Source of the DNA: Candidatus Omnitrophota bacterium
GTDB lineage: Bacteria > Omnitrophota > Gorgyraeia > Zapsychrales > JBDRMG01
Assembly: GCA_043812495.1 (NCBI GenBank)
Contig: JBDRMG010000016.1
Coordinates: 66,137-130,136 of the forward strand
DNA length: 64,000 nt
Reading direction: 5' to 3'
Shown here: positions 1 through 64,000 of the stretch, piece by piece
Position numbering within the stretch: the first letter of the stretch is position 1
Layout of the letters: each line of letters starts with the position of its first letter
Program-made: the position numbers and the translations under genes
Notes under the pieces: generated by a model
What the model saw: the letters and a program-made list of their open reading frames with translations, nothing else
The model's database searches: none
Told to the model about the DNA's origin: nothing

Positions 1-558
1 ATGCTGACAGGCCAAAACAACGGCATCCACCCTTGTGGGTTTACCGTCGTGATATTCAACCGTAACTTGACTCTTGCAATCCGGACCCAGGTAATCTAAG
101 ATTTCTGATTTACGAACTTTTTCTACGCGTCGCACGAGACGGTGAGCCAGCATAATCGGTAACGGCATCAATTCCGGTGTTTCATCACACGCATAACCGA
201 TCATGATTCCTTGATCCCCGGCCCCTCCTCGGTCCACACCTTGAGCAATATCCGGAGACTGACGGTTGATCGCATTCAAAATAGAACACGTCTCAGCGCA
301 GAATCCGTATTTGTGATGCGTATAACCGATGTCGATCAACACACGACGCACCACCGATTGGATATCGATATAGGATGAGGTGGTGATCTCACCACCGACA
401 ATCACTAAACCAACGGTAATAAAGGTTTCGCAAGCCACGCGACCTTTGGAATCATGTCTTAAAACTTCATCCAATACGGCGTCGGAAATCTGATCACAGA
501 CCTTATCCGGATGACCGTTACCCACCGACTCTGATGTAATAAAATATTTACCCTTCAC
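1..558 (-). CDS. metK: S-adenosylmethionine synthetase, N-terminal part. The gene runs off the window start; the GTG start is at 556-558.
   Basis: The minus-strand translation reads [33 protein letters not shown]...[17 protein letters not shown], which matches the MetK N-terminal and central domains. A GGAG Shine-Dalgarno sits 7 nt upstream of the GTG. Confidence 0.88.
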
Positions 559-562
559 GTGC

Positions 563-687
563 GAACTCCTTTCAATGAGCCCGCCATTGATTCAGTGGCG
601 GGCGATTGACCCCGCACCTTTTATTCATTCAAACTTTTTTAAGTCGTGCGATTTACAAATATCTGAATAAGAAAAAGGTGCGGGGTA
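563..687. repeat. Composite palindromic intergenic repeat made of an A hairpin and a B palindrome. The A module is CCCGCCATTGATTCAGTGGCGGG (580-602). The B module is an ~80-bp imperfect palindrome, ACCCCGCACCTTTT...AAAAGGTGCGGGGT (608-686).
   Basis: Both inverted repeats can be read directly in the sequence. The same modules recur at 17382-17462, 36252-36284 and 59652-59695. Confidence 0.6.
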
Positions 688-729
688 CAACAAATTATAA
701 TTTTGCTATTTCCTTTCTAACGATAAAAA

Positions 730-1464
730 CTATAAATTATCTTGAGCCTCATGATACGCCTCGATACTTCCGATATCATACCACTTTCCGTCAAAAACAA
801 AACCGTATACATCCTCTTGAGTACGCAGCCATTGAATATATCCTCCGGCGGCATCGGACTTTTTTGATTCTTTTAGGTACCGCTCGATCAGGTCTAAAGA
901 CTCCTGAGGAAAATAATAAAGACACATGGCGATCAGGCTTGATTTCGGCCTTTTGGGTTTTTCCTCAAAAGAGATAACCTTTTTATCCTGATTGAGCTCA
1001 ACCACGCCGAACTTATGAGCCTCTTTAATATTTTGGATATCAAATAAACCGACTGTGACGCGAGGCACATTCATTTTTGCAAATTCAACATAGACGTCGA
1101 TGTTAAAATCAAAGATGTTGTCCCCGCCCACAACCATCAGATGATCGCGGATTTTCTTCTCTTTTAGAACATAACGAATATCTCCGATCGATCCAAGCCG
1201 ATCTTCGTTTGTCTTAGTCTGGTCATTGATAATGTCAATGCGACAAGGTAAATTTGTATGCTGCTTTGCCCAAACACAAAAATCTTGATAAAACTTATCA
1301 TTGGTGACGACGATCACCTCATCAAGCTCTGGTAAATCCGCAATCTTATCCAACAGATAATCGATGATGGGTTTATTTTTAACTTTTAAAAGAGCCTTGG
1401 CGGTATCCGTAATCAACGGATATAATCGTGTTCCGTAACCACCCGCTAAGATAAGAACCTTCAT
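730..1464 (-). CDS. Sugar-phosphate nucleotidyltransferase (NTP_transferase family, glucose-1-phosphate nucleotidyltransferase-like).
   Basis: The N-terminal MKVLILAGGYGTRLYPLT motif is typical of RmlA/GalU-type nucleotidyltransferases. Length is about 244 aa. The ORF opens with TTG at 1470; ATG at 1464 was chosen as the start. Confidence 0.7.
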   Translation of the reverse strand: MKVLILAGGYGTRLYPLITDTAKALLKVKNKPIIDYLLDKIADLPELDEVIVVTNDKFYQDFCVWAKQHTNLPCRIDIINDQTKTNEDRLGSIGDIRYVLKEKKIRDHLMVVGGDNIFDFNIDVYVEFAKMNVPRVTVGLFDIQNIKEAHKFGVVELNQDKKVISFEEKPKRPKSSLIAMCLYYFPQESLDLIERYLKESKKSDAAGGYIQWLRTQEDVYGFVFDGKWYDIGSIEAYHEAQDNL

Positions 1465-1475
1465 ACTCAATGGAC

Positions 1476-3251
1476 TTAACCAGGATCCTTCTTGTTGTCC
1501 GTCGCGTACACTTCAGGAGCTAATTCTTTTAACTTGCCTTGACAAAACTCCTCAACTTCTTTTCCTGAAGATAGTTTTAAGGCTTCCTCGGCCAATTGTT
1601 GGGCATCGGCCAAGCGAACGCTGCGAATTAATTTCTTAATTTGCAGGACATTCAGCGAAGGCATGCTCAATTCATCAATTCCTAAGCCCAGCAAAAGAAG
1701 CGCAAAAGCCGGTTCGCTTGACATTTCGCCGCAGACAGCCACTTTGATATTGTTGCGATGCCCGGCCTCAATGGCCTCTTTAATCAACCGCAAGATCGCC
1801 GGATGACCAGGTTCATACAGATACGCAGTCTGTTCATTCGTTCGATCGACCGCGAGGGCATATTGAACGAGATCGTTGGTTCCGATACTAAAGAAATTTG
1901 AGTTTTTCGCGATCAAATCAGCGGTTAGAGCGGCGGAGGGCACTTCAATCATGACCCCGACTTGTAAATTTTCCTCAAAGGGGATTTTCTCGTCTCTGAG
2001 ATTATTTTTGACCTCCTCTAAAACAAAATTCGCCTGACGTAATTCACCGGCTCCTGAAATCAACGGATACATCAATTTGACTTGACCATGAGTCGATGAC
2101 CGCAAGATGGCACGCAGTTGGGTCTTGAAAATATCCGGTCGCGCCAAACAAAAACGAATGGCCCGCCATCCGAGCGACGGATGCATATCCCGCGGAATCT
2201 GCAAAGCTGAAATAAATTTATCCCCACCCAAATCCAACGTCCTGATGGTTACAGGCAGGGGTTTCATTTCTTCGGCGACCATTTTGTAAGCCTCAAATTG
2301 CTCTTCTTCACTTGGAAGGTCGATGCGATTCATATAGAAAAATTCCGTTCGGTATAAACCAATGCCATCGGCACCCTGCTTCTTGATCAGAGTCACCTCT
2401 TCAGGCAACTCGATATTGGCCAGAATGGTTATTTTCTTTCCGTCGGTCGTTTCGGCGGGTAAATCTTTTAAGTCAACAAATCGATCGCGAAAAGTCTGAA
2501 TACGATCTTGTTCTTTTTGATAAATGTCCTTTGTCATGTCCGTCGGATTGACAATCACCAGACCCATGCGGCCATCCACGATGATAAAATCCTGGTTGCT
2601 GACTTTCATGGTCACATCCGTAAGACCAACCACCGCAGGGATCCCCAAAGATTTCGCCATAATCGCTGTATGGGAGGTCCGCCCTCCGATGTCTGTCGCA
2701 AAAGCAATAATGTTCTTATTGAACATGCTGGCTGTATCCGATGGAGAAATGTCATGCGCGATGATGATCAAGTCTTCATTGATGTTTTCTAATTCATGGA
2801 GTTTCGTTTCGCCGATTAAATTCTTTAAGACCCGGCGGCCTACATCCGTCACATCGGCAATTCTTTCTTTTAAATAGCTGTCCTGCATGCTGGCAAAAAC
2901 CTTCACGTATTTTTTTAAGACCTGGGAAAAGATGTATTCCACGGAAAGCTTATCGCTCTTGATCCGGCGGATGACCTCTTCAATCAGCGTACGGTCCTCC
3001 AGAACCAAAAGATGGGCGTCAAAAATCTGAGCATGTTTGGCATCCATTTCGCTCGCGATCTTTTTCTTGACTTCGAGGATCTCTTCCCGCGTCTTGATCA
3101 AGGCTTCTTCAAAACGTGCAATCTCCAGTGGAATTTCCTTCTCCATGATCGCTCGGGGAGGAATAATAAATTCCTGCTTATCGAGAATGAAGGCCGAGCC
3201 GCTCGCGATGCCGGGTGCGGCAGGTACGCCTTTTAAAACTGTTTCTCCCAT
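1476..3251 (-). CDS. ptsI: Phosphoenolpyruvate-protein phosphotransferase (PTS enzyme I).
   Basis: The 591-aa product carries GGRTSHTAIMAKSLGIPAVVG (PEP-utilising enzyme mobile domain) and the C-terminal TIM-barrel motifs NDLVQYALAVDR and GEMSSEP. Confidence 0.9.
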   Translation of the reverse strand: MGETVLKGVPAAPGIASGSAFILDKQEFIIPPRAIMEKEIPLEIARFEEALIKTREEILEVKKKIASEMDAKHAQIFDAHLLVLEDRTLIEEVIRRIKSDKLSVEYIFSQVLKKYVKVFASMQDSYLKERIADVTDVGRRVLKNLIGETKLHELENINEDLIIIAHDISPSDTASMFNKNIIAFATDIGGRTSHTAIMAKSLGIPAVVGLTDVTMKVSNQDFIIVDGRMGLVIVNPTDMTKDIYQKEQDRIQTFRDRFVDLKDLPAETTDGKKITILANIELPEEVTLIKKQGADGIGLYRTEFFYMNRIDLPSEEEQFEAYKMVAEEMKPLPVTIRTLDLGGDKFISALQIPRDMHPSLGWRAIRFCLARPDIFKTQLRAILRSSTHGQVKLMYPLISGAGELRQANFVLEEVKNNLRDEKIPFEENLQVGVMIEVPSAALTADLIAKNSNFFSIGTNDLVQYALAVDRTNEQTAYLYEPGHPAILRLIKEAIEAGHRNNIKVAVCGEMSSEPAFALLLLGLGIDELSMPSLNVLQIKKLIRSVRLADAQQLAEEALKLSSGKEVEEFCQGKLKELAPEVYATDNKKDPG

Positions 3252-3300
3252 TGTTCTTTTACCTCGTTTTAACTTACAATCACTTGCGCTGGACTTGCCG

Positions 3301-3564
3301 TTATTCCTCTTTCAAAAGAAAGTTCTCTAATTCCTTAACAGCCTCTTGGGCATCTTCTCCGTCGGCCTCTAGAAGAATTTTGCTTTTGCATTCCGCGGCC
3401 AACATCAAAATACCCATGATGGATTTTCCGTTAACCTTCTCGCTATCCTTAATGAGCGTAATATTCGAATCAAACTGGGCTGCCAGCTGCACGAATAAGG
3501 CAGCTGGGCGCGCATGCAAGCCTTGCTTGTTCAGAATTGTAACTTCTTTTTCGACCCGTGGCAT
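3301..3564 (-). CDS. ptsH: Phosphocarrier protein HPr.
   Basis: The 87-aa product has the GLHARPAA active-site histidine region. Confidence 0.85.
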   Translation of the reverse strand: MPRVEKEVTILNKQGLHARPAALFVQLAAQFDSNITLIKDSEKVNGKSIMGILMLAAECKSKILLEADGEDAQEAVKELENFLLKEE

Positions 3565-3585
3565 AAGAAAATGACCCTTAAAGAG

Positions 3586-4827
3586 TTACCGTTTTAGAAC
3601 TCTGTGCTTTTCAATAATCCGTATCAATGCCTTCGTTAGTTTAAACACATCGTGACGGACGTAATCTTTGACGCCCAATAAATCTTCTTCCAAGACTCGA
3701 CAGCTCATGCTCTTAATCTTCTCTGCATCAGGACGGACAGGATAGGAATTCTCATCTTTATAACGCTCGAGCATATCTTCAGGGGCAACAGCATTGTTGA
3801 TCAGGCAAGCCTGAACAATGTTCGGATTTGTATGCTCGATGATAGCCTTGAGGTGATCACTGGCGCTATATTGATCTGTTTCTCCTTCCTGGGTCATCAC
3901 GTTGCAAACATATATCTTAAAGGCGCTCGATCGGGCCATCGCATCCGCCATGCCCTGAATAATCAAATTAGGAATGATGCTTGTATAGAGGCTGCCGGGG
4001 CCCAGGATAATCACATCGGCATGGGCGATGGAGTCTAATGCGTCTTGCGTCGGCTGAGCATCGACGGGCTTAAGAGTCAGCCTTTTTATTTGTAATCCGG
4101 ATTTTGGAATTTTCGCCTCTCCTTCGGCTCTTGTTCCGTCGGTGTATTCTGCGACCAGATGGACATTGCTGACGGTCGATGGAATAACTTTTCCGCGAAT
4201 CGCCAAAACCTTACTCGACTCCTTAACGGCTTTCTCAAAGTCCCCGTTCGTCAATTGCACCATGGCCGTCAAAAAAAGATTGCCGAAGTTATGTCCCTGC
4301 AGTTGCGAGTCCTTGGAAAAACGAAACTGAAAAAGGTCCCCCATGAGAGCCGGCGCATCCGCCAAAGCCACCAAGCAATTTCGGATATCGCCGGGAGCAA
4401 CGATATTAAATTCTTCGCGCAGACGACCCGAAGAACCTCCGCTATCAGCAACAGTCACAATCGCCGTGATGTTTGCGGAGTATTCCTTTAGGCCCATGAG
4501 CAAATTGGAAAGCCCATGCCCCCCGCCGATCGTCACAATCTTAGGGCCGCGCTCCAAATACCTTCGTTGATAAAGAATATTGACGAGTTCTCGTTCTCCT
4601 TCGGGCAAAAACAAAGTGATCAGAGAGATGATCATTTTGCCGATGCCCAAAACGCATAAAATAATACCGCAAATAATAAAAACGATCCCGAAAGATTGAA
4701 CAATGGAATAAGGCTTCGCTGTGAAAACAGCGCCAAGACCAACCGTAAAGATCCCTAAAAGCGTGGTCAAAAACCACCTTTTGATCCTCATGCCAGGGTA
4801 AAACCATTTCAAAAGATTCTTAGGCAT
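3586..4827 (-). CDS. YvcK/CofD-like gluconeogenesis-factor family protein with an N-terminal transmembrane extension.
   Basis: The TIGGGHGLSNLLMGLKEY motif matches the YvcK (UPF0052) P-loop-like signature. Two hydrophobic helices lie in the first ~70 aa. Confidence 0.65.
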   Translation of the reverse strand: MPKNLLKWFYPGMRIKRWFLTTLLGIFTVGLGAVFTAKPYSIVQSFGIVFIICGIILCVLGIGKMIISLITLFLPEGERELVNILYQRRYLERGPKIVTIGGGHGLSNLLMGLKEYSANITAIVTVADSGGSSGRLREEFNIVAPGDIRNCLVALADAPALMGDLFQFRFSKDSQLQGHNFGNLFLTAMVQLTNGDFEKAVKESSKVLAIRGKVIPSTVSNVHLVAEYTDGTRAEGEAKIPKSGLQIKRLTLKPVDAQPTQDALDSIAHADVIILGPGSLYTSIIPNLIIQGMADAMARSSAFKIYVCNVMTQEGETDQYSASDHLKAIIEHTNPNIVQACLINNAVAPEDMLERYKDENSYPVRPDAEKIKSMSCRVLEEDLLGVKDYVRHDVFKLTKALIRIIEKHRVLKR

Positions 4828-4831
4828 TGTT

Positions 4832-5302
4832 TTAGGTTGCTCGGGAGTCTTCTTGTTCTAGTAACTTGAGGACAGTCTTATCGTCCTTCGCCTGTTTCAA
4901 ACTATCTCTGAAATATTTGTCTTTTAAAAGATGGGATATTCTGGCTAAAGCCTTAAGATGCGGTCCGGCTGAGTCAATGGGCGCGATGAGAAGAAAAAAG
5001 ATAAAGGCTGGCTCACCATCCAGTGAATCAAAATCAACACCGTCTTTGCTTATCCCTATCCCTGCGACCAATTTGTTGACATATTCACATTTGCCATGGG
5101 GAATGGCTACGCCTTGGCCGATCGCGGTCGATCCTAACGCTTCCCGAGCCAAAAGGATCTCGATCAATTTGGCTTTATGCCGCTTATCGACGACGTTCGC
5201 TTTCACCAAGGAATTAACAAGCTCTTCAATAATTTCATCTTTCTTCGTGCCTTTGAGATCTGTCACAATAGCTTTAGGGCAAAGAAACTCGCTGATCTTC
5301 AT
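4832..5302 (-). CDS. ptsN: PTS EIIA type-2 nitrogen-regulatory protein (EIIA-Ntr).
   Basis: The product has the EIIA fructose/mannitol-type motif GVAIPHGK with the phospho-histidine. Start was set at the ATG at 5300-5302, which has an AGGAGG Shine-Dalgarno 6 nt upstream. Confidence 0.75.
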   Translation of the reverse strand: MKISEFLCPKAIVTDLKGTKKDEIIEELVNSLVKANVVDKRHKAKLIEILLAREALGSTAIGQGVAIPHGKCEYVNKLVAGIGISKDGVDFDSLDGEPAFIFFLLIAPIDSAGPHLKALARISHLLKDKYFRDSLKQAKDDKTVLKLLEQEDSRAT

Positions 5303-5430
5303 GGAAATCCTCCTATGCGGTGAACTCTTTTTCTTTTTCTGAATCAATTTATTGGTCTTTCCCTCATGAACGGAACAGATAAATACGTCCTTTGTTCCAT
5401 TTTTCAGAAAGAGTCAATAATGAAATGTTT

Positions 5431-5503
5431 AAGCGGCGGATGGGACTTGAACCCACGTCATCCTGCTTGGCAAGCAGGCATTCTACCACTGAATTACCGC
5501 CGC
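5431..5503 (-). tRNA. tRNA-Gly (anticodon GCC); CCA is not encoded.
   Basis: The reverse complement reads GCGGCGGTAATTCAGTGGTAGAATGCCTGCTTGCCAAGCAGGATGACGTGGGTTCAAGTCCCATCCGCCGC. It folds as a cloverleaf with anticodon loop TTGCCAA. Confidence 0.8.
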
Positions 5504-5567
5504 AATGACTATCTTCATCAACGAATCCTGTTTTTCCTGTCTAAATGCGGGCGGCCTATAAATATGA

Positions 5568-5649
5568 TGGGCGAGAGAGGACTTGAACCTCCATGAGTTT
5601 CCCCACATGCTCCTAAGGCATGCGCGTCTGCCAATTCCGCCACTCGCCC
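5568..5649 (-). tRNA. tRNA-Leu (anticodon TAG) with a long variable arm; CCA is not encoded.
   Basis: The reverse complement reads GGGCGAGTGGCGGAATTGGCAGACGCGCATGCCTTAGGAGCATGTGGGGAAACTCATGGAGGTTCAAGTCCTCTCTCGCCCA. Anticodon stem is CATGC/GCATG with loop CTTAGGA. Confidence 0.75.
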
Positions 5650-5674
5650 GCATCGGACGTCTTTTCATAAAATC

Positions 5675-5750
5675 TGGTGACCCACCCGCGACTCGAACGC
5701 GGCACACCTGCCTTAAAAGGGCAGTGCTCTACCGGATGAGCTAGTGGGTC
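5675..5750 (-). tRNA. tRNA-Lys (anticodon TTT); CCA is encoded.
   Basis: The reverse complement reads GACCCACTAGCTCATCCGGTAGAGCACTGCCCTTTTAAGGCAGGTGTGCCGCGTTCGAGTCGCGGGTGGGTCACCA. Anticodon loop is CTTTTAA. Confidence 0.8.
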
Positions 5751-5797
5751 AATGTGTCAAAAAGCTATTGAAGAAATAAATGAAAGCCTCAAAGAAA

Positions 5798-6367
5798 TTA
5801 CTTATCGCCGAATTCCACTAGCTCTTTTTGCTTATCTTCAAGAATGCGATCAACCTCTTGGATGTATTTGTCGGTGAGTTTTTGGATCTCTTCTTGGGCG
5901 CGGAAATGATCATCCTCTGAAATGACGCTATCATTTTTCATTTTCTTGAGGTGATCATTGGCGTCTCGTCGAATCGATCGCAGCGAGACGCGGCCGTTCT
6001 CCGTCATCTCCTTAACGACCTTGGTTAATTCCTGACGTCTTTCCTTGGAAAGTGGGGGAATCGTCAAACGAATAATTTTCCCGTCGTTCGAGGGCATGAC
6101 GCCCAGCTTCGAAGATTGTATGGCTTTCTCAATTTCTGGAATCGCCGAAATATCCCATGGCTGAATAATGATCGATGAGGCATCAGGAATCGTGATGGAG
6201 GCAATCTGCTTAATCATCGTCGGCGTCCCGTAATAATCGGCATGCATCCCTTCAATCAATCCCGGATGAGCCCGCCCCGTTCGGACTTCGGCGAATTCTC
6301 GCGAAACGGAATCAACGGTCTTCTTCATCTTCGCATCTGTTTCTCGGATAATTTCTCTAATGGCCAT
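5798..6367 (-). CDS. frr: Ribosome recycling factor.
   Basis: The 189-aa product shows full-length similarity to RRF (RTGRAHPGLIEGMHADYYGTPTMIKQIASI). Confidence 0.9.
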   Translation of the reverse strand: MAIREIIRETDAKMKKTVDSVSREFAEVRTGRAHPGLIEGMHADYYGTPTMIKQIASITIPDASSIIIQPWDISAIPEIEKAIQSSKLGVMPSNDGKIIRLTIPPLSKERRQELTKVVKEMTENGRVSLRSIRRDANDHLKKMKNDSVISEDDHFRAQEEIQKLTDKYIQEVDRILEDKQKELVEFGDK

Positions 6368-6381
6368 AGCGCACCCCCGTT

Positions 6382-7107
6382 TTATTGGACAACTGTCCCT
6401 ATGGTTTCTCCCAAAACAACTCTTTTGATATTTCCTTTTTTCAAAAGATCAAAAACCACGATGGGTAATTGATTATCCATGCACAAACTAATGGCAGTCG
6501 CATCCATGACTTTCAAATTTTTCTTGAGGGCATCCATGAATCTCAATTCCTTAAATTTCTTTGCCTGCGGATTGCGCAGAGGATCCGAAGAATACACGCC
6601 ATCCACCTTGGTCGCTTTGAGGATGACATCAGCGCCAATTTCTTTAGCGCGCAAAGCCGCCGCGGTATCGGTCGTAAAGTACGGGTTGCCGGTCCCGGCA
6701 ACAAAAATCACGACGCGATTTCTTTCCAGATGGCGCATGGCCCGCCGGCGGATATACGGTTCAGCCACCGACTGAATTTCCATAGCGGATAAAACCCGCG
6801 TCGGGACATCGATTTTTTCCAAAGCATTCTGAAGAGCCAGGCCGTTGAGGACCGTCGCCAACATGCCCATATAATCCGCGACCGATCGATCCAATCCGAA
6901 TTTCTTTGATTCCACCTGGCCTCGAAAGATATTGCCACCGCCCACGACCAAAGCCACTTTAACGCCAAGACTGCGAACCTCTTTGATCTGAGTGGCCAAG
7001 GAGGCACACATCTCGGCATCAATGCCGTGGGCCTTAGCCCCCTGCATGGCTTCTCCGCTGAGTTTCAGAAGAATCCGCTTATAAACGGCTTTCTTATTCG
7101 ACTTCAC
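6382..7107 (-). CDS. pyrH: Uridylate (UMP) kinase.
   Basis: The product has ILLKLSGEA and [10 protein letters not shown] amino-acid kinase motifs. The frr-pyrH-tsf-rpsB gene order is the canonical one. Confidence 0.9.
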
Positions 7108-7624
7108 CGACTTTGTACCTCACAAATTTGTTGATCAAAATATTCTCACCGATTTTGGCGATCAGCGAATTGAGATAATCTTGGACGGTGATTTTCGGAT
7201 CCTTGACAAACATTTGCTCCATCAGGCAATTGTCTTTGATAAAAGTTTTCTGGTCTTCTTGTTTTTCTAAGATATCCGCGGGAATATTTTCTTTTCTCAA
7301 ATACCGCGGGTTTAAAGCCGCGATATGCATGGCGACATCCTTGGTGAAACGACAGAAATCTTCGTTGCGTGCCACAAAATCCGTTTCGCAGTTCACTTCG
7401 AGAAGAACTCCGATCTTAGACCCTAGGTGAACATAGGCTTCAATGCGCCCTTGATTGGCGGCCCGGGAACCTTTTTTTGCGGCCAACTCCAGGCCTCTTT
7501 CTCTCAAGATTTCCTTAGCCTTATTCATATTTCCCTTGGCATTTTCCAATGCCTTCTTGCACTCAATCACACCGCAAGACGTCATTTCTCGCAACTCCCT
7601 AATGTTTTCAACCGAAATAGTCAT
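7094..7624 (-). CDS. tsf: Elongation factor Ts, short form.
   Basis: The product reads [27 protein letters not shown] (UBA-like N-terminus) followed by [17 protein letters not shown]. Start was set at the ATG at 7624, which has an AAGGA Shine-Dalgarno; the ORF itself opens with TTG at 7639. Confidence 0.85.
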
Positions 7625-7652
7625 TTTGCGTCCTTTCAATGATTCTCTCCTG

Positions 7653-8501
7653 TTATTTCTCTTTTTCTTTGCTTAAACGAACCTTGGTGGGGCCTCTTTT
7701 TTCCTCTTCGGTTAATTCCTTGGACTCTTCCAATAACTCTATGTCTTCCGTAAGTTCGATCTCGTTATTCGATTTTCCCTCTGAATCAATGTCTTTTTTT
7801 GCTCCCTCGCTGGTTAAATATTCCTTGCGCCCCTCTATAATGCTGTCTGTCAGCAGAGACGTAACCAATCGAATGGATTTCAGCGCGTCGTCATTGCCGG
7901 GAATCACATAATCAATCAGATCGGGATCTGAATTTGTATCGATGAGGGCCACAATGGGAATTTTGAGCTTGCGGGCTTCGCGCACAGCAATTTCTTCTCT
8001 TTTTGTATCAACGATAAAGATGGCCTGAGGTAATTTTCCCATATCGCGAATACCGCTTAAGTTCCTGGATAGCTTATCTTTTTCCTTGGTGAGGAGGGCA
8101 ATCTCTTTTTTTGTGAGTCTTCCGAATATCCCTTTTTCATTCATCTCTTCGATGGTCTTCAGGCGCTCAATGGATTTCTTGACGGTCTGGTAATTCGTCA
8201 GAAGTCCGCCCAGCCAACGATAATTGACATAGGACATTTGAGCCCTTTGGGCCTCCTGCAGGATGACATCCTGGGCTTGCTTTTTGGTCCCGACAAATAA
8301 AATATGTCCGCCCTTCATAGCGACCCCGTAAAGGAAATCCCTGGCTTGGTTAATACGCTCAACGGACTTCTCTAAGTCAATGATATAGATGCCGCTGCGC
8401 TCCCCAAAGATAAATCTGGCCATTTTGGGATTCCAGCGTTTTGTTTGATGGCCAAAATGGACACCTGCTTCAAGTAGTTTTTTGATTAATTCGTCTGTCA
8501 T
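7653..8501 (-). CDS. rpsB: 30S ribosomal protein S2, with a lysine/glutamate-rich C-terminal tail.
   Basis: The product reads [38 protein letters not shown] Shine-Dalgarno sits 4 nt upstream of the ATG. Confidence 0.9.
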
Positions 8502-8636
8502 TTTACCTCCGTAAATGTTTTTCTAAAATTGAATTGATGTAGTATACAAAATAATCGATTTTCTTGCAACCATTTATTTTTAAGTAAAAAGTAAATGTTT
8601 ACATTTAATATTAATAGTATTAATATGCGGACCGAT

Positions 8637-10430
8637 TTACATTTGGAACTGTGTTTCGTAGAGTCTCTTATAAAGAGTGCACATTTTTAATAATTCATCG
8701 TGCGTCCCCAGCCCATCAATTTCACCGCTGCGAAGCACGACAATTTTGTCAGCCTTCTTGATCGTGGATAATCGATGGGCAATGCAAATAACTGTGCGGC
8801 CCTTCATCAATTTATCTAAGGCCTCCTGAACAAAACGTTCCGATTCAGAGTCCAGCTGGGATGTCGCTTCATCCAAAATCAGCAGGGGAGGATTCTTAAG
8901 AATAGCGCGAGCAATGGCAATGCGCTGCTTTTCCCCTCCGGATAAGCGAAAACCGCGGTCGCCAATAAACGTATCATAGCCTTGCGGCATATCGACAATG
9001 AATCGATGGGCAAATGCCTTTCGGGCCGCCTCCTCCACATCTTCTTGGGAAGCCTCTAGATGACCATAGGCAATATTGGCCTTGACCGTATCGTTGAAAA
9101 GAATCGTTTCTTGAGTCACAATACCAGTTTGACCGCGCAATGACTTAAAAGAAACCTCCCGTAGATCAATACCATCAATTGTCATTCTTCCTTTTGTGGG
9201 ATCATAAAAGCGCGGGATCAAATTCACCAGAGTGGTTTTTCCGGCACCCGTCGGACCGACAACGGCCACCAGCTCTCCGCATTTGATATCCAGATTGATG
9301 TTCTTTAAGACTTCCGCGGACTCTTGGTCATAGGAAAAGAAAATATTTTCCATTCTGATTTCATCATGAAGCGTATTCACTCTAATCGCGTTCGCTTTCT
9401 CGACAACGGTCGGTTCTGTTTCCAAAATATCGTAAATGCGCTCACTAGCCGCCAAAGCCCTTTGTGTAATGGCGTGCACATTGCTCAATTTCTTCAAAGG
9501 ACTGATAATTGACATCAAAGCGGCAAAAAAGAGAGCAAAGACGCCGAAAGAAATCGCGCCCTGAACCACCTGCTTTCCCATCCACCAAAAAACCAGAAGC
9601 CCGACGAAAACCCCGATAAACTCGGTAATCGGCGAAATAAGTAAAAGACGCATAATAGATTTCATTTTGACTTTAAAAAATTGTTGATTCTGGCTTTTGA
9701 AGCGATGCGATTCATAGTCTTCCATGCCAAAGGCCTTGACCACTCTCACGCCGGAAATGGTTTCGATCAGCAAGGAATTAATATCTGCGATTTTCTCCTG
9801 CTCGCTTTTAGATAATTTACGTAGCTTCTTGCCGATTTTGGACATGGGCCAGGCCACAAGCGGAAACAGAACAAAAACAATGAGAGCCAATTTGAGATGA
9901 ATCGAGAAAATAATAACGATAAAGATCAGGATGCGAAACGTCTGATAAAAAAGATCCGTAATGCCGTAGGATACCGCGTTTTCCACCAGAAGCACATCAT
10001 TGGTGATGCGAGCGATCAATTCTCCGGTTCGCTTCTTGCTAAAATAATCGATGGAGAGATTTTGGATTGTTTCATAAAGACGCGAGCGCATATCGCGCAT
10101 CACGCACTGGGAAACCAAGTTCATCAAATACCCGTGCCAGAAAGTAAAAAAGCCCTTCAGAAGAAAGATGGCCACAACAACCCAAACCATGATTTTAAGG
10201 AGAATAAGGGGATCAAGGGTATTGATTTGCCCTACAATCCCCGACAAAAACGCAGGCGCCTGGTCAGGTAAAATAATCTTGGTTTTGGAGAGAATTTTGT
10301 CGGTAATGGGAACAATAAGCGAAAGCTGAAAACCGTCAAAAACAGCCGACAACATCATGCAAATGACGGCCAAAACAAGGATTTTGACATGCCCTCGGAT
10401 AAATTGTATTAGCTTAAGATAACTTTTCAT
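8637..10430 (-). CDS. msbA: ABC transporter permease/ATPase, MsbA-like lipid exporter.
   Basis: The product has a six-helix transmembrane domain followed by a nucleotide-binding domain with Walker A GPTGAGKTT, the signature LSGGEKQRIAIARA and Walker B LLILDEATS. It lies next to lpxB. Confidence 0.8.
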   Translation of the reverse strand: MKSYLKLIQFIRGHVKILVLAVICMMLSAVFDGFQLSLIVPITDKILSKTKIILPDQAPAFLSGIVGQINTLDPLILLKIMVWVVVAIFLLKGFFTFWHGYLMNLVSQCVMRDMRSRLYETIQNLSIDYFSKKRTGELIARITNDVLLVENAVSYGITDLFYQTFRILIFIVIIFSIHLKLALIVFVLFPLVAWPMSKIGKKLRKLSKSEQEKIADINSLLIETISGVRVVKAFGMEDYESHRFKSQNQQFFKVKMKSIMRLLLISPITEFIGVFVGLLVFWWMGKQVVQGAISFGVFALFFAALMSIISPLKKLSNVHAITQRALAASERIYDILETEPTVVEKANAIRVNTLHDEIRMENIFFSYDQESAEVLKNINLDIKCGELVAVVGPTGAGKTTLVNLIPRFYDPTKGRMTIDGIDLREVSFKSLRGQTGIVTQETILFNDTVKANIAYGHLEASQEDVEEAARKAFAHRFIVDMPQGYDTFIGDRGFRLSGGEKQRIAIARAILKNPPLLILDEATSQLDSESERFVQEALDKLMKGRTVICIAHRLSTIKKADKIVVLRSGEIDGLGTHDELLKMCTLYKRLYETQFQM

Positions 10431-10648
10431 AAGGATTTCTCGCAACGGACATTCAGGTCATCATCTTGCCAAAATCAATTTCGGTCATTGTGAGGAACCT
10501 GCGCTTAAAGCGGATATCGCGAGGTATTAGCGGTGAATAATAGCATATACATTGACTTTTGTCGAGCGATTTGTTATAGTGCAGAAAACGTAATTAACTG
10601 GCTCTCATTAAGATCGGAGATAATCGTGCGCTTTAAGGAAGGTCACAT

Positions 10649-11581
10649 ATGGCTAAGGTAAAGATTGCCGTTATCGGTATCGGCCACTTAGGCTCAAGGC
10701 ACCTTAAGGTCTACAGCGAGCTTAAGCATAAAGTGCAAATTGTCGGAATTTACGATATTAAGCAAGACCGGGCTAAAAAATTTGCCGAGCATTACGGTGT
10801 CCAATTATACGCCAACCATAAGGACCTTTGCGCAAAGGTCGATGCCGTCAGTATTTGCGTACCGACGATTAATCATTTCTCCGTGGCCAAGGATTTTCTT
10901 GAAAGCGGCCATCATGTCCTGGTCGAAAAACCCATCACCCATACCGTTCAAGAAGCCGCTCAACTTATTGATCTTGCCGAACAAAAGAAATGCAAGCTTC
11001 AGGTCGGCCATATCGAACGTTTTAATTCGGCTTTTCAGGGCATTGTCAAATTTACAAAAAATCCTCTTTTTATCGAATGTCATCGCCTGAACCGTTTTCC
11101 CAATCGCTCATTGGATATCGGTGTCATTATGGATCTTATGATCCACGATATTGATATCATCTTGGGTCTTGTGCGCTCTGAGGTCAAAGAAATTCGGGCC
11201 GTCGGCGTTCCTGTTTTGACGCCTTTAGAGGATATCGCCAATTGCCGCTTAACCTTTGCCAACGGCTGCGTCTGTAATCTCACGGCCAGCCGCATCTCGG
11301 ATGATGTTACGCGTAAAATCCGCATCTTTCTTAAAGACACCTATATTTCATTGGATTATGTCGAGCAGCAGGCCTATATTTACCGAAAGTACGGCCGGCT
11401 TATTTCTAAACATGCCCTTCCGATCGAAAAAGAAGAACCTCTCAAAAAAGAGCTCGAATCTTTCATCGATTGTATTTTGAAAAATAAACGTCCTCTCATT
11501 TCCGGACTCGAGGGTAAAGAAGCCCTGGAGCTGGCCCTCAAAATTACCAAAGCCGTATGGAAAAATCCACTACCCATTTAA
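10649..11581 (+). CDS. Gfo/Idh/MocA-family NAD(P)-dependent oxidoreductase.
   Basis: The N-terminus reads MAKVKIAVIGIGHLGSRH (Rossmann fold), followed by ...EKP... The stop overlaps the lpxB start in a TAATG arrangement. Confidence 0.75.
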   Translation: MAKVKIAVIGIGHLGSRHLKVYSELKHKVQIVGIYDIKQDRAKKFAEHYGVQLYANHKDLCAKVDAVSICVPTINHFSVAKDFLESGHHVLVEKPITHTVQEAAQLIDLAEQKKCKLQVGHIERFNSAFQGIVKFTKNPLFIECHRLNRFPNRSLDIGVIMDLMIHDIDIILGLVRSEVKEIRAVGVPVLTPLEDIANCRLTFANGCVCNLTASRISDDVTRKIRIFLKDTYISLDYVEQQAYIYRKYGRLISKHALPIEKEEPLKKELESFIDCILKNKRPLISGLEGKEALELALKITKAVWKNPLPI

Positions 11582-12696
11582 TGATTGTTGCCGGCGAGGC
11601 CTCCGGCGATATGCATGCCGCGCACCTTGTGGATCAAATCAAGGCTCTTGATCCATCGATCACGTTCTCGGGTGTAGGCGGTCGAGCCATGGAAAAAAAC
11701 GGGGTTGAACTTTATAGTCACCTCGCCGACTTGGCGGTCGTAGGTTTTACGGAAGTTTTCAGGCACTTAGGAGAAATTCGAGCGGTCTTTCGTCTGATTT
11801 TGGATAAAGTCGATGAAACAAAGGCTCAGGCTGTGATTCTGGTTGATTTTCCGGGTTTCAATTTACGATTGGCCAAAGAATTAAAGAAGCGAGGGGTCAA
11901 GGTTTTTTATTACATCAGCCCTCAGGTCTGGGCGTGGAAAGAAAATCGCGTCAAGCTGATCAAAGAATACGTCGATGAAATGTTTGTTCTTTTTCCTTTC
12001 GAGGAAGAATTCTATCGAAAACATGATTACCCGGTGCATTTTGTGGGTCATCCGCTTTTGGATATGATTAAGCCCAAGATGTCTCGTGAACATTTGCTTT
12101 CTTCTCTTGGGCTTTCGTGCGATAAATTAACCATAGGAATTTTCCCGGGCTCGCGTAAAATCGAAATCGAGCGTCTTTTGCCTATCATGCTAGATACGGC
12201 TCGCATTCTTTCCCAGGAAAACAAAAATGTTCAATTTCTCCTTTCCCGCGCACCCACGATCACAAAAGAATTCATGGAAAAGCATATTCGGTTGACTGAC
12301 TTGCCGCTCAAAATCTTTGATCAGCCCGGTTACGACGGCCTTAATGCCTGCGATGTGTGCATGGTCACGTCCGGAACGGCAACTCTGGAAACAGCCATTC
12401 TAGAAAAACCTATGGTCGTGGTATATAAAACCTCGTTTCTTACGTATCTTTTAGCCAGGTTGTTTATTAAGATTCCCTACATCGGCCTTGTGAATGTTGT
12501 GGCCGGCAAGAAAATCGTGCCCGAGTGCATTCAATTCGAGGCAACGCCCAAAAATATTTCAACTCACCTTAAAGAAATTTTCACTAACGAAATCAAATCA
12601 GCTGAAACCCACTCGGAACTACAGAAGCTAAAAAACCTCCTGGGCGAACCCGGCGCCAGCCATCGGGCCGCCCGCAAAATCCTCGAGCTTATCTAA
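11581..12696 (+). CDS. lpxB: Lipid-A-disaccharide synthase. Translation could start at ATG 11581 (MIVAGEASGD), coupled to the upstream stop, or at ATG 11557.
   Basis: The N-terminus reads MIVAGEASGDMHAAHLV, and FPGSRKIEIERLLP matches the LpxB family. Confidence 0.85.
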   Translation: MIVAGEASGDMHAAHLVDQIKALDPSITFSGVGGRAMEKNGVELYSHLADLAVVGFTEVFRHLGEIRAVFRLILDKVDETKAQAVILVDFPGFNLRLAKELKKRGVKVFYYISPQVWAWKENRVKLIKEYVDEMFVLFPFEEEFYRKHDYPVHFVGHPLLDMIKPKMSREHLLSSLGLSCDKLTIGIFPGSRKIEIERLLPIMLDTARILSQENKNVQFLLSRAPTITKEFMEKHIRLTDLPLKIFDQPGYDGLNACDVCMVTSGTATLETAILEKPMVVVYKTSFLTYLLARLFIKIPYIGLVNVVAGKKIVPECIQFEATPKNISTHLKEIFTNEIKSAETHSELQKLKNLLGEPGASHRAARKILELI

Positions 12697-12708
12697 TTAA
12701 TTCCTAAA

Positions 12709-15700
12709 TTATTTCAAATAGACATCAATACGGTCGGCCTTATTGTCGCGTATATCATTGGCAAAAGGCGAGGGGATAAAACCGGAAGATATTGTGACGG
12801 GGTCGCGGTGATCGGCGTACGCAATAACAATACGCTCAATCGACGCTTTGTTGTCGCCGAACGTATCCCGACGCTTGGGATTATGATAAACCACCAAGGT
12901 CGAGCCGAGAAAATTAAAAGCATAGGTATTTTTGGGAAGGACGATTTCCCGCTGAAGGCGATTTTTATCAAAATAAATTGTCTTTGTTTCTTGTTTTGTG
13001 AATAGCCACTTGGGCAATACCGGTTTAAACGCTAGTTCAAGATTTCCTTTCGGATCCAAGAAAAATGGAGCATCTCCCACATTCATCAAAAGCCAAATAT
13101 GCAGCCATTCGGCGGTGGTTCCGCTCAATCGTGCTACAAATCCACGGCCATGAAGACTTGCGTCTTCGTGGGCGCTGCTGACGATAAAGGAGGAACTCTC
13201 CAAAATACTGCGGCCGTATTTCTTCGGATCCATAAAAGGCACAAGAGTATATTTAAAATTCTTATAAAACTCGTCATACAATCCGAATTTGAGCAATTCA
13301 AGAAGGAATTTGTTCTCCATATGCATCCAGATCGATTGGTTCTCAAGCCAGCCCGCCGGAAAAACACTGGCCCGCCCGATCTCGGCTGATTCGCGGGATA
13401 AATCGTCATTGACGCGGTACATCTTGAGTTTTTTATCAAACAGAGGGCTGTGGCGGACGTTTTGATAAAGAGTGCGCGCCTTGATCTGGTCGTTCTGCAC
13501 TCTCAGGGCATGGACAAATCCTTCCAAGAAAAGAGGCAAAGCTTTTTTCTGGAAATTCAACGGGACAATATATGCGAGGCCGTCGGGATTAACCTTGTCC
13601 AATGTTTCATAATCTGTGATTTCATGGATAAAATAGGTCACGCACAAGCCATGCTTATTTTGGGCCAAGGCAATGGCTTTATCCGTTTTTTGGATCACCA
13701 GCTGCAAGAACCGGTCAATGACCGAAACAGGCATGGACCGTTCGACCCCGTCAATGCCTTGTTCCGTGCGGCGTCGATAATGTTCCTTGATTTCGTTGGA
13801 GTGACGCCAATAGACCAGCGGATCTTTTTGCGTAGTCAACAAATCATTGAGCCCGGAAATAAAACTCAAAAGTTCGTCATACATCCGCACTTCGGTGTGT
13901 CCATCCAGTTTCATGTCTTTGAATGAATGGCGGATGAACTGACAAAGCCTTTTCAGCTCAAATGTCTCGGAAATGGATGACCCCATCAGGCCCGGTAAAC
14001 CGTTGAGGGCGTCATACCAATTGGGCTTGTCCGCTTCCATTTCGATACCGACTCCGCTGGGATCAAGGGTGGCGGCTTTATTCGCCACAAGACACAAGAG
14101 CTTAACGAGGAGGCACGTAAAATAAACCGGGCCCTGCCCGCCATTGGTCCTGAGCTTATGGTCAAAAGCCTCCGTTACGACTTCATGACCTTTATCCACG
14201 ACAGAATGATATTGCCGGGGACCGTGATTCGTCAAAACATACCTTTGGTCCCGGGGCAGCACATGATGGGTATTGTGATAAAAGCTGAAGGCTTTTTTGT
14301 TAAGAAGCAGATTTCGTCTTTCTTCCGGATAAAGAGCGAGAAAGCGCTCGATCAAATCGAGATTATAAGTCCAGTGATCGGTCCAAAATCCTTCGCCGTG
14401 TTCAGCCAGTTCATGTTTATGGCAATAGCTCAAGAGTTCCTTCAAGAACTTCTGAGGTGACGTTTTGAGTTTTATATCATAATCATCGATTGACTTCAAA
14501 AGCGCCCCAGGGCAAAAACCTACTTTCAGAAGTTCTTTGACAAAATTTTTTCCTCGGCCAAGGATAAATTGATTAACGATGGCCTCGATCCTTGCCGGAC
14601 TGTCCAAAGAGAAAACATTCCCCTTGATGACTAATGGATTATACCCGTCGGCTTGAATCAGGCTCAGGAAATTCACGATATGGTTGTCTTTGACATCACG
14701 GTTAAACCACACGTCGTTGCGTCTGTTTTGGTTGACATCACGGTAATTTCCGTTGCCTTGAGAAAGATAGGTGGGATTCAGAATAAAATTATTGTAGTCG
14801 CGCTCAAGATCTCCGTGCTTACGGCTGTAGACATTAAAAACAATTTTTCCCTCTTGGGTCTCAAGCGCAAGAGGCAAGCCTCCGCGCATAACGTTATCCA
14901 AAAAGGTCTGTTGGCAATATTGATTGAAGGCCGCTGAGGAGCTTGACGTAAAGCAGTTATTTTTGATCTCTTGGATAAGGCGTTGATTTTCTTTGGCTTT
15001 ATGATCAATAAAATTTTTATTTCTTGCGCGCGCCAGTATTTTCTGAACCATAGCCACGGAATGCGTATGGCCAAACAGCGAAGTGATTCTTTCTTTCTTT
15101 TTTCCAGGCAAAGCAAAAGAGGCAAATGTCATGGCGCACAAAGAACGATTGCTGCTTTTTTGTTTCAAGGGAACTTTGAAAAGATTCCGGCCCATAAAAG
15201 CTTCGGGCACAAGAAAGTCGGTTGAATTGCCAAACACACTCAGAGGATCAATGATCGGATTCAACGGTTTTGGTTTCCGGCCTTCGTGCAAAAGACTAAA
15301 ATAAAAATGGCCTTCGCTGATGGATTTGACCTGCGGCCGGTCCGAAATAACCACTTTGAGATTATAATAGGGGGCTTTGTTTTCGAGATTCAAAACCTGT
15401 TTCCATGCTTCAACGGTGTGCGAAATATCTTTTTGCAGGCGGTCGATTAAACCGAACGGAATAATCTCCGGCATCCCGTCAATGACCTCAAGCGTTACTC
15501 TTTTTGTTCCAACATTTTCGATGGTGACATCCCGCACCAAAGCGGCATAGGGCTCTTCAGGTAAGGTAAAATAATTGACACGAACCACCAGCCCCAAGGT
15601 CACATTGGTCTCTTCAATCGTTAAATCATGGGAGGTGATCATCATCCGCTGCTTACGCTTAAATGCCCCGTTGGAAAGATTGTTCTGAAATGGTTCGTAA

Positions 15701-15996
15701 AGAATGGGTTTTCGCCCCTTTTTGATTTTAATGAATGTCCGGAAACCCTGTAAAGACGTTAACCGGTAAGCCTTGTTGGCCGGTTGGAATTCCATAATCG
15801 CCTTGTCTTTTCCTTCAACGCCGAAGCTAGCGATGCACTGGCCGCGGTTGACCGTGAACACCCACATGGGGATGCCCCAAAGACCGGCGATGCCCGGGAA
15901 GAAATTGCTGAAGGGCTCGGCATCATTATAATTCTCAATGATAAACCGGCCTTGCTCATCAAGATAATAGGATACGTTTTTTGCTTTATTCTTCAT
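12709..15996 (-). CDS. Large (1095 aa) GH94-like glycoside phosphorylase / six-hairpin glycosidase family protein (COG3459-like).
   Basis: The motifs GNGNYRDVNQNRR and FWTDHWTYNLD resemble the GFRDSNQD and DWND catalytic motifs of cellobiose/chitobiose phosphorylases. The assignment is tentative. Confidence 0.4.
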   Translation of the reverse strand: MKNKAKNVSYYLDEQGRFIIENYNDAEPFSNFFPGIAGLWGIPMWVFTVNRGQCIASFGVEGKDKAIMEFQPANKAYRLTSLQGFRTFIKIKKGRKPILYEPFQNNLSNGAFKRKQRMMITSHDLTIEETNVTLGLVVRVNYFTLPEEPYAALVRDVTIENVGTKRVTLEVIDGMPEIIPFGLIDRLQKDISHTVEAWKQVLNLENKAPYYNLKVVISDRPQVKSISEGHFYFSLLHEGRKPKPLNPIIDPLSVFGNSTDFLVPEAFMGRNLFKVPLKQKSSNRSLCAMTFASFALPGKKKERITSLFGHTHSVAMVQKILARARNKNFIDHKAKENQRLIQEIKNNCFTSSSSAAFNQYCQQTFLDNVMRGGLPLALETQEGKIVFNVYSRKHGDLERDYNNFILNPTYLSQGNGNYRDVNQNRRNDVWFNRDVKDNHIVNFLSLIQADGYNPLVIKGNVFSLDSPARIEAIVNQFILGRGKNFVKELLKVGFCPGALLKSIDDYDIKLKTSPQKFLKELLSYCHKHELAEHGEGFWTDHWTYNLDLIERFLALYPEERRNLLLNKKAFSFYHNTHHVLPRDQRYVLTNHGPRQYHSVVDKGHEVVTEAFDHKLRTNGGQGPVYFTCLLVKLLCLVANKAATLDPSGVGIEMEADKPNWYDALNGLPGLMGSSISETFELKRLCQFIRHSFKDMKLDGHTEVRMYDELLSFISGLNDLLTTQKDPLVYWRHSNEIKEHYRRRTEQGIDGVERSMPVSVIDRFLQLVIQKTDKAIALAQNKHGLCVTYFIHEITDYETLDKVNPDGLAYIVPLNFQKKALPLFLEGFVHALRVQNDQIKARTLYQNVRHSPLFDKKLKMYRVNDDLSRESAEIGRASVFPAGWLENQSIWMHMENKFLLELLKFGLYDEFYKNFKYTLVPFMDPKKYGRSILESSSFIVSSAHEDASLHGRGFVARLSGTTAEWLHIWLLMNVGDAPFFLDPKGNLELAFKPVLPKWLFTKQETKTIYFDKNRLQREIVLPKNTYAFNFLGSTLVVYHNPKRRDTFGDNKASIERIVIAYADHRDPVTISSGFIPSPFANDIRDNKADRIDVYLK

Positions 15997-16059
15997 TAGA
16001 CTACTTTTTGTTATGGGTTAATAGATATAAAATCATGTTACCTAAAAAACTGACCCTGG

Positions 16060-16845
16060 TCAATAGGGAGACCGGAATTGTCGAAACAGGTTATAGTAAC
16101 CTGAAAATTTCATAAAAAGATAATCGATTCTATTGTCCTTATCACTTAGGCGTACGCGGTTGAGTTCATACACATCTTTATTGAGGTGGTCATAGCCTCG
16201 GTTGGTCGCGCACGCGCCCCTATAGCCGCTTTTTTGCACAATCTTCTTGATGGTCTCGGTAAAGCCGCCCGATGGATAGGCAAAACAACAGACCAGATGA
16301 CCCAACTTCTTCTCCAAAATCTCCTTACTGAGCTTGATCTGTCTCTCTTGTTCCGCAAGGGAAACAGAGGGCAAATACGTCTGATCGAGCGTGTGGCTGC
16401 CGATATCGATTCCGTTTTTTTCCATTTCAAGAATCTGCTCCCATGTTAATTTATCGTCGTCTCCGATCTGATCGACCGCCACAAAAATGGTCGCCGGAAA
16501 GTTGTACTTTTTAAGAACTTTAAACGCGTGAGTATAATTATCACGATAACCGTCATCAAAGGTAATCACAACGGATTTTCGCGACAAAGGATTCTTCGTT
16601 TCTATGGCATCGATCAGCTCTTGAAGGCTAATCACCCGATATCCGTGCGTCTTTAAAAATTCCATGTGCCAGGCAAAGCGTTCGGGACTGGTAATGTTGG
16701 GAACGGGTGTATCGACATAATTGATGCTGTGATACATGATAATCGGGACCGTGTATTTGTCGGAGAGCCAGAAAAAAGCACCGGCCACCGCAAGAATCAA
16801 TGCGAGACATAAAATAAGGAGGGTTTTTTTGAGTTTTCGTATCAT
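16060..16845 (-). CDS. Polysaccharide deacetylase (NodB homology domain) with an N-terminal membrane anchor.
   Basis: VITFDDGYRDNYTHAFKVLKKYNFPATIFV is the NodB motif. The start was set at the ATG at 16845, which follows an N-terminal transmembrane helix. Confidence 0.75.
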   Translation of the reverse strand: MIRKLKKTLLILCLALILAVAGAFFWLSDKYTVPIIMYHSINYVDTPVPNITSPERFAWHMEFLKTHGYRVISLQELIDAIETKNPLSRKSVVITFDDGYRDNYTHAFKVLKKYNFPATIFVAVDQIGDDDKLTWEQILEMEKNGIDIGSHTLDQTYLPSVSLAEQERQIKLSKEILEKKLGHLVCCFAYPSGGFTETIKKIVQKSGYRGACATNRGYDHLNKDVYELNRVRLSDKDNRIDYLFMKFSGYYNLFRQFRSPY

Positions 16846-16858
16846 AAGGTTTTGTCGA

Positions 16859-17308
16859 TTACATCTGGGTGAGGATCTGTTTGACAAGATCGCTGACTGT
16901 TTTGCCATCGGCCCGACCAGCGGTCTTGGATGTCACGATTTTCATGACTTTGCCCATATCTTTGATGGATGTGGCGCCGGCTTCCTGGATCGCTTCTTCA
17001 ACAATTTTTTTCAATTCTTCTTTGGGCATTTCCGGAGGCAAATAACTCTTAAGAATCGCCATTTCATTTTTTTCTTTTTCGACCAAATCCTGCCGTCCCC
17101 CTTTTTCAAACTGTTCAATACCTTCTTGTCTTTGCTTCACAAGCTTTTTGAGGACGGGCAAGCACTCGGAGTCATCCAGTTTGTCCTTCTTTTTCTCAAT
17201 CAGGACGTTCTTGAGCTGGGCTCTCAAAAAACTCAAGGTTGAACTCCTTAAAGTATCTTTGTCTTTCATCGCCTGTTTGTAATCCGCTGTGATTTTTTCC
17301 TCGAGCAT
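16859..17308 (-). CDS. GatB/YqeY domain protein.
   Basis: Roughly 149 aa (MLEEKITADYKQAMKDKD...GKTVSDLVKQIL) typical of the YqeY family. An AAGGAG Shine-Dalgarno lies upstream of the ATG at 17308. Confidence 0.8.
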   Translation of the reverse strand: MLEEKITADYKQAMKDKDTLRSSTLSFLRAQLKNVLIEKKKDKLDDSECLPVLKKLVKQRQEGIEQFEKGGRQDLVEKEKNEMAILKSYLPPEMPKEELKKIVEEAIQEAGATSIKDMGKVMKIVTSKTAGRADGKTVSDLVKQILTQM

Positions 17309-17316
17309 GATTTTCT

Positions 17317-17462
17317 CCTTCAATGAATGCCGAACTTATGGAGCGAGTGAAACGAGCGAACATAAGTTCGTGCATGAATTGAACCCCGCACCTTTTATTT
17401 ATTCAAACATTTTAAAGACGCACGTCTTCAAGGTATTTGAATGAGAAAAAAGGTGCGGGGTC
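17317..17462. repeat. Intergenic repeat made of a C-type hairpin (17317-17370; stem CGAACTTATG / CATAAGTTCG) plus a B-type ~80-bp palindrome (17382-17462).
   Basis: The inverted repeats were read directly. The B arm ACCCCGCACCTTTT / AAAAGGTGCGGGGT is shared with 608-686 and 59681-59695. Confidence 0.6.
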
Positions 17463-17533
17463 TAAGTCGGCCGCAGACTTACGTCGCTATCGCTCCGTAA
17501 GTTTTGGCCTCCTAAGACCTCCTTATGCGAATA

Positions 17534-17755
17534 TTAAATTTCAATTATCTTAATTGTTTTACGTCTTGATTTCAATCCTTTTATCATTTCTATGCGGCTT
17601 TTGGGTACATGAAATTCCTGCGCGAGAAGCTCGCACACGAGCTTATTGGCCTTTCCATCCTGAGCCGGCGCCGTGCAATATACTTTAAACCCATCGTGTT
17701 CTTTTTTGATAAGATTTTTCTTAGCACCGGCAATAACTTTAATATCTATCTGCAC
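17534..17755 (-). CDS. DUF167/YggU-family small protein, probably with a GTG start.
   Basis: The product reads VQIDIKVIAGAKKN...DGKANKLVCELLA. The GTG start lies 2 nt after the upstream gene's stop. Confidence 0.55.
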   Translation of the reverse strand: MQIDIKVIAGAKKNLIKKEHDGFKVYCTAPAQDGKANKLVCELLAQEFHVPKSRIEMIKGLKSRRKTIKIIEI

Positions 17756-17757
17756 GT

Positions 17758-18429
17758 TTAAAACCCCTCGAAGCGATTCAACTCTCTGGCATGACCTTTC
17801 AGCCACCGTTGGCATTTCTGATAATCCGGAAGTATTTGCTTCACTTCAAACCAGAACTGTCTGGAATGATTAGCGACTTTGGCATGGCAGAGCTCATGCA
17901 CAATCAAATAATCCATAACGTCCAAAGGCGCCATGATAATTTTCCAATTGATATTAAGGACACCCGTCTTCTGGCTAAAACTCCCCCAAATCGTCTTGTG
18001 CTTTTTAATGATCACTTTCTTGAACTTGATGCCTAGCGCATGGGCATGATACAACGTCCGTTCTTCTATCCGTGTCTTGGCCTCATGCCTATACCATCTC
18101 ATTAATTGGTCTTTGAGGGCAATGGACCAATCCTGCCCTTGATCATGATTGCTGAAAAACAAAATCTTCCGATCGTGATCGGCGATCATGCAGGAAGGCC
18201 TTTCGTCCCCCTTTTGTGCCATTAACGTATATTCTTGACCGAGAAAAAAAACCTGATCGCCTTCTTGTAAATGTCTTTGCGGATGTGAAAAAACTTCTTT
18301 TTGCATTTGTTCAATCTTGCGAAAAACCCATTGCGCTTTCTGGCCGACAAATTTATCGATTTCATTGAGGGCAACAAAGCGCGGCGACATGACCCTCACT
18401 TCCCCTTTCGGATTGATCCTGATTTCCAT
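17758..18429 (-). CDS. M48-like/YgjP-family metal-dependent hydrolase (DUF45).
   Basis: WGSFSQKTGVLNINWKI and HELCHAKVANHS (HExxH) motifs. Start was set at MEIRINPKG. Confidence 0.7.
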   Translation of the reverse strand: MEIRINPKGEVRVMSPRFVALNEIDKFVGQKAQWVFRKIEQMQKEVFSHPQRHLQEGDQVFFLGQEYTLMAQKGDERPSCMIADHDRKILFFSNHDQGQDWSIALKDQLMRWYRHEAKTRIEERTLYHAHALGIKFKKVIIKKHKTIWGSFSQKTGVLNINWKIIMAPLDVMDYLIVHELCHAKVANHSRQFWFEVKQILPDYQKCQRWLKGHARELNRFEGF

Positions 18430-18518
18430 AGTCTTTCTTCTTTTTGTCCGGACAAGCAAATACTGGAGTGAGCCCTTAGAAGAGGATATGCATCTATGAC
18501 TTTCTTGACTTATCTTTT

Positions 18519-19058
18519 TCATGGGACCGGTTGTGGCGGTTGAATTCTGTATTCATTGGGATTGTAGGGTGAGTCTTTTTTGATCTTGAATGTCAGAATA
18601 TCGATAACATTTTTAGGATCAATGGTATGGACATACCATTCTTTGGTTCTTAAATCATAAATCAAATCCCACTTGAGGATGGACGTGATGATTCTTGTGA
18701 TTCCGCCGATGTCATCGACAAAAATGGTATACTCTTGCGCGGGACGAACGCGTAATTGATCTCCCCGCGGATCATAGATGAGTCCATTGATGATTTTTCG
18801 GCTCCATAGGGCCGAATCCAATCCAATATCGCTGAATCGTGCCGTGCCTTCTGAAGCCGCATACACTCCCTTATTTTTAAAATAATCTTCAAGATAACCG
18901 ATGAGCATCTTGACCCTGGCTTGAAATAAGACGGCAAACTGTTCGCAATCAATCTCTTGATTTTGGCCGTACACAGAAGGCACCAGACAATTTGCGCTCA
19001 ATAGGACAAAGAGTATAATTAAAATATATTTCATAGGAACATTGTACAGGCTGTTCAT
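18519..19058 (-). CDS. Hypothetical secreted protein.
   Basis: A signal-peptide-like N-terminus (MKYILIILFVLLSANCL). No recognisable domain. Confidence 0.4.
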   Translation of the reverse strand: MNSLYNVPMKYILIILFVLLSANCLVPSVYGQNQEIDCEQFAVLFQARVKMLIGYLEDYFKNKGVYAASEGTARFSDIGLDSALWSRKIINGLIYDPRGDQLRVRPAQEYTIFVDDIGGITRIITSILKWDLIYDLRTKEWYVHTIDPKNVIDILTFKIKKDSPYNPNEYRIQPPQPVP

Positions 19059-19122
19059 GGACGAAACAAGAAAAATTGTCCGTATGATCGCCTAAAAAGG
19101 AAAGGAATGCGGATAGGCTGAC

Positions 19123-20148
19123 TTATTCGACGAGTTGAATGTCGATTTTGACTTTACCCTGAACAGCCCTGACAGACGGTGAGTAAAAAGGCTTGGCATC
19201 TTTAATCATATAGCCTTGATTCCCGTTTAATAGGGCAATGCGGTCGCGTTCTTCTTGCGCGGCGATATGGGCCAAATGGGCCTCGCGCCGAAGATCTCTG
19301 ATTCTCAAGCGGATATGCCGATTCTTATTTTTATTGACGGAAATGGCGTATTGACCTTCATCTAAGCTCCTGATATCGCCGTTTAATATTCTCATTTCTT
19401 CCGCAAGGACAGCTATCTGTCTGCCGAGTTCATCATTTTTCCTTCTCATGTCGCTAATTTTTTCGTTTAAACCCTGAACCACGGAAGCGTTCTGCGCTTG
19501 AGCCTTCGCGAGCATATCCTCCGTCTGAACCAATAAAGCTTTGGCGGCATTCAAATCTTTGGACATATACATAATCGCGTCTTCTTGAATACGATTCTGA
19601 TCAAGGGCACTCGCATAAAGACTCGCTTGACCTCGCGCGTTGGCCAACATCAGATGATTGGATCTTTCGATTTCTCGATGAATAATCGCCTGCTGAATAA
19701 AGTAAACAGCCAAGAGCGCAACCATAATCGCAAAAAGAACAACGCCGATTCTCGTTTTGATGCGCTCGGCACCCTCAATCCGCGCTATTCTGTTTTGAAT
19801 CTTCTCTTTCAGGCGAAGGGCGATATCCTGAGCCGGATTCACAAATTCGATTCCGCACAGACTTCGGGATCCCAAGCGTTGCGGCCGCGCCCAAACCATT
19901 CGCCCAACAGGCGGCAAGAAGTCGACGGGTCCCTGTTTTGGCATTTCAAAAGCAAGAATGCTGTTTTGCGCAAAAGACACCTTGACATCGGTCTCAAGCA
20001 TCATGCCTGTTTCGCTTAAGTTTCTCACGCGCGCCGTCCCATCAATAGCCTGATCCTTAAAATGCCACGTCACGGGAAAACGCTCATTGATCCGGAAGCT
20101 TCTTCGAGCCTCCACGCGATACATCGGTGATTTGCTTAATAATCCCAT
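19123..20148 (-). CDS. PilZ-domain c-di-GMP-binding protein with a central transmembrane helix and a coiled-coil region.
   Basis: RRSFR...NLSETG are the PilZ RxxxR and D/NxSxxG motifs. A hydrophobic segment (IGVVLFAIMVALLAVYFI) follows, then a heptad-rich segment. Start was set at the ATG at 20148, which has a GGGGG Shine-Dalgarno. Confidence 0.65.
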   Translation of the reverse strand: MGLLSKSPMYRVEARRSFRINERFPVTWHFKDQAIDGTARVRNLSETGMMLETDVKVSFAQNSILAFEMPKQGPVDFLPPVGRMVWARPQRLGSRSLCGIEFVNPAQDIALRLKEKIQNRIARIEGAERIKTRIGVVLFAIMVALLAVYFIQQAIIHREIERSNHLMLANARGQASLYASALDQNRIQEDAIMYMSKDLNAAKALLVQTEDMLAKAQAQNASVVQGLNEKISDMRRKNDELGRQIAVLAEEMRILNGDIRSLDEGQYAISVNKNKNRHIRLRIRDLRREAHLAHIAAQEERDRIALLNGNQGYMIKDAKPFYSPSVRAVQGKVKIDIQLVE

Positions 20149-20156
20149 TTTATTTA

Positions 20157-20306
20157 CCCCCTTCAATGACGACACAGCTTATGGAGTCCGCCATTGTTTC
20201 TGTGTCTGTGGCGGACGACATAAGTTGTTTGTCGGAATTGAATCCTTGACAATTTTTGAAATATGGGTGGATATCGCAAGCAACCGAATATCAAAAATTG
20301 TCAAGG
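20157..20306. repeat. C-type hairpin repeat (20157-20235) followed by a perfect 16-bp inverted repeat, CCTTGACAATTTTTGA ... TCAAAAATTGTCAAGG (20244-20306, 31-bp spacer).
   Basis: Read directly from the sequence. The repeat lies in the PilZ gene 5' region and contains TTGACA on both strands. Confidence 0.6.
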
Positions 20307-20568
20307 GTTGCCTGCCTTCAAACTTTCAAGAACTAAAAAATAATTACTATATCGTTAGGGACAAGAAAACAGCTCTGTCTTTAGAGCTGTTTAATTGCTA
20401 AAGAATCATTTGTGCCACAAAATTAAATCTTAATATATTCACCCACGGGCCCCTATTCTTAAGGTAAGTGTACTATGAAAAAGGCAAGAAAACAAGGGTT
20501 TTGCTTTAATCACTAATATTAGTATATGTAACAATTTTTTGAGGAATTTTACAATAAAAAGAAGAAAT

Positions 20569-21363
20569 CTAGAGAAAAAGTTCGCCCTGAACTTCCTGAT
20601 GCGAAAATTTTTCCCCTTCAACCTTTTTCACGGCTTGGCGGTACTGGCAGAATTCGCAATTTTTGGAATATTCTGGAAGATTTTCTGACATCAGGCATGC
20701 GTGGGCCTTTTCTATGGCTGATTCCACCCAAGATGAATCACCTTGGTAAGCAATAATTTGCATATCAAACTCTAAACGGCCCTCAAAGGCTTCAGGGCTT
20801 CGATCGGCATTACAATAAACAAAGTAACCTGTGCCGGAAACATCAAATTGATTATGGCGCAGCAACCACTGATAGATTTCCATTTGGCGCTTATAGGCCT
20901 CTTTATAGATCCCGTTGAGCGTAATGGTCCCTGATGTGCTTGTTGATTTGAAATCAACGATATAAAGAACACCTTTGTCGTCAGTCCAGATATCGTCTAT
21001 AGCGCCAAACATAAGTAAGTTCGTGGGTTGATGATGATAACGAATGCCTTTAAAAACCTCCTGCCATTCTTGTAATTGCGGATGCTGAAAAGGCACGGCC
21101 TTAACACCATAACGCTCCATCAGTGGATGTGTTTGACCTTTCTGGCGATAAAGATCAAACTCTTTTTTCAGTAGGGCATCCACAGCTGAATTCAGAGTAA
21201 ATGCCGGCATGCCAGGCTGGTCAACTCCTAGGCGCCTGTCAAGATAAAAACATCGCGGACATCTGAGAAAGTTTTCCAGACGGGACCGGCTTAAGAAATA
21301 GGGAGCTTTCGATTGAGGATTGAATAGATTTCTTGTTCTTTTGTAATTATTTACAGAGGGCAT
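20569..21363 (-). CDS. PD-(D/E)XK nuclease family protein (Cas4/RecB-nuclease-like, 4-Cys).
   Basis: GAIDDIW...LYIVDFKSTS gives the D..D/E-x-K motifs. There is an N-terminal CPRC and a C-terminal C...CEFC cysteine cluster, as in Cas4 Fe-S nucleases. Confidence 0.6.
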   Translation of the reverse strand: MPSVNNYKRTRNLFNPQSKAPYFLSRSRLENFLRCPRCFYLDRRLGVDQPGMPAFTLNSAVDALLKKEFDLYRQKGQTHPLMERYGVKAVPFQHPQLQEWQEVFKGIRYHHQPTNLLMFGAIDDIWTDDKGVLYIVDFKSTSTSGTITLNGIYKEAYKRQMEIYQWLLRHNQFDVSGTGYFVYCNADRSPEAFEGRLEFDMQIIAYQGDSSWVESAIEKAHACLMSENLPEYSKNCEFCQYRQAVKKVEGEKFSHQEVQGELFL

Positions 21364-21383
21364 GATTTTGCAAATGGGTTATC

Positions 21384-23261
21384 CTACTTAAAAATTGCAT
21401 CCAAGACGCTATCAATCAGTTTTTCTTCCGAACTTTTCTCTTCCTGCGGCTGCGGCTCTTGGTCTTGGGGTGTTGTTTCTTGAGTTGATTGACCTTCTTG
21501 CGCCGGCTGCTCTTTTTCGTCTTTTCCGAGAACCTTTTGAAGGACTTTCTGCAACTCTTCTTTACCGTGCTGAACAATAATCTTTTTTCCCAGATATTCC
21601 AAGTCCGGCATATAGGAAAAATCCGGGATTTGTCCTTTGATTTTTGCGGGGATATAAATTTCTCCATTGTCATCAAGCAAATATTCCAATTCGGGTGTCG
21701 CCTGGACCATGCTGTCGGATAAATCCTGAGGAATCGATAGGCCAACGCTTAACGACAGCTGACGATCCAAGTTAAGGGTTCCTTGGCCCGTAATCATAAA
21801 AACATTTGTCTCGACTTGGGCACTATCAATATTAAGATTACGGCCGGACAATGTTATTTTAAGAGTGACCTTTTTAAGTGGCGTATCTTTTTCTTTGAGC
21901 TTGTCCTTGTATTTTTGCGGAAGATTCTCTTCTAATTTTTCTACAAGGCGCGGCAGCATGGAAATTTTGCTTAAAAACACCTTCAGGACATTGATATTCA
22001 CGAGCTTTCCATCCTGAACGTTAAGCTCGCCCTGCCCTGTCAGCGAATTCAGCGCGGCATCGGCATTCAGACCGTATCCTCCCATATCCATCTGACCCGA
22101 AAGTTTGCCTTGCAGTTCAACCGGTTGATTACCCTTGGGAATAAGTTGAGATAAATCGAGCTGATCGATTTCCATCATTACATCAAAGGCCTGTTTCTGC
22201 ATATAATCGACAATCGCTCCGTTCATTTTGATTTGACCGGAGGCCAAAGGTAAATTGGCTTCTTTAATGACCATATCTTTTTCGTTGATTTTGAATTTCA
22301 CGAGAATTTTCTCCAAAGGAAACGGGGCGCTCTTGATGCTCAGGCGGCCCTCTTGGAGCGCGCCGTCAGCAAATAATTTTGTCAGCCCCGATCGATTGAG
22401 CGTGATTTCATCGATAGCCATACTCAATTGGCCTTCAAAGCCTTCCTGAAAACCAACACCCTTGACCATGGGGATAGATGCTTCGAGTTGCTCAAGGGAT
22501 ATTTTAGATAAATCCGAATCGATTTTGATATTTCGGAAATGAACGGCGAGATTTCTCACGTCGACTTCCAGCGTGCCCTTGGCTGTGATGTTCTTCCATG
22601 AGCTAAAAACGGAACCCTCTAGGTTAAAGTCAATCGGTTCATTGAGCGAGAAATTGTCCACGGATAAGTTCAAGTTCTTGGCCTCGATAGCGATGGGCTC
22701 TTCAAGGGATTGATCGATAAAGGTGACCATGCCATCACGCAAGCGAAAGGATTTAACAAGAAGGGTGGACAGCGCCTTACTGGCTGTTGACATTTGCGAA
22801 TTGAATTTTGACGCAATCCCTGAAGAGGGTTCTTCGGAAGTTGTCTTCTCATCCTTTTGGGAAAGACCTTGAGTGTTGATCTGGCCCTTAGCATCACGGA
22901 TAATATTAATTTTTGGAGACACAAATTCAATACTTAAGATACTGATTTGTCTTGTTTTGATAAGGGTTTGAAGATCCAGGCCTAGCTGAACATCTTCTAT
23001 CGTTAAGAAATTTTCCTTTGAGAAGGCGGCATCATCAGCCAAAGCTAATTGATGAATATTGAGGGTAATGCCCTGCAAAAAAGAAATGTCTAATTGAATC
23101 TTACCGATGGCAACATCGCGACCGACAGACCGGCTGATTTCTTTGGTAATCTGGGTCCGGTATTTGTCGGCGTCAAAAGTACGCACAAACACAACAAGGC
23201 CGATGAAGGCAACGACTAGGATCATGCATAATACGAGAAAGAAAACCTTGAGAAATTTCAT
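21384..23261 (-). CDS. AsmA-family outer-membrane biogenesis protein with an acidic low-complexity C-terminus.
   Basis: An N-terminal transmembrane helix followed by AsmA-like repeats (DVAIGKIQLDISFLQGITLNIHQLALADD). A GGAGG Shine-Dalgarno precedes the ATG at 23261. Confidence 0.7.
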   Translation of the reverse strand: MKFLKVFFLVLCMILVVAFIGLVVFVRTFDADKYRTQITKEISRSVGRDVAIGKIQLDISFLQGITLNIHQLALADDAAFSKENFLTIEDVQLGLDLQTLIKTRQISILSIEFVSPKINIIRDAKGQINTQGLSQKDEKTTSEEPSSGIASKFNSQMSTASKALSTLLVKSFRLRDGMVTFIDQSLEEPIAIEAKNLNLSVDNFSLNEPIDFNLEGSVFSSWKNITAKGTLEVDVRNLAVHFRNIKIDSDLSKISLEQLEASIPMVKGVGFQEGFEGQLSMAIDEITLNRSGLTKLFADGALQEGRLSIKSAPFPLEKILVKFKINEKDMVIKEANLPLASGQIKMNGAIVDYMQKQAFDVMMEIDQLDLSQLIPKGNQPVELQGKLSGQMDMGGYGLNADAALNSLTGQGELNVQDGKLVNINVLKVFLSKISMLPRLVEKLEENLPQKYKDKLKEKDTPLKKVTLKITLSGRNLNIDSAQVETNVFMITGQGTLNLDRQLSLSVGLSIPQDLSDSMVQATPELEYLLDDNGEIYIPAKIKGQIPDFSYMPDLEYLGKKIIVQHGKEELQKVLQKVLGKDEKEQPAQEGQSTQETTPQDQEPQPQEEKSSEEKLIDSVLDAIFK

Positions 23262-23580
23262 TAATATCCTCCACATTTATTTAAGCTTAAAACCGGTGAA
23301 CCATACGGGAGCTATTGTACTTCTTGAACCCTTAAGAGTCCACATCTTTTTCATGGAAAACTGCCAGAAAATTTGTTTTAAAAAGATTAACGCAAAAGTT
23401 TATTGCTGCTTTTTAGGGCGCTCTCCTAACATTATATTTTATCGTAGGTTATGCATTTTAAGAAAACGCTTGTACAAAATACTATTTTTTTCAAAATAAA
23501 TTTGGCAACCTTGACAATCATGGTATATCCTTTCAGTAGATGCAACCACTTGCTCTTTGTAGAAAATAATCGTTCCATAT

Positions 23581-23905
23581 GACGATAAAGGCAAACCCGT
23601 TGTGAAACGGGGGCCCCGGCTTCGCCAAATATTTAACATGTTTGGCTTCGCCGGGCCCGGCATAGCTGAATGCGAAAGCAATTCAGCGAAGCCGGGGCAA
23701 AGCCAAGGGTCCTAATCAAATTTAAACAGGACAGCCTGGCTACCGAATCAAGAACGTTTTGACGATAAACCCTATATAAGGGTCCGGCGTAGCTAAACGC
23801 GAAAGCTTTTTAGCGAAGCCGGAGGCTAACTCGCTGTAAAGCGAGGGCGCAAAGTCAAGGGTCCTATGATGAGGGACGGCCTGGCTGCCGAATCAAAACA
23901 AACGG
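23581..23905 (+). ncRNA. Candidate structured RNA or cis-regulatory leader. Two tandem ~180/145-nt units each begin with GACGATAAA and contain a conserved hairpin, CCGGC-RTAGCT..GCGAAAGC..AGC-GAAGCCGG.
   Basis: The direct repeat runs 23581-23760 and 23761-23905. The inner stem differs between the two copies by compensatory changes (GCTGAAT/ATTCAGC versus GCTAAA/TTTAGC). A plus-strand intrinsic terminator follows. Confidence 0.35.
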
Positions 23906-23917
23906 GTCAGTAAATTT

Positions 23918-23953
23918 AGCCTGTTTCCCTGCAATAGGAAACAGGTTTTTTTA
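23918..23953 (+). terminator. Rho-independent terminator (CCTGTTTCC-CTGCAAT-AGGAAACAGG followed by T7).
   Basis: A perfect 9-bp stem plus a U-run sits 25 nt upstream of the RBS of the next gene. Confidence 0.6.
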
Positions 23954-23993
23954 TTGGGCAGCCCCAAGAAACACAAAAAGGAGGTTGGTTAAA

Positions 23994-24920
23994 ATGAGAA
24001 AACACGCAGTCATAACTTTTTTATTTATCGCTTTATTTGTGATGGGAACAACAGTCGCAGCTTTGGCAGGAACAGGCGGCTATACAAAGAATTCGAGCAG
24101 CGGTGGTGCCAGTGGTAATGCCGACATTGTTCCTACTGGTGTTTGTGGTGACGCGGATAACAATGGCGGAATAGACATCGATGACATGATCCTTGTCTAC
24201 GCGTATATTTTTGCCGGTGGCGAAGCGCCTTCATTCTATCTTCAAGCTGACGCGACGGGCGATGATGCGGTAGACATTGATGACTTTCTAAGATTACAAA
24301 ATTACATATTTGGTCAAGGGGAAGCGCCTGCATGTCACAAGTATGTCAGCTGCCTCGATTACAACGGAAATGGAAGAGTCAATACAAAAGACTTGGAAGT
24401 CCTGATAGCCTATATTTTTCAGGGCGGCGATCTGCCGGCTGGCGGCGATGCCACCGGAGACGGCGTGATTGACGTCGATGACTATGCGCAGGTCTTGATC
24501 CCTTACCTTTCCGGCACAAAACTTTTACCACCTTTGTGCGGAAGCAGGGCATTTTACCCTTGCTTGGATGCTACCAATGACGGTCAATCAAGAGAAGATG
24601 ATGTGGAAGCGATCATCAATGCAATTTTCAATGGTCAACCGCTTCCACCAAAAGAGCGCGCAGATTGTACCGGTGATGGCATTGTAGATATTGATGATGT
24701 GAGCTTTGCTATTGACTTTCACTACAATAATGGTCCAGAGCCAGTATGCTCATCGACAGGATTCCTAACACCATCTTCTGTTGAATCCTATTGCGGTGAT
24801 GGCATTTGTAATGGTGCCGAAACATGCGCAACTTGCTCAATGGACTGCGGCACATGTCCTGCTCCAGAGCCAACACCATCTGCCTCGCCTTCTACAACAA
24901 CCAGTACTATGCTTAGATAA
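23994..24920 (+). CDS. Secreted protein with six dockerin-type-I-like calcium-binding repeats and a Cys-rich Pro/Thr/Ser C-terminus.
   Basis: A signal peptide (MRKHAVITFLFIALFVMGTTVAALA) is followed by DADNNGGIDIDD, DATGDDAVDIDD, DYNGNGRVNTKD, DATGDGVIDVDD, DATNDGQSREDD and DCTGDGIVDIDD loops, each followed by an aliphatic helix. An AGGAGG Shine-Dalgarno lies upstream. Confidence 0.7.
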   Translation: MRKHAVITFLFIALFVMGTTVAALAGTGGYTKNSSSGGASGNADIVPTGVCGDADNNGGIDIDDMILVYAYIFAGGEAPSFYLQADATGDDAVDIDDFLRLQNYIFGQGEAPACHKYVSCLDYNGNGRVNTKDLEVLIAYIFQGGDLPAGGDATGDGVIDVDDYAQVLIPYLSGTKLLPPLCGSRAFYPCLDATNDGQSREDDVEAIINAIFNGQPLPPKERADCTGDGIVDIDDVSFAIDFHYNNGPEPVCSSTGFLTPSSVESYCGDGICNGAETCATCSMDCGTCPAPEPTPSASPSTTTSTMLR

Positions 24921-24947
24921 GATCGCAACCATGACACCTAAGCTTAA

Positions 24948-24990
24948 GGGCCCCCGCCATTGAATCAATGGCGGGGGCCCTTTCCTTTTA
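24948..24990 (+). terminator. Intrinsic terminator hairpin (GGGCCCCCGCCATTGAATCAATGGCGGGGGCCC followed by a T-rich run); this is an A-module variant.
   Basis: A perfect palindrome lies 28 nt after the stop and is followed by TTTCCTTTT. Confidence 0.65.
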
Positions 24991-25013
24991 TAATAGAATA
25001 AAAACCAGGGGAC

Positions 25014-25370
25014 CTAAATCGACAAAAACAGCGCACCGATCACTATTTCTATGCCAGCCCAAAGACGAAAGAACTTCATGGGCTGCTTCAAGAACCAATC
25101 ATAGATATGAACGGCTGCCTTCGCTTTTAAGAAAAAGAATCCTTTGAAGACGGCAATAAGACCCAAAATGAAGATGAACTTGGCTAGGACGCCATGAAGA
25201 TTCCCGGCGGCATTCATCAAAAGCACGCCCACAGCAAGGGCCAAGACAAAAATCCATCCGCGGACCTGTTTATAGCTCTTTTTCTTCAACCGATTGCGCA
25301 AATACTCCGGTTTAATTAACCACAGAATTCCCGACAAAATCCAAATCCACCCGAGAATTTTGAGAATCAT
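25014..25370 (-). CDS. Small integral membrane protein (hypothetical).
   Basis: Four predicted transmembrane helices. Overlaps the upstream gene by 4 nt. Confidence 0.4.
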   Translation of the reverse strand: MILKILGWIWILSGILWLIKPEYLRNRLKKKSYKQVRGWIFVLALAVGVLLMNAAGNLHGVLAKFIFILGLIAVFKGFFFLKAKAAVHIYDWFLKQPMKFFRLWAGIEIVIGALFLSI

Positions 25371-27328
25371 GGCTCTTCTCCTCTCCCTTCCATAAACTTC
25401 TGTATAGATTCTAAATTCTTGCGAAAATCCTGATTGTCTGGGTCTAGTCTGACCGCCCTTGTGAAACTCAAGCGAGCCTCCTTGATATTTCCGTTTTGCG
25501 CAAGGATAACGCCTAGTGTATTGTTCGCTTGAGCCGATAAGGAATTGACCTGGGCGGCCTTGTTGGCATATTTTAATGCCTCTTGAGGCTGACCTTTTTT
25601 CATAAACGTTAAAGCTAAATTATTATACGCCGCAAAGTTTTTTGGTTCGAGCTCAACAACTCTCAAGTAAGCATGAATAGCTTTATTAAGATTACCCTTT
25701 TTCTCATAAATATTTGCCAGGTTGGTAAAAATTTCTACCTCACCGGAGGGGTCAGCCTCAAGAGCGCGATAATAATAATAAATCGCTTGATCCAAATTCC
25801 TCTTGCTTGCATAGGCCAAAGCCAAATTACGATAACCTTGAGTCAAGAATGGATCTAGATGAATCGCCCGCTCGCAGTACACGATGGCCTTATCATATTC
25901 ATGAAGGTAACCCCATTGGCCGCAGAGATTAACATAAGCCTCTTCATACGTCGGATCGACTGAGATAGACTTTTGAAGATTTCTAATGGCTTGATCAAAT
26001 TGACCGATGCGGGCATAAGCGAATCCTAAATTACTATAAGGTCTTGGTTTATTGGGAGATTTCTTGGTTACATCACTCCATAGGGTAATAGGATCTGCCC
26101 AAACTTTGTTCCTTTCATAGGCGGCCCAGGACAAAATGAGAACAAGGCCACCGAGAATCAAAACAATATATTTCGTATTTCTTAAGATCTTCGTCAGACC
26201 AAAGGAAATAAGAAGGGAAAATCCAACCATAGGCAAATACAAATGATGCTCAAACATAATATCCCGCGCAAAATAAGCCATAGCCATAAATTCAACCGGC
26301 GTTGTCAGAAAAAACCACAGAATACAAAAGCTGATGATCCGCTGGCGCCGAAAAAGATAAACCGCGCAAATAAGCAAAGCCACCAAAAGGCAGAAGGCGC
26401 TGAATGTCGACGGGCTAAAAAAACCCGTAGAGAGCGGATAATCATAATCCAGATTCTGATTCACGGGCCACACCAGAAGTCTTAAAAAAGTTCGCTGGAC
26501 GTCTATTTTTGTTAAGAAAGTGGAGAGGTTCAGCGATGAGGTTATAAATTGCTTTCGAAACGTTAAAACGGACGTCGGGTGATAATCAATCATGATACAA
26601 AGGGGAATAATCAAAAGGGTCAGAAAAAAAGGAACAAAGAGTTTGAGGGATTTCTTCCAAGCTTCAAAAGCCAGATTAAAGAAGTAGAATTCGTAGGCCA
26701 AGAGCACAAAAGGAAATGTCAGCATCAGTTCTTTGGTAAACATGCCCAGAAGAACAACCAGAAACGCTGCCAAATGAAAAACAGGACGTGAAGTCAGACG
26801 AAATTTGATGTAGAGGTTAAGCGCTAATAAATAAAATAATACGGCCATGGATTGCGCTCTTTGGGTAATATACGTCACAGCTTGTGTTTGAATGGGATGA
26901 ACCGCAAACAAAAGGGCTGCGAAAAGAGAGATCAGATAAGATTTTTCTTTTAAAGAAGAATCTCGCAGGGCGGGAGTTTGAAATGTTAGAAGAACAAAGA
27001 TATAAACGCAGACACTTGAACAAATATGAATAAGTACATTGATCAAATGATAACCAGAAACATGTAGTCCTCCGACGGCATAATTGAGCGCAAAAGTGAA
27101 ACCCGTAAAGAAACGCGTATTAAAGGATGCCCAGAGTTGGCGAACATTCGGCATGCCGCGAATCGCTGGATTGCCAACAATGGTGCTCAGGTCATCAAAT
27201 TGAAAATCAGACTGAAATGTGTTTGAATAGACGCAAAGGCTCAATAAAGCAATCAAGACAAAGGCCCAACCATGAAGCCCTTTCTTGGTCCTCAGGATTT
27301 GGATGGCGCGGTCAAGATATTGTTTCAT
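25367..27328 (-). CDS. Membrane protein with a polytopic N-terminal domain (DUF1736/PMT-like) and a C-terminal TPR repeat array.
   Basis: Roughly 12 hydrophobic helices are followed by TPR motifs (AYNNLALTFMKKGQPQEALKYANKA..). Confidence 0.7.
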   Translation of the reverse strand: MKQYLDRAIQILRTKKGLHGWAFVLIALLSLCVYSNTFQSDFQFDDLSTIVGNPAIRGMPNVRQLWASFNTRFFTGFTFALNYAVGGLHVSGYHLINVLIHICSSVCVYIFVLLTFQTPALRDSSLKEKSYLISLFAALLFAVHPIQTQAVTYITQRAQSMAVLFYLLALNLYIKFRLTSRPVFHLAAFLVVLLGMFTKELMLTFPFVLLAYEFYFFNLAFEAWKKSLKLFVPFFLTLLIIPLCIMIDYHPTSVLTFRKQFITSSLNLSTFLTKIDVQRTFLRLLVWPVNQNLDYDYPLSTGFFSPSTFSAFCLLVALLICAVYLFRRQRIISFCILWFFLTTPVEFMAMAYFARDIMFEHHLYLPMVGFSLLISFGLTKILRNTKYIVLILGGLVLILSWAAYERNKVWADPITLWSDVTKKSPNKPRPYSNLGFAYARIGQFDQAIRNLQKSISVDPTYEEAYVNLCGQWGYLHEYDKAIVYCERAIHLDPFLTQGYRNLALAYASKRNLDQAIYYYYRALEADPSGEVEIFTNLANIYEKKGNLNKAIHAYLRVVELEPKNFAAYNNLALTFMKKGQPQEALKYANKAAQVNSLSAQANNTLGVILAQNGNIKEARLSFTRAVRLDPDNQDFRKNLESIQKFMEGRGEEP

Positions 27329-27341
27329 TCAATCAGGTCAA

Positions 27342-27713
27342 CTAAGGAGATTTGTCTTTTTGCGTTTCTTCTTGAGGGATGATGAGGGATTCTTGTTTGT
27401 AACCCGCCTCGGAGCAGATGGCTTTCACGCTAATGATATCGCCCGGCTTGGCCTGAACAGCTATATCGTTGACGAGTTCTGAGGCAGACATTTGCTTAAC
27501 ATAATTTTTATTTAATACTTCCTGATCGTTAAGATAAACAATAACTTTTCTAATGCGATGTTTCGTCAAGTTGTGCGTATTGTGCGATACAACAATATGG
27601 AGTATTTGGTTCTCTTGATTGTAATTAAGCTGAATTTCTGAAGGAGGGTGGGCGCTTGCGCTTTGAGCCATAAAGAATAATACGGCCAAAGCAAAAAGAA
27701 ATCTTTGCCTCAT
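27342..27713 (-). CDS. Hypothetical secreted protein.
   Basis: Signal peptide MRQRFLFALAVLFFMAQSASA. No known domain recognised. Confidence 0.4.
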   Translation of the reverse strand: MRQRFLFALAVLFFMAQSASAHPPSEIQLNYNQENQILHIVVSHNTHNLTKHRIRKVIVYLNDQEVLNKNYVKQMSASELVNDIAVQAKPGDIISVKAICSEAGYKQESLIIPQEETQKDKSP

Positions 27714-28120
27714 GACATGCGTTCAATCAACGTATTGATTCTCTTAATAACCTCTTGAGCGAGCTGGTCTCCTTTACGGACAACAATATGTTTTTTGTTA
27801 CCCGTGCTGAGGACTTCATCCATTTCGCGAATCACGCGCTCAAAAGGTCCGATAATCTTATTCGACAAATTGCAGGCCCAAATGATACCCAAGAGCAAAA
27901 CCAGCGGTAAGATAATGAGGGAAAGAATAATGGTAGCCTTCAGTGCCGCTGTTGTCCGCTCAGGATTAGCCACGACATTGGTAATATCATAGGACAAAAA
28001 AGCGATATTGGTCGTCATCATGATCAGTGTGATCAAGGCCAAACCAATAATCAAATTCAGAATCGGTGCTTGAAATTTGCTGACCTTGAACAATTGCCTG
28101 CGATGGGTTTTTTCTTTCAT
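27710..28120 (-). CDS. Hypothetical membrane protein with a HAMP-like C-terminal helix.
   Basis: Two transmembrane helices followed by an amphipathic segment, PFERVIREMDEVLSTGNKK. There is a 4-nt overlap with the downstream gene. Confidence 0.35.
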   Translation of the reverse strand: MKEKTHRRQLFKVSKFQAPILNLIIGLALITLIMMTTNIAFLSYDITNVVANPERTTAALKATIILSLIILPLVLLLGIIWACNLSNKIIGPFERVIREMDEVLSTGNKKHIVVRKGDQLAQEVIKRINTLIERMS

Positions 28121-28217
28121 GTCCTGCTCCTTTGATAAAATGATTAAATATCAATTATCAACACGATAAAAGTATTGTAGATGAAGACCCCCGGAAAGTC
28201 AAAGGTTCTCGCAATAT

Positions 28218-28631
28218 TTATGCCTCGCTTAAGTATTCACCCAACAGCCTTTGATTGATTTTCACAAGAACAAGGATGAATAAAATCCAGTATAAGATGG
28301 CAATATCCCAGAAATTACTCATCGTCGAGAAAACTTTTGTCAAGAAAATGGCCGCGCCCAAACAGGCCCCTACGGCCACCAGAATAATATCATTTAGATT
28401 CTGTCTGATTTGCGTCTTCTGATCCTTTGTCAAAAAAATATCTTTAGCACGAAAAGCTAAGAAAATAGAAAAAATAAGAAAAATCATTGCGCTTAAAAGC
28501 CAGACAACGGCCAAAAGCTCTGCTTCCTTTAAAATGGCGGTCAAATAATATTTTTTGGCTATGAGCAGAATCAAAGGGATGGCCGTCATGACCGCAAAAT
28601 CGCACCAAAAGAAAAACGTTTTCTGTTTCAT
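28218..28631 (-). CDS. Hypothetical membrane protein.
   Basis: Four predicted transmembrane helices and no recognisable motif. Confidence 0.35.
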   Translation of the reverse strand: MKQKTFFFWCDFAVMTAIPLILLIAKKYYLTAILKEAELLAVVWLLSAMIFLIFSIFLAFRAKDIFLTKDQKTQIRQNLNDIILVAVGACLGAAIFLTKVFSTMSNFWDIAILYWILFILVLVKINQRLLGEYLSEA

Positions 28632-28639
28632 GGGTCTGA

Positions 28640-30151
28640 TTATTTCAGATCCTTTTCTGAGAAAACATCGGCGGTAAAAATCTCTACCGTGGTACGCGGA
28701 TCTTTCCAGGCATCGGCCGGAAGGCCGGCTTTATGGGTGCAGAGATTCGATAAAAACTCTTCCTTGCCCCATCCGGTTTCGGTAGCCACCTGCGGTAAAA
28801 ATACGCCCTGATGAAATCCTCTTCGCACAATGGCCCCGTGGACACCGGCCTGAAATTCATTGATACTCGCCATGCGCCATGGTTTGGACAAAACAGAAAT
28901 TTCAAGGTCAATGTCCTTAAGCTCGCTTTCCTGCAAGCGAGGAAATCGAGGATCTTGGGTTGCAGCGGCTATCGCCATATCCCGAACCGTAAGGGTCAGA
29001 GGGCCGTTACCGATGATATGCCCAATACATCCGCGCAATTGTCCTTTTTTATGGATGGTGACAAAAGCTCCTTCCTCTAAGAGGAGCCGGGAATCCGCCT
29101 CTTTGATCTCAGGAATTTCTCCGCTGCGAACATATTGATCAATTGTTGTTTGGGCAATCTCAAGTAATCTCTTCTTTTGTGGTGCTGTTAAGGGTGCCAC
29201 GGCGACTGCCTTATGGTTTTCATTTTGTTTCATTTTTTCGGATGTTCCTTTCTCTTTGTCTTGATTCTTTTGAAAGAAGACAACGGATGAGTATCCGACA
29301 ACATTGGATAAGTCGCCGGTCACATTTCCGGAATTGGCGGTATGAAGTATTTTGACCCCGTCCAAACCAACTTTCTTGGCATACAAAAGGGCTGTAGCTA
29401 CGGACGTAAAACCGCACATTTCCATTTTACGGCTCAAGCACTGGCTCCAAAGTCCCTGGACATCAAGTTTCTCGACGGCATTGAGTGCATTTTGGTCCAT
29501 GGTTCTTGCGGTTGCGTCATTTTTATAATGCGACATATCCGTACTGACCACAATCAAAACATCATCTCGATGACCAATAATCTCGACTAAGGCATCGGCT
29601 AAGATTTCAGCCGTCTGATAATTCGGTTGTCCCATAATAATAGGGACAATCTTAAAATCGGTAAAAACGGTTTGTAAGAAAGGCAGCTGCACCTCAAGGG
29701 AATGCTCCCGATCAAAGACATAAGAATAAAAGTTGAATTGATCGCTGAAGGCTAAAAGCCGTTTCGTAAAATCTTGGTCCACTTCGATCTGTCCCAGCGG
29801 TGTTTCGAAAAACCCTTCTTTCCAAACGGAGATCCCTTTAAAGTTATAAAAATGGCTGGATGCCAAGATTATAACCGTTTTAACTTTTTGCTGACTGACC
29901 GCCTTGTAGCTATACGCCGCCACGGGTCCTGAATAGATATAACCGGCGTGAGGTGCCATAATGACGCTAATTTTCTCATTGGACGGTTGTGTCTTTGCGG
30001 AATCAAGGTAACGTTGAATGGTTGCGGATAATTCTTTGGGGTTAGCACTATAAAATTGTCCGCTCACATTGGGTTTTTTAACAAGCGATTCACCCGACGA
30101 GCAGGACGCCAGAAAATTTAAAACAATAAGCGAAATGATAATTTTCTTCAT
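28640..30151 (-). CDS. Fusion protein: AmmeMemoRadiSam system protein B (MEMO1-like) plus an AMMECR1 domain, carrying a lipoprotein signal.
   Basis: The MEMO part has APHAGYIYSGPVAAYSY...VVSTDMSHY. The C-terminal part has AFVTIHKKGQLRGCIGHI, the AMMECR1 signature. The N-terminus reads MKKIIISLIVLNFLASCSS. Confidence 0.75.
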   Translation of the reverse strand: MKKIIISLIVLNFLASCSSGESLVKKPNVSGQFYSANPKELSATIQRYLDSAKTQPSNEKISVIMAPHAGYIYSGPVAAYSYKAVSQQKVKTVIILASSHFYNFKGISVWKEGFFETPLGQIEVDQDFTKRLLAFSDQFNFYSYVFDREHSLEVQLPFLQTVFTDFKIVPIIMGQPNYQTAEILADALVEIIGHRDDVLIVVSTDMSHYKNDATARTMDQNALNAVEKLDVQGLWSQCLSRKMEMCGFTSVATALLYAKKVGLDGVKILHTANSGNVTGDLSNVVGYSSVVFFQKNQDKEKGTSEKMKQNENHKAVAVAPLTAPQKKRLLEIAQTTIDQYVRSGEIPEIKEADSRLLLEEGAFVTIHKKGQLRGCIGHIIGNGPLTLTVRDMAIAAATQDPRFPRLQESELKDIDLEISVLSKPWRMASINEFQAGVHGAIVRRGFHQGVFLPQVATETGWGKEEFLSNLCTHKAGLPADAWKDPRTTVEIFTADVFSEKDLK

Positions 30152-30250
30152 TGGAGAGTCTCTTGAATCGAGAGAAAATAATTCACTAAGAAAAACGGCT
30201 TTCAAAAAGAAACGCCTGCATAATCAGAGTCAACCTCTCCTGTTGATCAA

Positions 30251-30661
30251 TTATGAATTCTGGTTATCGGAAGATAAGGAATTTTCTGAATCAGTGCAGG
30301 GTTCTCCAAAATAGTTTCTAACTTTTGCGAGCAATTCCTGCGTATTGATGGGCTTGACGAGATAGTCCTTAACACCTTCCTGCTTAAAAAGATCCTGCAA
30401 TTGTTCCTTAATGGTAATAATGATAACGGGAATCGTTCGCAGCTCTTCGTCCTTTTTAAGTTCTTTGACTAATGTATAGCCATCAATATCGGGCATGAGA
30501 ACATCGAGGAGAATGAGGTCCGGCTTATGGGTTTTTGCTTGATGCAGTCCTTCGCGGCCATCTTTGGCGACTATCGCGCCATAACCATTGGCTTCCAGGC
30601 GTGTCTTTATTAATTTGACAACGGTGGGATCATCATCGATAATGAGTATTTTTTTATTCAT
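30251..30661 (-). CDS. Single-domain response regulator (CheY-like receiver).
   Basis: ILIIDDDP...DLILLDVLMPDIDG...KPI motifs. Confidence 0.8.
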   Translation of the reverse strand: MNKKILIIDDDPTVVKLIKTRLEANGYGAIVAKDGREGLHQAKTHKPDLILLDVLMPDIDGYTLVKELKKDEELRTIPVIIITIKEQLQDLFKQEGVKDYLVKPINTQELLAKVRNYFGEPCTDSENSLSSDNQNS

Positions 30662-30765
30662 CGTCTGCCATTCGTTTTATGAATTTAGCGTAAGTCATTC
30701 TACCACAAAACTGAAAACTTGTCGAAAGCATATCTTTTAAATATGATCTGACCATTGATCGGTGC

Positions 30766-32484
30766 TTATTTTTTCGCCATATGAACGACGCTCAAAGTCT
30801 TTTGCAATTGCTCCCAAACTTCAGAGGACTCTTTGGCTAAGAGGACGGCTTGTCGCGACCGGGGATCGCTCATCGCCTTGGCAATGAGTCCAAGGATCTG
30901 GACTTGAGACTGGTTGTCGTGCATGGGAGTTAAAATCAGAAAGATATAATGGGCGTTTTCTCCGTCCGGAGAGTTCCAATCAATACCGGCCTTGGACCGC
31001 CCAAAAACAACAACGGGTCTTTGCAAGAAAGAAAATCGTGCATGCGGAAAAGCGATACCCTCTTCGATCGCCGTTCCCATAATATTTTCTCTCTCTAAGA
31101 CAGCATGCACAATGGTTTCTTTGGCCGGCATGTTATCTTGCGCGCACGCCAGCTCACAGAGTTCCTCAATCGCCATATCGCGTTTGTGGGCCTTGAGCTC
31201 GGCGATCACGGCCCGACGGGAGAAAAACTCAAAGGCGCCGACTTCTTTTCTTCTTTTCAACGAATATTTCAGCCAAGGCCCCACCAGGCTCGAGGAGACA
31301 ACCGCCCCGAAGACAATCGCTTCAAACACAGGCTCAGAAATCAGCCGGTACTCCAAGGTGATCATGCCGACGACAATTTCCATGGTGCCGCCCGGTGTAT
31401 GGGCAATAGCCACAAATCGACGATCATCCTCAGAAAGGTTTGTCCAGCGGGCTCCCAGCCAGGCGCCGATGTATTTTCCGAAAATACCCAGCAAAGTAAT
31501 AAAGATGATGATTTTCAAATCGAAATTAGCAATGAAATCTATCCTTAGGCCAATGCTTGCAAAAAATATCGGGACAAAAATGGCAAAGACCATTTGAGAA
31601 ATAATCTGACGTGTGCGCTCCGAGAGCGCCTTGGCTTCTCCGGCCATCACGCCAGCGATCAAAAATCCAAACAAGGCATGAATGCCCATTTTCTGCGTAA
31701 TCGCTCCGCACAGAAGACCCAGAAGGCAGATAAACGTCAGCGACGTTCCCGGATCCGGCATTTGCTTTTCTTTAATTTTTGAAATAACGGCGTTAGTGAA
31801 ATGCCGTCCGTAGGTTAGGCACAGAACAAGAAATCCGCATGCAAACAAGAAGATCAACATCATCTTCGGGATATCCACAACCCCTTGAGTGATGAGGCTG
31901 AGAATCAAACTGAAGATCATCCATCCGACAATATCATTGACCGAAAACGCGGACATGATGAGAAAGCCTAAGTCTGTTTTTGAAAGATTCAAATCATGCA
32001 AAACCCGTGTAGCAATCGTAATGGCAGAAATAGCCATGACCGTAGCCATAAAAAAGGAGAAAATTATTCTTTGATCCGGCTGAAGCAAATATCGATCCGG
32101 CAGGAACAAACATAAAACGAATCCGATTAAGATGGGAACAAAAACCCCCACCAAGGCAATCTTGAGAGCATCACCCCTTTGGCGCCAGGCGACCGAGAAA
32201 TCAATACCCAAGCCTGATTCCAACAAAAGAAAGAAAACGCCCAGCCAAGCGATTGTTTCCAGCATGCTTTTCTGAACCATGTCGGCAGGAAAAATGGTTT
32301 GCCATAGATGCGGAAAGAAACGACCAAGAATCGTCGGACCTAAAAGCACACCGACGAGAATTTCAGCTGTCAAAGGAGGCTGTTTGCGTCTCTCAAAGAG
32401 CACTCCGAGCCCTTTGGCCAGACCTAATAACAAAAAGATTTGGATGAGAAAAATGAAGATGTGGTGTTCATTGAGATAATTCAT
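30766..32484 (-). CDS. Cation:proton antiporter (CPA2/KefB-like) fused to a C-terminal PTS EIIA type-2 (EIIA-Ntr-like) domain.
   Basis: About 12 transmembrane helices are followed by a C-terminal domain with GIAFPHARF (phospho-His motif), homologous to the ptsN product at 4832-5302. Confidence 0.75.
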   Translation of the reverse strand: MNYLNEHHIFIFLIQIFLLLGLAKGLGVLFERRKQPPLTAEILVGVLLGPTILGRFFPHLWQTIFPADMVQKSMLETIAWLGVFFLLLESGLGIDFSVAWRQRGDALKIALVGVFVPILIGFVLCLFLPDRYLLQPDQRIIFSFFMATVMAISAITIATRVLHDLNLSKTDLGFLIMSAFSVNDIVGWMIFSLILSLITQGVVDIPKMMLIFLFACGFLVLCLTYGRHFTNAVISKIKEKQMPDPGTSLTFICLLGLLCGAITQKMGIHALFGFLIAGVMAGEAKALSERTRQIISQMVFAIFVPIFFASIGLRIDFIANFDLKIIIFITLLGIFGKYIGAWLGARWTNLSEDDRRFVAIAHTPGGTMEIVVGMITLEYRLISEPVFEAIVFGAVVSSSLVGPWLKYSLKRRKEVGAFEFFSRRAVIAELKAHKRDMAIEELCELACAQDNMPAKETIVHAVLERENIMGTAIEEGIAFPHARFSFLQRPVVVFGRSKAGIDWNSPDGENAHYIFLILTPMHDNQSQVQILGLIAKAMSDPRSRQAVLLAKESSEVWEQLQKTLSVVHMAKK

Positions 32485-32615
32485 AGAAGGCTGGATAGAA
32501 TAATTGATCGAGAGTTTTCAGTTAAATTATAGTCGATGGCAAAATAAAAGTCTACGATTTTTCTAACTCATTGAATTATTAAAGCTGCGGATCAACGGGC
32601 AGGTTCATCTTCTTG

Positions 32616-35486
32616 TCAGTGGACACTAAGCATCTTGCAATACTTATTAAAATTTACATCCGTATTCTTCAATAATGCCCAACCTGTTATGCTCACGCCT
32701 GGCAAATCGGCAGGAGGCAAGCTGCCGGTCAAATAGTCCGATTCCCATTTAAATTCCGATGGAATAGAGCCAATATCGAAAGGGAACTTCCCTACCGCCC
32801 CTCCACCGCACCAGTCATTGACTTCATTGCAATATTCTGAACATCCTCGGCAGGATTTCCAATAGAAATCTAAAAAATAGTAAGTATCATAATGTTGATA
32901 AAATCCCTGCGTATCGGGGCCATTCAAACATTCCTCTTGCGTGCAACTTCGGTTATAGTCACTCAAGAGCCATCCATAATCATAAAATTCCATAGGGTCA
33001 GTCGGATCGCTGGGATCATCCTGAAAGAGAGAATTCGGTAATTTAAATAATGTGCCGGTAAATGTCTTGCCATAATGTTTATAATCTTCATTTTTGTCTT
33101 CCCAATCATTCTTCCAGTTCCAAAGCTCAAGAGTGGTGTTATAAAAAAAGTTTCCTAAATCAGCCGCGTTATCTCCAATAATAGAAATCCTGTATACTTC
33201 ATCCTGCATAACCCTATTGGGCATAGGATCAGCCGTTCCTTCTTTGTGGGCGTTTCGCCATGCCGAATGGACCGGTTCTTCTTCATTTTCCTCAGTATCT
33301 GGGTCGTCTATGTAAAAAATATCCGGGTGATTTCCGAGCTCCGGTATTTCTTTGGGAAAATCAAAATCGCGCGAAAGAGGAAAAAATTTTTCCCTCGCTA
33401 TAACAGAGGCGGGGACATAATTCTCCGTATTTATGCTCCCTATGGCATAGGCGTTTCCCTCTGTAACAACAGTTAATCCGCCATCCATTAATTCTTGCGC
33501 ATGAGAAAGACCTACATCCCAATCCGAGTAAGCCACATTCTCTTTGGGTGCCGGTATTACTCCTTGGCCAATGGCTTTATTTAAATTCTCAATATCAACA
33601 AGAACAAGCGAATGCCACAGCGAACTCATTGTATTATAGAAACCTTCCTTTTTAAAAATGACCACGTCTGCAGGTGAACCGTCAACATCAATGGTGACCT
33701 TGATTTCTCCGTATTCATCCGGCACACGTTCAAAAATTTCTGTCTCACCGGTAATTTTCACCTTATAATTTCCAACGGTCCCTCCCGTACTATCTAAAAG
33801 ATTTTCTTTCAGATAATAAAGTTTTTGAAAATGGCGTCCTTCAAAATTTCCGGAACTGTTAAAGCTAGCGCGATCTACCGTGTTTTCAATAAGAATTCCT
33901 TCGTCTTTAGCCATGTTTCTGAGTCTTTTGGCGCTCACGATAGGGCTTGCGATGCTTGTCGCGCCTGTAGAGCTATCGAGTAAAACGCCTTGGAGAACAC
34001 CGCCTTCAGTGGTCTCTAGAAACTCGGCCCAATCATCGGCTTGATATTCTGTATTTAAGAATTTGACTTCTGGGCAAAAACGTTCATCGGTGCATGTTGT
34101 TTGAATATCATCCGGATTATAATCATTGGGCGGGAAAAAAGAGTAAGCTTTAGTGTAATTATCCGTGTAGGTCTTGCGTCCCATGATACCGTCTTGTGCG
34201 TATCTTGGCCACCGCCATTCTGTGTCCAATCGATTCGGTATTTTGACTGTTGTCGGAGTATCTGGATCATACGGTGTTATGAGAGCAGGATCATAAAGAT
34301 TACTTCCCGTCGGCGTATTATACATATACTTTTCGGGATAGAGGATGGGATCAAGGGGGCGCCACGTATAACCATCTTCCACCACCCCAATTTTATCCCG
34401 ACAGCCAGCGAATGTGCCGGTCGTTCCTTTTTCGCACAATAGACCACCTCGATCTCCGGATAAATAGCCATTATATTCATTGATCCATTTATTAGGATCA
34501 TAATATTTTAGACGAGGATCTGAGGCGTTGACATCAAACATGCAATCATCCGGGTCTAGCCAAGAAGCCGAACAAGCACCGGTTCTCCAATTTGTTGTTC
34601 CGTCAGAACGATCAATGCCATATAATTCAGCCCAGGTTTTATAGCTGACGTGTGGTTCTCGCGTAAAGTAATTATCCGCGACTGTTTTGTTATTCTCATC
34701 CACGCACATACCTGTCCAGCCATCGCGCGCGCAGGAGATAGATCCTGCCGCCGCAGGAACTGCATCAAGATCAACCATCGGAGTGAAATAAAAATTATCC
34801 ATTTTTTGCTTAAAATATTTTGCCGTGCTCAATTGTGAGATATTTTTAATTTGAGTACCTCCAACAAACGTTATATTCTCATTCGAATGAATCCTTCCTC
34901 CTGCAGCATCATAGACTGTTACGCCATCAAAATTTATGCCAGCTTCCGGATAGAACATAAAATAATCATAGAGAGAACCCGTTGAGACCCTTGCCGCTAA
35001 AAGTCTTTCTTTGTTTCCGCTTATTCCTTTGATTAAAACAATCTTGTTTTTGGTATCAACGCAATCGTATGTTGCGCAAGGGATCGCGTCGTTATAGATT
35101 TTCGCCACGAATTGTATTGGTTGGTCTTCTTGAGACGCGTAGCCCTCCTCTGTTAACTCATTGAGGTCTTCCAGCACGATAACCGGAGCTTGGGCGCCGG
35201 TAACTTCAGAATAATGGATGAGTTGCTCTGTATTAATATCAACAAAGTGTGTAACCCAGTTATCGGAATCGGGAGAGGAATTTTTCAATTCCTCAATGAC
35301 ATACTCCAGGCCGCGTTCAGCCGCATAAAGAGCCTTCATGGAATTATCATCGTGGCCAACCGATATTTTCTCGCCAATGGATTTTAAAAATTGCGCTCCG
35401 GATAAACCAAGAAAAATGACTGTCGCCGCAATTACGGTGAGAATAAGCCCTTGGCCTTTCTGATTTCTTAATGTGTTAAGTGTCAT
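32616..35486 (-). CDS. Large secreted PilX-like / putative pilus tip-associated protein (956 aa).
   Basis: The N-terminus (NQKGQGLILTVIAATVIFLGLSGAQF) resembles the PilX N-terminal pseudopilin-like helix. The rest is Asp/Gly/Tyr/Trp-rich with no known catalytic motif. A GGAG Shine-Dalgarno precedes the ATG at 35486. Confidence 0.45.
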   Translation of the reverse strand: MTLNTLRNQKGQGLILTVIAATVIFLGLSGAQFLKSIGEKISVGHDDNSMKALYAAERGLEYVIEELKNSSPDSDNWVTHFVDINTEQLIHYSEVTGAQAPVIVLEDLNELTEEGYASQEDQPIQFVAKIYNDAIPCATYDCVDTKNKIVLIKGISGNKERLLAARVSTGSLYDYFMFYPEAGINFDGVTVYDAAGGRIHSNENITFVGGTQIKNISQLSTAKYFKQKMDNFYFTPMVDLDAVPAAAGSISCARDGWTGMCVDENNKTVADNYFTREPHVSYKTWAELYGIDRSDGTTNWRTGACSASWLDPDDCMFDVNASDPRLKYYDPNKWINEYNGYLSGDRGGLLCEKGTTGTFAGCRDKIGVVEDGYTWRPLDPILYPEKYMYNTPTGSNLYDPALITPYDPDTPTTVKIPNRLDTEWRWPRYAQDGIMGRKTYTDNYTKAYSFFPPNDYNPDDIQTTCTDERFCPEVKFLNTEYQADDWAEFLETTEGGVLQGVLLDSSTGATSIASPIVSAKRLRNMAKDEGILIENTVDRASFNSSGNFEGRHFQKLYYLKENLLDSTGGTVGNYKVKITGETEIFERVPDEYGEIKVTIDVDGSPADVVIFKKEGFYNTMSSLWHSLVLVDIENLNKAIGQGVIPAPKENVAYSDWDVGLSHAQELMDGGLTVVTEGNAYAIGSINTENYVPASVIAREKFFPLSRDFDFPKEIPELGNHPDIFYIDDPDTEENEEEPVHSAWRNAHKEGTADPMPNRVMQDEVYRISIIGDNAADLGNFFYNTTLELWNWKNDWEDKNEDYKHYGKTFTGTLFKLPNSLFQDDPSDPTDPMEFYDYGWLLSDYNRSCTQEECLNGPDTQGFYQHYDTYYFLDFYWKSCRGCSEYCNEVNDWCGGGAVGKFPFDIGSIPSEFKWESDYLTGSLPPADLPGVSITGWALLKNTDVNFNKYCKMLSVH

Positions 35487-35522
35487 GCTCTTCTCCAAAT
35501 CTTGTTTTAGGTAATATCATAC

Positions 35523-35737
35523 GTGTCCAAATTAGCGCAATCTAAGCTTCTCAATTCTATTGATAATTAAGGGGTTACGACAATTTTCAGCTTTTTGAGA
35601 TATGAAATCGCAATTTGGACAGCATGAGCATATTTTGAACAATAAGATTGCCATATGGATTCACATCCGACGGTAATTCTAGGCTCAAATTACGACGGCT
35701 GAACGTATTTACCTGTGTCCAAGCTAATTTGGACAGC
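35523..35737. promoter_or_regulatory. Cluster of TGTCCAA/TTGGACA palindromic sites in the 5' region of the PilX-like gene. The sites are GTGTCCAAATTAGCGCAAT (35523-35541), ATCGCAATTTGGACAGC (35606-35622, inverted) and GTGTCCAAGCTAATTTGGACAGC (35715-35737).
   Basis: Read directly. Sites 2 and 3 also share a 22-nt direct repeat, AATTTGGACAGCxTGAG. A 13-bp perfect inverted repeat, AATTAACCTATCC..GGATAGGTTAATT, is at 35784-35821. Confidence 0.35.
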
Positions 35738-36130
35738 TATGAGGTAATATAAAATATTGTACACTACTTTTCTTAATTAATAAATAATTAACCTATCCCT
35801 TTTTGAAGGATAGGTTAATTGGAAGTGTATCAAAATCCCAGCCGAGATCACATGCCTCACGACTGGCTTTTGGTTGGCAACTGGTTACCCTATCCTAGAA
35901 GGGTCCTTTTAGCTTTGCCGCTCCGCAAGACTACGGAACAACCTTTATCAACCAAAAAAAGTATAGCACTTATTCTAACTTATTCAATAAGCGTAAGTTA
36001 AAAAAGATGCTTTTTAAGAAAACGTTTTCTTATTCACAATCAATGAATGCTAACTCTTAGCATAGCAATAGATTGTAATTTATAGCAAAATAGACAAATT
36101 TCCGGAAAGATTTAATTCTTAATTTATGAC

Positions 36131-36284
36131 TCATTTCAATGAGACCATGACTTATGGAGCAAAGCGCCCGCCTTTTTATTAATATTTTAGCGAGGTCTCG
36201 TCAATTCGATTTTATCGAATTGACGGAACATAAGTCATAAGGTCGAATTGACCCAGCCCGCCATTGATTCAGTGGCGGGCTGGG
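36131..36284. repeat. Intergenic repeat: a C-type hairpin (36131-36247; stem GACCATGACTTATGG / CATAAGTCATAAGGTC) plus an A-type hairpin (36252-36284; CCCAGCCCGCCATTGATTCAGTGGCGGGCTGGG).
   Basis: Read directly. An internal TTGACGAGACCTCGC segment is shared with the copy at 57446-57550. Confidence 0.55.
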
Positions 36285-36332
36285 ATAAAACAAATACAAA
36301 TATAATATTTCATCTATAATTCTGGCGGGAAA

Positions 36333-37226
36333 TTAATTGCTTAAATTGCGAAGGCGCACAACTGAGGAAAGGCTAAAAAGAGTTTGATTGCCGAAAAGAT
36401 TGGGCCTGGATAATTCCAAAAACACTTGGACGGTCTCAGGAGGCGTCGTGGCGCTGCCCCCTGTCCCCGGGCCAGGAGTTCCAAGAAAATAAATGGCGCT
36501 GATATCCGTAGCGATAACACGGACCGAATACCTCGAAGGATTGGCCAAAAAAGGAAAGGGATTATACTGGGAGATATCAGGAGCTGTTTGCGCAAAGGCG
36601 AGGCCGGGACGAAAGAGCTCTTCCAGCCAATTATTAAAAAATGCGCAATCGCCGCCCGGCGGAGGAGCCGGGCAATTAGCTGGAGTTTCTCTGGGAGGTT
36701 CGCAAATACCATCTCCGCACACAATTTGATTTCTTGTCAACCGAATTAATCGATTGGCATTGCTTCCAAATGGACCCAGGGTATGGGGAACCATATAAAT
36801 AATTCTTTCATCATCATACATGACTTCGCGTCCGTCATAGCCCCATTTGATAGGATACGCTGATCCTACTAAAGGCTTAAATATGCTTCCCTGGATATCG
36901 CAAGCAGTCGTCCCGCAGCTTGTCGCGACCGGAACGCGGAACTCCACCGCTCCGCCGACACAATACTGGTCAGGACACTTGTAGATTTTAACTTGCGCCG
37001 ATGCTGACTGGGCAAGCTCAGCAGTGACGCGCTCCATGGCCAGTCGCGCATGCTGCTGCAAATCGATTTGGGTGGAGCTGCGAAAATAGGTATTGCGGAT
37101 GACGACAATCGTTCCAATCAGGCCGATACCGATAAAAATAGATATGGCCAAGACCGTCATGATCTCGACAAGCGTAAATCCCCGTCGATTGAATTTTATA
37201 AATCCTTTATTGAAAAATAAACGCAT
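36333..37226 (-). CDS. Type IV pilin-like / pseudopilin protein (prepilin-type N-terminal cleavage/methylation domain).
   Basis: NRRGFTLVEIMTVLAISIFIGIGL is a class III signal peptide with the G|FTLVE motif. The C-terminal part is Cys-rich. Confidence 0.65.
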   Translation of the reverse strand: MRLFFNKGFIKFNRRGFTLVEIMTVLAISIFIGIGLIGTIVVIRNTYFRSSTQIDLQQHARLAMERVTAELAQSASAQVKIYKCPDQYCVGGAVEFRVPVATSCGTTACDIQGSIFKPLVGSAYPIKWGYDGREVMYDDERIIYMVPHTLGPFGSNANRLIRLTRNQIVCGDGICEPPRETPANCPAPPPGGDCAFFNNWLEELFRPGLAFAQTAPDISQYNPFPFLANPSRYSVRVIATDISAIYFLGTPGPGTGGSATTPPETVQVFLELSRPNLFGNQTLFSLSSVVRLRNLSN

Positions 37227-37488
37227 CGTTCGGTTCTTTTTTAAAAGAATCCTTTCTGCTTATAAGTATACCACGCTGCGATTAAAGATAAATGACGGAT
37301 TTAAGAATTTAAGAATTTAGCGACATTTCAGAAAATGAGAAATTTTTTTGGCATAAAATTATTTTATCCGCCTTCGCCTGAATACTACGGCTGTTAGGCC
37401 GTAAACAAAAGACGGCGGATAATCCTGCGAAGCTCGAACACGAAATTATTGGAGCGAAGCAGGATTGGCTTCGGCGGATTTCGCCGAA

Positions 37489-37524
37489 GAATTAAAAGAG
37501 GCTATGGGCATAAGCCCATAGAGT
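37489..37524 (-). terminator. Intrinsic terminator downstream of the DUF368 gene (CTATGGGC-TTAT-GCCCATAG followed by CCTCTTTTAATTCTT on the minus strand).
   Basis: A perfect 8-bp stem plus a T-rich tail lies 3 nt after the stop. Confidence 0.5.
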
Positions 37525-37525
37525 T

Positions 37526-38428
37526 TCATTTATTTAACCGTTTCGACCAAACCTCCAGACCAAAAGCAAGTAAATATCCAAAAACGGCAAAAATTAACGC
37601 GAAAACAAATTCTTTGTTGCCCGGATTTGGCCAACTATTTTTCTGAACTAACGGAATGATATCTCCATGACGGTCAATATAGGCTTGCAAGGTTTCTTTC
37701 CACGGCCAGATTCGCCGCAGAGACCCGATCATCAAGCCCACCAGGATAACGAGGACAAGATGATGAAATCTTGCCAAAAGCCAATACAGGACGCGCGTAA
37801 AAATGATCAGCCCGGCGCACGCTCCTAAGGCAAAAATCGATAAAACGAAAAAATCTCTTTGATTAACGGCTTCCAGAATATACTGATACTTCCCGAAGAC
37901 CAATAAAAGAAATGAGCCTGAAATTCCGGGAAGAATCATCGCGCAGATGGCTATGATACCGCAAACAAAGACAAACCAAAGTGTCTCCGGAGTTTGCACA
38001 GGAACAAGGCCGACCAATAAAAAAGAGCAAAAAGTACTGACCAGAGCCCCGAGAATCATTCCGGGAGACCATCGCCTGATGCTTCGTCCGACTAAGACCG
38101 CGGACGCAATAATCAGGCCAAAAAAGAATGAATAGATCAAAACCGGCTGATGGACTAATAACCAGTCTAAGATATGGGATAAAGAAAAAACAGCAAGCAG
38201 GGCTCCAAAAACAACAGCGCCAAGAAATTTCCACGAGGCATAGCGGAAAGCCTCTTTTATTTTTAATGACAGTAAGAGTCTTAAAAATTTGAGGTCAAAG
38301 GATTTGATCGCCAAAATCAAATCTTCATAAATCCCCAAAATAAACGCCATAGTCCCTCCCGAAACACCGGGAATGATGTTGGCAATACCGATGCAAAACC
38401 CTTTGAGGGCAAGAATAAAGGTGGCCAT
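37526..38428 (-). CDS. DUF368-family polytopic membrane protein (putative undecaprenyl-phosphate translocase, PopT-like).
   Basis: IIPGVSGGTMAFILGIYEDL and a second IPGISGSFLLLVFGKYQYIL repeat, typical of DUF368. An AAGGA Shine-Dalgarno is present. Confidence 0.7.
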   Translation of the reverse strand: MATFILALKGFCIGIANIIPGVSGGTMAFILGIYEDLILAIKSFDLKFLRLLLSLKIKEAFRYASWKFLGAVVFGALLAVFSLSHILDWLLVHQPVLIYSFFFGLIIASAVLVGRSIRRWSPGMILGALVSTFCSFLLVGLVPVQTPETLWFVFVCGIIAICAMILPGISGSFLLLVFGKYQYILEAVNQRDFFVLSIFALGACAGLIIFTRVLYWLLARFHHLVLVILVGLMIGSLRRIWPWKETLQAYIDRHGDIIPLVQKNSWPNPGNKEFVFALIFAVFGYLLAFGLEVWSKRLNK

Positions 38429-38513
38429 GGTTCCTTTCAAAATTTACTGCTTTCGCTAACGACAAAAATATTCTAATGCGTCGTCGCGATGGATACAATA
38501 ACAATTCTGTATT

Positions 38514-39494
38514 TTAATTCTTCAAAGACGGCGATTTGTTTTCTTTCGAAGCGGCTTGATAGACCAAATCGATAGCGCGCGCCACCCCCGCGGTCGGAAG
38601 GGCCAGGGTTCCCCGCGCCAAATGGATATGCCATTTCTTTTCTTTCTTAGTGATGGCAATCCAGAATTCCTGGGTCAAATCTTCCTCAACAACAACGACA
38701 TGCACCATGCCTTTCAAACGTCCGGAGTCATAGAGAAAGTCCTTGAAAATAATCGTGACATCGCCGTGCTGGTTTTGCGGCAAAAAGTGTTCAGAATCAA
38801 AGACATCCATAGAATAATTTTTCAAAATGTCCTCCTTGATTAGAGAGCAGGGAATATGACGAATTTTCGTGCACGTAATCTTATAAAATTTTTGCTGACC
38901 CCTAGCTGACCATTTGAGCTCATATTTTGTGCCGAATTGGGGATCAATGTCTTCTTGGCGGATTTGAAAACCCGTTGTACGGCTTTGCTGAAGGATCCAT
39001 GTAACGTAGTTTTTATCATCAGTGATAATTTCAAGGGTCTTCTTGTTTTTTAATCGGTTATTGGCCAGGCGAAGGAACACCCGAGAGAATAATCGATGCC
39101 GCTCGTGATGTTCTTTAAACCAGGGGTCCGGGAAAAGGGCATAAACAAAGGAAAGCGAATTTGGTTTAAACAAATAACGAAACGCAATTCTCGCATCAGC
39201 CAGAACCAATCGGACATTGCGAATATTGCGCGTATGGATTTTGCGCAGTCCTTTCCGGATTCCCGTCCAGCGGTATTCGATCCCGATGAAATTTCTTCTT
39301 GGATTTTCTTCGGCCCTTCGAATCAGATAATCTCCGTTACCGAATCCAATTTCAACTTCAAGGGGACCTTGACGAGAAAAATCTTCAATCCAATCGATTG
39401 TGTAATTCTTTATGGATGGTACGACAAGCGGTTTCAGGGATTGGTATTTTGTTGGTCGAGGGCGAGTGTGCGTGAACGTGTTTTGCATAATCAC
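38514..39494 (-). CDS. trmB: tRNA (guanine-N7)-methyltransferase with a C-terminal extension.
   Basis: The SAM-MTase motifs VEIGFGNGDYL, FIGIEY and LFPDPWFKEHHERHRL match TrmB. About 120 aa of additional C-terminal sequence are present. Confidence 0.7.
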   Translation of the reverse strand: MIMQNTFTHTRPRPTKYQSLKPLVVPSIKNYTIDWIEDFSRQGPLEVEIGFGNGDYLIRRAEENPRRNFIGIEYRWTGIRKGLRKIHTRNIRNVRLVLADARIAFRYLFKPNSLSFVYALFPDPWFKEHHERHRLFSRVFLRLANNRLKNKKTLEIITDDKNYVTWILQQSRTTGFQIRQEDIDPQFGTKYELKWSARGQQKFYKITCTKIRHIPCSLIKEDILKNYSMDVFDSEHFLPQNQHGDVTIIFKDFLYDSGRLKGMVHVVVVEEDLTQEFWIAITKKEKKWHIHLARGTLALPTAGVARAIDLVYQAASKENKSPSLKN

Positions 39495-39575
39495 TCAGCG
39501 AATAAGAGAAATCAGCTCGGTGAGAAAATAGGGTGAAAACGTCACGTGGATAAGAATGGGGGCTGCTTGGTCCAA

Positions 39576-40763
39576 TTAACAATATTTTCTGTATAGCGAA
39601 AGCGTCGATTCGGCCACCATCTTTCGCGTAAAACCTTTTTCGACCATCATGCGGCCTGTTGAGCCCAAGCGCTCGCAAAGGGCGTCATCCGCAAATAGCT
39701 GCATGATCCTAGAGGAGAGTTCGCCGAAGTCTTTAACCGGTATGACAAAGCCGTTAATGCTATCGCGAATAATTTCGGGCATTCCGCCTGTGTTGGTCAC
39801 GATCATCGGCCGGGCCGAAGCCATGGATTCAAGCATGGTCAAACCAAACGGCTCAAAGCTGGACGACGGATAAACACAAACGCGGCACGCCGCATACAGC
39901 TGCGGCATTTCATCTAAGGCATAGATATCGATCAAGACATTTTTCTTTAGCTTAAAGATGTCGATCAGATGGACCATGTAGGCAATATCCTTCTGCTGCG
40001 TTTGCCCCCAATCGATAATATTCTTTGTTCCGGCCAAGACCAGCATGGTCTCCGGGAATTTTTGCCGAATCACATTCAAGGCCTTAATGCTCACATCGCA
40101 TCCTTTGGCTAGCCCCATACGCGCGGGATGAAAAATAACTTTTTTCCCGATTAGCTGGGGATATTTTCTGAAAACGGACTTCGGTCGCACGCTGGGATGG
40201 AATTTCCTTTCGTCAATACCATGATGCACGGTTGTGACTTTTCGGTGAGAATAGCCGACTCCCAGAATCTCTCGCTCGATAAAATGACTGACGGCAATAA
40301 TGTGGGTCCACTTGATATTCATCGTGCAATCTAAAAACAGGTCATCGTCCCAGACATTATGGGCTGTCAAGAAAAGCGGAATGCCCTTTTTTGTGGCCAC
40401 TTCTTCCAACAGGCTCGCATGCACTTTGCTAAAATAATGCATATTGTGCGCATGCAAAATGTCGGGCTTATTTTTATCCACAAATTTCACAAATAGTTCT
40501 CGAACTTCTTTTTCCAGGCCGTCTAATCCCCGGCGATACAGCCAGTTTAAATCCATCAGAGGCGTCCGCTGGATTTTAACGCCCATGTACGTGTCATCGA
40601 CCGGAGATCCTTCGAAGCTACCGGTCAGCAGGCTCACCTTGTGCCCCATTTTGACAAAGGCCGGCAGCAGGATGGTTAAATGCGTTTCCACCCCGCCGAT
40701 GATCGGGGGAAAACCCCAGTGCAAGTGGGCAATTTTTAGTTTGTTTTTTGTGGACTTGGACAT
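39576..40763 (-). CDS. Glycosyltransferase family 4 (GT-B fold).
   Basis: EPFGLTMLESMASARPMIVTNTGGMPEII (E-x7-E region) and an N-terminal GT4 domain. Confidence 0.8.
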   Translation of the reverse strand: MSKSTKNKLKIAHLHWGFPPIIGGVETHLTILLPAFVKMGHKVSLLTGSFEGSPVDDTYMGVKIQRTPLMDLNWLYRRGLDGLEKEVRELFVKFVDKNKPDILHAHNMHYFSKVHASLLEEVATKKGIPLFLTAHNVWDDDLFLDCTMNIKWTHIIAVSHFIEREILGVGYSHRKVTTVHHGIDERKFHPSVRPKSVFRKYPQLIGKKVIFHPARMGLAKGCDVSIKALNVIRQKFPETMLVLAGTKNIIDWGQTQQKDIAYMVHLIDIFKLKKNVLIDIYALDEMPQLYAACRVCVYPSSSFEPFGLTMLESMASARPMIVTNTGGMPEIIRDSINGFVIPVKDFGELSSRIMQLFADDALCERLGSTGRMMVEKGFTRKMVAESTLSLYRKYC

Positions 40764-40770
40764 AGGTCTT

Positions 40771-43101
40771 TTATAGATAATAATCTTGTCGTGTCTTCAG
40801 AGGCTTTTCGCGCGTGAAAGTGAATTCCTTGTTTGCCTTTAAGATTCGGTTTTTGCCGAAAATATCAATTTTCTCTTTCCTCTTGCCCTTCGATACCATC
40901 TTGATGCGCACCTTATTATTTCTGGCATCAACGTGAAACAGGCTATTGCGCCAGACAAACGAACAGGTGATTCGGCGCCAGGCATGCGGCATGCGCGGAT
41001 CAACCGACAACATATTGTGACGTACCCGTACGCCTGCAAAACCATTCACAACGACCTGCCAGGTTCCTCCTAAGGAAGCCGCATGAATCCCTTCGTGAGT
41101 ATTGCCGTGCAAATTGCTGATATCGGCCCTTAAAGCCACATTGAAAAACTGATAGGCGCGGCTCAAGGCCCCGGCCTCAATGGCCATCAAGGCATGAATG
41201 GCGGGGCTCAGCGAAGATTTATGCAGAGTCCGGTTGGCATAATAAAAGAAATTGCTCTCTTTTGTTTTGTCGTTAAATTCGTCCCCAAAAAGATAAAGAA
41301 GCATGAGGACATCCGCCTGTTTGACAAATTGCGTCTTATTGTAATCTTTGACCTTAATGCCGTCGGGCAGAAGCGGAATGAAGTTTTCGTCAAAATTCAC
41401 GATTTCGATGTATCGCTTCTTGAAGAATCCGTCAAACTGCTCGATCACCTTGTCTTCCCTGATATTGAGATGAATCTTCTGAGCCATCGTTTTGAAGCGA
41501 TTGATTTCGGCGGGAACCAAATTGATGTCTTTGGTAAGACGCACAAATTCCTTGGGATTGAATTTCTTGAATTCAAAATACAATTTGTTGGCGATCAGCA
41601 AATTCCATCTGGCCATCCAATTCGTAAAGGCATTATTGCTGACATGCTCGTGGAATTCATCCGGACCGATGACATCTTTGATTTCGTATTGATTCTTTTT
41701 GTTGCGCTCTAAGCGGCTCGCCCAGAATCGCGCGGTTTCAAAAATTATTTCGCAACCGTATCGGCTCATAAAATCGATATCGGAGGTGATGGTAAAATAC
41801 TGATTGCAGGCAAAGGCAATATCAGCAGTGATATGCTGCTCTTGCTTGTTGGTCTTAATTTGAATAATGGTACCGTCTAAGTTTCTGGCCCACGTGGGTG
41901 TTTCTTCTTCGCCCGTACCGGCCGACTCCCAGGGAAACATCGCACCTTTATACCCTCTCTTTTTAGCGATGGCCCGTGCCTGCTCAAGCCGTTGGTATCT
42001 ATACAAAAGCATATTCTTGGCCACTTGCGGGCAAACATACGCATAAAAAGGAACCATAAAAATTTCCGCATCCCAGAAAATATGGCCCCGGTAACCCTCG
42101 CCGCTTAAGGTCCTCGCGCCAATACTTGAGAACCCTTCATCCACGCGAGCGCAGATCAGCATATGGTAGATATTGAATCGAAGGTTCTTCTGGATGCTGG
42201 CCGTTCCTTCAATCACAACGTCGGCCACATCCCATAAGGCATGCCAGGCCTCACTATGCTTCTTAAGTAGGCTTTGGAACCCGGATTTAAAGACTTTTTG
42301 AAAATGCTTCTTGGATAAATTTTTGTTCTTTTTTAGTTCCGCGGGATCATTATCAAGAACCGAAATATAAAAAACTTTCGTAAATGTAATCGACTGACGT
42401 TTTTTAAGCTTTAGCTCAAGGATATTATCCGGCGCATAAACCTTTTGCCCGCCTCTTCTGTAGGTAAATCCGCTGCGAAAGAGAATCAGGTGTTTTTTCT
42501 CAAATGTCTGCGCGACCAGAAATCCGGAATTATCTTCCTGCCCGATTTCTTTAACGCGAAAATGCTTCTTTTGTCCTTCCGTGACCGTCCCGGCATTGAC
42601 AACGGATGTGTCAATTCCTGTATGAAGCTCGATCTCAGCCGCATCATCCAAGGGGGTTAAAACAATTTGCATCACACCGATATTCTTATCCGCCATCGAA
42701 ACAAATCGTATGGACTGATAATCATAGCGTCTTTTCTTGCTATCCACATAAACGGTGTGTCTTGTCAAAAGCCCATCGCGCATATTCAGGATGCGCTTAT
42801 GCTCCAGAACATTCATGGCTAAAATGTCCAGCTTTTCGCCATTGACGGTGAATTTGAAATTAAAAAGATTGGGCAGGTTGACCAACTCGGCCACTTGAGA
42901 TGTTATGCGGTCGTAGATACCGGCTAAGTACGTACCCGGAACTGCGCCGGGTGGGATTTCTTCCAGGACGGCGCGTACGCCCATATAGCCATTACCCAAG
43001 GAAAGTTGGCTTTCCCTGATGGCCTGCAGAGATTTATGGAAACCTTCTTCCCTGATACACCAAAGGTCTTCGTTCGTGTATTTCGCGTAAAAATCCTTCA
43101 T
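40771..43101 (-). CDS. GH65-family glycoside phosphorylase (kojibiose/trehalose/maltose phosphorylase-like).
   Basis: SLGNGYMGVRA (N-terminal beta-sandwich) and EGYRGHIFWDAEIFMVPFY (catalytic (alpha/alpha)6 region) match GH65. Confidence 0.8.
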   Translation of the reverse strand: MKDFYAKYTNEDLWCIREEGFHKSLQAIRESQLSLGNGYMGVRAVLEEIPPGAVPGTYLAGIYDRITSQVAELVNLPNLFNFKFTVNGEKLDILAMNVLEHKRILNMRDGLLTRHTVYVDSKKRRYDYQSIRFVSMADKNIGVMQIVLTPLDDAAEIELHTGIDTSVVNAGTVTEGQKKHFRVKEIGQEDNSGFLVAQTFEKKHLILFRSGFTYRRGGQKVYAPDNILELKLKKRQSITFTKVFYISVLDNDPAELKKNKNLSKKHFQKVFKSGFQSLLKKHSEAWHALWDVADVVIEGTASIQKNLRFNIYHMLICARVDEGFSSIGARTLSGEGYRGHIFWDAEIFMVPFYAYVCPQVAKNMLLYRYQRLEQARAIAKKRGYKGAMFPWESAGTGEEETPTWARNLDGTIIQIKTNKQEQHITADIAFACNQYFTITSDIDFMSRYGCEIIFETARFWASRLERNKKNQYEIKDVIGPDEFHEHVSNNAFTNWMARWNLLIANKLYFEFKKFNPKEFVRLTKDINLVPAEINRFKTMAQKIHLNIREDKVIEQFDGFFKKRYIEIVNFDENFIPLLPDGIKVKDYNKTQFVKQADVLMLLYLFGDEFNDKTKESNFFYYANRTLHKSSLSPAIHALMAIEAGALSRAYQFFNVALRADISNLHGNTHEGIHAASLGGTWQVVVNGFAGVRVRHNMLSVDPRMPHAWRRITCSFVWRNSLFHVDARNNKVRIKMVSKGKRKEKIDIFGKNRILKANKEFTFTREKPLKTRQDYYL

Positions 43102-43168
43102 GGCGGGAACATTATAGCAGAAATTCTTGGGTTTACCAAGTCAGCATATGGAAAGATGAGGAAAACCG

Positions 43169-43849
43169 TTATATGGCCACAAATAAGCTTAAGGCCTTAA
43201 AAAAGAAATACCCGGATACCGCAAGGAGAATCGCGCCGCAAAACTGTTTAATACGAATAAGCCCTGGGCCGGGCTTGGGCAGATGGACAACAATACCGCT
43301 AAAGGTGCCCACGAGAATCAGGGAGGCGCCCATCCCATAAGAAAACACAAAAAGCAGACTCACGGCGTAAATAGGGTTTTGTTTGGATGCGATATGTAAA
43401 AGCAGCGTTCCGAGAACCGGCGTCGCGCAAGGGCTAACCGCAAGCCCTGAGGCCATACCAAATAAAAGGACTGTCCACAAATTGGTCGGCTTTATTTTCT
43501 GCCGGATGTTGGCGCCGAAAGAAGACAGCGGGATAATATCAAGCAAGACCAAGCCAAAAAACACAAGAATGCAGCCGACAATGAGAGAAACGATTGGGCT
43601 GTTTTGAATCCGGCCAAAGACCTGCCCCGTCAGTGCGGCAAGAATGCCAAGGATACAATAGGTCATCGCAATTCCGAAAACATAAATCACGGAAAGCAAA
43701 AAGCCCATAAGCTTCGAGCCTTTGGTATCTATCCCACCAATATAACTCGCCGTAATAGGAATTAACGGATAAACACACGGCGTAAAGCTCACCAAGACAC
43801 CGCCCCAAAAGGCAATTATATAATCAATGAATCGACCGGTTATTTCCAT
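43169..43849 (-). CDS. ccdA: Cytochrome c biogenesis protein CcdA / DsbD-like thiol-disulfide transporter.
   Basis: Six transmembrane helices with the conserved Cys in FTPCVYPLIP and AVSPCATPVLG. Confidence 0.75.
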   Translation of the reverse strand: MEITGRFIDYIIAFWGGVLVSFTPCVYPLIPITASYIGGIDTKGSKLMGFLLSVIYVFGIAMTYCILGILAALTGQVFGRIQNSPIVSLIVGCILVFFGLVLLDIIPLSSFGANIRQKIKPTNLWTVLLFGMASGLAVSPCATPVLGTLLLHIASKQNPIYAVSLLFVFSYGMGASLILVGTFSGIVVHLPKPGPGLIRIKQFCGAILLAVSGYFFFKALSLFVAI

Positions 43850-43859
43850 TTAAATAGAT

Positions 43860-44820
43860 TTAGGATTTCTGTTGTTGGGCCAGCGCCTGGATTCTCTTGA
43901 GCATATTCGGATGTGTGCTCATCGCCTCCATCATGCGGTCACCAAGATTCAAAACCACTTTTTTATTTCGCAAATTAGCCAGTTCATAAGAATCGATGGT
44001 TCCGCTGCGATCCAAATCAATCTGGGCTAAGTCGCGTATTTCATTCATGGCCTGCGAGGGGTCATTTAAGAAAAATGCCTTAAAACCTTCGGCTTCTTTA
44101 ATAACACCTTTACCCATACGTGCTGAACCGTAAACGAGCTTATAGAGCGCTGTGGCTAAACTGGAAGGTTTATTGCCCAAGGCAATGGAGCCCCGATCAG
44201 CAAAGTATTCTCGAATGCGAGAAGCATAAAGAACCAATAAGTTGGTAATAAAATAGAAAACGAGAGCCACAAGCCCGATCAAGGCCGCTTGCCCGCGGTC
44301 TCTCCGGCCTCCGCCAAAAAAGAGTAAATGCCACGCCAGACGATACATAATAATCGGAATCACGGATAAAAGCGTGATGGTCAATACATCACGGTTTTTT
44401 ATATGGCTGAGCTCGTGGCCGATCACCGCCTTCAATTCATCTTCATCCAGAAGCTGCATAATGCCCTGGGTCACACAAACACGACCATCAGATATCGAAC
44501 GGCCAAAAGCAAAGGCATTGGGAATCGGCATTTGCGCGATGCAGACTCTGGGCATGGGAATGCGCGCTTTTGCGGCCTGGTCTTCGACAATTTTATAAAG
44601 AGATGGGTTCTCTTCTCTTTTGATATAGCGAACGCGCATCGACCATTCGATCAATTTCGGTCCCACCATATATTGAATGAACATAAACCCAAAAGCAATA
44701 AGCAGATAAATGTAAAAATTCCCAATGCCCATATAGGTCCCGACCGCAACCATCGCGGCATAGACAATGGCAAACAAAAGTGTCACTAAAAGCATCATTC
44801 TTAAATGTAGGAAAAACATT
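43860..44820 (-). CDS. htpX: M48-family zinc metalloprotease, HtpX homologue, with a C-terminal EF-hand-like loop.
   Basis: HELSHIKNRD is the HExxH motif. Four transmembrane helices. DLDRSGTIDSYE fits the 12-residue EF-hand loop consensus. The true start is the ATG at 44820 (Shine-Dalgarno GAGAGGAG); the longer ORF reads into a repeat. Confidence 0.8.
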
Positions 44821-44825
44821 TTTTG

Positions 44826-44910
44826 TCTCCTCTCAATGAGGCCCGCACTTATGGACCCCGCTGCCCCGCATTTTGCGGGGCAAGAAGCGGGGAAACATAA
44901 CTGTGCGGCC
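44826..44910. repeat. C-type hairpin repeat immediately upstream of the htpX start. The outer stem is GCCCGCACTTATGG / CATAACTGTGCGGCC and the inner stem is CCCCGC..GCGGGG.
   Basis: Read directly. The GCGGGCCTCATTGAGAGGAG tail resembles the tail of the A module. Confidence 0.5.
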
Positions 44911-44973
44911 GAATTAAACAAATTCAACTATAATTCTTTTCCTTTATCAAGTGAACTCAATAGTTCTAACAAA

Positions 44974-46527
44974 TTACTTGAACAATTTCAACTGTTGTTT
45001 TTCTCTTTGTTTTTTCGAAGGTCCTTTTTGACTTTGTCCTTTTTCATAAGCCTTCAGTTTTTCCTCAATATCCGAAAGAAATGCGGAAGCCTGATTTTCA
45101 TAGTGCTGGCCAAAAATAAAGCGCCTTTTAGCCCGCGCAAGGTAAAGCCGTTTTTTCGCGCGCGTCATCCCGACATAAAAAAGACGTCTCTCTTCCTCTT
45201 CGCTTGAGGAAAATCCTTCGATGGCCAAAGGCAAAAGATTCTTCTCGCAGCCCACCATAAACACAACGGGAAATTCGCACCCTTTCGCCGCATGAAGAGT
45301 TAAAAGCGAAATGCTTTCGCTTTTTTCTTTATACTGATCTTCGAATTCCTGCGGATCATCAAAATACTCATAATGCTCAGAAAAAGGAATTCCGCTTCGC
45401 GCAAAAGCTTCTTGTAGGTATTTCTTTTGCGCATGAAGGCGATACAAGACGGCAATGTCGCCAAAAGAATAGCGAGCTTCATGTTCATACGAAACGCGCT
45501 TGGAATCCTGCGAAAACATGGCTGTCCCGCCGACCAATCGCTCAACTTGATGGACCACGTATTCCGCCTCGGCTTTATCAGTAGGCGCTTCGTAAATTGT
45601 CAGATGACCTTCTGTATATATTTTTGCTGTCAAATCCGGAATAAAGGAATTCCTCGCCTTGGACATCACCTGGCCTGAGGCCTCAAGGAGATTAGGCGCT
45701 GAGCGATAGTTTTGTGTAAGAGATAGGATGCTTGCTCCGGGAAAATCTTCTTTAAAGCTTTCAAAATAACGTACGTCCGAGCCTCGGAAGCTATAAATCG
45801 CCTGATTGGGATCTCCAATGGCGGTTAAGAAATTTTCACCTGAAACAAGCAAAGCCAAAAGCCTGTGTTGCAAAGCATTGATGTCTTGGTATTCATCGAC
45901 GAAGATATGCCGGTATTGTTGTCGAATTTTCTCACAAACGACTTTGTTGTCCTTCAAAAGCCTTAAACTTTCTAAGAGCAGATCATCAAAATCTAATAAA
46001 TTCTTACTTCTCAACAGGCGATTGAACTTGAGCGCATATTCGGACACATCCGTGAACAGAAGTTTAGTCTTTAGAGAAGAGATTTCATTCAACAGATCTT
46101 TTCTGCTGCGCTTCTTTTCATCAGGCCATAATTGTTGTCCGATTTTGTCGATGTCCTCTTTTGAGGCCATACAAAATTCTCTTGGCAAATCCGTTTGCTC
46201 AATGTGATCGCGAAGAAGTTTTAAGCAAAATGAATGAAATGTACCGACGAATATTTGTTTCAATTCTTGACCCATTGCTTGCTTAAGGCGCTCCTTCATC
46301 TCATGGGCCGCTCGATTGGTAAAAGTAATGGCTAAAATATTCTCAAATGGGGTTAATTCTCTGGCGATACGAGCGATGCGATGCGTTAAGGTATGCGTTT
46401 TTCCCGTGCCCGGACCTGCGACAATAAGAAGATGGCCCCCACGAAACTCAACCGCCTGCCATTGGGCTTCATTTATATTTTCTGGCTTTATTTTGCTTTG
46501 AGGGCTTAATTCTTTCATTTTATTCAA
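44974..46527 (-). CDS. UvrD/Rep/PcrA-family superfamily-1 DNA helicase, short form (517 aa).
   Basis: LIVAGPGTGKTHTLTHRIA (Walker A), DEYQDIN, and C-terminal UvrD_C motifs (TLHAAKGCEFPVVF, YVGMTRAKKRLYL). Confidence 0.8.
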   Translation of the reverse strand: MNKMKELSPQSKIKPENINEAQWQAVEFRGGHLLIVAGPGTGKTHTLTHRIARIARELTPFENILAITFTNRAAHEMKERLKQAMGQELKQIFVGTFHSFCLKLLRDHIEQTDLPREFCMASKEDIDKIGQQLWPDEKKRSRKDLLNEISSLKTKLLFTDVSEYALKFNRLLRSKNLLDFDDLLLESLRLLKDNKVVCEKIRQQYRHIFVDEYQDINALQHRLLALLVSGENFLTAIGDPNQAIYSFRGSDVRYFESFKEDFPGASILSLTQNYRSAPNLLEASGQVMSKARNSFIPDLTAKIYTEGHLTIYEAPTDKAEAEYVVHQVERLVGGTAMFSQDSKRVSYEHEARYSFGDIAVLYRLHAQKKYLQEAFARSGIPFSEHYEYFDDPQEFEDQYKEKSESISLLTLHAAKGCEFPVVFMVGCEKNLLPLAIEGFSSSEEEERRLFYVGMTRAKKRLYLARAKRRFIFGQHYENQASAFLSDIEEKLKAYEKGQSQKGPSKKQREKQQLKLFK

Positions 46528-47809
46528 AAAGCGTTAACTGACCTTCCGAAACATTGCGCTCTTCATTAGAGAAGATGTTAATCTTTCCGTATTCTCCGTC
46601 ATAACCGGCCGCAATATTGACTTTTCCTTCGCGCATACGCTTGATGCCTTCGGCCACAAGCGAACCGCCGGCTTTTTTGATTTCATTGATGGACGCATCC
46701 TGCAGAATAAACATTTCGTTGCCGAGCTTGGCGAGCATTTCGCCAAATGTTAATTGCACCGCTTTTGAGTTTGCTCCCATGCCTTTGGCTTCCGCAATGA
46801 TTTCCGGCAAAGGAATTAAGCTGCAAAAGACGCGGCCATTGGGTGATTTTCGACCCATGGGGTAATCCGCCAATTCTTCAACTCTGGACATAACGCCGAC
46901 CGTGACAGACTTTCCGCACTTCGGGCACAATCCTTTGCTTTGAATTGTTTCTTCGGGGTTCATGCGCATCTGGCAATCACGATGCCCGTCATAATGATAT
47001 TTACCTTCTTCCGGAAAGAATTCGACCGTTCCTTCCAGTCCTTTATGATCGGCATCTTTGAGGGCATGATAAATTCCTGCATAGGAAAAATCCGTATCAT
47101 ACAGTGTGGATTCGCGCCCAAGCTTCTCGGCGGAATGCGCATCGGAATTGGAGACAAGGACATATCTGTCTAATTGGCTTAAGCGCCAATTCATAGCAGG
47201 ATCGGATGAAAGACCGGTTTCGAGAGCAAAAATATGTTCGCAAAGATCTTCGAAGCATTCTTCAATCGAATTAAATCCACTTTTGGATCCCAACACGGAG
47301 AACCACGGCGTCCAGATATGAGCCGGAATAAGATAGCTTAGGGGATCGGATTCCAAAACAATTTCCAATAAATGCTTCGCATCCAAACCCAGAATAGGCC
47401 GGCCGTCTGAATAGATATTCCCGATCCCCTGAAGTTTTTTCTGAATTTTTTCCGCAGCTTCAAAGCTAGGCGCGAAGATCACATTATGGACTTTGCGGAC
47501 CTTATCATTCTTTTTATAAATATTGGATATTTCGGCCGAAAGAATAAAACGCACTTCCTTTTGGCAGGCCAACGGGCATTCCCTTTGGCTTAAGGAATCA
47601 TATTCGTTTTTTAGCTTAAAAAATCCTTCTTGGGCACACTCAAGCTGTGTCTTCAGTTCTTCTAACCAGCCGGGGTGCGTAAAGTCGGCAGTCCCTACGA
47701 CCTGCATTCCTTTGAGTTGCGCCCAAAGATTTAAGCGGGCTAAATTTAAATTTTTACTTGTCGCGCGGGAAAAACGGGAATGGAGATGAGTGTCGGCGTA
47801 GAATTTCAT
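46520..47809 (-). CDS. PHP-domain nuclease of the TIGR00375 / endonuclease Q-like family, with a C4 zinc finger and a C-terminal helix-hairpin-helix.
   Basis: The N-terminus ADTHLHSRFSRATS is a PHP metal-binding motif. CPKCGK is a zinc finger. There are further His/Asp ligands. The 3' end overlaps the helicase start by 8 nt. Confidence 0.55.
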   Translation of the reverse strand: MKFYADTHLHSRFSRATSKNLNLARLNLWAQLKGMQVVGTADFTHPGWLEELKTQLECAQEGFFKLKNEYDSLSQRECPLACQKEVRFILSAEISNIYKKNDKVRKVHNVIFAPSFEAAEKIQKKLQGIGNIYSDGRPILGLDAKHLLEIVLESDPLSYLIPAHIWTPWFSVLGSKSGFNSIEECFEDLCEHIFALETGLSSDPAMNWRLSQLDRYVLVSNSDAHSAEKLGRESTLYDTDFSYAGIYHALKDADHKGLEGTVEFFPEEGKYHYDGHRDCQMRMNPEETIQSKGLCPKCGKSVTVGVMSRVEELADYPMGRKSPNGRVFCSLIPLPEIIAEAKGMGANSKAVQLTFGEMLAKLGNEMFILQDASINEIKKAGGSLVAEGIKRMREGKVNIAAGYDGEYGKINIFSNEERNVSEGQLTLFE

Positions 47810-47838
47810 ACAATTTTCTGATTCACAAGAAAGCCGCT

Positions 47839-49617
47839 TTAGTCAAAACAGCAAATCCTATTTTTGCCTTCTCGCTTGGCCTGGTAAAGCGACTGGTCTG
47901 CCTTCATGACAAAATCATGCCGATCCATTTGGCCGGCGTAGCGGGCCGCACCGATACTGATAGTAATTTTTCGTCTTAAGTTAAGACCCTCAATAGATTT
48001 CTTTACTTTTTCTGCAACTAGTTTTGCTTGCGGAATATCTGTTTCAGGTAAAATAGCCGCAAACTCATCACCCGCATAACGGCAAAGGATATCAACATTA
48101 CGCATACTTCGCTTCATCATCTGACTTGCGCGAGAAAGCAGAATATCACCTTCCGGATGGCCATACTGATCGTTATACTCTTTAAAACCATCGATATCGA
48201 TCATCAACAGACACAAAGGCCTCGGGTAACGTCTTGAGCGCTCAATCTCCTGCTGAAGCGTCTTAATAAACTGACGATGATTAAAAAGACTTGTCAGGGA
48301 ATCCGTTGTTGAGAGGAATTCCAATTCGCGATAATAATAGGCATTTTCAATCGCAATGGCGGCCTGACGGACAATGCTGCAGAGTATTTTTAAATCCACT
48401 TCTGTAAAAATAGGATCCTCTTTGCTGTCCTTATCCGACACATTGACAACACCCACAAGCTTCGCATGCAGTTTAATGGGAACGCACAAGAACGATTTGC
48501 CCTTATAACTGGATCGATTCTTCCGCGCGATCAGCAGTTCTGATTCAATATCATTGACTAATAGGGGCTCTCCTTTCTGGGCCACAATGCCAGCAATAGG
48601 ATCCCCGACTTTTATTCTTGTTTCTTTGATGATCTTTTTTTTCAAACCCTTTGCGCCCTTAATCAAAAGCTCCTGGGAATCATCATCGACAAGCATCAAA
48701 GAACACTTTTGCGCTTCCAATATTTGAGTTGCCTTTTCAATGACAAAGTCTACCAGCTGATTAAGTTCAAGAATCGAGCTGATCTTCTGGTCAATGTTTA
48801 AAACTTGTTCCATTTTCTTTCTTTCAAATTCTAAATCTTCCTGCAACACCTTGAGTCTACTTTCTATTTCTTTTCGTTCTGTAATATCCTGAAATATTTC
48901 AAGAACGGCATTTTTGCCCTCATAAAGCATGCCGGTGTGTGTAACGAGAAATGTCCGTCCTCCCAGGACGTCCTCCGTTTCAATGGACGCCACTTCGCCG
49001 ATTTTGATATTTTTTCTAAGCGGGCACAAGAGGCATTGGGCTTTATCGTCTTTGTAAAGATCCCAGCATCTTTTTCCAATGGCCTTTTTTCCGTAAATCT
49101 TCTTTAATTTCTCACACAAGAAAAGAATTTTACCCTCTTGGTCAACAATTTCCATGCCGAAAGGAATCGTATTGATCAGGGTCTGGTTAAACTCGCTAAT
49201 GCGCCGAATGGCTTCTTCGGCTTGTTTTTGTTGGGTGATGTCGCGGATAACTCCTTCTGTTCCGATGATGCGGCCGGTTATATTTTTAACAAGATTACTG
49301 GTGACGGAGAGAATGATTTCGCGGCCATCTTTTCTTTTGTTGACAACTTCATAATCTTTAACAAATCCTTTCTTCATAATTTCCCCTAAGAATAACTCGC
49401 GGTCATTGGGATTGCTATAGAGTTCTTGAGCAAGATTCAAGCCAAGAACCTCTTTCTTGCTTTTATAACCCATAATTTCCACGTAGGCCTGATTGATAAA
49501 AATAAGATTGCCCAAGACATCGGCCATATAAACGCCGCTTTTTAAGGATTCAAGAAGGTTCTGAAAGGGTCTTTCTGCTTCTCTTTGAATTTTCTGAGGT
49601 TTTCTGGATTCGATCAT
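47839..49617 (-). CDS. PAS-PAS-GAF-GGDEF diguanylate cyclase with an AGDEF active-site variant and an RxxD I-site.
   Basis: RNVDILCRYAGDEFAAIL is the GGDEF-domain core. Upstream GAF and two PAS-like segments. Confidence 0.8.
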   Translation of the reverse strand: MIESRKPQKIQREAERPFQNLLESLKSGVYMADVLGNLIFINQAYVEIMGYKSKKEVLGLNLAQELYSNPNDRELFLGEIMKKGFVKDYEVVNKRKDGREIILSVTSNLVKNITGRIIGTEGVIRDITQQKQAEEAIRRISEFNQTLINTIPFGMEIVDQEGKILFLCEKLKKIYGKKAIGKRCWDLYKDDKAQCLLCPLRKNIKIGEVASIETEDVLGGRTFLVTHTGMLYEGKNAVLEIFQDITERKEIESRLKVLQEDLEFERKKMEQVLNIDQKISSILELNQLVDFVIEKATQILEAQKCSLMLVDDDSQELLIKGAKGLKKKIIKETRIKVGDPIAGIVAQKGEPLLVNDIESELLIARKNRSSYKGKSFLCVPIKLHAKLVGVVNVSDKDSKEDPIFTEVDLKILCSIVRQAAIAIENAYYYRELEFLSTTDSLTSLFNHRQFIKTLQQEIERSRRYPRPLCLLMIDIDGFKEYNDQYGHPEGDILLSRASQMMKRSMRNVDILCRYAGDEFAAILPETDIPQAKLVAEKVKKSIEGLNLRRKITISIGAARYAGQMDRHDFVMKADQSLYQAKREGKNRICCFD

Positions 49618-49815
49618 TTTCTGACCTTAGTAAAAGGTGAATTTTCAACCCTCCCGTAGGGTAAAATTTATTCTACTCCTAAAAAGATTTTAAGACAAGG
49701 CTCGAATTGGAGGGTGTTCTTAGAGAAAATGGGAGAAAACGCCGGAGAAATTCCAAGGATGGTACGCTTGGGCGAAATGCTCAATGAATCGCTTCAAATG
49801 ATCAAAAGAATGGCT

Positions 49816-52800
49816 CTATGATGACTTCGGCTGATCCTTTGCTTGAGCGTTGGGATCAATCGATCCGGCAGCCATAGCCTCATAGATCTTCCATTTCTCA
49901 TTGACATCTTTCTGAGCCAGCTCAAGAAGGCGTTTGGCTTCTTCGGGTTTGCTCTGGGTGAGCATCTTGAAGCGCGTTTCTTTATACGCGTATTCCTCAA
50001 AAGAAATCTTCGGCTTCTGTGAATCCAGAATAAACGGATTTTTACCCTGCTTGGCCAAATCAGGATTATAACGAAACAGGGGCCAGTAACCGCTCGCTAC
50101 AGCTGCTTTCTGTTCGTCGGTCGCTGTGCGCATATTAATCCCGTGGGCAATACAATGGCTGTAGGCAATGATCAGGGAAGGTCCGTTATAGCTTTCCGCT
50201 TCAAGAATGGTCTTGAGGGCATGGCTATCATTGGCGCCCAAGGCAATTTGCCCCACATAAACGGCTCCGTAAGTCATGATCATGCGAGCCAAATCTTTTT
50301 TGGCTAAAGGTTTTCCGCTGGCCGCGAACTTTGCAACGGCCCCACGCGGTGTAGCTTTTGACGCCTGTCCGCCCGTATTGGAATAAACTTCCGTATCCAA
50401 AACCAAAACATTGACGTTTCGGCCGGAGGCCAGAACGTGGTCAAGCCCTCCGTAACCGATATCGTAGGCCCAGCCGTCCCCACCGATAATCCAAACACTT
50501 TTCTTCACCAGCATATCGGCGAGGCTCAAAAGCTGCTTGGCTTCAGGCGATCTATCCTTTTCCAATTTCTTTTTGAGTTCTTCAACGCATTTTCTTTGTT
50601 CGAAAATAGCGGGTTCGTCTTTTTGATCTGCGCTCACAAGAGCCTTGGCAAGATCTTTGCCGATTTTTGAAGACAGCTTCTTGACGAGTTCGCAGGCGTA
50701 TTCGGCTTGTTTATCAATCGTTAAGCGGAAACCAAAGCCAAATTCCGCGTTATCCTCAAAAAGTGAGTTGGACCAGGCCGGTCCCCGGCCTTCACTGTTC
50801 ACGGCATAGGGAGTGGTCGGCAAGTTACCACCATAAATGGAAGAACAACCTGTGGCATTAGCAATTACCATACGGTCGCCGAATAACTGAGTCACCATTT
50901 TAATATACGGAGTTTCCCCGCATCCGGCGCAAGCGCCTGAGAATTCAAAAAGCGGCCTTAGCGCCTCAGCTTCTCTTAAAACGTCGGGTTTAATTAATGT
51001 TCGATCCAAATCAGGAATCGACAGGAAAAATTCCCAATTTTTGGATTCTTGTTCGCGCAAAGAAATCTGCGGATGCATATTGATCGCTTTTTTTGACGCA
51101 TCCGTCTTACTTTTCGCAGGACAAATATGAACACAAGCCCCGCATCCCGTGCAATCCTCAGGAGCGACCTGAATCGTCGCTTTCTTACCCTGCCAGGCTT
51201 TATTCTTAGGATCCGCTGACTTAAATGTCTTGGGTGCTTTGTCCAAAAACTTCGGATCATAAATTTTCATGCGGATAACCGCATGAGGGCAGACCGCATT
51301 GCATTTTCCGCACTGAATACAAATGTCCGGTTCCCAGACGGGAATCTCAAGGGCAACATTTCTTTTTTCCCATTGTGTTGTGGCGGTAGGATAGGTTCCG
51401 TCTTCGGGCATGGCGCTCACGGGAAGCTCATCGCCTTTATTGGCAATGATTTTGGCTGTCACCTGCTGAACAAAATCAGATGCTTCTTTGGAAACGACAG
51501 GCGGTCTTTGAATGCAACTTGTGACTTTTTCGGGAACCTGGACCTCATGTAAATTGGCTAATGTCTGATCAACGGCATTATAGTTCTTCTGGACAATTTC
51601 ATCACCCTTGCTGCCATACGTTTTCTTGATAGAATTCTTGATCGCCTGGATGGCTTCGTCCTTAGGCAAAACTCCCGAAATCACAAAGAAACAGGTCTGC
51701 ATGATCGTATTAATCCGCACCCCCATCCCTGTATCTTGGGCTACCTTGTACGCATCGATAACATAAAATCTTAATTTCTTCTTAATAATCGCCTCTTGGA
51801 TATCGCAAGGGACCTTGTCCCAAACTTCGTCTTTAGAAAAAGGACTGTTGAGAAGAAAAACGCCCTTTTCTTTAATCTTTTCTAAAACATTATATTTTTC
51901 AAGGAAGACAAACTGATGACAACCGACAAAATTGGCCTCGGTCACCAGATACGTCGAATGAATGGGATGAGGTCCAAAACGCAAGTGAGACACCGTGACA
52001 GAACCGGCCTTCTTGGAATCATAGACAAAATACCCTTGCGCAAAGTTTCCTGTCCCCTCACCAATAATCTTAATAGAGTTTTTATTGGCACCGACCGTCC
52101 CATCAGAACCTAATCCAAAAAAGATGGCTTGCACGCCCTGAGGATCTTCTGTCGTAAAGCTGGGATCATAGGCAAGACTTGTCTGGGTCACATCGTCATT
52201 GATGCCGACCGTAAAATGGTTTTTGGGTTTTTCTTTCTTGAGCTCATCAAAAACGCCTTTGATCATGGCCGGCGTAAATTCTTTGGAGGATAGACCATAG
52301 CGCCCTCCGACAACAACGGGAACTTTTTTAAATCGTTGACTGGCTTCTCCTTCATAAAGAGCATCCACGACATCAAGATAAAGGGGTTCACCTGAGCTGC
52401 CTGGTTCTTTCGTGCGATCCAAAACACCGATCATCTTAACGGTCGACGGTAAAGCATCCATAAAATGCGTGATAGAAAACGGACGATAAAGCCGGACTTT
52501 CAGGACGCCAACTTTCTCGCCTTTTTTGATGAGGTGATCGACGGTTTCCTGACAAGCTTCGGCACCGGATGCCATAATCACGATAACGCACTCAGCGTCT
52601 TTTGATCCATAATACTCAAACAATTTATATTGGCGTCCGACCTGTTTCGCAAACTGATCCATGACCTTCTGGACGATGGCAGGGCAGGCTTCATAATATT
52701 TATTGACTGTTTCGCGCGCTTGAAAGAAAACATCAGGATTTTGCGCTGTTCCGCGTAAAACCGGATGATCCGAAGACAAGGCCCGCTTGCGATGAGCAAA

Positions 52801-53400
52801 AACAAGATTGTCATCAATCATGATCCGGATATCTTCATCGGATAATTGCTCTATCTTTTGTACTTCATGGGAAGAGCGGAAACCATCAAAGAAATGCAAA
52901 AAAGGAATGCGCGACTCTAAGGTCACGGCATGAGCGATGAGCGCGAAATCCATCACTTCTTGAATCGAGGCTGAGGCCAAAAACCCAAAACCTGTCTGGC
53001 GCGCGGCCATCACATCCGTATGGTCACCAAAGATGGACAAAGCCTGACAAGCCACAGATCGGGCGGACACATGAAAAACAGTGGATGTCAATTCACCGGC
53101 GATTTTATACATATTGGGGATCATCAGAAGAAGACCCTGGGAAGCAGTGAAGGTTGTCGTAAGCGCCCCTGTTTGGGCAGCCCCGTGGATTGCTCCCGAA
53201 GCACCCCCTTCGCTTTGCATCTCTTGGACAAAAGGTACTGTGCCCCAAAGATTGGTTCGACCTTGCGCTGACCATGCATCGGCCCACTCCCCCATGGAAG
53301 AAGAAGGAGTGATAGGGTAAATCGCGATGACTTCGCTGACCTTATGCGCTACATAGGCCGCTGCTTCATTGCCATCGATGGTAACTTTTTTTCTTTCCAT
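49816..53400 (-). CDS. nifJ: Pyruvate:ferredoxin (flavodoxin) oxidoreductase, single-chain PFOR.
   Basis: About 1194 aa. GNEAAAYVAHKVSEVIAIYPITPSS, two 4Fe-4S ferredoxin motifs (CIQCGKCNAVCPH and CTGCGACVHICP), and a C-terminal TPP domain with GGDGWAYDIG. Confidence 0.9.
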   Translation of the reverse strand: MERKKVTIDGNEAAAYVAHKVSEVIAIYPITPSSSMGEWADAWSAQGRTNLWGTVPFVQEMQSEGGASGAIHGAAQTGALTTTFTASQGLLLMIPNMYKIAGELTSTVFHVSARSVACQALSIFGDHTDVMAARQTGFGFLASASIQEVMDFALIAHAVTLESRIPFLHFFDGFRSSHEVQKIEQLSDEDIRIMIDDNLVFAHRKRALSSDHPVLRGTAQNPDVFFQARETVNKYYEACPAIVQKVMDQFAKQVGRQYKLFEYYGSKDAECVIVIMASGAEACQETVDHLIKKGEKVGVLKVRLYRPFSITHFMDALPSTVKMIGVLDRTKEPGSSGEPLYLDVVDALYEGEASQRFKKVPVVVGGRYGLSSKEFTPAMIKGVFDELKKEKPKNHFTVGINDDVTQTSLAYDPSFTTEDPQGVQAIFFGLGSDGTVGANKNSIKIIGEGTGNFAQGYFVYDSKKAGSVTVSHLRFGPHPIHSTYLVTEANFVGCHQFVFLEKYNVLEKIKEKGVFLLNSPFSKDEVWDKVPCDIQEAIIKKKLRFYVIDAYKVAQDTGMGVRINTIMQTCFFVISGVLPKDEAIQAIKNSIKKTYGSKGDEIVQKNYNAVDQTLANLHEVQVPEKVTSCIQRPPVVSKEASDFVQQVTAKIIANKGDELPVSAMPEDGTYPTATTQWEKRNVALEIPVWEPDICIQCGKCNAVCPHAVIRMKIYDPKFLDKAPKTFKSADPKNKAWQGKKATIQVAPEDCTGCGACVHICPAKSKTDASKKAINMHPQISLREQESKNWEFFLSIPDLDRTLIKPDVLREAEALRPLFEFSGACAGCGETPYIKMVTQLFGDRMVIANATGCSSIYGGNLPTTPYAVNSEGRGPAWSNSLFEDNAEFGFGFRLTIDKQAEYACELVKKLSSKIGKDLAKALVSADQKDEPAIFEQRKCVEELKKKLEKDRSPEAKQLLSLADMLVKKSVWIIGGDGWAYDIGYGGLDHVLASGRNVNVLVLDTEVYSNTGGQASKATPRGAVAKFAASGKPLAKKDLARMIMTYGAVYVGQIALGANDSHALKTILEAESYNGPSLIIAYSHCIAHGINMRTATDEQKAAVASGYWPLFRYNPDLAKQGKNPFILDSQKPKISFEEYAYKETRFKMLTQSKPEEAKRLLELAQKDVNEKWKIYEAMAAGSIDPNAQAKDQPKSS

Positions 53401-53516
53401 TTCAGACCTTTCTTTGGTTATTGAATCCTGGTCATTTTGAGTCAAAGAGTTTTTTCTATAAACGAACGAAGGAACAATTCAATGATGAATTTTGAATCGA
53501 TGGGGCGGGAGAAATT

Positions 53517-53717
53517 CTATTTAATCCGGGACACAATGTAATCTTCTTCTTCCTTAACCTGAACATAACCTTCACGGGCAAGCCAGCCGATACTCATGAG
53601 AATCATTTCTGGAGGATGATTGACAAACTCACTGAACTCCTTGAGGCGTATCGATCTGTTCTGCTTCTCAAGGACCATCAGGATTTCACCGGAAACGATG
53701 CCTATCCTGGTTATCAT
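53517..53717 (-). CDS. Small hypothetical protein, possibly a winged-helix protein.
   Basis: A 66-aa ORF with a GAGGAGG Shine-Dalgarno; no firm domain. Inferred from pattern only. Confidence 0.3.
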   Translation of the reverse strand: MITRIGIVSGEILMVLEKQNRSIRLKEFSEFVNHPPEMILMSIGWLAREGYVQVKEEEDYIVSRIK

Positions 53718-53958
53718 ATGAACCTCCTCTTCGGACTACCGCCTTTAATATAAAATAAAAAAATAATGATAGCGCTTCAATGCGTGAGGAAATCAATTAA
53801 TTATATCACTCTTTATCTTCTTGATAAAGTATTAAAACCAACTTCATTCTTACTTCATTCTTACTTAAGGAATTCTATCAATGAGCAAAACAATATCCCT
53901 GCCGAATCTTTGACAGATGTGCCTGCCGGACAGGGATATTTGTTTATTCAGGTTGAAC

Positions 53959-56247
53959 TTAGCACTTTGAATACCCGCAACCGTAGCATTTCAGACACCC
54001 TTCCTCATGATGCAAGGGGCTACGGCAATCAGGGCAGACACCGACCATATTCCCGCGCGGCCTAAAGGATGCTTCTTCTTTGCCTTCGGCAACACCGGCT
54101 GCAACCGTTACGGCGACCGGCGCATGCTGGATAATAGGTCTTTCTTTGACTCTTTTTTCCAAAACCCGCGAAATCGCATCGGCGCAGGAAAATATCCTTG
54201 CTCCTTTATCCCAGGATGGAATGGGGCAACGGATTCCGCGCAATTGCTTTAAGATCACGCTGGGATCAACGCCAGAGCGCAACGCCAAAGAAACCAATCG
54301 ACCAATGGCCTCCAACTGGCTTGAGGCGCAACCGCCGGTCTTTCCGATCTGCGTAAAAACCTCAAAAGGATTTCCGTCCTCATCGTTATTGATAATAATG
54401 TAGAGATTGCCGCATCCGGTTAAAATCTTTGATGTGGTTCCTGTCATCACCTCGGGTCTTGGGCGAGGCGCACGAACCGCGTCAGCCGTATCGATCGCGT
54501 TCTCTTCATTTTTCTTTTCCTTCTTAGAAATGTTGAGAACTTGTTCTTCGCGGCTTCCGTCACGATAAACCGTAATGCCTTTGCAGCCAAGCTCATACGC
54601 GAGCTTATAGGCCTTGCGCACATCTTCTTCTGTCGCCGCATGAGGAAAATTAATGGTCTTGGAAACGGCATTGTCGGTGAATTTTTGGAAAGCGGCCTGC
54701 ATGCGGATATGCCATTCGGGTTCGATATCATGGGACGTCACAAAGGCTTTTTTTACATCTTCCGGAATTTCGGCGATATTTTGAATCGAACCTTCCTCGG
54801 CAATCCGCTGCATAAGCTGAGGTGAATAAAAACCCTTTTCCTTAGCCACGTCTTCAAAAACTTTGTCGATTTCCACCAGCTTGGTCTTATCCATCACATT
54901 GCGATAATAGCAAATGGCAAAAATCGGTTCAATGCCCGATGAACATGGACCGGCGATGATGCTGATCGTGCCCGTCGGGGCGATGGTGGTTAACGTGGCA
55001 TTACGAAAACGTGTTTTCTTTCCGCCCTGCCCATAGATACTTTTCTTGAAAGCCGGAAACACTTCTTTTTCTTTGCCCAGCTCAAGTGATTTGATCCGTG
55101 CCTCCGTTAGAATAAAGGACATCACGCGTTCGGCTAATTCGATGGCCTGTTCTGAATTATAAGGAATACCCAAGCGTGCTAACAAGGAAGCCCATCCCAT
55201 AACTCCGAGACCAATTTTACGGGTCATTTTTGTATTTTGCTCAATTTCTTTAATAGGATGTTTATTGGCATCGATCACATTATCCAAGAAATGAACGGAT
55301 TTGCCGACAACATCCTGCAGTCTATCCCAGTCAATATCCAGGCCTGTTTCCGTCTTCTTGATCATGTGGAGAAGATTAATGGAACCCAGATTACAGCTTT
55401 CGTACGGCAGAAGGACCTGCTCGCCGCAAGGGTTGGTGGCCTCATAGGCTCCGAGTTCAGGCGTTGGATTAAATTCATTCATTTTATCGATAAAGATCAG
55501 GCCGGGCTCTCCGTTTTTGTGAGCGCTTTTGATGATAAGATCGAAAACCTCCCGGCTATTTAATGTTCTGATCACTTTTTTGGTGTGCGGGGACACCAAC
55601 TCATAGTCCTCGTTGTTTTCTAAGGCCCTCCAAAATTCATCCGTAATAGCGACCGAAATATTAAAATTGCTGATCTCTTTATCTTTTTGTTTGCAGGTAA
55701 TAAATTCCTTAATGTCGGGATGATCGATGCTCAAGATTCCCATATTGGCCCCTCGGCGCGTGCCCCCTTGCTTAACCGCCTGGGTTGCCCCGTCGAATAC
55801 CTTCATAAATGAAATGGGGCCTGAGGCAACACCGCCGGTCGCCTGGACAATACTATTTTTCTCGCGTAGGCGAGAAAAAGAAAATCCCGTGCCTCCGCCT
55901 GTTTTGTGGATAATGGCGGTGGCTTTGAGAGTTTCAAAAATGGAAGTCATGGAATCCTCGATGGGAAGAACAAAACAAGCGCTTAATTGACCCAAGGGGC
56001 GGCCGGCATTCATGAGGGTTGGGGAGTTGGGGATGAAATCCAGACGGCTCATGATTTGGTAAAAGTCTTTTTCTGTCTGTCGCACGGCCTTTTCATCTAG
56101 CCCATAGGCTTTATCAACTTGCGCAATTGCGTGCGCGACACGCTGAAGCATCTCTTCCGGGGACTCGACCACTTTGCCTTCGCTGTCTTTTTTAAGATAT
56201 CGCTTTTCCAAAACTTTGAATGCATTCTCAGAAATCTTAAGACCCAT
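53959..56247 (-). CDS. nrdJ: Adenosylcobalamin-dependent (class II) ribonucleotide reductase with a C-terminal Cys-rich zinc ribbon.
   Basis: PNSPTLMNAG...TGGGTGFSFSRLR and catalytic region motifs of class II RNR. The C-terminus reads CPDCRSPLHHEEGCLKCYGCGYSKC. Confidence 0.85.
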   Translation of the reverse strand: MGLKISENAFKVLEKRYLKKDSEGKVVESPEEMLQRVAHAIAQVDKAYGLDEKAVRQTEKDFYQIMSRLDFIPNSPTLMNAGRPLGQLSACFVLPIEDSMTSIFETLKATAIIHKTGGGTGFSFSRLREKNSIVQATGGVASGPISFMKVFDGATQAVKQGGTRRGANMGILSIDHPDIKEFITCKQKDKEISNFNISVAITDEFWRALENNEDYELVSPHTKKVIRTLNSREVFDLIIKSAHKNGEPGLIFIDKMNEFNPTPELGAYEATNPCGEQVLLPYESCNLGSINLLHMIKKTETGLDIDWDRLQDVVGKSVHFLDNVIDANKHPIKEIEQNTKMTRKIGLGVMGWASLLARLGIPYNSEQAIELAERVMSFILTEARIKSLELGKEKEVFPAFKKSIYGQGGKKTRFRNATLTTIAPTGTISIIAGPCSSGIEPIFAICYYRNVMDKTKLVEIDKVFEDVAKEKGFYSPQLMQRIAEEGSIQNIAEIPEDVKKAFVTSHDIEPEWHIRMQAAFQKFTDNAVSKTINFPHAATEEDVRKAYKLAYELGCKGITVYRDGSREEQVLNISKKEKKNEENAIDTADAVRAPRPRPEVMTGTTSKILTGCGNLYIIINNDEDGNPFEVFTQIGKTGGCASSQLEAIGRLVSLALRSGVDPSVILKQLRGIRCPIPSWDKGARIFSCADAISRVLEKRVKERPIIQHAPVAVTVAAGVAEGKEEASFRPRGNMVGVCPDCRSPLHHEEGCLKCYGCGYSKC

Positions 56248-56294
56248 AAACTTATCCTCCCTTTGTTAATATCAATTAAGCAAGGCCAATTCTA

Positions 56295-56341
56295 GTACTA
56301 TATATAGGTCGTGTCAAGCGAAATTATACTATATATGGTGT
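56295..56341 (-). promoter_or_regulatory. Two tandem NrdR-box-like palindromes (GTACTATATATAGGTC at 56295-56310 and ATACTATATATGGTGT at 56326-56341), centres 31 bp apart, upstream of nrdJ.
   Basis: They match the NrdR operator consensus acaCwAtATaTwGtgt (13-14 of 16 positions). Tandem boxes about 3 helical turns apart are typical of NrdR operators. Confidence 0.55.
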
Positions 56342-56453
56342 AATTTTGTAATTTTTTTGTTTTCTCGACGATGTTTTTATGAAAAATTTTTAAGGAAACA
56401 CGGAAAAAAATATACCGAAGACCTCAAAAAAACTTTATCCAAAAAAAGAAATT

Positions 56454-57239
56454 TTATTCCTTCTGATAAGAACCATGACGCTTGATGGCATCCTCGACAT
56501 TTAAGGGTTCAACGTGTTTTTTGGTCTTATCATAGACCGACACAAACGGCAAATCATGAAAATATTTCTTGAGTTTATCCAATTCGTCCTTGGATAAAGG
56601 GGTCACGGCGCAGGTTCTTAAGGGGGTGTTGAGCTCAACCTCGTCGGAATTGACCTCTTTAGCCAAATCGGCCAATAATTGAGCGAACTTTTTGTTTTCT
56701 CGGACAAACATGATCTGCAAGGAAAGTTTTCCTTGAAAATTTGACTTCAATTTTTTTATTCCGTCCACAATTTTTTGAAACGACATAGAAGCAACGGGGC
56801 GATTGATGGCTTCGAGTGTTTCTTGCGAACAGCTATCCAGCTTAATGAGCACATGGTCTGCCAAAAGCAAATCCCGTCGGACGTCCTCCTGATGCATCAA
56901 AGAAGCATTGGTGATCACGGCAATTTTCTCTTTTCGGACGGTACGAAGCGCCTGAATAATTTCACCCAGGTTTTTGGCAAGCGTGGGCTCCCCGGAGCTT
57001 GTCAGTGTCAGATAATCAATTTGGAGATCTGGCAGCTGTTTGATTTCTTCGATAATCTTCTTTGTGGGGACAAATACTCTTCGCTCGTTCTGGGGATTCG
57101 TGGTCTTGCCCAGCTGACAATAGAGGCAATCAAAGTTGCAGGTCTTTCCTTTCTGGGAGATCGGGTCAATCCCCAAGGAAACGCCCAGTCGCCAGGAATA
57201 CACGGGCCCAAAGATATACTGGTAGTGCTTTTGTGTCAT
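56454..57239 (-). CDS. Radical SAM domain protein (small, about 261 aa).
   Basis: CNFDCLYCQ is the CxxxCxxC motif, and GEPTL is a glycine-rich SAM-binding motif. A GGAAG Shine-Dalgarno is present. Specific subfamily undetermined. Confidence 0.7.
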   Translation of the reverse strand: MTQKHYQYIFGPVYSWRLGVSLGIDPISQKGKTCNFDCLYCQLGKTTNPQNERRVFVPTKKIIEEIKQLPDLQIDYLTLTSSGEPTLAKNLGEIIQALRTVRKEKIAVITNASLMHQEDVRRDLLLADHVLIKLDSCSQETLEAINRPVASMSFQKIVDGIKKLKSNFQGKLSLQIMFVRENKKFAQLLADLAKEVNSDEVELNTPLRTCAVTPLSKDELDKLKKYFHDLPFVSVYDKTKKHVEPLNVEDAIKRHGSYQKE

Positions 57240-57252
57240 ATTGCTTCCATCG

Positions 57253-57438
57253 CTATTGCTTAATTCCAAATTTTCTTAAGATATTCATCATCAAGCACCA
57301 ATTGGTAAAGGCTGATTGAAAAAGATTGAAACCCACAAAGGCCGTAAACCATAACCATCGGATATCTATAAAATACGCCAAGGCCACGCTGATTAAAATA
57401 AATGTCCCTGCGATACCCCGCAATGATCTCTCAAGCAT
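57253..57438 (-). CDS. DUF2892/YgaP-like small inner-membrane protein.
   Basis: MLERSLRGIAGTFILISVALAYF... two-helix architecture. Start at ATG 57438, with a GGAGG Shine-Dalgarno. Confidence 0.55.
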   Translation of the reverse strand: MLERSLRGIAGTFILISVALAYFIDIRWLWFTAFVGFNLFQSAFTNWCLMMNILRKFGIKQ

Positions 57439-57445
57439 TTTATTG

Positions 57446-57550
57446 CCTCCTTCAATGAACACATGATTTATGGAACGAAGTGTCCGCCAATTGCATTAAA
57501 GCAATTGGCGAGATCTCGTCAAAACCTTTGATTTTGACGGAACATAAATT
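57446..57550. repeat. C-type hairpin repeat immediately upstream of the DUF2892 start, with internal hairpins GTCAAAATCAAAGGTTTTGAC and CGCCAATTGC-TTTAATGCAATTGGCG.
   Basis: Read directly. The TTATGTTCCGTCAA and TTGACGAGAYCTCGC segments are shared with 36131-36247. Confidence 0.5.
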
Positions 57551-57559
57551 TCTATGTGA

Positions 57560-58837
57560 TTAGAAATTATACCGTACACGCATATAAACGTTTTTATTTT
57601 TTCGAAATCCGCCGAATTCCGTGAAATAATCCTCGCCCCACGGAAGATTGGCTCCGCATGCCACATTCCATTGGTCCGTGACTTTATAGTCAACCGATGG
57701 GCGGACATACCCGTCATGGTCACTTGGTGAATAAAACGTAAACAAGGACGCCGTCACCGTTTGATTCTTAAATAATTTGGTGATCCGATTGGTCAATAAA
57801 TGACGGAATTCGTCAAAACGATAATCGGCGGCCAAAAGATTGTTTTCATAATCATCATAATTCATTTTTTGCTCAAACAGATATTGAAATCCGATTTTCC
57901 AGTCATTTCCCAAATCTTTGGTGTAGCCTGCGAGAACTTTCAACATTGAATTTTCAACAAGACGATTTGTCCCGTCGGTATCTTCCCGAGAATATTGATA
58001 GCCGGTCTCGATATTTCCAATCCCGCCGGCAAACTGCCCGCGGACACTCGCTCCGTAAATATCCAGGCGTTCATAGAAAAGTTCGCGTTTGGCCTCATCG
58101 TGATAACTGCGGGGATTTTTATCAAAACCCCTGAAGTAATAAAAGGCCAACTCATTACCCGCAAGATTCCGGTAAATGCGCAAGGCATATTCATTATTCG
58201 ACAGTCGAAAAGAAGGTGAAATAATGCGCCGTTCGGATTCTCGTCCGGCAATGCCCTGCTCGAAACTGTCAAAGAAAGATACGCGGTCCCCTTCGGCAAT
58301 GGTGTTGGGCGTAAAGTATGGAATGACGACAAAATCGATGTTCGCGAATTTCGGATACAAAGACATTTTAACCGCATCAGAGGGTTTTTTCAAATACTCA
58401 TCTTCGCGTCCGATGTAAAAGGAAACATAATCTTTCGGAAACATATCATTAATAAAAAGATAATCTCCCGTTCCCCATGTCAGGACTTGGCGACCGAGTT
58501 TTACATCCATAAAATCAAAGGGTGTCCATGAGAGGTTGGCTTCGCGGAGTTCAAAATCCGTGCTGGCATTGTTGTATTCATCGACGATGGAATCCCCTTT
58601 AACATTGAAGATTCCGCCTTTTTGGGCAAAATAATTCTCCCCTTCAAAGAAATATTGGTACTTCAGCTGCAGCCTTTGTTCCAGATAATTAAAGTTATCT
58701 CTCTTGGTGGTATCATCACTAACTTTCACGCCATAACCCAATTCCGCAAAACCGTGGATATCCGGAAATTCAGCCAAAGCACAAGTCGGCAAAGCCAAGA
58801 AGATGAAAATGCTCGCAAGAGCAGCAGTTCGATTCAT
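57560..58837 (-). CDS. Outer-membrane beta-barrel protein (hypothetical, porin-like).
   Basis: A signal peptide, alternating amphipathic beta-strand pattern, and a C-terminal aromatic residue (..RVRYNF). Confidence 0.5.
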   Translation of the reverse strand: MNRTAALASIFIFLALPTCALAEFPDIHGFAELGYGVKVSDDTTKRDNFNYLEQRLQLKYQYFFEGENYFAQKGGIFNVKGDSIVDEYNNASTDFELREANLSWTPFDFMDVKLGRQVLTWGTGDYLFINDMFPKDYVSFYIGREDEYLKKPSDAVKMSLYPKFANIDFVVIPYFTPNTIAEGDRVSFFDSFEQGIAGRESERRIISPSFRLSNNEYALRIYRNLAGNELAFYYFRGFDKNPRSYHDEAKRELFYERLDIYGASVRGQFAGGIGNIETGYQYSREDTDGTNRLVENSMLKVLAGYTKDLGNDWKIGFQYLFEQKMNYDDYENNLLAADYRFDEFRHLLTNRITKLFKNQTVTASLFTFYSPSDHDGYVRPSVDYKVTDQWNVACGANLPWGEDYFTEFGGFRKNKNVYMRVRYNF

Positions 58838-59629
58838 TTATTTAATCCATTTGACCGGAGGTTGCCGCAAATATCGTTCCTGAAAAATATCATCCGTTAA
58901 TCCAGCATCATACTGAATGTTCGAAAATTCCATTAACGTTTCTCCGCCGCGTTCAAAATCCGTGGCTTTGGACTGGACAACGGTCGGATAACCGGAAATA
59001 TTTTCCACCTTCAAGGCCTCAATGGTGCGAATCAGCTGATTCTGATCATTATAATATTCCGCCTTTACGGGAAGAAAATTGTTTTGATCAATCCAAATAA
59101 GATAATAAGCAAATTCGACTCCTTGTGTTTCCTTGGGCACGTTCTTGATCTTATAATACTTCTCATTAGTCTCAACCAGTGTATGGGTATCGGCCTGTGT
59201 TCCGCGGCCGGAGACGTCTTCATAGACAAAATGGGATCCTACAAAACTGGAACGTTTGTCACTTGACGCAATGCGACGCACCAAATCGAGCGCCGGCAGA
59301 TACAGCCAACGGTCATCATCCTTGCCGATATGATTCCAGACCATATAAACCATTTTGGCCACATCCGTAGGTTTTAAGAAATAAACATAGAATTTCTGTT
59401 CTTTGCCTTCCTCTATATTAAGGCGCAAGATGCGAAATTCCCGTATGCGCTTGCGTCCTTGCGCATCCGCAATGGTCATCTTAACATTTGATAGGCCGTC
59501 TGTCCCTTGATAATACGCAGCGAGATTCGCCCTGCGGACAATGCCATCAACGGTCAAATTTTGAGCATATCCGTTGCAAGCGGGCAAAATAAACAATCCA
59601 AATAAAATCGCAGAAATTATTCTTTTCAT
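58838..59629 (-). CDS. LolA-like outer-membrane lipoprotein-sorting family protein.
   Basis: A signal peptide plus the pattern YYKIKNVPKE...TVVQSKATDFERGGETLMEFSNIQYDAGLTDDIF typical of this family. It is adjacent to, and co-oriented with, the beta-barrel gene. Confidence 0.5.
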   Translation of the reverse strand: MKRIISAILFGLFILPACNGYAQNLTVDGIVRRANLAAYYQGTDGLSNVKMTIADAQGRKRIREFRILRLNIEEGKEQKFYVYFLKPTDVAKMVYMVWNHIGKDDDRWLYLPALDLVRRIASSDKRSSFVGSHFVYEDVSGRGTQADTHTLVETNEKYYKIKNVPKETQGVEFAYYLIWIDQNNFLPVKAEYYNDQNQLIRTIEALKVENISGYPTVVQSKATDFERGGETLMEFSNIQYDAGLTDDIFQERYLRQPPVKWIK

Positions 59630-59640
59630 TGTTGTCTCTC

Positions 59641-59695
59641 CTTTCAATGAGCCCGCCATTGATTCAGTGGCGGGCGAATTGACCCCGCACCTTTT
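59641..59695. repeat. Truncated A plus B repeat copy: the A hairpin (59652-59674) and the B left arm GACCCCGCACCTTTT (59681-59695), with no right arm.
   Basis: Near-identical to 563-620, including the CTCATTGAAAGGAG tail that supplies the Shine-Dalgarno for the LolA-like gene. Confidence 0.55.
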
Positions 59696-60020
59696 ATCTA
59701 TTCAAACATATTATTGACTTTTTTTTTATTAAAGGAACGGTGGAAGTCAATATAAGGTCTTCTTTCTCGTATAGAGAAAATATTATTGACTGTTCCATTA
59801 ATAAGGAAAAGACCAATAGGGTGAAAGATTTGTCCTAACTTATTGGAAAAGAAGAAAATAGTTAAATTGAAAGAATGGCCCTGAGGTTCTTTCATGCACC
59901 CTAAATAAGAAAGAACCTTTAAATTATATCTCTTTTTAAGAGAAAAATCAATGAACTCTCGCAAGCAGAATGACACAAATATGGATTGGAATGTCTCAAT
60001 CACCGTCGAAGCTAGAAAAA

Positions 60021-61085
60021 CTATTTGGAAGGAGTTGCAGATTTCTGGCGGATGCTGTTGATGGCTACCGAGGTTAGCTGAGAAAGGGTTTTAACGGTTT
60101 CGATGTTCAATTCATTGAGATCGTTGTTTTCGTCTTTTGTGGAAAGATTCAACACGCCCAATACTTTATCTTTAGAAATGATAGGTGAAATAAGAGAATG
60201 CTTGATGTCCGATCGCTTAAGATAGGGCTGCAAGCGGTTGTTTTCGCTTTTTGTTCCATGAACGATAAACGAGGACCGCTCACGGGCGGCTAAGCCGGCA
60301 ATGCCTTCGCCGATTTTAATGCATGATTGCTGGGCAATCGTCCGGTCAATGCCTCTTGAAACGCGAATGGTCAAGTCGCCTTTTTCATCATCGACGATCA
60401 TCACGGATCCGCACTCCGTCTTGGTCAGTTTTAAAGCCGCTTCTAAAAACGTTATCAAAAGTTCATCCACATAAATCGAAGAATAAATGTCTTTGACTGT
60501 TTCCCGAAAATCGCTCGGTAAAACATCTTTCTTAAAGCGCTTTTTGTCCAAATCCTTTTGATGGATCTTTAAATGAACGATGTAACGGCCCACTTCATCG
60601 AGAAGATCCAGAATCGATTTTATTCCGACAAAGGAAAGAACACGAATCTCATTCATGACATCATGAAGGTTCTTGATTTCAATAGCGAGATTCGCGGCGA
60701 TTTTCTTATATTCGCTTTTATCCAAACGTTTATTAAGGACAACGGGGCCGACAATCATATAAGCGATTGGATTTTCGTCTTGCGCGCAAATGGGAATGGC
60801 AAAGCTATGAAGATCAAATTGATAATTATACTCCAGGTAAAATCCGTGTTTCTTGAATTTTTCCAAAAACTTTGAATGTTCGCTAAGTAAATCAAAGCCA
60901 ATCGGCGAAGAGGCAAGAATCTCCCAGCCGTAACGTCCTTTCTGCGGAGGAAGGATTGTTTTTCCTTTTTCGTCGACAATAAAGATATTAATGCGCAAAA
61001 CATCAATGAAACGACTCAAAATCTCAGCCCATTGATCTTTGTCGATGAGTTCTTGCGCTATATGCTTGGGTTGATTTTGTTCCAT
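60021..61085 (-). CDS. GAF domain protein with an N-terminal PocR-like putative sensory domain.
   Basis: C-terminal GAF (GSVMIVDDEKGDLTIRVSRGID...IGEGIAGLAARE). Its ATG overlaps the stop of the upstream regulator (TAATG). Confidence 0.65.
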   Translation of the reverse strand: MEQNQPKHIAQELIDKDQWAEILSRFIDVLRINIFIVDEKGKTILPPQKGRYGWEILASSPIGFDLLSEHSKFLEKFKKHGFYLEYNYQFDLHSFAIPICAQDENPIAYMIVGPVVLNKRLDKSEYKKIAANLAIEIKNLHDVMNEIRVLSFVGIKSILDLLDEVGRYIVHLKIHQKDLDKKRFKKDVLPSDFRETVKDIYSSIYVDELLITFLEAALKLTKTECGSVMIVDDEKGDLTIRVSRGIDRTIAQQSCIKIGEGIAGLAARERSSFIVHGTKSENNRLQPYLKRSDIKHSLISPIISKDKVLGVLNLSTKDENNDLNELNIETVKTLSQLTSVAINSIRQKSATPSK

Positions 61086-62476
61086 TATTGACCTTTTTTA
61101 AATGGAATACTATACTTTTTCATCTTATTGTATAACGTCGTGCGATTAATGCCCAAATGAGCTGCCGCTTTATTGCGATTCCAGTTTGTCTCATTCAAAG
61201 CAGATAGGATGACCTCGCGTTCCGGCTTTTCAAGAATATCTTTAAGAGACTTGCCATTGGTCGCCATAGTCTTACCGGAATCAAACTTGGATGCGTTAGG
61301 GAAATCCCATTTATTCAGAATGTGTGTTTTGGTCATAATCACAGCGCCCTCGATAGCATTTTCTAGCTCGCGCACATTTCCGGGCCAGCTGTATTCCATA
61401 AACAATTTTCTCACCTCATCGGATATGTTTTCAACTGTTTTGTTATTTTTCTTACTGTACTTCTCGATGAAGTACTTACTTAAAGCGTCAATATCGTCCT
61501 TTCGTTCGCGTAACGGCGGCATTTCGATGGCGATCACGTTAATGCGGTAAAAAAGGTCTTCACGAAATGTATTCTCCATAACAAGATCAGCAAGATTTTG
61601 ATTCGTCGCAACGATAATCCGCGCGGAAGTTTTTCGTGTCTCATTTTCGCCCACGCGCTCAAAGACATTGTCCTGAAGAACACGTAAAAGCTTGACCTGA
61701 AGATTCGGAGAAAACGCATCAATTTCATCCAAGAAGATTGTTCCGTCTTTGGCGTATTCAAAGCGGCCAATTTTATCCTTAATGGCTCCCGTAAAAGCAC
61801 CTCTCACATGACCGAAAAGTTCACTTTCTAAAAGCGTCTCCGACAGGGCTCCGCAGCTGACTTCGACAAAGGGTTTATCCGACCGGTTGTGATCCATTTG
61901 ATGGACGGCGGTCGCCACAAGCCCTTTTCCGGTTCCGCTTTCTCCGCTAATCATGACGGTCGCATGCGAGCTTGCGACCGATTCGATGATATGATAAACT
62001 TTTTGCATTTTATCGCTACCGCCGATCATGTCACAAAAAGATGTGCGGTTTGTCTTTGCAATGAGCTGTCGTAAATTGCGATTTTCTTCCAGGATCTCTT
62101 TTTTCTCGATGATCTTTTTGATAATCAGCTTGATCTCATTGTCATTGATGGGCTTCGTGATATAGTCGTACGCGCCTTTTTTCATGGCTTCGACAGCCGT
62201 CTCAATGGTTCCAAAACCCGTGACCAGAATGACATCGACATTGTTATTCTTTTCCTTGATATGAATCAAAAGATCGATACCGCTCATTTTAGGAAGCTTC
62301 AAATCAGTGATGACGATGTCAAAGCTGTCTTCATGGATGATTTTTATTGCTTCTTCCGCGCTTGTCGACATAAACGCCTGGTATCCTTCAATGCGTAAGA
62401 TTTCATAAAGTGAATTACGAATCAAAGGTTCGTCGTCAACGATGAGAATTCTATATTTATTTATTTCTGGCGACAT
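61085..62476 (-). CDS. Sigma-54-dependent response regulator (NtrC family: receiver, AAA+, Fis-type HTH).
   Basis: LIVDDEP..DLKLPKMSG, GESGTGKG, ESELFGH, GAFTGA, and a C-terminal HTH. Confidence 0.85.
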   Translation of the reverse strand: MSPEINKYRILIVDDEPLIRNSLYEILRIEGYQAFMSTSAEEAIKIIHEDSFDIVITDLKLPKMSGIDLLIHIKEKNNNVDVILVTGFGTIETAVEAMKKGAYDYITKPINDNEIKLIIKKIIEKKEILEENRNLRQLIAKTNRTSFCDMIGGSDKMQKVYHIIESVASSHATVMISGESGTGKGLVATAVHQMDHNRSDKPFVEVSCGALSETLLESELFGHVRGAFTGAIKDKIGRFEYAKDGTIFLDEIDAFSPNLQVKLLRVLQDNVFERVGENETRKTSARIIVATNQNLADLVMENTFREDLFYRINVIAIEMPPLRERKDDIDALSKYFIEKYSKKNNKTVENISDEVRKLFMEYSWPGNVRELENAIEGAVIMTKTHILNKWDFPNASKFDSGKTMATNGKSLKDILEKPEREVILSALNETNWNRNKAAAHLGINRTTLYNKMKKYSIPFKKGQ

Positions 62477-63770
62477 GTTCCGGCTTTAAAGGCAATTGAA
62501 TTAAAAATGTTGTTCCTTTGTTCTCTTCGCTATGAATATTGATCTTCCCATTATAGTTTTTGACGATTTCACTCACGATCGTTAAACCCAATCCGCATCC
62601 CTTATCAATATCCTTGGTTGTAAAAAATGGCTCAAAAATCTTATCACTCAGTTCCGATGGAATTCCGCAGCCCGAATCTTTAACCCGTAGGCATAAATCC
62701 CCGTCATTCACATTGGCTGAAATTGTGATCTCGCCGTCTTGCTTAATGGCATCAATGGCGTTTCTCATAAGATTAGAAATAATGCGTTCGATGCCGTAAT
62801 CCATAATTTCAGGAAGATCTTCGTCTAATTTCTTTTCAACAATAATATTCTTATGATAAAGTTCGATCTTGATGTATTCGATCACTTCTTCTATCGCATG
62901 AGCAATATGGGTTTTCTGCAGTGTTGGCGGTGCTTGACGAGAACAGGCCAAAAGACTTTTGACGATATCCACCATACGGTTTAAGCCTTGCTTGGCCTCT
63001 AAAAGATAGCTATAAACAACATCATCATCCTTGATATGATCTAAGGATAAATTAACATAGCGCAAGACCCCATCTAAAGGATTATTCAGTTCATGGGCAA
63101 TGCCTCCCGTTAATTTTCCTATGGAGGCTAACTTTTCCTGCAAGATGACCTGCTTCATCAGCCGGTCGGTGACTTCACCGCTTTTTCCTAATTCAACCTT
63201 AAGTGATTTTGATTCTTTTTCAAGAGTATCGAATTTCTCATAGAGTTGAATACGCCGATAATTGAGAGCCATTTGGCTTGCCAGAAAATCCAATAACTGT
63301 AATTCGTGCTTGCTGAAACGCTCACCGGTCTCTTTATCGGCGATATTGATCACGCCGATCAGCTGGTCTTTAATCATCAGGGGCATACAGATAAAAGACG
63401 GTGTGGTGTATTTCTGCTTTGGTTTATAGTTCTTAAATCGGCTATCGGTTGAAATGTCTTCAACAAAAAGGGCTTCCTTTGCAGCCGCGACTTTTCCAAC
63501 GACATCTTCACCCAATCTTTTAACCAGCTTTTCTTGTTCCGCAATTTCCATGCCTTGCGCAATCTTTAGAATCAGTTCTGTTCCGTCATCATTCAGAATA
63601 AAGATAGAACCTCTCTTGGCCCCAAAAAGATCCATAGTCTTTTTTAAAGAAATTTCTAGTAAATCCCGGGCATTAAGGACTACCGCGACAGCGTTACAAA
63701 TATCCTGTATGCGCTTAAAGAGATCCTCTCGCGTTAATTCTTTTAAATGCGGGTCTCCGGATAGAGTCAT
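62457..63770 (-). CDS. GAF-domain sensor histidine kinase.
   Basis: An N-terminal GAF, then HisKA (IAHELNNPL) and HATPase_c (DSGCGIP..GCGLGL). There is a 20-nt overlap with the regulator start. Confidence 0.8.
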   Translation of the reverse strand: MTLSGDPHLKELTREDLFKRIQDICNAVAVVLNARDLLEISLKKTMDLFGAKRGSIFILNDDGTELILKIAQGMEIAEQEKLVKRLGEDVVGKVAAAKEALFVEDISTDSRFKNYKPKQKYTTPSFICMPLMIKDQLIGVINIADKETGERFSKHELQLLDFLASQMALNYRRIQLYEKFDTLEKESKSLKVELGKSGEVTDRLMKQVILQEKLASIGKLTGGIAHELNNPLDGVLRYVNLSLDHIKDDDVVYSYLLEAKQGLNRMVDIVKSLLACSRQAPPTLQKTHIAHAIEEVIEYIKIELYHKNIIVEKKLDEDLPEIMDYGIERIISNLMRNAIDAIKQDGEITISANVNDGDLCLRVKDSGCGIPSELSDKIFEPFFTTKDIDKGCGLGLTIVSEIVKNYNGKINIHSEENKGTTFLIQLPLKPEHVARNK

Positions 63771-63771
63771 A

Positions 63772-63990
63772 TTATTCCTTTATGCGGACGTCCAAATCAG
63801 CGGCTTTGAGCGTCTGGACGCTTTTAATCATTTCTTTAATCAAGGAGGCAAGCGGATGATCCGGCCTTTGATTCAGAATATCCCGATAGACTTTAATAGC
63901 TAAATCCTTATCCTGCAACTTAGCCAATGCAATCAAATTGATTGATTTAAATATGGATTCGGCCGTATTGGGATGAGGGTATTTTAACAA
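63772..63990 (-). CDS. Small hypothetical protein. Possibly incomplete: the window ends at 64000 and the true start may lie beyond.
   Basis: An ORF 1 nt upstream of the histidine kinase, co-oriented with it. No known domain. Confidence 0.25.
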   Translation of the reverse strand: MLKYPHPNTAESIFKSINLIALAKLQDKDLAIKVYRDILNQRPDHPLASLIKEMIKSVQTLKAADLDVRIKE

Positions 63991-64000
63991 AGACGCGCTC

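Follow-up and report, generated by a model that had tools for sequence, protein, structure and literature searches.

Predicted tandem c-di-GMP-I aptamers in front of a gene for an exported, dockerin-only protein in Candidatus Omnitrophota

Within the 64-kb stretch of DNA analysed here, which we call the window, lies what is probably a self-contained, c-di-GMP-gated gene for an exported and enzyme-free protein of three dockerin modules. The ORF at 23994-24920 (+) is real, begins with an ATG at 23994 and has a 308-aa product that is identical to an NCBI MAG protein annotated as 'dockerin type I domain-containing protein [Candidatus Omnitrophota bacterium]'. Most likely, this tri-dockerin protein serves as a multivalent Ca-dependent connector or adhesin. 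Every component of the locus is known already, while the regulatory link and the small protein family appear to be unreported. The features of the gene and its product are as follows.

23980..23984, + strand: Shine-Dalgarno sequence GGAGG, 9 nt before the ATG (read from the sequence)
23994..24920, + strand: CDS of the exported tri-dockerin protein, 308 aa (Pfam, loop count, AF2 model, Foldseek)
23994..24068, + strand: signal peptide, residues 1-25 (...AALA/GT), SPase I type, without a lipobox Cys (read from the sequence)
24144..24335, + strand: dockerin module 1, residues 51-114, bracketed by Cys51 and Cys114 (loops at 53 and 86; pLDDT 89-97)
24351..24539, + strand: dockerin module 2, residues 120-182, bracketed by Cys120 and Cys182 (loops at 122 and 152; pLDDT 73-82)
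24561..24749, + strand: dockerin module 3, residues 190-252, bracketed by Cys190 and Cys252, first loop degenerate (loops at 192 and 224; pLDDT 90-95)
24792..24857, + strand: six-Cys knot CGDGICNGAETCATCSMDCGTC, residues 267-288 (read from the sequence)
24858..24917, + strand: Pro/Thr/Ser-rich C-terminal tail, residues 289-308 (sequence; pLDDT below 50)
24946..24982, + strand: 3' intrinsic terminator, 17-bp stem with 12 G-C pairs (terminator search)

The N-terminus, with MRKH ahead of a hydrophobic core and ALA/G, looks like an SPase I substrate, and the N-termini of the relatives are of the same kind. As the earlier note on this DNA had described, a Cys-rich segment is followed by a Pro/Thr/Ser tail, the latter probably disordered given its low pLDDT. 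The six-Cys knot matches no Pfam family and is modelled by AF2 with low confidence; motifs of the CGDGICNGAETCATCSMDCGTC type also occur in P0076, P0099 and a pilin-like protein of the window (36333-37226). With a net charge of about -31 and 11% Asp, the mature protein is strongly acidic, and no other Pfam or NCBIfam domain, whether catalytic, carbohydrate-binding or anchoring, was found in the 308 residues.

The protein contains six 12-residue loops, which start at residues 53, 86, 122, 152, 192 and 224, and in the AF2 model (pLDDT >90 for modules 1 and 3) each of these is followed by a helix. Five of the six conform to the canonical D-x-[DN]-x-[DN]-[GD]-x-x-[DN]-x-x-D, a pattern that is far beyond chance, and the fifth loop, DATNDGQSREDD, is degenerate because it has Arg at loop position 9. 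In an alignment with the two L001 relatives introduced below, the Asp residues at loop positions 1 and 12 are invariant in all six loops, as are Cys51, Cys120, Cys190 and Cys252. Here, the earlier note's reading of six calcium-loop and helix segments as three dockerin modules is borne out by the loop count and the modelled helices, and the profile search it had proposed came out clearly positive, with Pfam Dockerin_1 (PF00404) matching three stretches at 43.6 bits against a cut-off of 22.9 (E 3.3e-11). The best of these stretches (86-141) starts in the second loop-helix segment of module 1 and extends into module 2, and dockerin and double-dockerin chains of the PDB align with residues 41-108.

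Foremost in a sequence search of the PDB was the double dockerin of C. thermocellum (8x39/8x3a), after which came mostly type I dockerins, together with a small number of weakly matching EF-hand proteins. A Foldseek comparison of the predicted structure with the PDB likewise placed the double dockerin at the top, and ranks 4-29 were almost all type I dockerins, on which the model superposes with a target-normalised TM of 0.72-0.84 (one 0.51) and an rmsd mostly of 1.3-2.7 Å over 56-68 columns; the small size of the domain makes for weak Foldseek E-values. In this respect the predicted modules do resemble solved type I dockerins. Other families were considered and rejected, namely the EF-hand profiles, all of which scored below their cut-offs (EF-hand_7, PF13499, 25.9 versus 30; EF-hand_1, PF00036, 21.1 versus 25.4; EF-hand_6, PF13405, 20.2 versus 25), the thrombospondin type 3 repeat, with zero TSP_3 matches at E<=10, and the GC-type dockerin (dockerin_GC, NCBIfam NF041540), which reached 24.4 bits over residues 193-238 against a cut-off of 29. 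With its best PDB matches being dockerins, the protein is thus assigned to dockerins rather than to generic EF-hand or TSP3 repeats, as had been claimed. Judging only from the spacing of the cysteines, a disulfide would staple each module from its first to its last residue after Sec export.

Upstream of the gene, and as judged from its sequence, the structured leader is a tandem of two c-di-GMP-I aptamers with one intrinsic terminator, and comprises the following elements.

23578..23756, + strand: c-di-GMP-I aptamer 1 including its P1 flanks, with an 82-nt helix-closed insert (RF01051; alignment)
23615..23696, + strand: insert of aptamer 1, between the P1a 3' strand (GGGGC) and GCAAAG (fold and alignment)
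23755..23902, + strand: c-di-GMP-I aptamer 2, with a 7-bp P1 (GUUUUGA/UCAAAAC) and a 54-nt insert in the 5' junction (RF01051, 54 bits at 23814-23892)
23770..23823, + strand: insert of aptamer 2, two hairpins, the second of which (23784-23822) is homologous to 23657-23695 (sequence comparison)
23901..23927, + strand: candidate alternative hairpin AAACGGGU.../...AGCCUGUUU that would sequester the terminator 5' strand and abuts P1 (inferred from co-transcriptional MFE)
23918..23952, + strand: intrinsic terminator of the expression platform, 11-bp stem, 8-nt loop and U7 run (terminator search, MFE)

Aptamer 1 is borderline, scoring 35.8 bits with RF01051 at 23667-23747 against a cut-off of 35, and the leader folds at this aptamer with an MFE of -77.9 kcal/mol (z -6.5). 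Its insert is closed by an 11-bp helix, CCCGGCUUCGC/GCGAAGCCGGG, and holds a P1a-like hairpin (23657-23695) that, together with the one at 23784-23822, makes up the sole two copies in the window; the stems of the two copies, as read from their sequences, differ by a compensatory G-C to A-U change. With the insert removed, aptamer 1 aligns column for column with eight other aptamers, and from the nine aptamers, which come from four sources, RNAalifold recovers the two-arm fold of P1a with a GNRA loop and P1b, with both-side compensatory changes at six of six P1a pairs. Both window aptamers have a G at the G20 position and conserve the CGCAAAG and CCGAA motifs; we take G20, A47 (within GCAAAG) and C92 (within CCGAA), numbered as in the Vc2 structure, to be the ligand-contacting nucleotides. 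While the P1 of aptamer 2 is present in the MFE, RNAfold pairs G16-G17 of aptamer 1 with the CC of ACCGAA and does not form the canonical GC closing pair. We assigned both window aptamers to RF01051 and rejected the c-di-GMP-I-GGC variant (RF03167), as they score 56.1 and 38.6 bits against its cut-off of 59 (the latter score being an alternative parse of aptamer 1 over 23581-23748), and as the window motif CGCAAAG has an A where the variant consensus CGCGAAG has a G.

The whole unit, consisting of a divergent AsmA gene, one or more aptamers, a terminator and a Cys-bracketed multi-dockerin gene, is found again in no fewer than three further assemblies or samples of Omnitrophota (L001, L108 and L114), and this gives five riboswitch-dockerin pairs with the window and with two in L001. 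Specifically, tandem aptamers (65 and 66 bits) precede P0002 in L001, where a single 56-bit aptamer also precedes the collinear tri-dockerin P0101, tandem aptamers (50 and 37 bits) precede P0194 in L108, and a 62-bit aptamer with a second, insert-bearing one precedes P0136 in L114. P0194 is 28% identical to the window protein and collinear with it over residues 1-252 (E 1e-26). The first L108 aptamer has an A at the G20 position, and the L108 pair could be a two-input gate for cGAMP and c-di-GMP. The neighbour that keeps its place in all of these is the following.

21384..23276, - strand: AsmA-family gene, divergent, conserved syntenic neighbour (Pfam AsmA, 87 bits)

This AsmA protein is 45% identical to that of L001 and 35% identical to that of L108, with L114 having the same arrangement. 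In a scan of genome contigs by AsmA alignment, neither a riboswitch nor a dockerin gene was found upstream of AsmA in the distant Omnitrophota L003 and L004, so the synteny is limited to closer relatives. Moreover, a crude ORF and regex screen of the 103 metagenome-contig loci with the aptamer pattern ACGATAAAGGCAAANNNNNNGTRAA found none with a dockerin-loop ORF downstream, no aptamer lies in the 200 nt upstream of P0003, a six-module dockerin protein of another genome, and no riboswitch accompanies P0133, P0135 and P0134, which are large poly-dockerin and PG_binding_1 proteins. By word-indexed homologue search, P0002 was the sole multi-module relative, and P0101 and P0194 came from a full HMMER scan, in which 102 cluster representatives were obtained at E<=1e-30. 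The earlier description of an orphan multi-dockerin protein thus stands as regards its dockerin-only nature, but not as regards the rarity it implied.

No terminator is present between the two window aptamers, and because the single one sits between aptamer 2 and the ribosome-binding site, transcription attenuation is taken to be the mode of control; expression-platform terminators likewise follow the aptamers in L001 (two), L108 and L114. The idea that a structured leader and a strong 3' terminator bracket a single-gene unit with its own control fits both the aptamers and the terminator at 24946-24982, and gating of this unit by c-di-GMP, as predicted from the leader, is likely. As to direction, we lean somewhat towards an OFF switch, in which the P1b arm of the free aptamer would pair with the terminator and permit read-through, and c-di-GMP binding would lock P1b and let the terminator form. 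Aptamer and terminator coexist in every MFE examined, and since thermodynamic folding always retains the terminator, the sign of control rests on the weaker evidence of complementarity. In the best of the terminator-free folds, the P1b apex is always paired with the terminator apex, which costs 3.3-10.4 kcal/mol. Across the five leaders, P1b-terminator complementarity exceeds that of shuffles with a combined p of about 0.01 (P1a control p 0.62), though the effect is modest (individual p 0.03 to 0.38) and the combined value is optimistic because the leaders are related. On visual inspection, each of the five leaders has a spacer able to pair with CUGGCU, the 3' strand of the aptamer, and no classic antiterminator overlapping the P1 3' strand was consistent across them.

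The opposite sign, in which c-di-GMP binding would act by anti-termination and the tri-dockerin would be made in the attached or sessile state of high c-di-GMP, is a serious contender that we rate somewhat below an even chance. Biological precedent speaks for it, in that adhesins are usually induced by c-di-GMP. Moreover, the hairpin at 23901-23927 appears in co-transcriptional MFE snapshots ending at 23930-23937, after which the terminator replaces it, and as it adjoins P1 without a spacer, a ligand-stabilised P1 could stack on it and allow read-through. More direct precedents are the Bc2 c-di-GMP-I riboswitch in the 5'-UTR of the B. thuringiensis gene cap for a collagen adhesion protein, according to an excerpt of PMC4933901, and tandem c-di-GMP-II riboswitches before putative surface anchor protein genes (PMC9481103). 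Against an ON switch, the P1 3' strand is not overlapped by the terminator, with which the aptamer coexists as noted, and the abutting hairpin is absent from the L001 leaders, where the spacer is instead paired to the 3' strand of the aptamer, while the P1b-terminator complementarity implies a competition between aptamer and terminator, and hence OFF logic. Bearing on either sign is whether both aptamers work, since the large inserts beside the ligand pocket may impair c-di-GMP binding in each. That aptamer 1 is a decaying relic with an 82-nt insertion, leaving aptamer 2 as the only functional one and control to a single riboswitch, would agree with its near-threshold score and with an insert in the junction adjoining the pocket, but we consider this doubtful, as removal of the helix-closed insert restores every conserved core nucleotide, and as the insert is a separate domain in the MFE with the P1a and P1b arms kept. 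Intact aptamers (50-65 bits) occupy the same position in L001, L108 and L114, and an insert at the same site in the second L114 aptamer argues that the one in aptamer 1 is tolerated. With two working aptamers, the adjacent pair would make for a steeper response, the protein supply being switched sharply with the level of c-di-GMP.

Turning to the genomic surroundings, a cohesin (PF00963) was found neither fused nor separate among the 40 proteins of the window, which bears out, within these 64 kb, the claimed lack of a cellulosome context. Three window proteins without Pfam matches were searched against PDB sequences, whereby the 1095-aa one proved a GH161 phosphorylase homologue and the 429-aa one EndoQ, with no match for the 960-aa protein. 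Glycoside-active genes are a GH65 (40771-43101) and this GH161 homologue (12709-15996), both of the phosphorylase type, unfused and 8-16 kb from the dockerin gene. The claim that no cohesin or glycoside hydrolase is fused or adjacent therefore stands for fusions and for cohesins, but has to be qualified by the GH65 and GH161 genes of the window. Also encoded there are two proteins of c-di-GMP signalling, one with PilZ and the other with PAS-GAF-GGDEF domains. The organism is a diderm, as indicated by LpxB and AsmA genes in the window, so the Sec signal peptide delivers only to the periplasm.

For the connector or adhesin that we favour, the modules, once exported, stapled and loaded with Ca2+, would link cohesin-like or other partners in the envelope, the matrix or another cell, though a cohesin partner for the tri-dockerin is conjecture. 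Conceivably, in place of this, cohesins play no part and the protein works as an adhesin or matrix component dependent on Ca2+, its modules being rigid Ca-stabilised spacers or binding polysaccharide or host-surface ligands; we regard this as possible, if on the improbable side. It agrees with the zero cohesins in the window, and in Zixibacteria, Micrarchaeota and others, lone modules of this type are joined to very diverse extracellular domains (among them TSP3, He_PIG, PKD, beta-helix and peptidases), which suggests a general extracellular module. An adhesin role has been proposed, too, for non-cellulosomal dockerins in giant ORFs of Omnitrophota (Seymour et al. 2023, PMC10066038). Yet all the solved dockerins that match the model are cohesin-binding modules, and in P0096 a module of this type and a cohesin domain are parts of one protein, which shows that partners of the cohesin kind are available in environments of this sort.

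Quite improbable, in our estimation, is a periplasmic Ca2+ buffer or an envelope-associated structural protein with a functional tie to the neighbouring AsmA-family lipid-transport protein. The diderm envelope with its LPS gene (LpxB), the Sec signal with no outer-membrane sorting or anchoring signal recognised, the acidity of the mature protein and the AsmA synteny kept in four sources would all suit such a role. Against it are the distant Omnitrophota AsmA loci that lack the unit, and also the Pro/Thr/Ser tail and Cys knot, which are typical of extracellular proteins; moreover, the synteny may be positional only, because the two genes are divergent and each has its own control. Going beyond the connector or adhesin reading, Cys-stapled tri-dockerins could be second-messenger-gated, enzyme-free connectors of a non-cellulosomal attachment system of the cohesin-dockerin type in Omnitrophota, which we put forward as an unlikely but pointed hypothesis, and such a system might bridge the giant surface proteins of the phylum, the matrix or host cells.

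What the thousands of dockerin-like modules outside cellulosomes do in bacteria and archaea has not been clear since a catalogue of 2009, while c-di-GMP is the bacterial signal for choosing between free and attached life. As a dockerin-only gene is tied here to c-di-GMP and conserved in several uncultured Omnitrophota, its product should belong to an attachment or detachment programme, and regulation would thereby give a first hint of the role of dockerins that lie outside cellulosomes. The tri-dockerin, with just three modules, is also a minimal bait for finding partners, and the leader is of interest for its natural c-di-GMP-I aptamers with large tolerated inserts and for its layout of dual aptamers with a single terminator. 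If the hypothesis of a cohesin-dockerin-type attachment system is true, one riboswitch-controlled linker would switch the assembly and dismantling of an attachment apparatus, and c-di-GMP would be seen for the first time to control an assembly of cohesins and dockerins. If Omnitrophota are host-dependent, as proposed, the locus could bear on docking to hosts. Non-cellulosomal dockerin-like modules were reportedly catalogued by Peer et al. in 2009.

Among known systems, the closest likeness is to cellulosomal type I dockerins, in particular the C. thermocellum double-dockerin Clo1313_0689 (8x39/8x3a), which has the same duplicated 12-residue Ca-loop and helix in each module and likewise carries several dockerins in a row within a single chain; the modelled fold can be superposed on the solved ones with the target-normalised TM values, mostly of 0.72-0.84, given above. 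In contrast, the tri-dockerin comes without enzyme, CBM or scaffoldin and with no cohesin nearby, is under predicted c-di-GMP riboswitch control, and belongs to a diderm Omnitrophota host rather than to clostridial cellulolytic bacteria. While the dockerin of R. flavefaciens ScaA has a non-covalent clasp of its N- and C-termini, as an excerpt of PMC3821032 describes it, the Cys pair of each module here is probably a disulfide clasp in its stead. The Asp-rich 12-residue Ca loop and following helix are common to EF-hand and thrombospondin type 3 repeats as well, though the fold matches of the modelled tri-dockerin are to dockerins and not to calmodulin-like proteins.

Closer in lineage are the 'dockerin-type' giant proteins of Omnitrophota (West-Roberts et al. 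2023, bioRxiv 10.1101/2023.11.21.568195; Seymour et al. 2023, PMC10066038), which share the phylum, the Pfam domain and a proposed role in attachment or adhesion. These giants have at least 30,000 aa (in the bioRxiv study), are membrane-anchored and combine many domains (TSP3, discoidin, enzymes), whereas the tri-dockerin has 308 aa and dockerins only, and neither of the two papers mentions c-di-GMP or riboswitches. Nor did the literature searched contain a paper that combines 'c-di-GMP riboswitch' with 'dockerin'. With c-di-GMP-I riboswitches before adhesin genes, such as Bc2 in the excerpt of PMC4933901, the locus shares the aptamer class and an exported, probably adhesive product. Tandem c-di-GMP-I arrangements are known as 347 doublets and 12 triplets (Sherlock et al. 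2022, PMC9481103), and tandem aptamers with a terminator-type platform are found at this locus also; that review tabulates them under 'multiple expression platforms', whereas here the two aptamers appear to share one terminator. Finally, what sets this locus apart from known c-di-GMP-I riboswitches are the large helix-closed inserts and a regulated gene that encodes dockerins only.

The open reading frame at 23994-24920 (+) is real, with GGAGG lying 9 nt ahead of its ATG (23994), and its 308-aa product has an identical MAG entry at NCBI, on a 132,652-nt contig, where it is named 'dockerin type I domain-containing protein [Candidatus Omnitrophota bacterium]'. Here, the N-terminus (MRKH, a hydrophobic core, and ALA|G) reads as a putative SPase I signal peptide. 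A regular-expression scan located six Asp-rich loops of 12 residues (first residues 53, 86, 122, 152, 192, and 224), five of them canonical and the fifth (DATNDGQSREDD) having Arg at position 9. The six loops in three modules claimed by the earlier note are indeed found, each module being ~63 residues long and bracketed by cysteines (51/114, 120/182, and 190/252), as are its Cys-rich segment, a six-Cys knot (residues 267-288; CGDGICNGAETCATCSMDCGTC), and the Pro/Thr/Ser-rich tail (residues 289-308).

Dockerin_1 (Pfam) matched three stretches (E 3.3e-11) and, at 43.6 bits, cleared its cut-off of 22.9, while EF-hand_7, EF-hand_1, and EF-hand_6 each fell under their own cut-offs and TSP_3 gave no Pfam match at E<=10 in the 308-aa protein. 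Since neither alternative outscores Dockerin_1, the repeats are dockerin-type, as had been proposed. The NCBIfam model for the GC-type dockerin scored under its cut-off. As the top PDB sequence match, we found the C. thermocellum Clo1313_0689 double-dockerin (8x39/8x3a), with the further matches being mainly type I dockerins and a few weak EF-hand proteins interspersed. The AlphaFold2 model (30-sequence alignment) had a mean pLDDT of 70.9, with values above 90 in modules 1 and 3, 73-82 in module 2, and below 50 in the Cys knot and tail. Using this model as the Foldseek query against the PDB, as structural check, again placed the double dockerin at rank one, and ranks 4-29 were nearly all type I dockerins, the majority solved in cohesin complexes (target-normalised TM 0.72-0.84, one 0.51; rmsd mostly 1.3-2.7 Å).

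Features flanking the dockerin gene
23615-23696 (+), insert in aptamer 1, 82 nt, helix-closed, between the P1a 3' strand and GCAAAG
23667-23747 (+), c-di-GMP-I aptamer match (aptamer 1; Rfam RF01051, 35.8 bits, cut-off 35)
23770-23823 (+), insert in aptamer 2, 54 nt, at the 5' junction
23814-23892 (+), c-di-GMP-I aptamer match (aptamer 2; Rfam RF01051, 54 bits)
23918-23952 (+), terminator-like, a hairpin plus U7 run, after aptamer 2 and before the RBS
24946-24982 (+), 3' terminator, 17 bp, downstream of the stop codon

The two RF01051 matches and the U7 hairpin before the RBS mark the leader as a predicted tandem c-di-GMP riboswitch that would act through a transcription-attenuation platform. 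The structured leader and the strong terminator after the gene are thereby both borne out, and with aptamers and a terminator in front and a 3' terminator behind, so is the single-gene unit under dedicated control. Without their inserts, both window aptamers are canonical and align column for column with seven relatives' aptamers; across these nine, RNAalifold independently recovered a fold of two arms, and each of the six P1a pairs showed compensatory changes on both sides. The window aptamers each have the standard motifs (CGCAAAG, CCGAA) and a G in column G20, score under the cut-off of the c-di-GMP-I-GGC variant, and were therefore filed as c-di-GMP-I. A related 39-nt hairpin occurs in both inserts (23657-23695 and 23784-23822), with no further copies in the window, and resembles a P1a arm (GC-AUA-stem-GAAA-stem-GAA-GC).

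Counting the window, there are five riboswitch-dockerin pairs across four sources. The closest homologue, P0002 (locus L001, GCA_964515035.1; 26% identity, five modules), adjoins a divergent AsmA gene 45% identical to that of the window (21384-23276) and lies downstream of tandem aptamers (65 and 66 bits) and a terminator. The next L001 gene encodes P0101 (257 aa; 24% identity, E 4e-18), which is collinear with the window protein and shares its Cys brackets; a separate aptamer (56 bits) and terminator belong to this gene. P0194 (298 aa; locus L108, GCA_964478715.1) is 28% identical and collinear over 1-252 (E 1e-26), its gene has tandem aptamers (50 and 37 bits), and the gene order is that of the window (AsmA at 35% identity, 118-aa gene, Memo/AMMECR1). 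P0136 (locus L114) also adjoins AsmA, with a 62-bit aptamer and a second one whose insert is placed as in window aptamer 1. The unit is absent from more distant Omnitrophota AsmA loci, and large poly-dockerin proteins of other organisms have no riboswitch. Sequence comparison shows this predicted arrangement, two aptamers, one terminator, and a gene for a dockerin-only exported protein, to be conserved in an Omnitrophota clade.

P0194 and P0136 came from scanning all 1.84 billion representatives with HMMER, both having been missed by the word-indexed search, which also missed P0101; the exhaustive scan found the true orthologues P0101 and P0194, and such low-identity repeat proteins need exhaustive homologue searches. 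In this lineage, helix-closed hairpin inserts of 35-82 nt break c-di-GMP-I aptamers at three distinct sites (window 23615-23696 and 23770-23823, L108 ~2812-2846, L114 ~3801-3862), and excision leaves a canonical aptamer. The first aptamer of the P0194 pair (L108 2687-2782) has A, not G, at the G20 ligand-contact column; GEMM-I variants that respond to cGAMP typically have this A, and the pair might therefore sense two distinct dinucleotides. After the Pro-rich tail, the window protein and P0194 end alike (…TMLR, 24906-24917, and …TLLR); this shared ending, absent from P0101 and P0002, may be a sorting signal at the C-terminus or a coincidence. A gene convergent with that of the dockerin protein, 25014-25370 (-), has a hydrophobic product of 118 aa without a Pfam match; it keeps its position in L108 (3980-4336) and locus L109, and its window copy shares 4 nt with the TPR-protein gene upstream. 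In other genomes, the secreted P0133 (L111 2950-6513) and P0135 (L112 630-3650), of 1000-1200 aa, combine ~11-16 Cys-bracketed dockerin modules with a PG_binding_1 domain; the riboswitch is absent, and a second dockerin/PG_binding protein follows P0133.

As there is no terminator between aptamers 1 and 2, a single platform would serve both. Their P1 helices, judged by eye, adjoin, with the P1(1) 3' strand GAACG running into the P1(2) 5' strand CGUUUUGA, so that the helices could stack and the response be cooperative; a rival reading has the first aptamer non-functional. Minimum-free-energy folds hold aptamer and terminator together in all five leaders, and in the best terminator-free folds, 3.3-10.4 kcal/mol less stable, the apices of P1b and the terminator are always paired with each other. 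These P1b-terminator duplex energies exceed those of dinucleotide shuffles (p 0.027-0.38; combined ~0.01, an optimistic value given that the leaders are related), while P1a control duplexes do not (combined 0.62). Moreover, every leader has, as judged by eye, a spacer able to base-pair with CUGGCU, the 3' strand of the aptamer. Both pairings fit an OFF switch, in which P1b of the free aptamer would invade the terminator and c-di-GMP binding would let it form, and we lean modestly towards this sign of control. An ON switch could instead operate: the window hairpin 23901-23927, holding the terminator 5' strand, abuts P1 and could support such logic, and adhesin precedent favours it.

Other features of the window
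12709-15996 (-), 1095-aa GH161 beta-glucan phosphorylase homologue (no Pfam match; 9h8v and 9qqk structures, E about 1e-210)
19123-20175 (-), PilZ protein (Pfam scan)
32616-35498 (-), 960-aa protein adjoining the pilin-like protein, with a pilin-like hydrophobic N-terminus (no Pfam or PDB match)
36333-37226 (-), pilin-like protein with N_methyl motif and the CGDGIC...E...C...DC motif of the dockerin protein C-terminus
40771-43101, GH65 enzyme, phosphorylase-type
46520-47809, Endonuclease Q homologue
47839-49617 (-), PAS-GAF-GGDEF diguanylate cyclase (Pfam scan)

With the PilZ protein and the cyclase present, c-di-GMP signalling exists in this genome region, synthesis and protein-level sensing sharing the window with the riboswitch. 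The single-gene unit shown here places two c-di-GMP-I aptamers and one terminator before the gene for an exported three-dockerin-only protein. Its modules, presumably disulfide-stapled and Ca-loaded, would make a trivalent connector or adhesin, probably surface-exposed, whose supply c-di-GMP would switch sharply. Against a cohesin-bound role stands adhesion without cohesin, favoured by a Pfam scan that found no cohesin domain among the 40 window proteins. On this count the earlier claim of no fused or adjacent cohesin or glycoside hydrolase stands, but GH65 and GH161 phosphorylase-type enzymes do lie in the window, 8-16 kb away. The rival of a periplasmic role draws on the LpxB and AsmA genes, marks of a diderm envelope, because in a diderm cell the Sec signal guarantees delivery to the periplasm only.

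In 1.84 billion representatives, a profile scan returned 21,419 proteins with E<=1e-3, of which 102 reached E<=1e-30, and multi-dockerin proteins are therefore not rare; in Zixibacteria, Micrarchaeota, and others, a wide range of extracellular domains has a single Cys-bracketed module of this kind fused to it. The giant proteins of Omnitrophota are known to contain non-cellulosomal dockerins, considered possible adhesins (PMC10066038; bioRxiv 10.1101/2023.11.21.568195; bioRxiv 10.64898/2026.06.07.730766), and tandem c-di-GMP-I riboswitches are well known, with 347 doublets (PMC9481103). No paper in the literature searched had 'c-di-GMP riboswitch' and 'dockerin' together. Every component of the unit belongs to a known family; what appears new, though not a new category, is the riboswitch-dockerin link, together with a family of small Cys-bracketed proteins, one expression platform for two aptamers, and aptamers that bear inserts. 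The locus thereby sets the old question of the non-cellulosomal dockerin role in a specific regulatory context that can be tested.

Follow-up and report, generated by a model that had tools for sequence, protein, structure and literature searches.

In the window, that is, the whole 64-kb stretch of Candidatus Omnitrophota DNA analysed here, the gap between a prepilin gene and the gene of a 956-aa protein contains a ~90-nt RNA descended from the c-di-GMP-I (GEMM-I) riboswitch. This RNA is a conserved, structurally stripped-down variant of the known class, and it probably acts as an OFF switch that responds to c-di-GMP and controls a ComZ/PilX-like tip minor pilin, with c-di-GMP as the presumed ligand and OFF as the presumed polarity.

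The 956-aa gene (32616-35486, minus strand), an open reading frame already given in a preliminary description of this DNA, encodes a protein whose sequence is that of NCBI entry ABIJ41_02835, from a MAG of Candidatus Omnitrophota. The prepilin-type, minor-pilin-like gene (297 aa; 36333-37226, minus strand) was recognised by its Pfam N_methyl and TIGR02532 matches; its orthologues are P0005-P0008. It had been placed downstream of the large gene; since the two genes are encoded by the minus strand, it lies upstream. The long noncoding stretch reported between them is real: the gap measures 846 bp (35487-36332), holds no ORF of more than 60 aa on either strand, and is best explained as the leader of the 956-aa gene. 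It is a mosaic which, ordered from the prepilin gene, comprises a repeated REP-like hairpin and a compound palindrome, a promoter, the three-helix aptamer, a terminator, a MITE-like insertion and a ribosome-binding site. Two secondary features make it unusually long: the 224-bp MITE-like element with its 9-bp duplication, which separates the terminator from the ribosome-binding site, and the REP-like hairpin plus second palindromic block, which follow the prepilin stop codon and precede the promoter. The ribosome-binding site, GGAGAAGAG (35488-35496, minus strand), stands 1 nt before the ATG at 35486, with its GGAG core (35493-35496) 6 nt before that codon; its counterpart in L003 is GGAGAACAAGATG. 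An sRNA gene or complex control had been suggested for the gap, and a structured regulatory RNA is indeed present, but as a cis-acting, GEMM-I-derived leader rather than a free-standing sRNA. The riboswitch itself was missing from that account.

Rfam searches, folding and an alignment of homologues place the variant aptamer, with its three helices, at 35868-35958 (minus strand). Against RF01051, the RNA scored 22.7 bits (E 0.075), below the gathering cut-off of 35 bits, on the correct strand and over 35873-35953. P1 is formed by UUUUGGUUG/CAACCAAAA, P2 is in this copy a continuous 11-bp hairpin, the junction reads GCAAAGC, P3 carries an AA bulge and the 3' tail is UGCC. Folding z-scores were -4.9 for the aptamer plus terminator and -5.0 for the whole leader. 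In the RF01051 alignment, the equivalents of G20, A47 and C92, which contact the ligand in GEMM-I (PMC5888326), are retained. Missing are the GNRA tetraloop, G83 (AA for AG) and, together with C44, the internal loop of P1b. As G83 is absent, and c-di-GMP binding by the Vc2 G83C mutant was undetectable by ITC (PMC11705072), binding of c-di-GMP by the variant is not assured. Tandem canonical c-di-GMP-I riboswitches occur at 23667-23892 in the same window, the copy at 23814-23892 retaining the tertiary-contact features lost by the variant, and the organism also encodes a GGDEF protein and a PilZ protein of c-di-GMP signalling.

Homologous RNAs were found directly upstream of orthologous genes in three further metagenomic lineages (L003/L018, L005/L021/L025 and L019). 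In the alignment of the four distinct homologues, 94.3% of cells are paired and both sides have changed in 7 of 22 pairs, whereas registers shifted by 1-3 columns gave only 20-53% paired; the covariation statistics are thin because only four distinct variant sequences enter them, and related sequences without any structure are known to exceed shuffled controls too. Forty-two columns are invariant across the four lineages, whose flanks have diverged, and the model R1 gave 93 bits. Scanned singly, three of the variant copies (L003 left out) produced sub-threshold GEMM-I clan matches (22.7, 22.3 and 17.6 bits), the L005 copy scoring best on the GGC model (22.3 bits). Farther orthologous operons bear a canonical-type GEMM-I at the equivalent place, with 43.5 bits in L033 (above the cut-off of 35), 42.7 bits in L035 (GGC model) and 30.9 bits in L007, and these copies retain the features lost in the variant.

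A motif scan located a sigma-70-type promoter, TTGAAT-16-TATACT with an extended -10 (TGc), at 35960-35987 (minus strand), ending ~2-7 nt upstream of helix P1; at all four variant loci, TATACT precedes the conserved GUUG in the 5' strand of P1 by 7-13 nt. Beyond a linker hairpin predicted by folding and peculiar to the window (35838-35866, minus strand), repeat and terminator searches retrieved a terminator-like hairpin (35776-35820, minus strand) of 15 bp with a CAAAA loop, followed by AUUUAUUAAUU; its U tract is interrupted and weak and its stem AU-rich. The 13-bp perfect inverted repeat already noted in the gap (35786-35798 / 35808-35820) is this terminator of the riboswitch, and a terminator is present downstream of every variant copy. 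The terminator's 5' arm can pair with the P3 3' strand (35885-35896; duplex -13.1 kcal/mol), and this complementarity is common to the window, L005 and L003 although the sequences differ. Compared with shuffled arms, p was 0.005 in the window, 0.001 in L005 and 0.22 in L003, where the same P3 segment is involved; at L003 and at L019 the alternative pairing is not individually significant. We infer that this pairing would serve as an antiterminator, and the OFF polarity is deduced from this predicted alternative pairing only. With ligand bound, most likely c-di-GMP, P1 and P3 would be kept in the aptamer, the terminator would fold and transcription would end before the 956-aa gene (OFF); without ligand, the P3 3' strand would pair with the terminator 5' arm and RNA polymerase would read through. 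The regulated product would be a large PilX/GspK/ComZ-like minor pilin, probably at the tip of a type IV filament, and the upstream prepilin gene would encode its conserved partner.

The prepilin carries the class III signal previously recognised (RRG|FTLVE) and exceeds the cut-offs of both N_methyl (21.6 bits, cut-off 21.2) and TIGR02532 (19.1 bits, cut-off 16.3). Its gene has its own promoter (TGgTATACT at ~37264-37272) and is syntenic in L003 and L005. The pairing of prepilin and large protein recurs in L003, L005, L019, L007, L033 and L035, which supports a real, conserved, detached module, as had been proposed; consistent with that proposal, a scan that covered most of the larger ORFs in the window found no pilus-assembly genes. 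A farther homologue, P0004, belongs to a cluster in which one gene is of the N_methyl type and several small ORFs lack annotation. The PilX-like nature ascribed to the large protein holds for its N-terminus, which is of PilX/GspK type (KGQGLILTV, no Glu+5), but does not extend to a Pfam PilX_N match: the protein matched nothing in Pfam and NCBIfam, and PilX_N matched 1 of 45 homologues. In all, 85 homologues were retrieved among 1.84 billion representatives, and no relatives of the protein's C-terminal 700 residues are recognised beyond these ~85 metagenomic proteins. The structure model (pLDDT 79.7, pTM 0.83) bears out the N-terminal helix, 65 residues long and followed by a beta-sheet, a solenoid-like run and large beta-rich domains. 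The best PDB match, and the only pilin match in two Foldseek searches, was the tip pilin ComZ (6qvi), at a weak level (E ~3e-3, TM 0.27, 16-18% identity). The pilin assignment thus comes from weak structural similarity together with the character of the N-terminal sequence, and makes the protein a candidate pilus-tip minor pilin or adhesin.

Directly after the prepilin stop codon lies a GC-rich hairpin, CCCAGCCCGCCA..TGGCGGGCTGGG (36252-36284), a REP-like repeat with three further copies in the window (four in total): its 26-nt core recurs identically at 578-603 and 59650-59675 and in similar form at 24953-24975. It probably acts as a terminator. Repeat search and folding also revealed a compound palindrome (36135-36251) with three copies of GTCAATTCGA, bracketed by TTATGACTTATG / CATAAGTCAT and containing a perfect 12-3-12 palindrome (36199-36225); it is missing from the relatives. 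The region 35990-36335 has a folding z of -6.6. Two other repeats of the preliminary description shrank on analysis: the 22-nt direct repeat to a best match of 12 nt exact (~17 nt with one indel), and the A+C element to a trivial ACAAAT x2 beside a hairpin.

The MITE-like insertion, delimited by repeat analysis, spans 35509-35750 (minus strand) with its flanking repeats. The element proper (35518-35741) has inverted ends, CATAGCTGTCCAAATTAGC / GCTAATTTGGACACGTATG, complementary at 17 of 19 positions, and is flanked by the direct repeat ATATTACCT (35742-35750 and 35509-35517), a 9-mer that occurs only twice in the 64 kb, each time abutting an inverted end. Together, inverted ends and duplication are a transposition footprint. 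L003 and L005 lack the element at this position, and there the start codon follows within ~10-45 nt of the terminator. The insert (233 nt) now separates the terminator from the ribosome-binding site and might have its own promoter (TTGTCG-18-TAGAAT at 35583-35554). Like bacterial MITEs (non-autonomous IS derivatives), it combines a length of 224 bp, 19-bp terminal inverted repeats and a 9-bp target-site duplication, and is intergenic, without a credible ORF and predicted to form a long hairpin when transcribed. Unlike them, it is present as a single copy within the 64 kb, has extra internal copies of its end motif and is not assigned to a parent IS family.

The preliminary description had taken the TGTCCAA/TTGGACA palindromes of the gap for operators. 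The heptamer occurs four times in the gap, and the 10-mer TGTCCAAATT three times, confined to it (expected 0.35 in 64 kb; three reached in 0 of 100 shuffles). It is rather unlikely that a dimeric transcription factor controls the large gene through TGTCCAA-N6-TTGGACA sites acting as operators. Such a role would suit this enrichment, the 7-6-7 palindrome at 35716-35735 with a second inverted pair 78 nt apart, and the placement between riboswitch and ribosome-binding site, but all the sites fall within the insertion (internal copies at 35716-35722 and 35615-35621), the outermost inside the 19-bp inverted ends flanked by the perfect 9-bp repeat; the whole block is missing from L003 and L005, and nowhere else in the 64 kb does the motif precede a gene. 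The palindromes are better explained as terminal and subterminal repeats of the MITE-like insertion.

Alternatively, the RNA could respond to a different ligand, or bind c-di-GMP with a very different affinity by means of a new tertiary arrangement. Both long-range contacts of Vc2 are lost in 4 of 4 variants (GNRA loop, C44 bulge; G83 to A), and Vc2 G83C showed no binding by ITC (PMC11705072). The canonical copies, at 23814-23892 and at orthologous loci, keep these features, and the changes in the variant are conserved with covariation and so are not simple decay. However, the equivalents of G20, A47 and C92, the positions altered in the known specificity switches of the clan, are unchanged, and variant and canonical copies share gene context; we give this alternative a modest chance, and the same modest chance to its corollary, that the variants form a functionally distinct class of riboswitches with GEMM-I as its origin. 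It is quite improbable that the RNA is a decaying, functionless GEMM-I relic, with the large gene expressed by read-through or from an insertion-internal promoter: against the sub-threshold Rfam score, the weak U tract and the 233-bp insertion downstream with its promoter-like site (35583-35554) stand the 42 invariant columns and compensatory pairs in four lineages with diverged flanks, the conserved promoter and the terminator at each copy, and an antiterminator complementarity that co-varies with the terminator sequence. A c-di-GMP-responsive OFF switch is the reading that we prefer.

On the protein side, ComZ of Thermus thermophilus (6QVI) resembles the 956-aa protein in that a long hydrophobic N-terminal helix leads into a beta-sheet and short strands in a solenoid-like run, but it has ~550 aa. 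PilX_N and GspK N-termini presumably also lack Glu+5, and an adjacently encoded small partner pilin is common to the ComZ/PilX/GspK tip pilins and the window locus. A bulk that fits the filament tip only is likewise shared with ComZ and the PilX/GspK tip minor pilins, following the argument of PMC6561018. In contrast to these proteins, DNA binding or adhesion by the 956-aa protein is putative.

With c-di-GMP-I riboswitches (GEMM-I; RF01051, clan CL00126; e.g. V. cholerae Vc2 and C. difficile Cd1), the variant shares the three-helix junction, the A-rich conserved 5' junction ending in G (G20), the GCAAA(G/A)C junction (A47), the P3 base A(A/G)CU/AGUU followed by GCC (C92), a 5'-leader placement with an intrinsic terminator, the association with surface or motility genes, and a context in which orthologous loci bear the canonical form. 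The terminator-type OFF logic proposed here is that of C. difficile class I switches (PMC6366702). The variant differs in its P2 (P1b), which is continuous over 10-11 bp, has conserved G.U pairs and lacks the AAA/GAC internal loop and hence C44 and A25-G42; in a loop that belongs to neither the GNRA (type I) nor the GYRA (type II) kind; in the absence of a tetraloop receptor; in a bulge that is AA and not AG, so that G83 is lost; and in scores of only 17-23 bits against a cut-off of 35. GEMM-Ib cGAMP and the c-di-GMP-I-GGC and -UAU variants (RF03167, RF03168) are, like it, rare, lineage-restricted GEMM-I derivatives. Their defining changes affect the positions that contact the ligand (20, 47 and 92), G20A being the specificity change for cGAMP in the clan, whereas the window variant has a canonical G/A/C triad and its changes sit in peripheral tertiary-contact elements.

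Two minus-strand genes define the locus: a prepilin-type gene of 297 aa (36333-37226), first in transcription order, and a 956-aa gene (32616-35486, with its ATG at 35486), which comes last, after a gap of 846 bp (35487-36332). The protein encoded by the latter has the same sequence as ABIJ41_02835, an NCBI entry from a Candidatus Omnitrophota MAG. The sequence GGAGAAGAG ends 1 nt 5' of its ATG, with a GGAG core 6 nt 5'. The pairing of the two genes is conserved on contigs fetched from relatives (designated L001, L003 and so on), among which L003 shares ~20 kb of synteny with the window. The module of prepilin and large protein proposed in the preliminary description is therefore real, and its remark that no pilus-assembly genes are adjacent also holds, as scanning most of the larger ORFs of the window revealed no PilB/C/M-Q, GspE/F or prepilin peptidase. 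Elsewhere in the window, a 1095-aa ORF (12709-15996, minus strand) had no Pfam match at E<=0.001.

The class III signal noticed in the 297-aa protein, RRG|FTLVE (Gly-1, a hydrophobic residue at +1 and Glu+5), was confirmed by scores above the cut-offs of both N_methyl PF07963 (21.6 bits vs 21.2) and TIGR02532 (19.1 bits vs 16.3). The protein has four relatives and is orthologous to Hint-domain proteins of L019 and L007. A Hint or intein-like module (PT-HINT, Intein_splicing) of ~150-170 aa is present in the prepilin orthologues of L019 (4649-5974), L007 (208-1389), L033 (1304-2509) and L035 (3792-4928). When the L019 and L007 proteins are aligned with that of the window, the module is seen to be inserted at the CGDGICE...GGDC position, the same site at which the L003 prepilin carries a Cys-rich CGNGxC repeat expansion. 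It is unusual for a type IV pilin-like protein to contain an intein-like domain.

Among 1.84 billion representative proteins, the 956-aa protein has only 85 relatives, of which just five are close and full-length. It had no match in Pfam or NCBIfam, including the PilX_N (PF14341) and T2SSK models; NCBIfam gave no matches across its family, and PilX_N was matched by one of 45 homologues (E 2.5e-4). Its N-terminus, KGQGLILTVIAATVIFLGL, is without Glu+5, which we take to be a likeness to minor pilins of the PilX/GspK type. The full-length AlphaFold model, based on a 73-sequence alignment (pLDDT 79.7, pTM 0.83), comprises a helix at residues 4-68, a sheet at 80-170 and, at 175-228, a series of short strands, while the N-terminal 240 residues modelled alone reached a pLDDT of 87.4. 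ComZ of Thermus thermophilus ranked first in both Foldseek searches of the PDB, with no other pilin among the leading matches, and the match was weak for the full-length model (E 2.9e-3, probability 0.35, TM 0.13) as well as for the N-terminal 240 residues (E 3.7e-3, probability 0.96, TM 0.27). A profile search of PDB sequences returned geopilin N-termini only, at E ~0.1. ComZ itself, a pilin into which a beta-solenoid is inserted, has been argued to occupy the tip of the pilus jointly with PilA2 (PMC6561018). The protein initially called PilX-like is thus not recognised by the PilX_N model, and its predicted structure is weakly ComZ-like; that it is a tip minor pilin is plausible but weakly supported. 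Around the gene of its more distant homologue P0004, the cluster contains a single N_methyl gene along with several small ORFs that lack annotation.

Within the gap, a permissive Rfam scan of 1.2 kb aligned positions 35873-35953, on the correct strand, with RF01051 (c-di-GMP-I) at 22.7 bits (E 0.075), short of the gathering threshold of 35 bits; at gathering thresholds, Rfam reported nothing in the gap. The corresponding RNA of ~90 nt (35868-35958, minus strand; hereafter, the variant) folds into a closed three-helix junction (z = -4.9), in which P1 is formed by UUUUGGUUG/CAACCAAAA, P2 is an 11-bp hairpin and P3 is a hairpin. It is preceded by a promoter, TTGAAT-16-TGcTATACT, and followed by a 15-bp hairpin and AUUUAUUAAUU. 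This hairpin is the perfect 13-bp inverted repeat (35786-35798/35808-35820) that the preliminary description had singled out. Its suggestion of an sRNA gene in the gap is upheld in a different form, that of a regulatory RNA, the RNA being a GEMM-I-like leader and the inverted repeat its terminator. The copies in relatives also score low with Rfam: 17.6 bits in L019 and, with the GGC model, 22.3 bits in L005, both sub-threshold, and no report at E<=5 for that of L003 in a 32-kb search.

The variant lies directly 5' of the large gene in L003/L018 and L005/L021/L025; in L019 it is found 5' of the prepilin gene, which the large gene directly follows. The common layout is GGUUGA-AAAGGUUG-hairpin-GCAAA(A/G)CU-P3-AACCAGUUGCCA(A/G)C, with a TATACT -10 box 7-13 nt 5' of every copy and an intrinsic terminator downstream of every copy, those of L003 and L005 being canonical (tracts of at least 6 U). 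The alignment of the four distinct sequences contains 42 invariant columns. RNAalifold drew P3 wrongly on the MAFFT alignment; P3a and one P3b pair were set by hand, and the inner P3 helix, which is out of register, was excluded from scoring. Over the four sequences, 94.3% of cells are paired in the P1/P2/P3a structure, with both-sided changes in 7 of 22 pairs, compared with only 20-53% paired when the registers were shifted by 1-3 columns. The three-helix junction (P1 and the P1b/P2 and P2/P3 hairpins) has covariation support and was seen in the MFE structure of three of the four aptamers.

R1, a covariance model built from these four RNAs, gave high-scoring matches (78-101 bits) to the known copies only. 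Pattern scans of genome and metagenome contig collections likewise returned known contigs only (L014, equivalent to L003, and L021, L022 and L025, equivalent to L005), which indicates that the variant is rare. The other pattern matches lay in GC-rich coding DNA, had no R1 match and were judged by eye to be due to chance. The sole match on a viral contig (L037) was also a chance one. No riboswitch was found in L002, which encodes P0004, or in L001, which encodes P0002 and offers only 224 nt of upstream sequence. In L003, a 63-aa ORF of the source gene caller (11263-11454) sits exactly on the variant and is probably a false gene call.

Aptamer and terminator are compatible within one MFE structure, a coexistence that points to an OFF-switch layout. 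In the window, L005 and L003, the terminator is able to pair through its 5' arm with the P3 loop and 3' strand, and the pairing falls in the same place despite differing sequences. The predicted antiterminator duplex reaches -13.1 kcal/mol in the window (p 0.005 vs shuffled arms), -14.3 kcal/mol in L005 (p 0.001) and -9.6 kcal/mol in L003 (p 0.22), while the best partner of the terminator arm in L019 and L007 is the P2 3' strand (p 0.13 and 0.05, respectively). From this complementarity and the coexistence of aptamer and terminator, we infer a ligand-OFF polarity: ligand binding would lock the aptamer, allowing the terminator to form and turning the large gene off, and in its absence the antiterminator would permit read-through into the large gene. 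Such a predicted polarity would agree with that of the C. difficile class I switches, which are uniformly OFF (PMC6366702).

Other readings of the gap fared less well. A hidden gene was ruled out: the largest ORF, of 60 aa, is antisense to the aptamer and conservation there is RNA-like. Further permissive Rfam matches were rejected, NsiR4 because it covers only a repeated GC hairpin on the opposite strand, and RAGATH-22 and rliA for poor alignments and scores far under their cut-offs. The TGTCCAA palindromes had been interpreted as operators, and their distribution is indeed skewed, with TGTCCAAATT occurring three times in the 64-kb window, always inside the gap (0.35 expected), and the TGTCCAA heptamer four times in the gap. 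Against operators stands the structure of the surrounding DNA. In L003 and L005, the start codon follows ~10-45 nt after the terminator, where the window has 233 extra bases. The 9-mer ATATTACCT, with only two occurrences in 64 kb (35742-35750 and 35509-35517), abuts each of two inverted repeats of 19 bp, CATAGCTGTCCAAATTAGC and GCTAATTTGGACACGTATG, complementary to one another at 17 of 19 positions (end pattern CATA(GC/CG)TGTCCAAATTAGC). The repeats enclose 186 bp; all four heptamers lie inside, two in the ends and two internally. The block is missing at the orthologous site in L003 and L005. Judging from its sequence, the 233-bp excess stems from a 224-bp MITE-like element that duplicated 9 bp of its target, and this transposon footprint, rather than operators, would account for the palindromes. 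No second copy of the element was detected in the window, the 37 fetched loci or viral contigs, and its end motif was absent from the viral contigs.

Upstream of the promoter, a REP-like GC-rich hairpin, AGCCCGCCATTGATTCAGTGGCGGGC, represents one of four copies situated at gene ends (578-603, 24953-24975, 36252-36284 with its core at 36255-36280, and 59650-59675). Three copies (578-603, 36255-36280 and 59650-59675) have an identical 26-nt core, to which 24953-24975 is related, and a TTGACCC motif adjoins them. The hairpin may act as a bidirectional terminator or belong to the mobile palindromic units. Next to it, a compound palindrome (36135-36251) contains three copies of GTCAATTCGA, including a perfect 12-3-12 palindrome, bracketed by TTATGACTTATG and CATAAGTCAT; the stretch spanning it (35990-36335) is strongly structured (z = -6.6). 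It is absent from relatives and shows no clear target duplication; it may represent another small mobile element, or else a site bound by a protein.

Further c-di-GMP elements are encoded nearby. Tandem canonical c-di-GMP-I riboswitches (23667-23892, plus strand; 35.8 and 54 bits) and a terminator downstream of them lie 5' of the gene for a secreted dockerin/EF-hand protein (23985-24920). The first aptamer seemingly starts at ~23581 and has a large P1b insertion, and L003 has the same arrangement in synteny (19127-19345, minus strand). Genes for a PAS-GAF-GGDEF diguanylate cyclase (47839-49617, minus strand) and a PilZ-domain protein (19123-20175, minus strand) were also observed. Besides three GEMM-type RNAs, the 64 kb thus contain genes for both c-di-GMP synthesis and a c-di-GMP receptor protein. 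L019 carries two tandem canonical GEMM-I-like aptamers with one terminator each (1400-1700, minus strand; R1 gives 28 bits for the first), located 5' of an 89-aa ORF (1104-1373) that adjoins the gene of a 1053-aa T2SS-T3SS_pil_N/SdrD_B protein.

In more distant orthologous operons, a Hint-domain prepilin gene is followed by one or two genes for homologues of 740-814 aa. Canonical-type GEMM-I RNAs lie 5' of these operons in L033 (1113-1242), where the score of 43.5 bits exceeds the cut-off, in L035 (42.7 bits with the GGC model) and in L007 (30.9 bits), and all three retain the AAA/G(A/G)C internal loop, including its C, plus the AG bulge. Bona fide c-di-GMP-I members thus occupy the orthologous position, which speaks for descent of the variant from this class. 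The RNA appears to represent a known class of riboswitch in a structural form that is new; it comes from an under-studied phylum and is predicted to control a conserved pilus-tip-like gene. In the little-known and mostly uncultured Omnitrophota, c-di-GMP signalling would then be tied directly to a conserved two-gene module of prepilin and giant tip-pilin-like protein; ligand identity, OFF polarity and pilus-tip function are what we infer here. For annotation, the locus illustrates how Rfam thresholds can overlook a variant, how a false ORF may take its place and how operator-like palindromes may stem from a transposon.

Like Vc2, the c-di-GMP-I riboswitch of V. cholerae, the variant retains G20, A47 and C92, which are ligand contacts in this class (PMC5888326); the equivalent model positions 11 (G), 38 (A) and 83 (C), converted to Vc2 numbering by our own count, are matched in the cmscan alignment and invariant across the four sequences. 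Unlike Vc2, it has lost A25-G42, C44, G83 and the A33-A62 tetraloop/receptor contact. The long-range contacts of Vc2 are two, tetraloop/receptor and C44-G83, and G83C abolishes detectable binding (PMC11705072). In place of the canonical internal loop, the variant has base pairs, forming a continuous P2 helix with conserved G.U pairs and no bulged C, and its bulge is AA instead of AG. Type I aptamers are described as having a GNRA loop and a receptor, and type II a GYRA loop without receptor (PMC11218506), whereas the four loops of the variant (GUCU, a 10-nt loop, UGUAA and AAAU) are neither GNRA nor GYRA, placing it, on sequence grounds, in neither type. A tentative and still rather doubtful reading is that a small Omnitrophota clade harbours a GEMM-I derivative that discarded both tertiary contacts needed by Vc2 and kept the G20/A47/C92 pocket under purifying, covarying selection, and hence possesses either a minimal c-di-GMP-I riboswitch with a new helix docking or one with changed ligand specificity, serving a pilus-tip protein. 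Canonical and stripped-down GEMM-I RNAs at orthologous positions, both also found in one genome, amount to a natural experiment. As the variant is without elements that studies of Vc2 call necessary for docking, its ligand and affinity would tell whether an aptamer can do without these peripheral contacts, or whether they adjust its sensitivity or alter its specificity.

Follow-up and report, generated by a model that had tools for sequence, protein, structure and literature searches.

A split EndoQ and UvrD-like helicase pair in an Omnitrophota genome, a probable DNA-repair machine that is fused in most other bacteria

The window, a 64,000-nucleotide stretch of genomic DNA from an Omnitrophota bacterium, carries adjacent genes for an EndoQ-family endonuclease and a UvrD/PcrA-like helicase. 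Their products are probably the two halves of one DNA-repair machine, which in most other bacteria is a single protein of ~1,100 aa. Because EndoQ and the helicase are joined as one protein in those bacteria, the two proteins of the window almost certainly work together. No genomic evidence for a dedicated functional partnership is stronger than a fusion of the genes, and sequence comparison strongly supports such a partnership between EndoQ and the helicase.

The EndoQ gene

The gene at 46520..47809 (reverse strand; 429 aa) is, judged from alignment, a full-length EndoQ homologue with an intact active site, identified from the ORF call, the PfuEndoQ structure 5zb8, and TIGR00375. Its layout comprises a PHP catalytic domain, a Zn-binding domain, a C-terminal helical domain, and a C-terminal tail. 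The match to PfuEndoQ 5zb8 pairs query residues 5-412 with chain residues 5-382 at 34% identity (E=7.3e-45). TIGR00375, an NCBIfam 'hypoth_equivalog' model and the sole NCBIfam match of this PHP protein, aligns over profile positions 2-374 of 374 (E=5e-53); its score of 180.8 bits falls below the curated cut-off of 326.6 bits, which suggests that the substrate specificity could differ from that of the characterised enzymes. The protein classifies as EndoQ, as the preliminary description had proposed, and neither with histidinol phosphatases nor with PHP proteins of the Pol X type. This assignment is upheld by the PfuEndoQ match and by TIGR00375, both full-length although the latter is under its cut-off, and by the invariant residues described below. 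Close homologues carry the NCBI name 'endonuclease Q family protein', and PF27218 (MJ0043_C) is precomputed for homologues. A Pfam profile search of the window protein at E<=0.01, with a model set that excludes PF27218, returned no match. The C-terminal HhH region suggested earlier was not recovered by any Pfam model at that threshold, and the C-terminal part of PfuEndoQ is described merely as a helical domain (PMC5961232).

The PHP catalytic part, placed by alignment to PfuEndoQ, spans 47015..47809 (reverse strand; ~residues 1-265, boundary approximate) and opens with MKFYADTHLHS, in which H8 and H10 form the expected N-terminal HxH motif. The metal ligands of PfuEndoQ are His8, His10, Glu76, His84, His139, and Asp193 (and His195) (PMC5961232), and these align with H8, H10, E93, H108, H164, D223, and H225 of the window protein. 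Three residues of the PfuEndoQ lesion pocket, His139, Gly169, and Ser171, exclude T and A (PMC8307549); their counterparts are H164, G199, and S201. The nine catalytic and pocket residues are invariant across 82 sequences.

The Zn-binding motif, H276-x2-C279 ... C295-P-K-C298 (46916..46984, reverse strand; alignment A1 to PfuEndoQ), includes the CPKCGK element noticed previously, which is present at residues 295-300. PfuEndoQ has a C4 site formed by Cys249/252/268/271 (PMC5961232). Three of these cysteines are kept as C279, C295, and C298, whereas the first position, Cys249 in PfuEndoQ, is His276. A His occupies this position in 81 of 82 clade members, and His276 is a plausible Zn ligand.

The gene junction

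The two genes meet at 46516..46527 (reverse strand), where the EndoQ stop codon TAA (46520-46522) is followed after a 1-nt spacer by a helicase ATG (46516-46518); in the junction sequence TAAaATG, the ATG at 46518 begins one base past the stop. An alternative TTG (46525-46527) would give an overlap of 8 nt. Both ORFs lie where the preliminary description had placed them, as the ORF list confirms, and its 8-nt overlap stands if translation begins at the TTG at 46527 but not if it begins at the ATG at 46518. Public record P0121 (514 aa, 100% identical, annotated 'ATP-dependent helicase') uses the ATG. The genes are tightly juxtaposed under either start codon. Promoter-like sites in the scan occur at chance level. 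Terminator-like sites number 18, against 8.1 expected from shuffling, and none marks operon boundaries.

The helicase gene and its missing 2B domain

The gene at 44974..46518 (reverse strand) encodes 514 aa from the ATG, or 517 aa from the TTG at 46527. On sequence criteria, the product of 44974-46518/46527 is an intact helicase of the SF1A UvrD/PcrA-like type, with neither a 2B nor a C-terminal domain. It matches the Pfam models UvrD-helicase (2e-67), UvrD_C, and AAA_19. Motif I (Walker A), AGPGTGKT, lies at 46396..46419 (reverse strand; residues 34-41 in the 514-aa numbering) and aligns with AGAGSGKT of PcrA; G35-T41 are invariant in alignment A2 (30 sequences). Motif II (Walker B), DEYQD, lies at 45883..45897 (reverse strand; residues 208-212) and is invariant in A2 and A3. 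The series AGPGTGKT, TFTN, DEYQD, GDPNQAIYSFRG, NYRS, TLHAAKGCEF, and RRLFYVGMTRAK lines up with PcrA. Motifs Q, I, Ia, II, III, IV, V, and VI are all present, with most positions invariant in A2 and A3. From SF1A membership, the protein would be expected to translocate on ssDNA and unwind DNA in the 3'->5' direction.

The alignment with PcrA 1pjr (E=4.7e-72) spans PcrA residues 11-379 and 543-655 and leaves PcrA residues 380-542, which form 2B, without a counterpart. The protein therefore departs from the four-subdomain 1A/1B/2A/2B architecture and has a linker of ~20 residues in place of 2B. This short acidic linker, SEHYEYFDDPQEFEDQYKEKSES (45316..45381, reverse strand; ~residues 380-401), occupies the site of the ~160-aa 2B domain of canonical UvrD/PcrA. 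The spacing from motif IV to motif V is 137 residues, compared with 278 in PcrA, and other Omnitrophota relatives have a block of ~160-180 aa at the linker site (alignment A3). The preliminary description had rightly called the helicase shorter than canonical UvrD; it is short because 2B (~160 aa) and the C-terminal domain are absent.

The helicase reaches no equivalog-level score for PcrA (374.6 vs a cut-off of 911.2), UvrD (about 295.7-314 vs 1144), or Rep (305.7 vs 951) in NCBIfam. A Foldseek search with the AlphaFold model gave UvrD1, UvrD, PcrA, and Rep as top matches (E 1e-31 to 1e-27), consistent with a UvrD-like predicted fold. Because the model is only moderate (pLDDT 74.8, pTM 0.52; pLDDT <50 at residues 383-399), it was used for fold assignment and the disordered linker and not for domain geometry.

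Fusion, adjacency and distribution

The survey of the pairing took in 81 related loci spread over more than 15 bacterial phyla, including Omnitrophota, KSB1, Planctomycetota, Latescibacterota, Chloroflexota, Myxococcota, Actinomycetota, Desulfobacterota, Clostridia, Bacteroidales, CPR, and others. EndoQ and helicase form one fused ORF in 61 loci and adjacent genes in 10; they are unlinked in nine, and one locus ends at a contig end. The pairing, fused or adjacent, thus recurs in 71 of the 81 loci, far beyond chance, in line with the dedicated helicase partner proposed in the preliminary description. Its conservation reaches far past related genomes and is also seen in the sequence library, in which 130 of the 150 best representatives (50% identity) have at least 900 aa with an N-terminal EndoQ (aligned to residues 1-428). 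Since the pair is fused in most other carriers, the window holds a minority, split form of a widespread fusion. Nine loci have EndoQ without a neighbouring helicase, and the nuclease can evidently act alone. Searches for EndoQ recovered 3,787 representative clusters at E<=1e-3, and species-level genome hits exceeded 600. Across loci, the identity of one module varies together with that of the other (Spearman 0.42, p=5e-4).

It could be argued that an ordinary housekeeping UvrD/PcrA lies beside EndoQ by coincidence, given that the best curated-family matches of the helicase are PcrA, UvrD, and Rep and that its public annotation is simply 'ATP-dependent helicase'. This explanation is highly improbable and is effectively refuted by the single fused ORF seen at 61 of 81 loci and among the majority of library representatives. 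The helicase is also far under every equivalog cut-off, with 374.6 bits where PcrA requires 911.2, and lacks both 2B and the PcrA/UvrD C-terminal domain. It shares up to 53-58% identity with the fused helicase domains, compared with 34-44% with PcrA, and a clade-specific basic tail with QLxLF is common to the window and fused helicases. The stop and start codons are at most 1 nt apart or overlap. Assembly or frameshift artefacts are an implausible source of the fused ORFs, which come from 61 independent genomes including complete chromosomes (Sorangium sp., Desulfonema magnum).

The split was also considered as a recent nonsense or frameshift lesion of a fused gene, that is, as a pseudogene. 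This idea was rejected because EndoQ homologues have 419-437 aa in all but two of the 120 closest matches listed, and because the 2B-less helicases (~500-530 aa) retain every motif plus their own conserved C-terminal tail.

EndoQ itself is an established enzyme, and work from 2017 probably already recorded the fusion; the fused proteins are possibly, on our assumption, 'family 3' of Shiraishi 2017. No description of the EndoQ-helicase pairing was found in the literature searched, whose coverage excludes the 2017 B. pumilus EndoQ paper. The literature searched, including EndoQ work from 2021 onward, likewise yielded no biochemical or genetic data on a helicase-linked EndoQ. Three observations go beyond the preliminary description: the two-gene form as a split of a widespread fusion, the loss of 2B, and the clamp-like motifs.

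Genomic context and the defence alternative

The locus has a chromosomal, housekeeping context. The neighbouring genes encode GT4, GH65, DsbD_TM, an M48 peptidase, a PAS-GAF-GGDEF protein, and PFOR. Local synteny is conserved within Omnitrophota in the order DsbD_TM, a ~600-aa gene, EndoQ, and helicase. An all-against-all comparison of flanking ORFs from 82 loci found no third gene in common beyond close relatives.

A nuclease paired with a UvrD-like helicase is also the architecture of systems such as Gabija. The pair could accordingly be an anti-phage or anti-foreign-DNA system. EndoQ would then nick invading DNA with uracil or non-canonical bases, which the helicase would either unwind or pass on to nucleases. 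PADLOC models of GajB do match the helicase (best 1.6e-85), and the 52-67% identity of EndoQ across very distant phyla may indicate horizontal transfer. However, PADLOC matched only these generic GajB helicase models; EndoQ has no PADLOC match, and there is no GajA-like partner. The helicase scores 374.6 bits with PcrA and about 295.7-314 with UvrD compared with 285.8 with GajB; solved structures give 4.7e-72 for PcrA and 6e-18 for GajB, and Foldseek gives 1e-31 and 6e-13, respectively. Because PcrA/UvrD models and structures outscore GajB, the GajB matches reflect generic UvrD-like similarity. The housekeeping flanks and the synteny kept within Omnitrophota also speak against defence, as does the lack of a conserved defence or mobile-element neighbour across 81 loci. 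No relatives were found in 2.9 million viral contigs, and a search of 72,556 plasmids gave only one distant stand-alone match. Clamp-binding-like motifs, described below, point instead toward host replisome and repair. The defence role that the preliminary description had kept in view is disfavoured and appears decidedly improbable.

Clamp-binding-like motifs

Both proteins of the window end in a peptide that resembles a binding motif for the beta sliding clamp. The EndoQ pentapeptide QLTLF (46526..46540, reverse strand; residues 424-428) and the helicase pentapeptide QLKLF (44980..44994, reverse strand; residues 509-513) each lie one residue before the C-terminus. The termini read QLTLF-E and QLKLF-K, both close to the beta-clamp-binding consensus, which is reportedly QL[S/D]LF and is attributed to Dalrymple et al. 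in 2001. QLTLF-like peptides are conserved at the EndoQ end or the fusion junction, but 31 of 81 loci lack the Gln, and the majority of these have only the trailing LF left. In the helicase, a K/R-rich tail precedes QLKLF, Q509 and F513 are invariant, and L512 is nearly invariant (A2). Of the 61 complete C-termini of EndoQ-linked helicases, 54 have the terminal motif, compared with 0.23% of background windows. In archaea, EndoQ uses a C-terminal PIP box to bind PCNA, which stimulates the enzyme, and earlier work had pointed out a clamp motif in EndoQ homologues from bacteria (PMC4858679). The repair reading gains support from QLxLF on both proteins, with the motif being short and the binding putative.

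One clamp-binding-like motif on each module is also what a clamp-associated replication-fork factor might have. Rather than excising lesions, such a factor might take out misincorporated dU, dI, or ribonucleotides close behind the fork, process Okazaki-fragment nicks, or remove obstacles, and its nuclease specificity would then be unlike that of archaeal EndoQ. In four Desulfobacterota loci, the fused gene is within ~5 kb of dnaN and gyrB, and the altered Zn site and sub-cut-off TIGR00375 score suggest that specificity may have diverged. Conversely, the dnaN linkage is limited to these four loci of one related group. The equivalents of the T- and A-excluding residues H139, G169, and S171 are invariant, which argues for unchanged recognition of dU, dI, and AP sites. 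The fork reading overlaps largely with repair, and sequence alone hardly separates the two; it is considered unlikely.

A proposed repair mechanism

In the repair reading favoured here, the EndoQ half would recognise a base that is flipped out and either deaminated (dU, dI) or missing (AP site), and would break the phosphodiester bond directly on its 5' side. The nick would have a 3'-OH on one side and, on the other, a 5'-phosphate to which the lesion is still attached. The SF1A helicase half would be recruited to the nick by its EndoQ partner and by the beta sliding clamp, whose dimer offers two pockets for the QLxLF-like peptides at each protein's end. Moving 3'->5' along the undamaged strand, the helicase would displace the strand with the lesion in front of a polymerase that is bound to the clamp and extends the 3'-OH. 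A flap nuclease or exonuclease would remove the displaced strand, and ligase would close the nick. We infer the nicking specificity, helicase polarity, clamp binding, and downstream repair steps; the choice of loading strand for the helicase is purely conjectural.

The 2B domain is autoinhibitory in Rep and UvrD. With 2B and the C-terminal domain lost, the motor would no longer regulate itself but would rely on EndoQ and the clamp. The Omnitrophota and Planctomycetota helicases are a natural counterpart of engineered Rep-delta-2B and would be of use in testing ideas about 2B autoinhibition in SF1A motors.

A broader proposal is offered tentatively, with doubt slightly outweighing confidence. 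Across more than 15 phyla, EndoQ and a dedicated UvrD-like motor, mostly fused and split in Omnitrophota, may constitute a self-contained, clamp-tethered nick-and-unwind excision machine. This would be a glycosylase-independent pathway for deaminated or abasic DNA beside BER, NER, and MMR. Its Omnitrophota/Planctomycetota form would have a 2B-less, constitutively de-repressed SF1A helicase controlled by the nuclease partner and the clamp.

The steps after the EndoQ nick are an acknowledged gap, and published repair models already invoke a helicase without naming one (PMC4357722, PMC8438529). Genomes name it by fusing it to EndoQ in the majority of bacterial carriers, and the question can now be put to experiment with a defined pair of proteins or with a single fused one. 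Should the clamp motifs prove functional, the system would be a bacterial parallel to the archaeal EndoQ-PCNA partnership. The spread of EndoQ also corrects the published picture of 'a limited number of bacteria'.

Comparison with known systems

Archaeal EndoQ (PfuEndoQ, TkoEndoQ; PDB 5zb8, 7k30-7k33) shares full-length homology, 34% identity, and a three-part layout with the window EndoQ, as well as identical metal ligands and lesion-pocket residues. Each also carries a peptide for clamp interaction at its very C-terminal end, which is a PIP box in the archaeal enzymes and a putative one, QLxLF, in the window EndoQ. The archaeal enzymes are stand-alone, without a fused or adjacent helicase, whereas the window EndoQ is paired. 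The Zn site is C4 in the former and H-C-C-C in the latter, which also has extra segments at residues ~67-83 and ~94-102.

Bacillus-type EndoQ (B. pumilus EndoQ and its B. subtilis homologue), which we take to be 'family 2' of Shiraishi 2017, is also bacterial and carries the PGAP name 'endonuclease Q family protein'. Its nicking of dU, dI, and AP sites has been shown experimentally (cited in PMC5961232, PMC6202378). Its similarity to the window EndoQ is ~30% identity over residues 160-410 only. It is a stand-alone protein of ~390 aa, with an adjoining NUDIX hydrolase gene and no helicase nearby (Brevibacillus locus L082).

UvrD, PcrA, and Rep share the helicase motifs and the 1A/1B/2A core with the window helicase and are its best sequence and fold matches. 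These enzymes unwind from nicks made by a partner nuclease, which is MutH/MutL for mismatch repair, UvrC for nucleotide excision repair, and RepC/RepD for rolling-circle replication. Unlike them, the window helicase has no 2B or Tudor-like C-terminal domain and instead has a basic tail and a clamp-like motif.

Gabija (GajA-GajB) likewise combines a nuclease with a UvrD-like helicase of ~500 aa, and GajB HMMs match the window helicase, although this similarity is much weaker than that to UvrD/PcrA. GajA is an OLD-family ATPase-TOPRIM nuclease, whereas the window nuclease is PHP/EndoQ and has no PADLOC family. Next to the pair lie genes for a PAS-GAF-GGDEF protein and an M48 peptidase, and, unlike nuclease-helicase defence systems, the pair lies outside a defence-island or mobile context.

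In the fused EndoQ-UvrD proteins of other bacteria (~1,050-1,250 aa), both modules are orthologous to the window pair (EndoQ 52-67%, helicase up to 53-58% identity). The order is the same, with EndoQ N-terminal, and QLxLF-like peptides occur at the EndoQ end and the helicase C-terminus. The window pair differs in being two genes from which the low-complexity linker (~50-100 aa) has gone. Most fused proteins retain a full or reduced 2B, with a motif IV-to-V spacing of 186-297 compared with 137 in the window.

Identity of the nuclease

The preliminary description had proposed a PHP nuclease resembling endonuclease Q (EndoQ), and this identity is borne out by full-length matches to TIGR00375 and to P. 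furiosus EndoQ (PfuEndoQ), together with an invariant active site and pocket. TIGR00375 is the sole NCBIfam match of the protein (180.8 bits, under the curated cut-off of 326.6 bits). PfuEndoQ, the characterised archaeal reference, is the only match of solved structure and aligns end to end (E=7.3e-45). In the EndoQ alignment (A1), the PfuEndoQ metal ligands H8, H10, E76, H84, H139, D193, and H195 correspond to H8, H10, E93, H108, H164, D223, and H225 of the window protein. The pocket residues H139, G169, and S171 of PfuEndoQ, reported to exclude T and A, correspond to H164, G199, and S201 (residue roles from PMC5961232; PMC8307549). All of these metal-ligand and pocket residues are invariant across 82 clade members. 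The nearest homologues, at 66-73% identity, come from Omnitrophota, are about 428 aa long, and carry the names "endonuclease Q family protein" or "TIGR00375 family". A histidinol-phosphatase or a Pol X PHP identity is excluded, because neither kind of model scores.

Gene pair and junction

Both open reading frames (ORFs) of the pair were recovered on the minus strand, with the EndoQ gene upstream and the helicase gene downstream. The EndoQ gene (46520-47809) encodes 429 aa, begins with MKFYADTHLHS, and includes CPKCGK. The helicase gene may start at an ATG at 46518 (514 aa), one base past the EndoQ TAA (TAAaATG), or at a TTG at 46527 (517 aa). A public protein, P0121 ("ATP-dependent helicase [Candidatus Omnitrophota bacterium]"), is identical to the 514-aa version. 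With two start codons possible and a public protein of 514 aa, the 8-nt overlap described earlier is only one of the junctions that the sequence allows; it exists if the TTG is used and disappears with the ATG of the P0121 version. Either junction would be compatible with translational coupling.

The gene pair lies in an eight-gene run on the minus strand (39576-53445; gaps of 1-198 nt) encoding pyruvate:ferredoxin oxidoreductase (PFOR), a PAS-GAF-GGDEF protein, EndoQ, the helicase, an M48 peptidase, a DsbD_TM protein, a GH65 phosphorylase, and a GT4 glycosyltransferase. Just upstream of EndoQ, a weak terminator-like hairpin (47852-47833) overlaps the stop codon of the GGDEF gene at its 3′ end. 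Farther out are genes for PTS enzyme I (1476-3251), an ABC exporter, AsmA, and ribonucleotide reductase. Two domain fusions also occur in the window, a 521-aa Memo-like and AMMECR1 protein (28640-30205, -) and a 572-aa Na+/H+ exchanger with PTS EIIA-2 (30766-32484, -). No Pfam family matches three long ORFs at E<=1e-8: 12709-15996, 32616-35498, and 57560-58837 (all -; 1,095, 960, and 425 aa).

Fusion and distribution

One genome was scanned for each GTDB species, which gave at least 600 related loci, and the best 80 of these were compared (EndoQ identity 52-67%). They come from Omnitrophota, KSB1, Planctomycetota, Latescibacterota, Chloroflexota, Rhodothermaceae, Myxococcota, Actinomycetota, Desulfobacterota, Nitrospirota, Clostridia, Bacteroidales, Binatia, Elusimicrobiota, Fibrobacterota, and CPR, and include a complete Sorangium chromosome (Myxococcota) and Desulfonema magnum (Desulfobacterota). 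ORFs were extended around the tblastn matches in these 80 loci and locus L001 (n=81). The pairing is conserved: EndoQ runs into the helicase in a single ORF of about 1,050-1,240 codons in 61 loci (counting L051, a possible frameshift, as fused), and separate, co-directional, adjacent genes are found in 10. Cultivable bacteria with the fused gene include Saccharopolyspora, Streptomonospora, Actinoallomurus, Sorangium, Desulfonema magnum, and Clostridium sp. MCC353. The adjacent-gene loci are the Omnitrophota L001-L003, the Planctomycetales metagenome-assembled genomes L005, L007, and L009, and L014, L021, L045, and L060. In nine loci no helicase adjoins EndoQ, and one contig ends too early to tell. 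Of these nine, most are from Nitrospirota and Thermodesulfovibrionales; in L080, a helicase gene lies upstream on the opposite strand. When 1.84 billion representatives at 50% identity were searched exhaustively and independently, 3,787 matched at E<=1e-3 (1,044 at E<=1e-30). Among the best 150 of the 3,787, 130 reach 900 aa or more and carry EndoQ at residues 1-428.

Fused helicase domains, such as those of KSB1 (53% and 58%) or Latescibacterota (50% and 59%), resemble the window helicase more closely than PcrA does (34% and 44%), and EndoQ and helicase identities co-vary between loci (Spearman 0.42, p=5e-4). Judged from these similarities, the window helicase is an orthologue of the fused helicase domain and not a recruited housekeeping UvrD. 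The window pairing is thus a split fusion. Since nearly all of the 120 closest EndoQ matches listed are about 428 aa, the split is an old, stable one and no recent lesion. Three stand-alone EndoQ proteins of ~429 aa (P0056, P0085, and P0112) are publicly labelled "DNA helicase UvrD" or "DNA helicase II/PcrA", names that were probably propagated from fused EndoQ-helicase relatives.

A related Omnitrophota chromosome has the same order, DsbD_TM, a ~600-aa gene, EndoQ, and helicase. When flanking ORFs were clustered across 82 loci, no third gene proved to be conserved. Four Desulfobacterota loci (L027, L041, L065, and L073) have dnaN-like (~372 aa) and gyrB-like (~814 aa) ORFs within about 5 kb of the fused gene, in upstream flanks (e.g., L041:3698-4816 and L027:866-3304), as called by eye from N-terminal sequences and not by HMM. 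The fused gene in these four would lie near a dnaA-dnaN-recF-gyrB origin-region cluster.

A helicase without the 2B subdomain

The window helicase matches the Pfam families UvrD-helicase, UvrD_C, and AAA_19. Of the curated families, PcrA, UvrD, and Rep fit it best, each scoring far under its equivalog cut-off. The complete set of helicase motifs is intact. The protein covers PcrA residues 11-379 and 543-655; an acidic linker of about 20 residues occupies the position of the 2B subdomain, and the C-terminal domain is missing. In the AlphaFold model (pLDDT 74.8) this linker is disordered. The window helicase is therefore a trimmed SF1A motor. Motifs IV and V are 137 residues apart, within the 131-145 of split Omnitrophota and Planctomycetales genes, compared with 186-297 in other loci and 278 in PcrA. 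Among Omnitrophota relatives (alignment A3), P0146, P0198, P0234, P0193, and the fused fragment P0163 carry a ~160-180-residue block exactly at the linker site. Omnitrophota-like helicases thus comprise 2B-less forms (about 500-530 aa), 2B-containing forms (560-680 aa), and one fused fragment (P0163), and this coexistence indicates that 2B loss and gene fission are lineage-level events. One homologue, P0144, has a 23-residue insertion between motifs II and III.

A defence role, kept open by the preliminary description, would make the pair an antiviral system. Such a role was suggested for Bacillus EndoQ in a 2017 paper, as relayed by a review (PMC8307549). PADLOC does match the window pair, though only at the helicase and through GajB models that score under PcrA and UvrD models. 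Similarly, the closest Foldseek neighbours of the helicase model are UvrD1, UvrD, PcrA, and Rep (E 1e-31 to 1e-27), with GajB at only 6e-13. The clustered flanking ORFs of the 82 loci contain no defence or mobile-element genes, 2.9 million viral contigs hold no relatives, and 72,556 plasmids hold one, a distant, stand-alone EndoQ of the Bacillus type. With housekeeping neighbours, no viral and only one distant plasmid relative, and generic GajB matches, a defence role is unlikely.

Clamp-binding-like motifs and a proposed repair mechanism

The window EndoQ ends in EGQLTLFE and the helicase in KQQLKLFK. The bacterial clamp-binding consensus is QL[S/D]LF, which the terminal peptides of both modules fit. 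Q[LMIV]x[LMIF][FL] occurs in the last 12 residues of 54 of the 61 complete helicase C-termini, after a K/R-rich tail (59/61 with a relaxed pattern; background frequency 0.23% in internal 12-residue windows of the same proteins). None of the 30 Omnitrophota helicases of alignment A2 deviates at Q509 or F513, and L512 is nearly invariant. The EndoQ-module motif is C-terminal in split forms and lies at the junction before a low-complexity linker in fused forms. Its relaxed pattern is present in 50 of 81 loci, and most others retain the trailing LF only. Archaeal EndoQ was shown to bind PCNA via a PIP box at its C-terminus, with PCNA stimulating the enzyme, and the same study remarked on beta-clamp motifs in bacterial homologues (Shiraishi et al., 2016; PMC4858679). 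The EndoQ motif is thus already known. No description of the second motif, on the helicase half, was found in the literature.

With moderate confidence, the pair is read as acting in DNA repair through an EndoQ nick followed by clamp-associated helicase displacement. EndoQ would nick 5′ of dU, dI, or an AP site, a lesion specificity expected because the active site and pocket are invariant. The helicase would be brought to the nick by covalent fusion or, in the window, presumably through contact between the proteins and a clamp common to both. It would then move 3′->5′ on the intact strand, stripping off the 5′ strand that bears the lesion in front of a clamp-bound polymerase, and flap removal and ligation of the nick would follow. 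We infer the loading strand, clamp binding, and downstream repair steps. The 2B subdomain is reportedly autoinhibitory in Rep and UvrD (Rep-delta-2B studies), and by analogy its loss would fit a partner-controlled motor.

Comparison with known systems

UvrD and PcrA act in the manner proposed here with MutL/MutH, UvrC, and RepC/RepD. Published EndoQ repair schemes include a "helicase" slot (PMC4357722; PMC8438529), which the proposed EndoQ-linked motor would fill. EndoQ is a known family with active Bacillus members, and three families "based on the domain organization" are mentioned in a paper citing 2017 work (PMC5961232). Because this classification exists, the helicase fusion, visible in public annotations, has probably been seen before. 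In the accessible text of the literature, no biochemical, genetic, or comparative account was found of the EndoQ-helicase unit, its split form, the 2B-less helicase, or the paired clamp motifs. Among Omnitrophota, the window pair is an ordinary case; the family taken together is of more interest.

The zinc site of PfuEndoQ is C4, whereas the first ligand in this bacterial clade is His276 in 81 of 82 sequences (H-x2-C...C-x2-C; EndoQ residues 276-298, window 46916-46984). The Bacillus-type EndoQ on a plasmid of Brevibacillus laterosporus (NZ_CP011075.1, 494548-495729) lies within a block with spoIIM, fur, and xerD, and the 733-kb "plasmid" is chromosomal-looking in content. This enzyme is encoded by a stand-alone gene directly downstream of a NUDIX hydrolase gene, whereas the window EndoQ gene adjoins that of a helicase.
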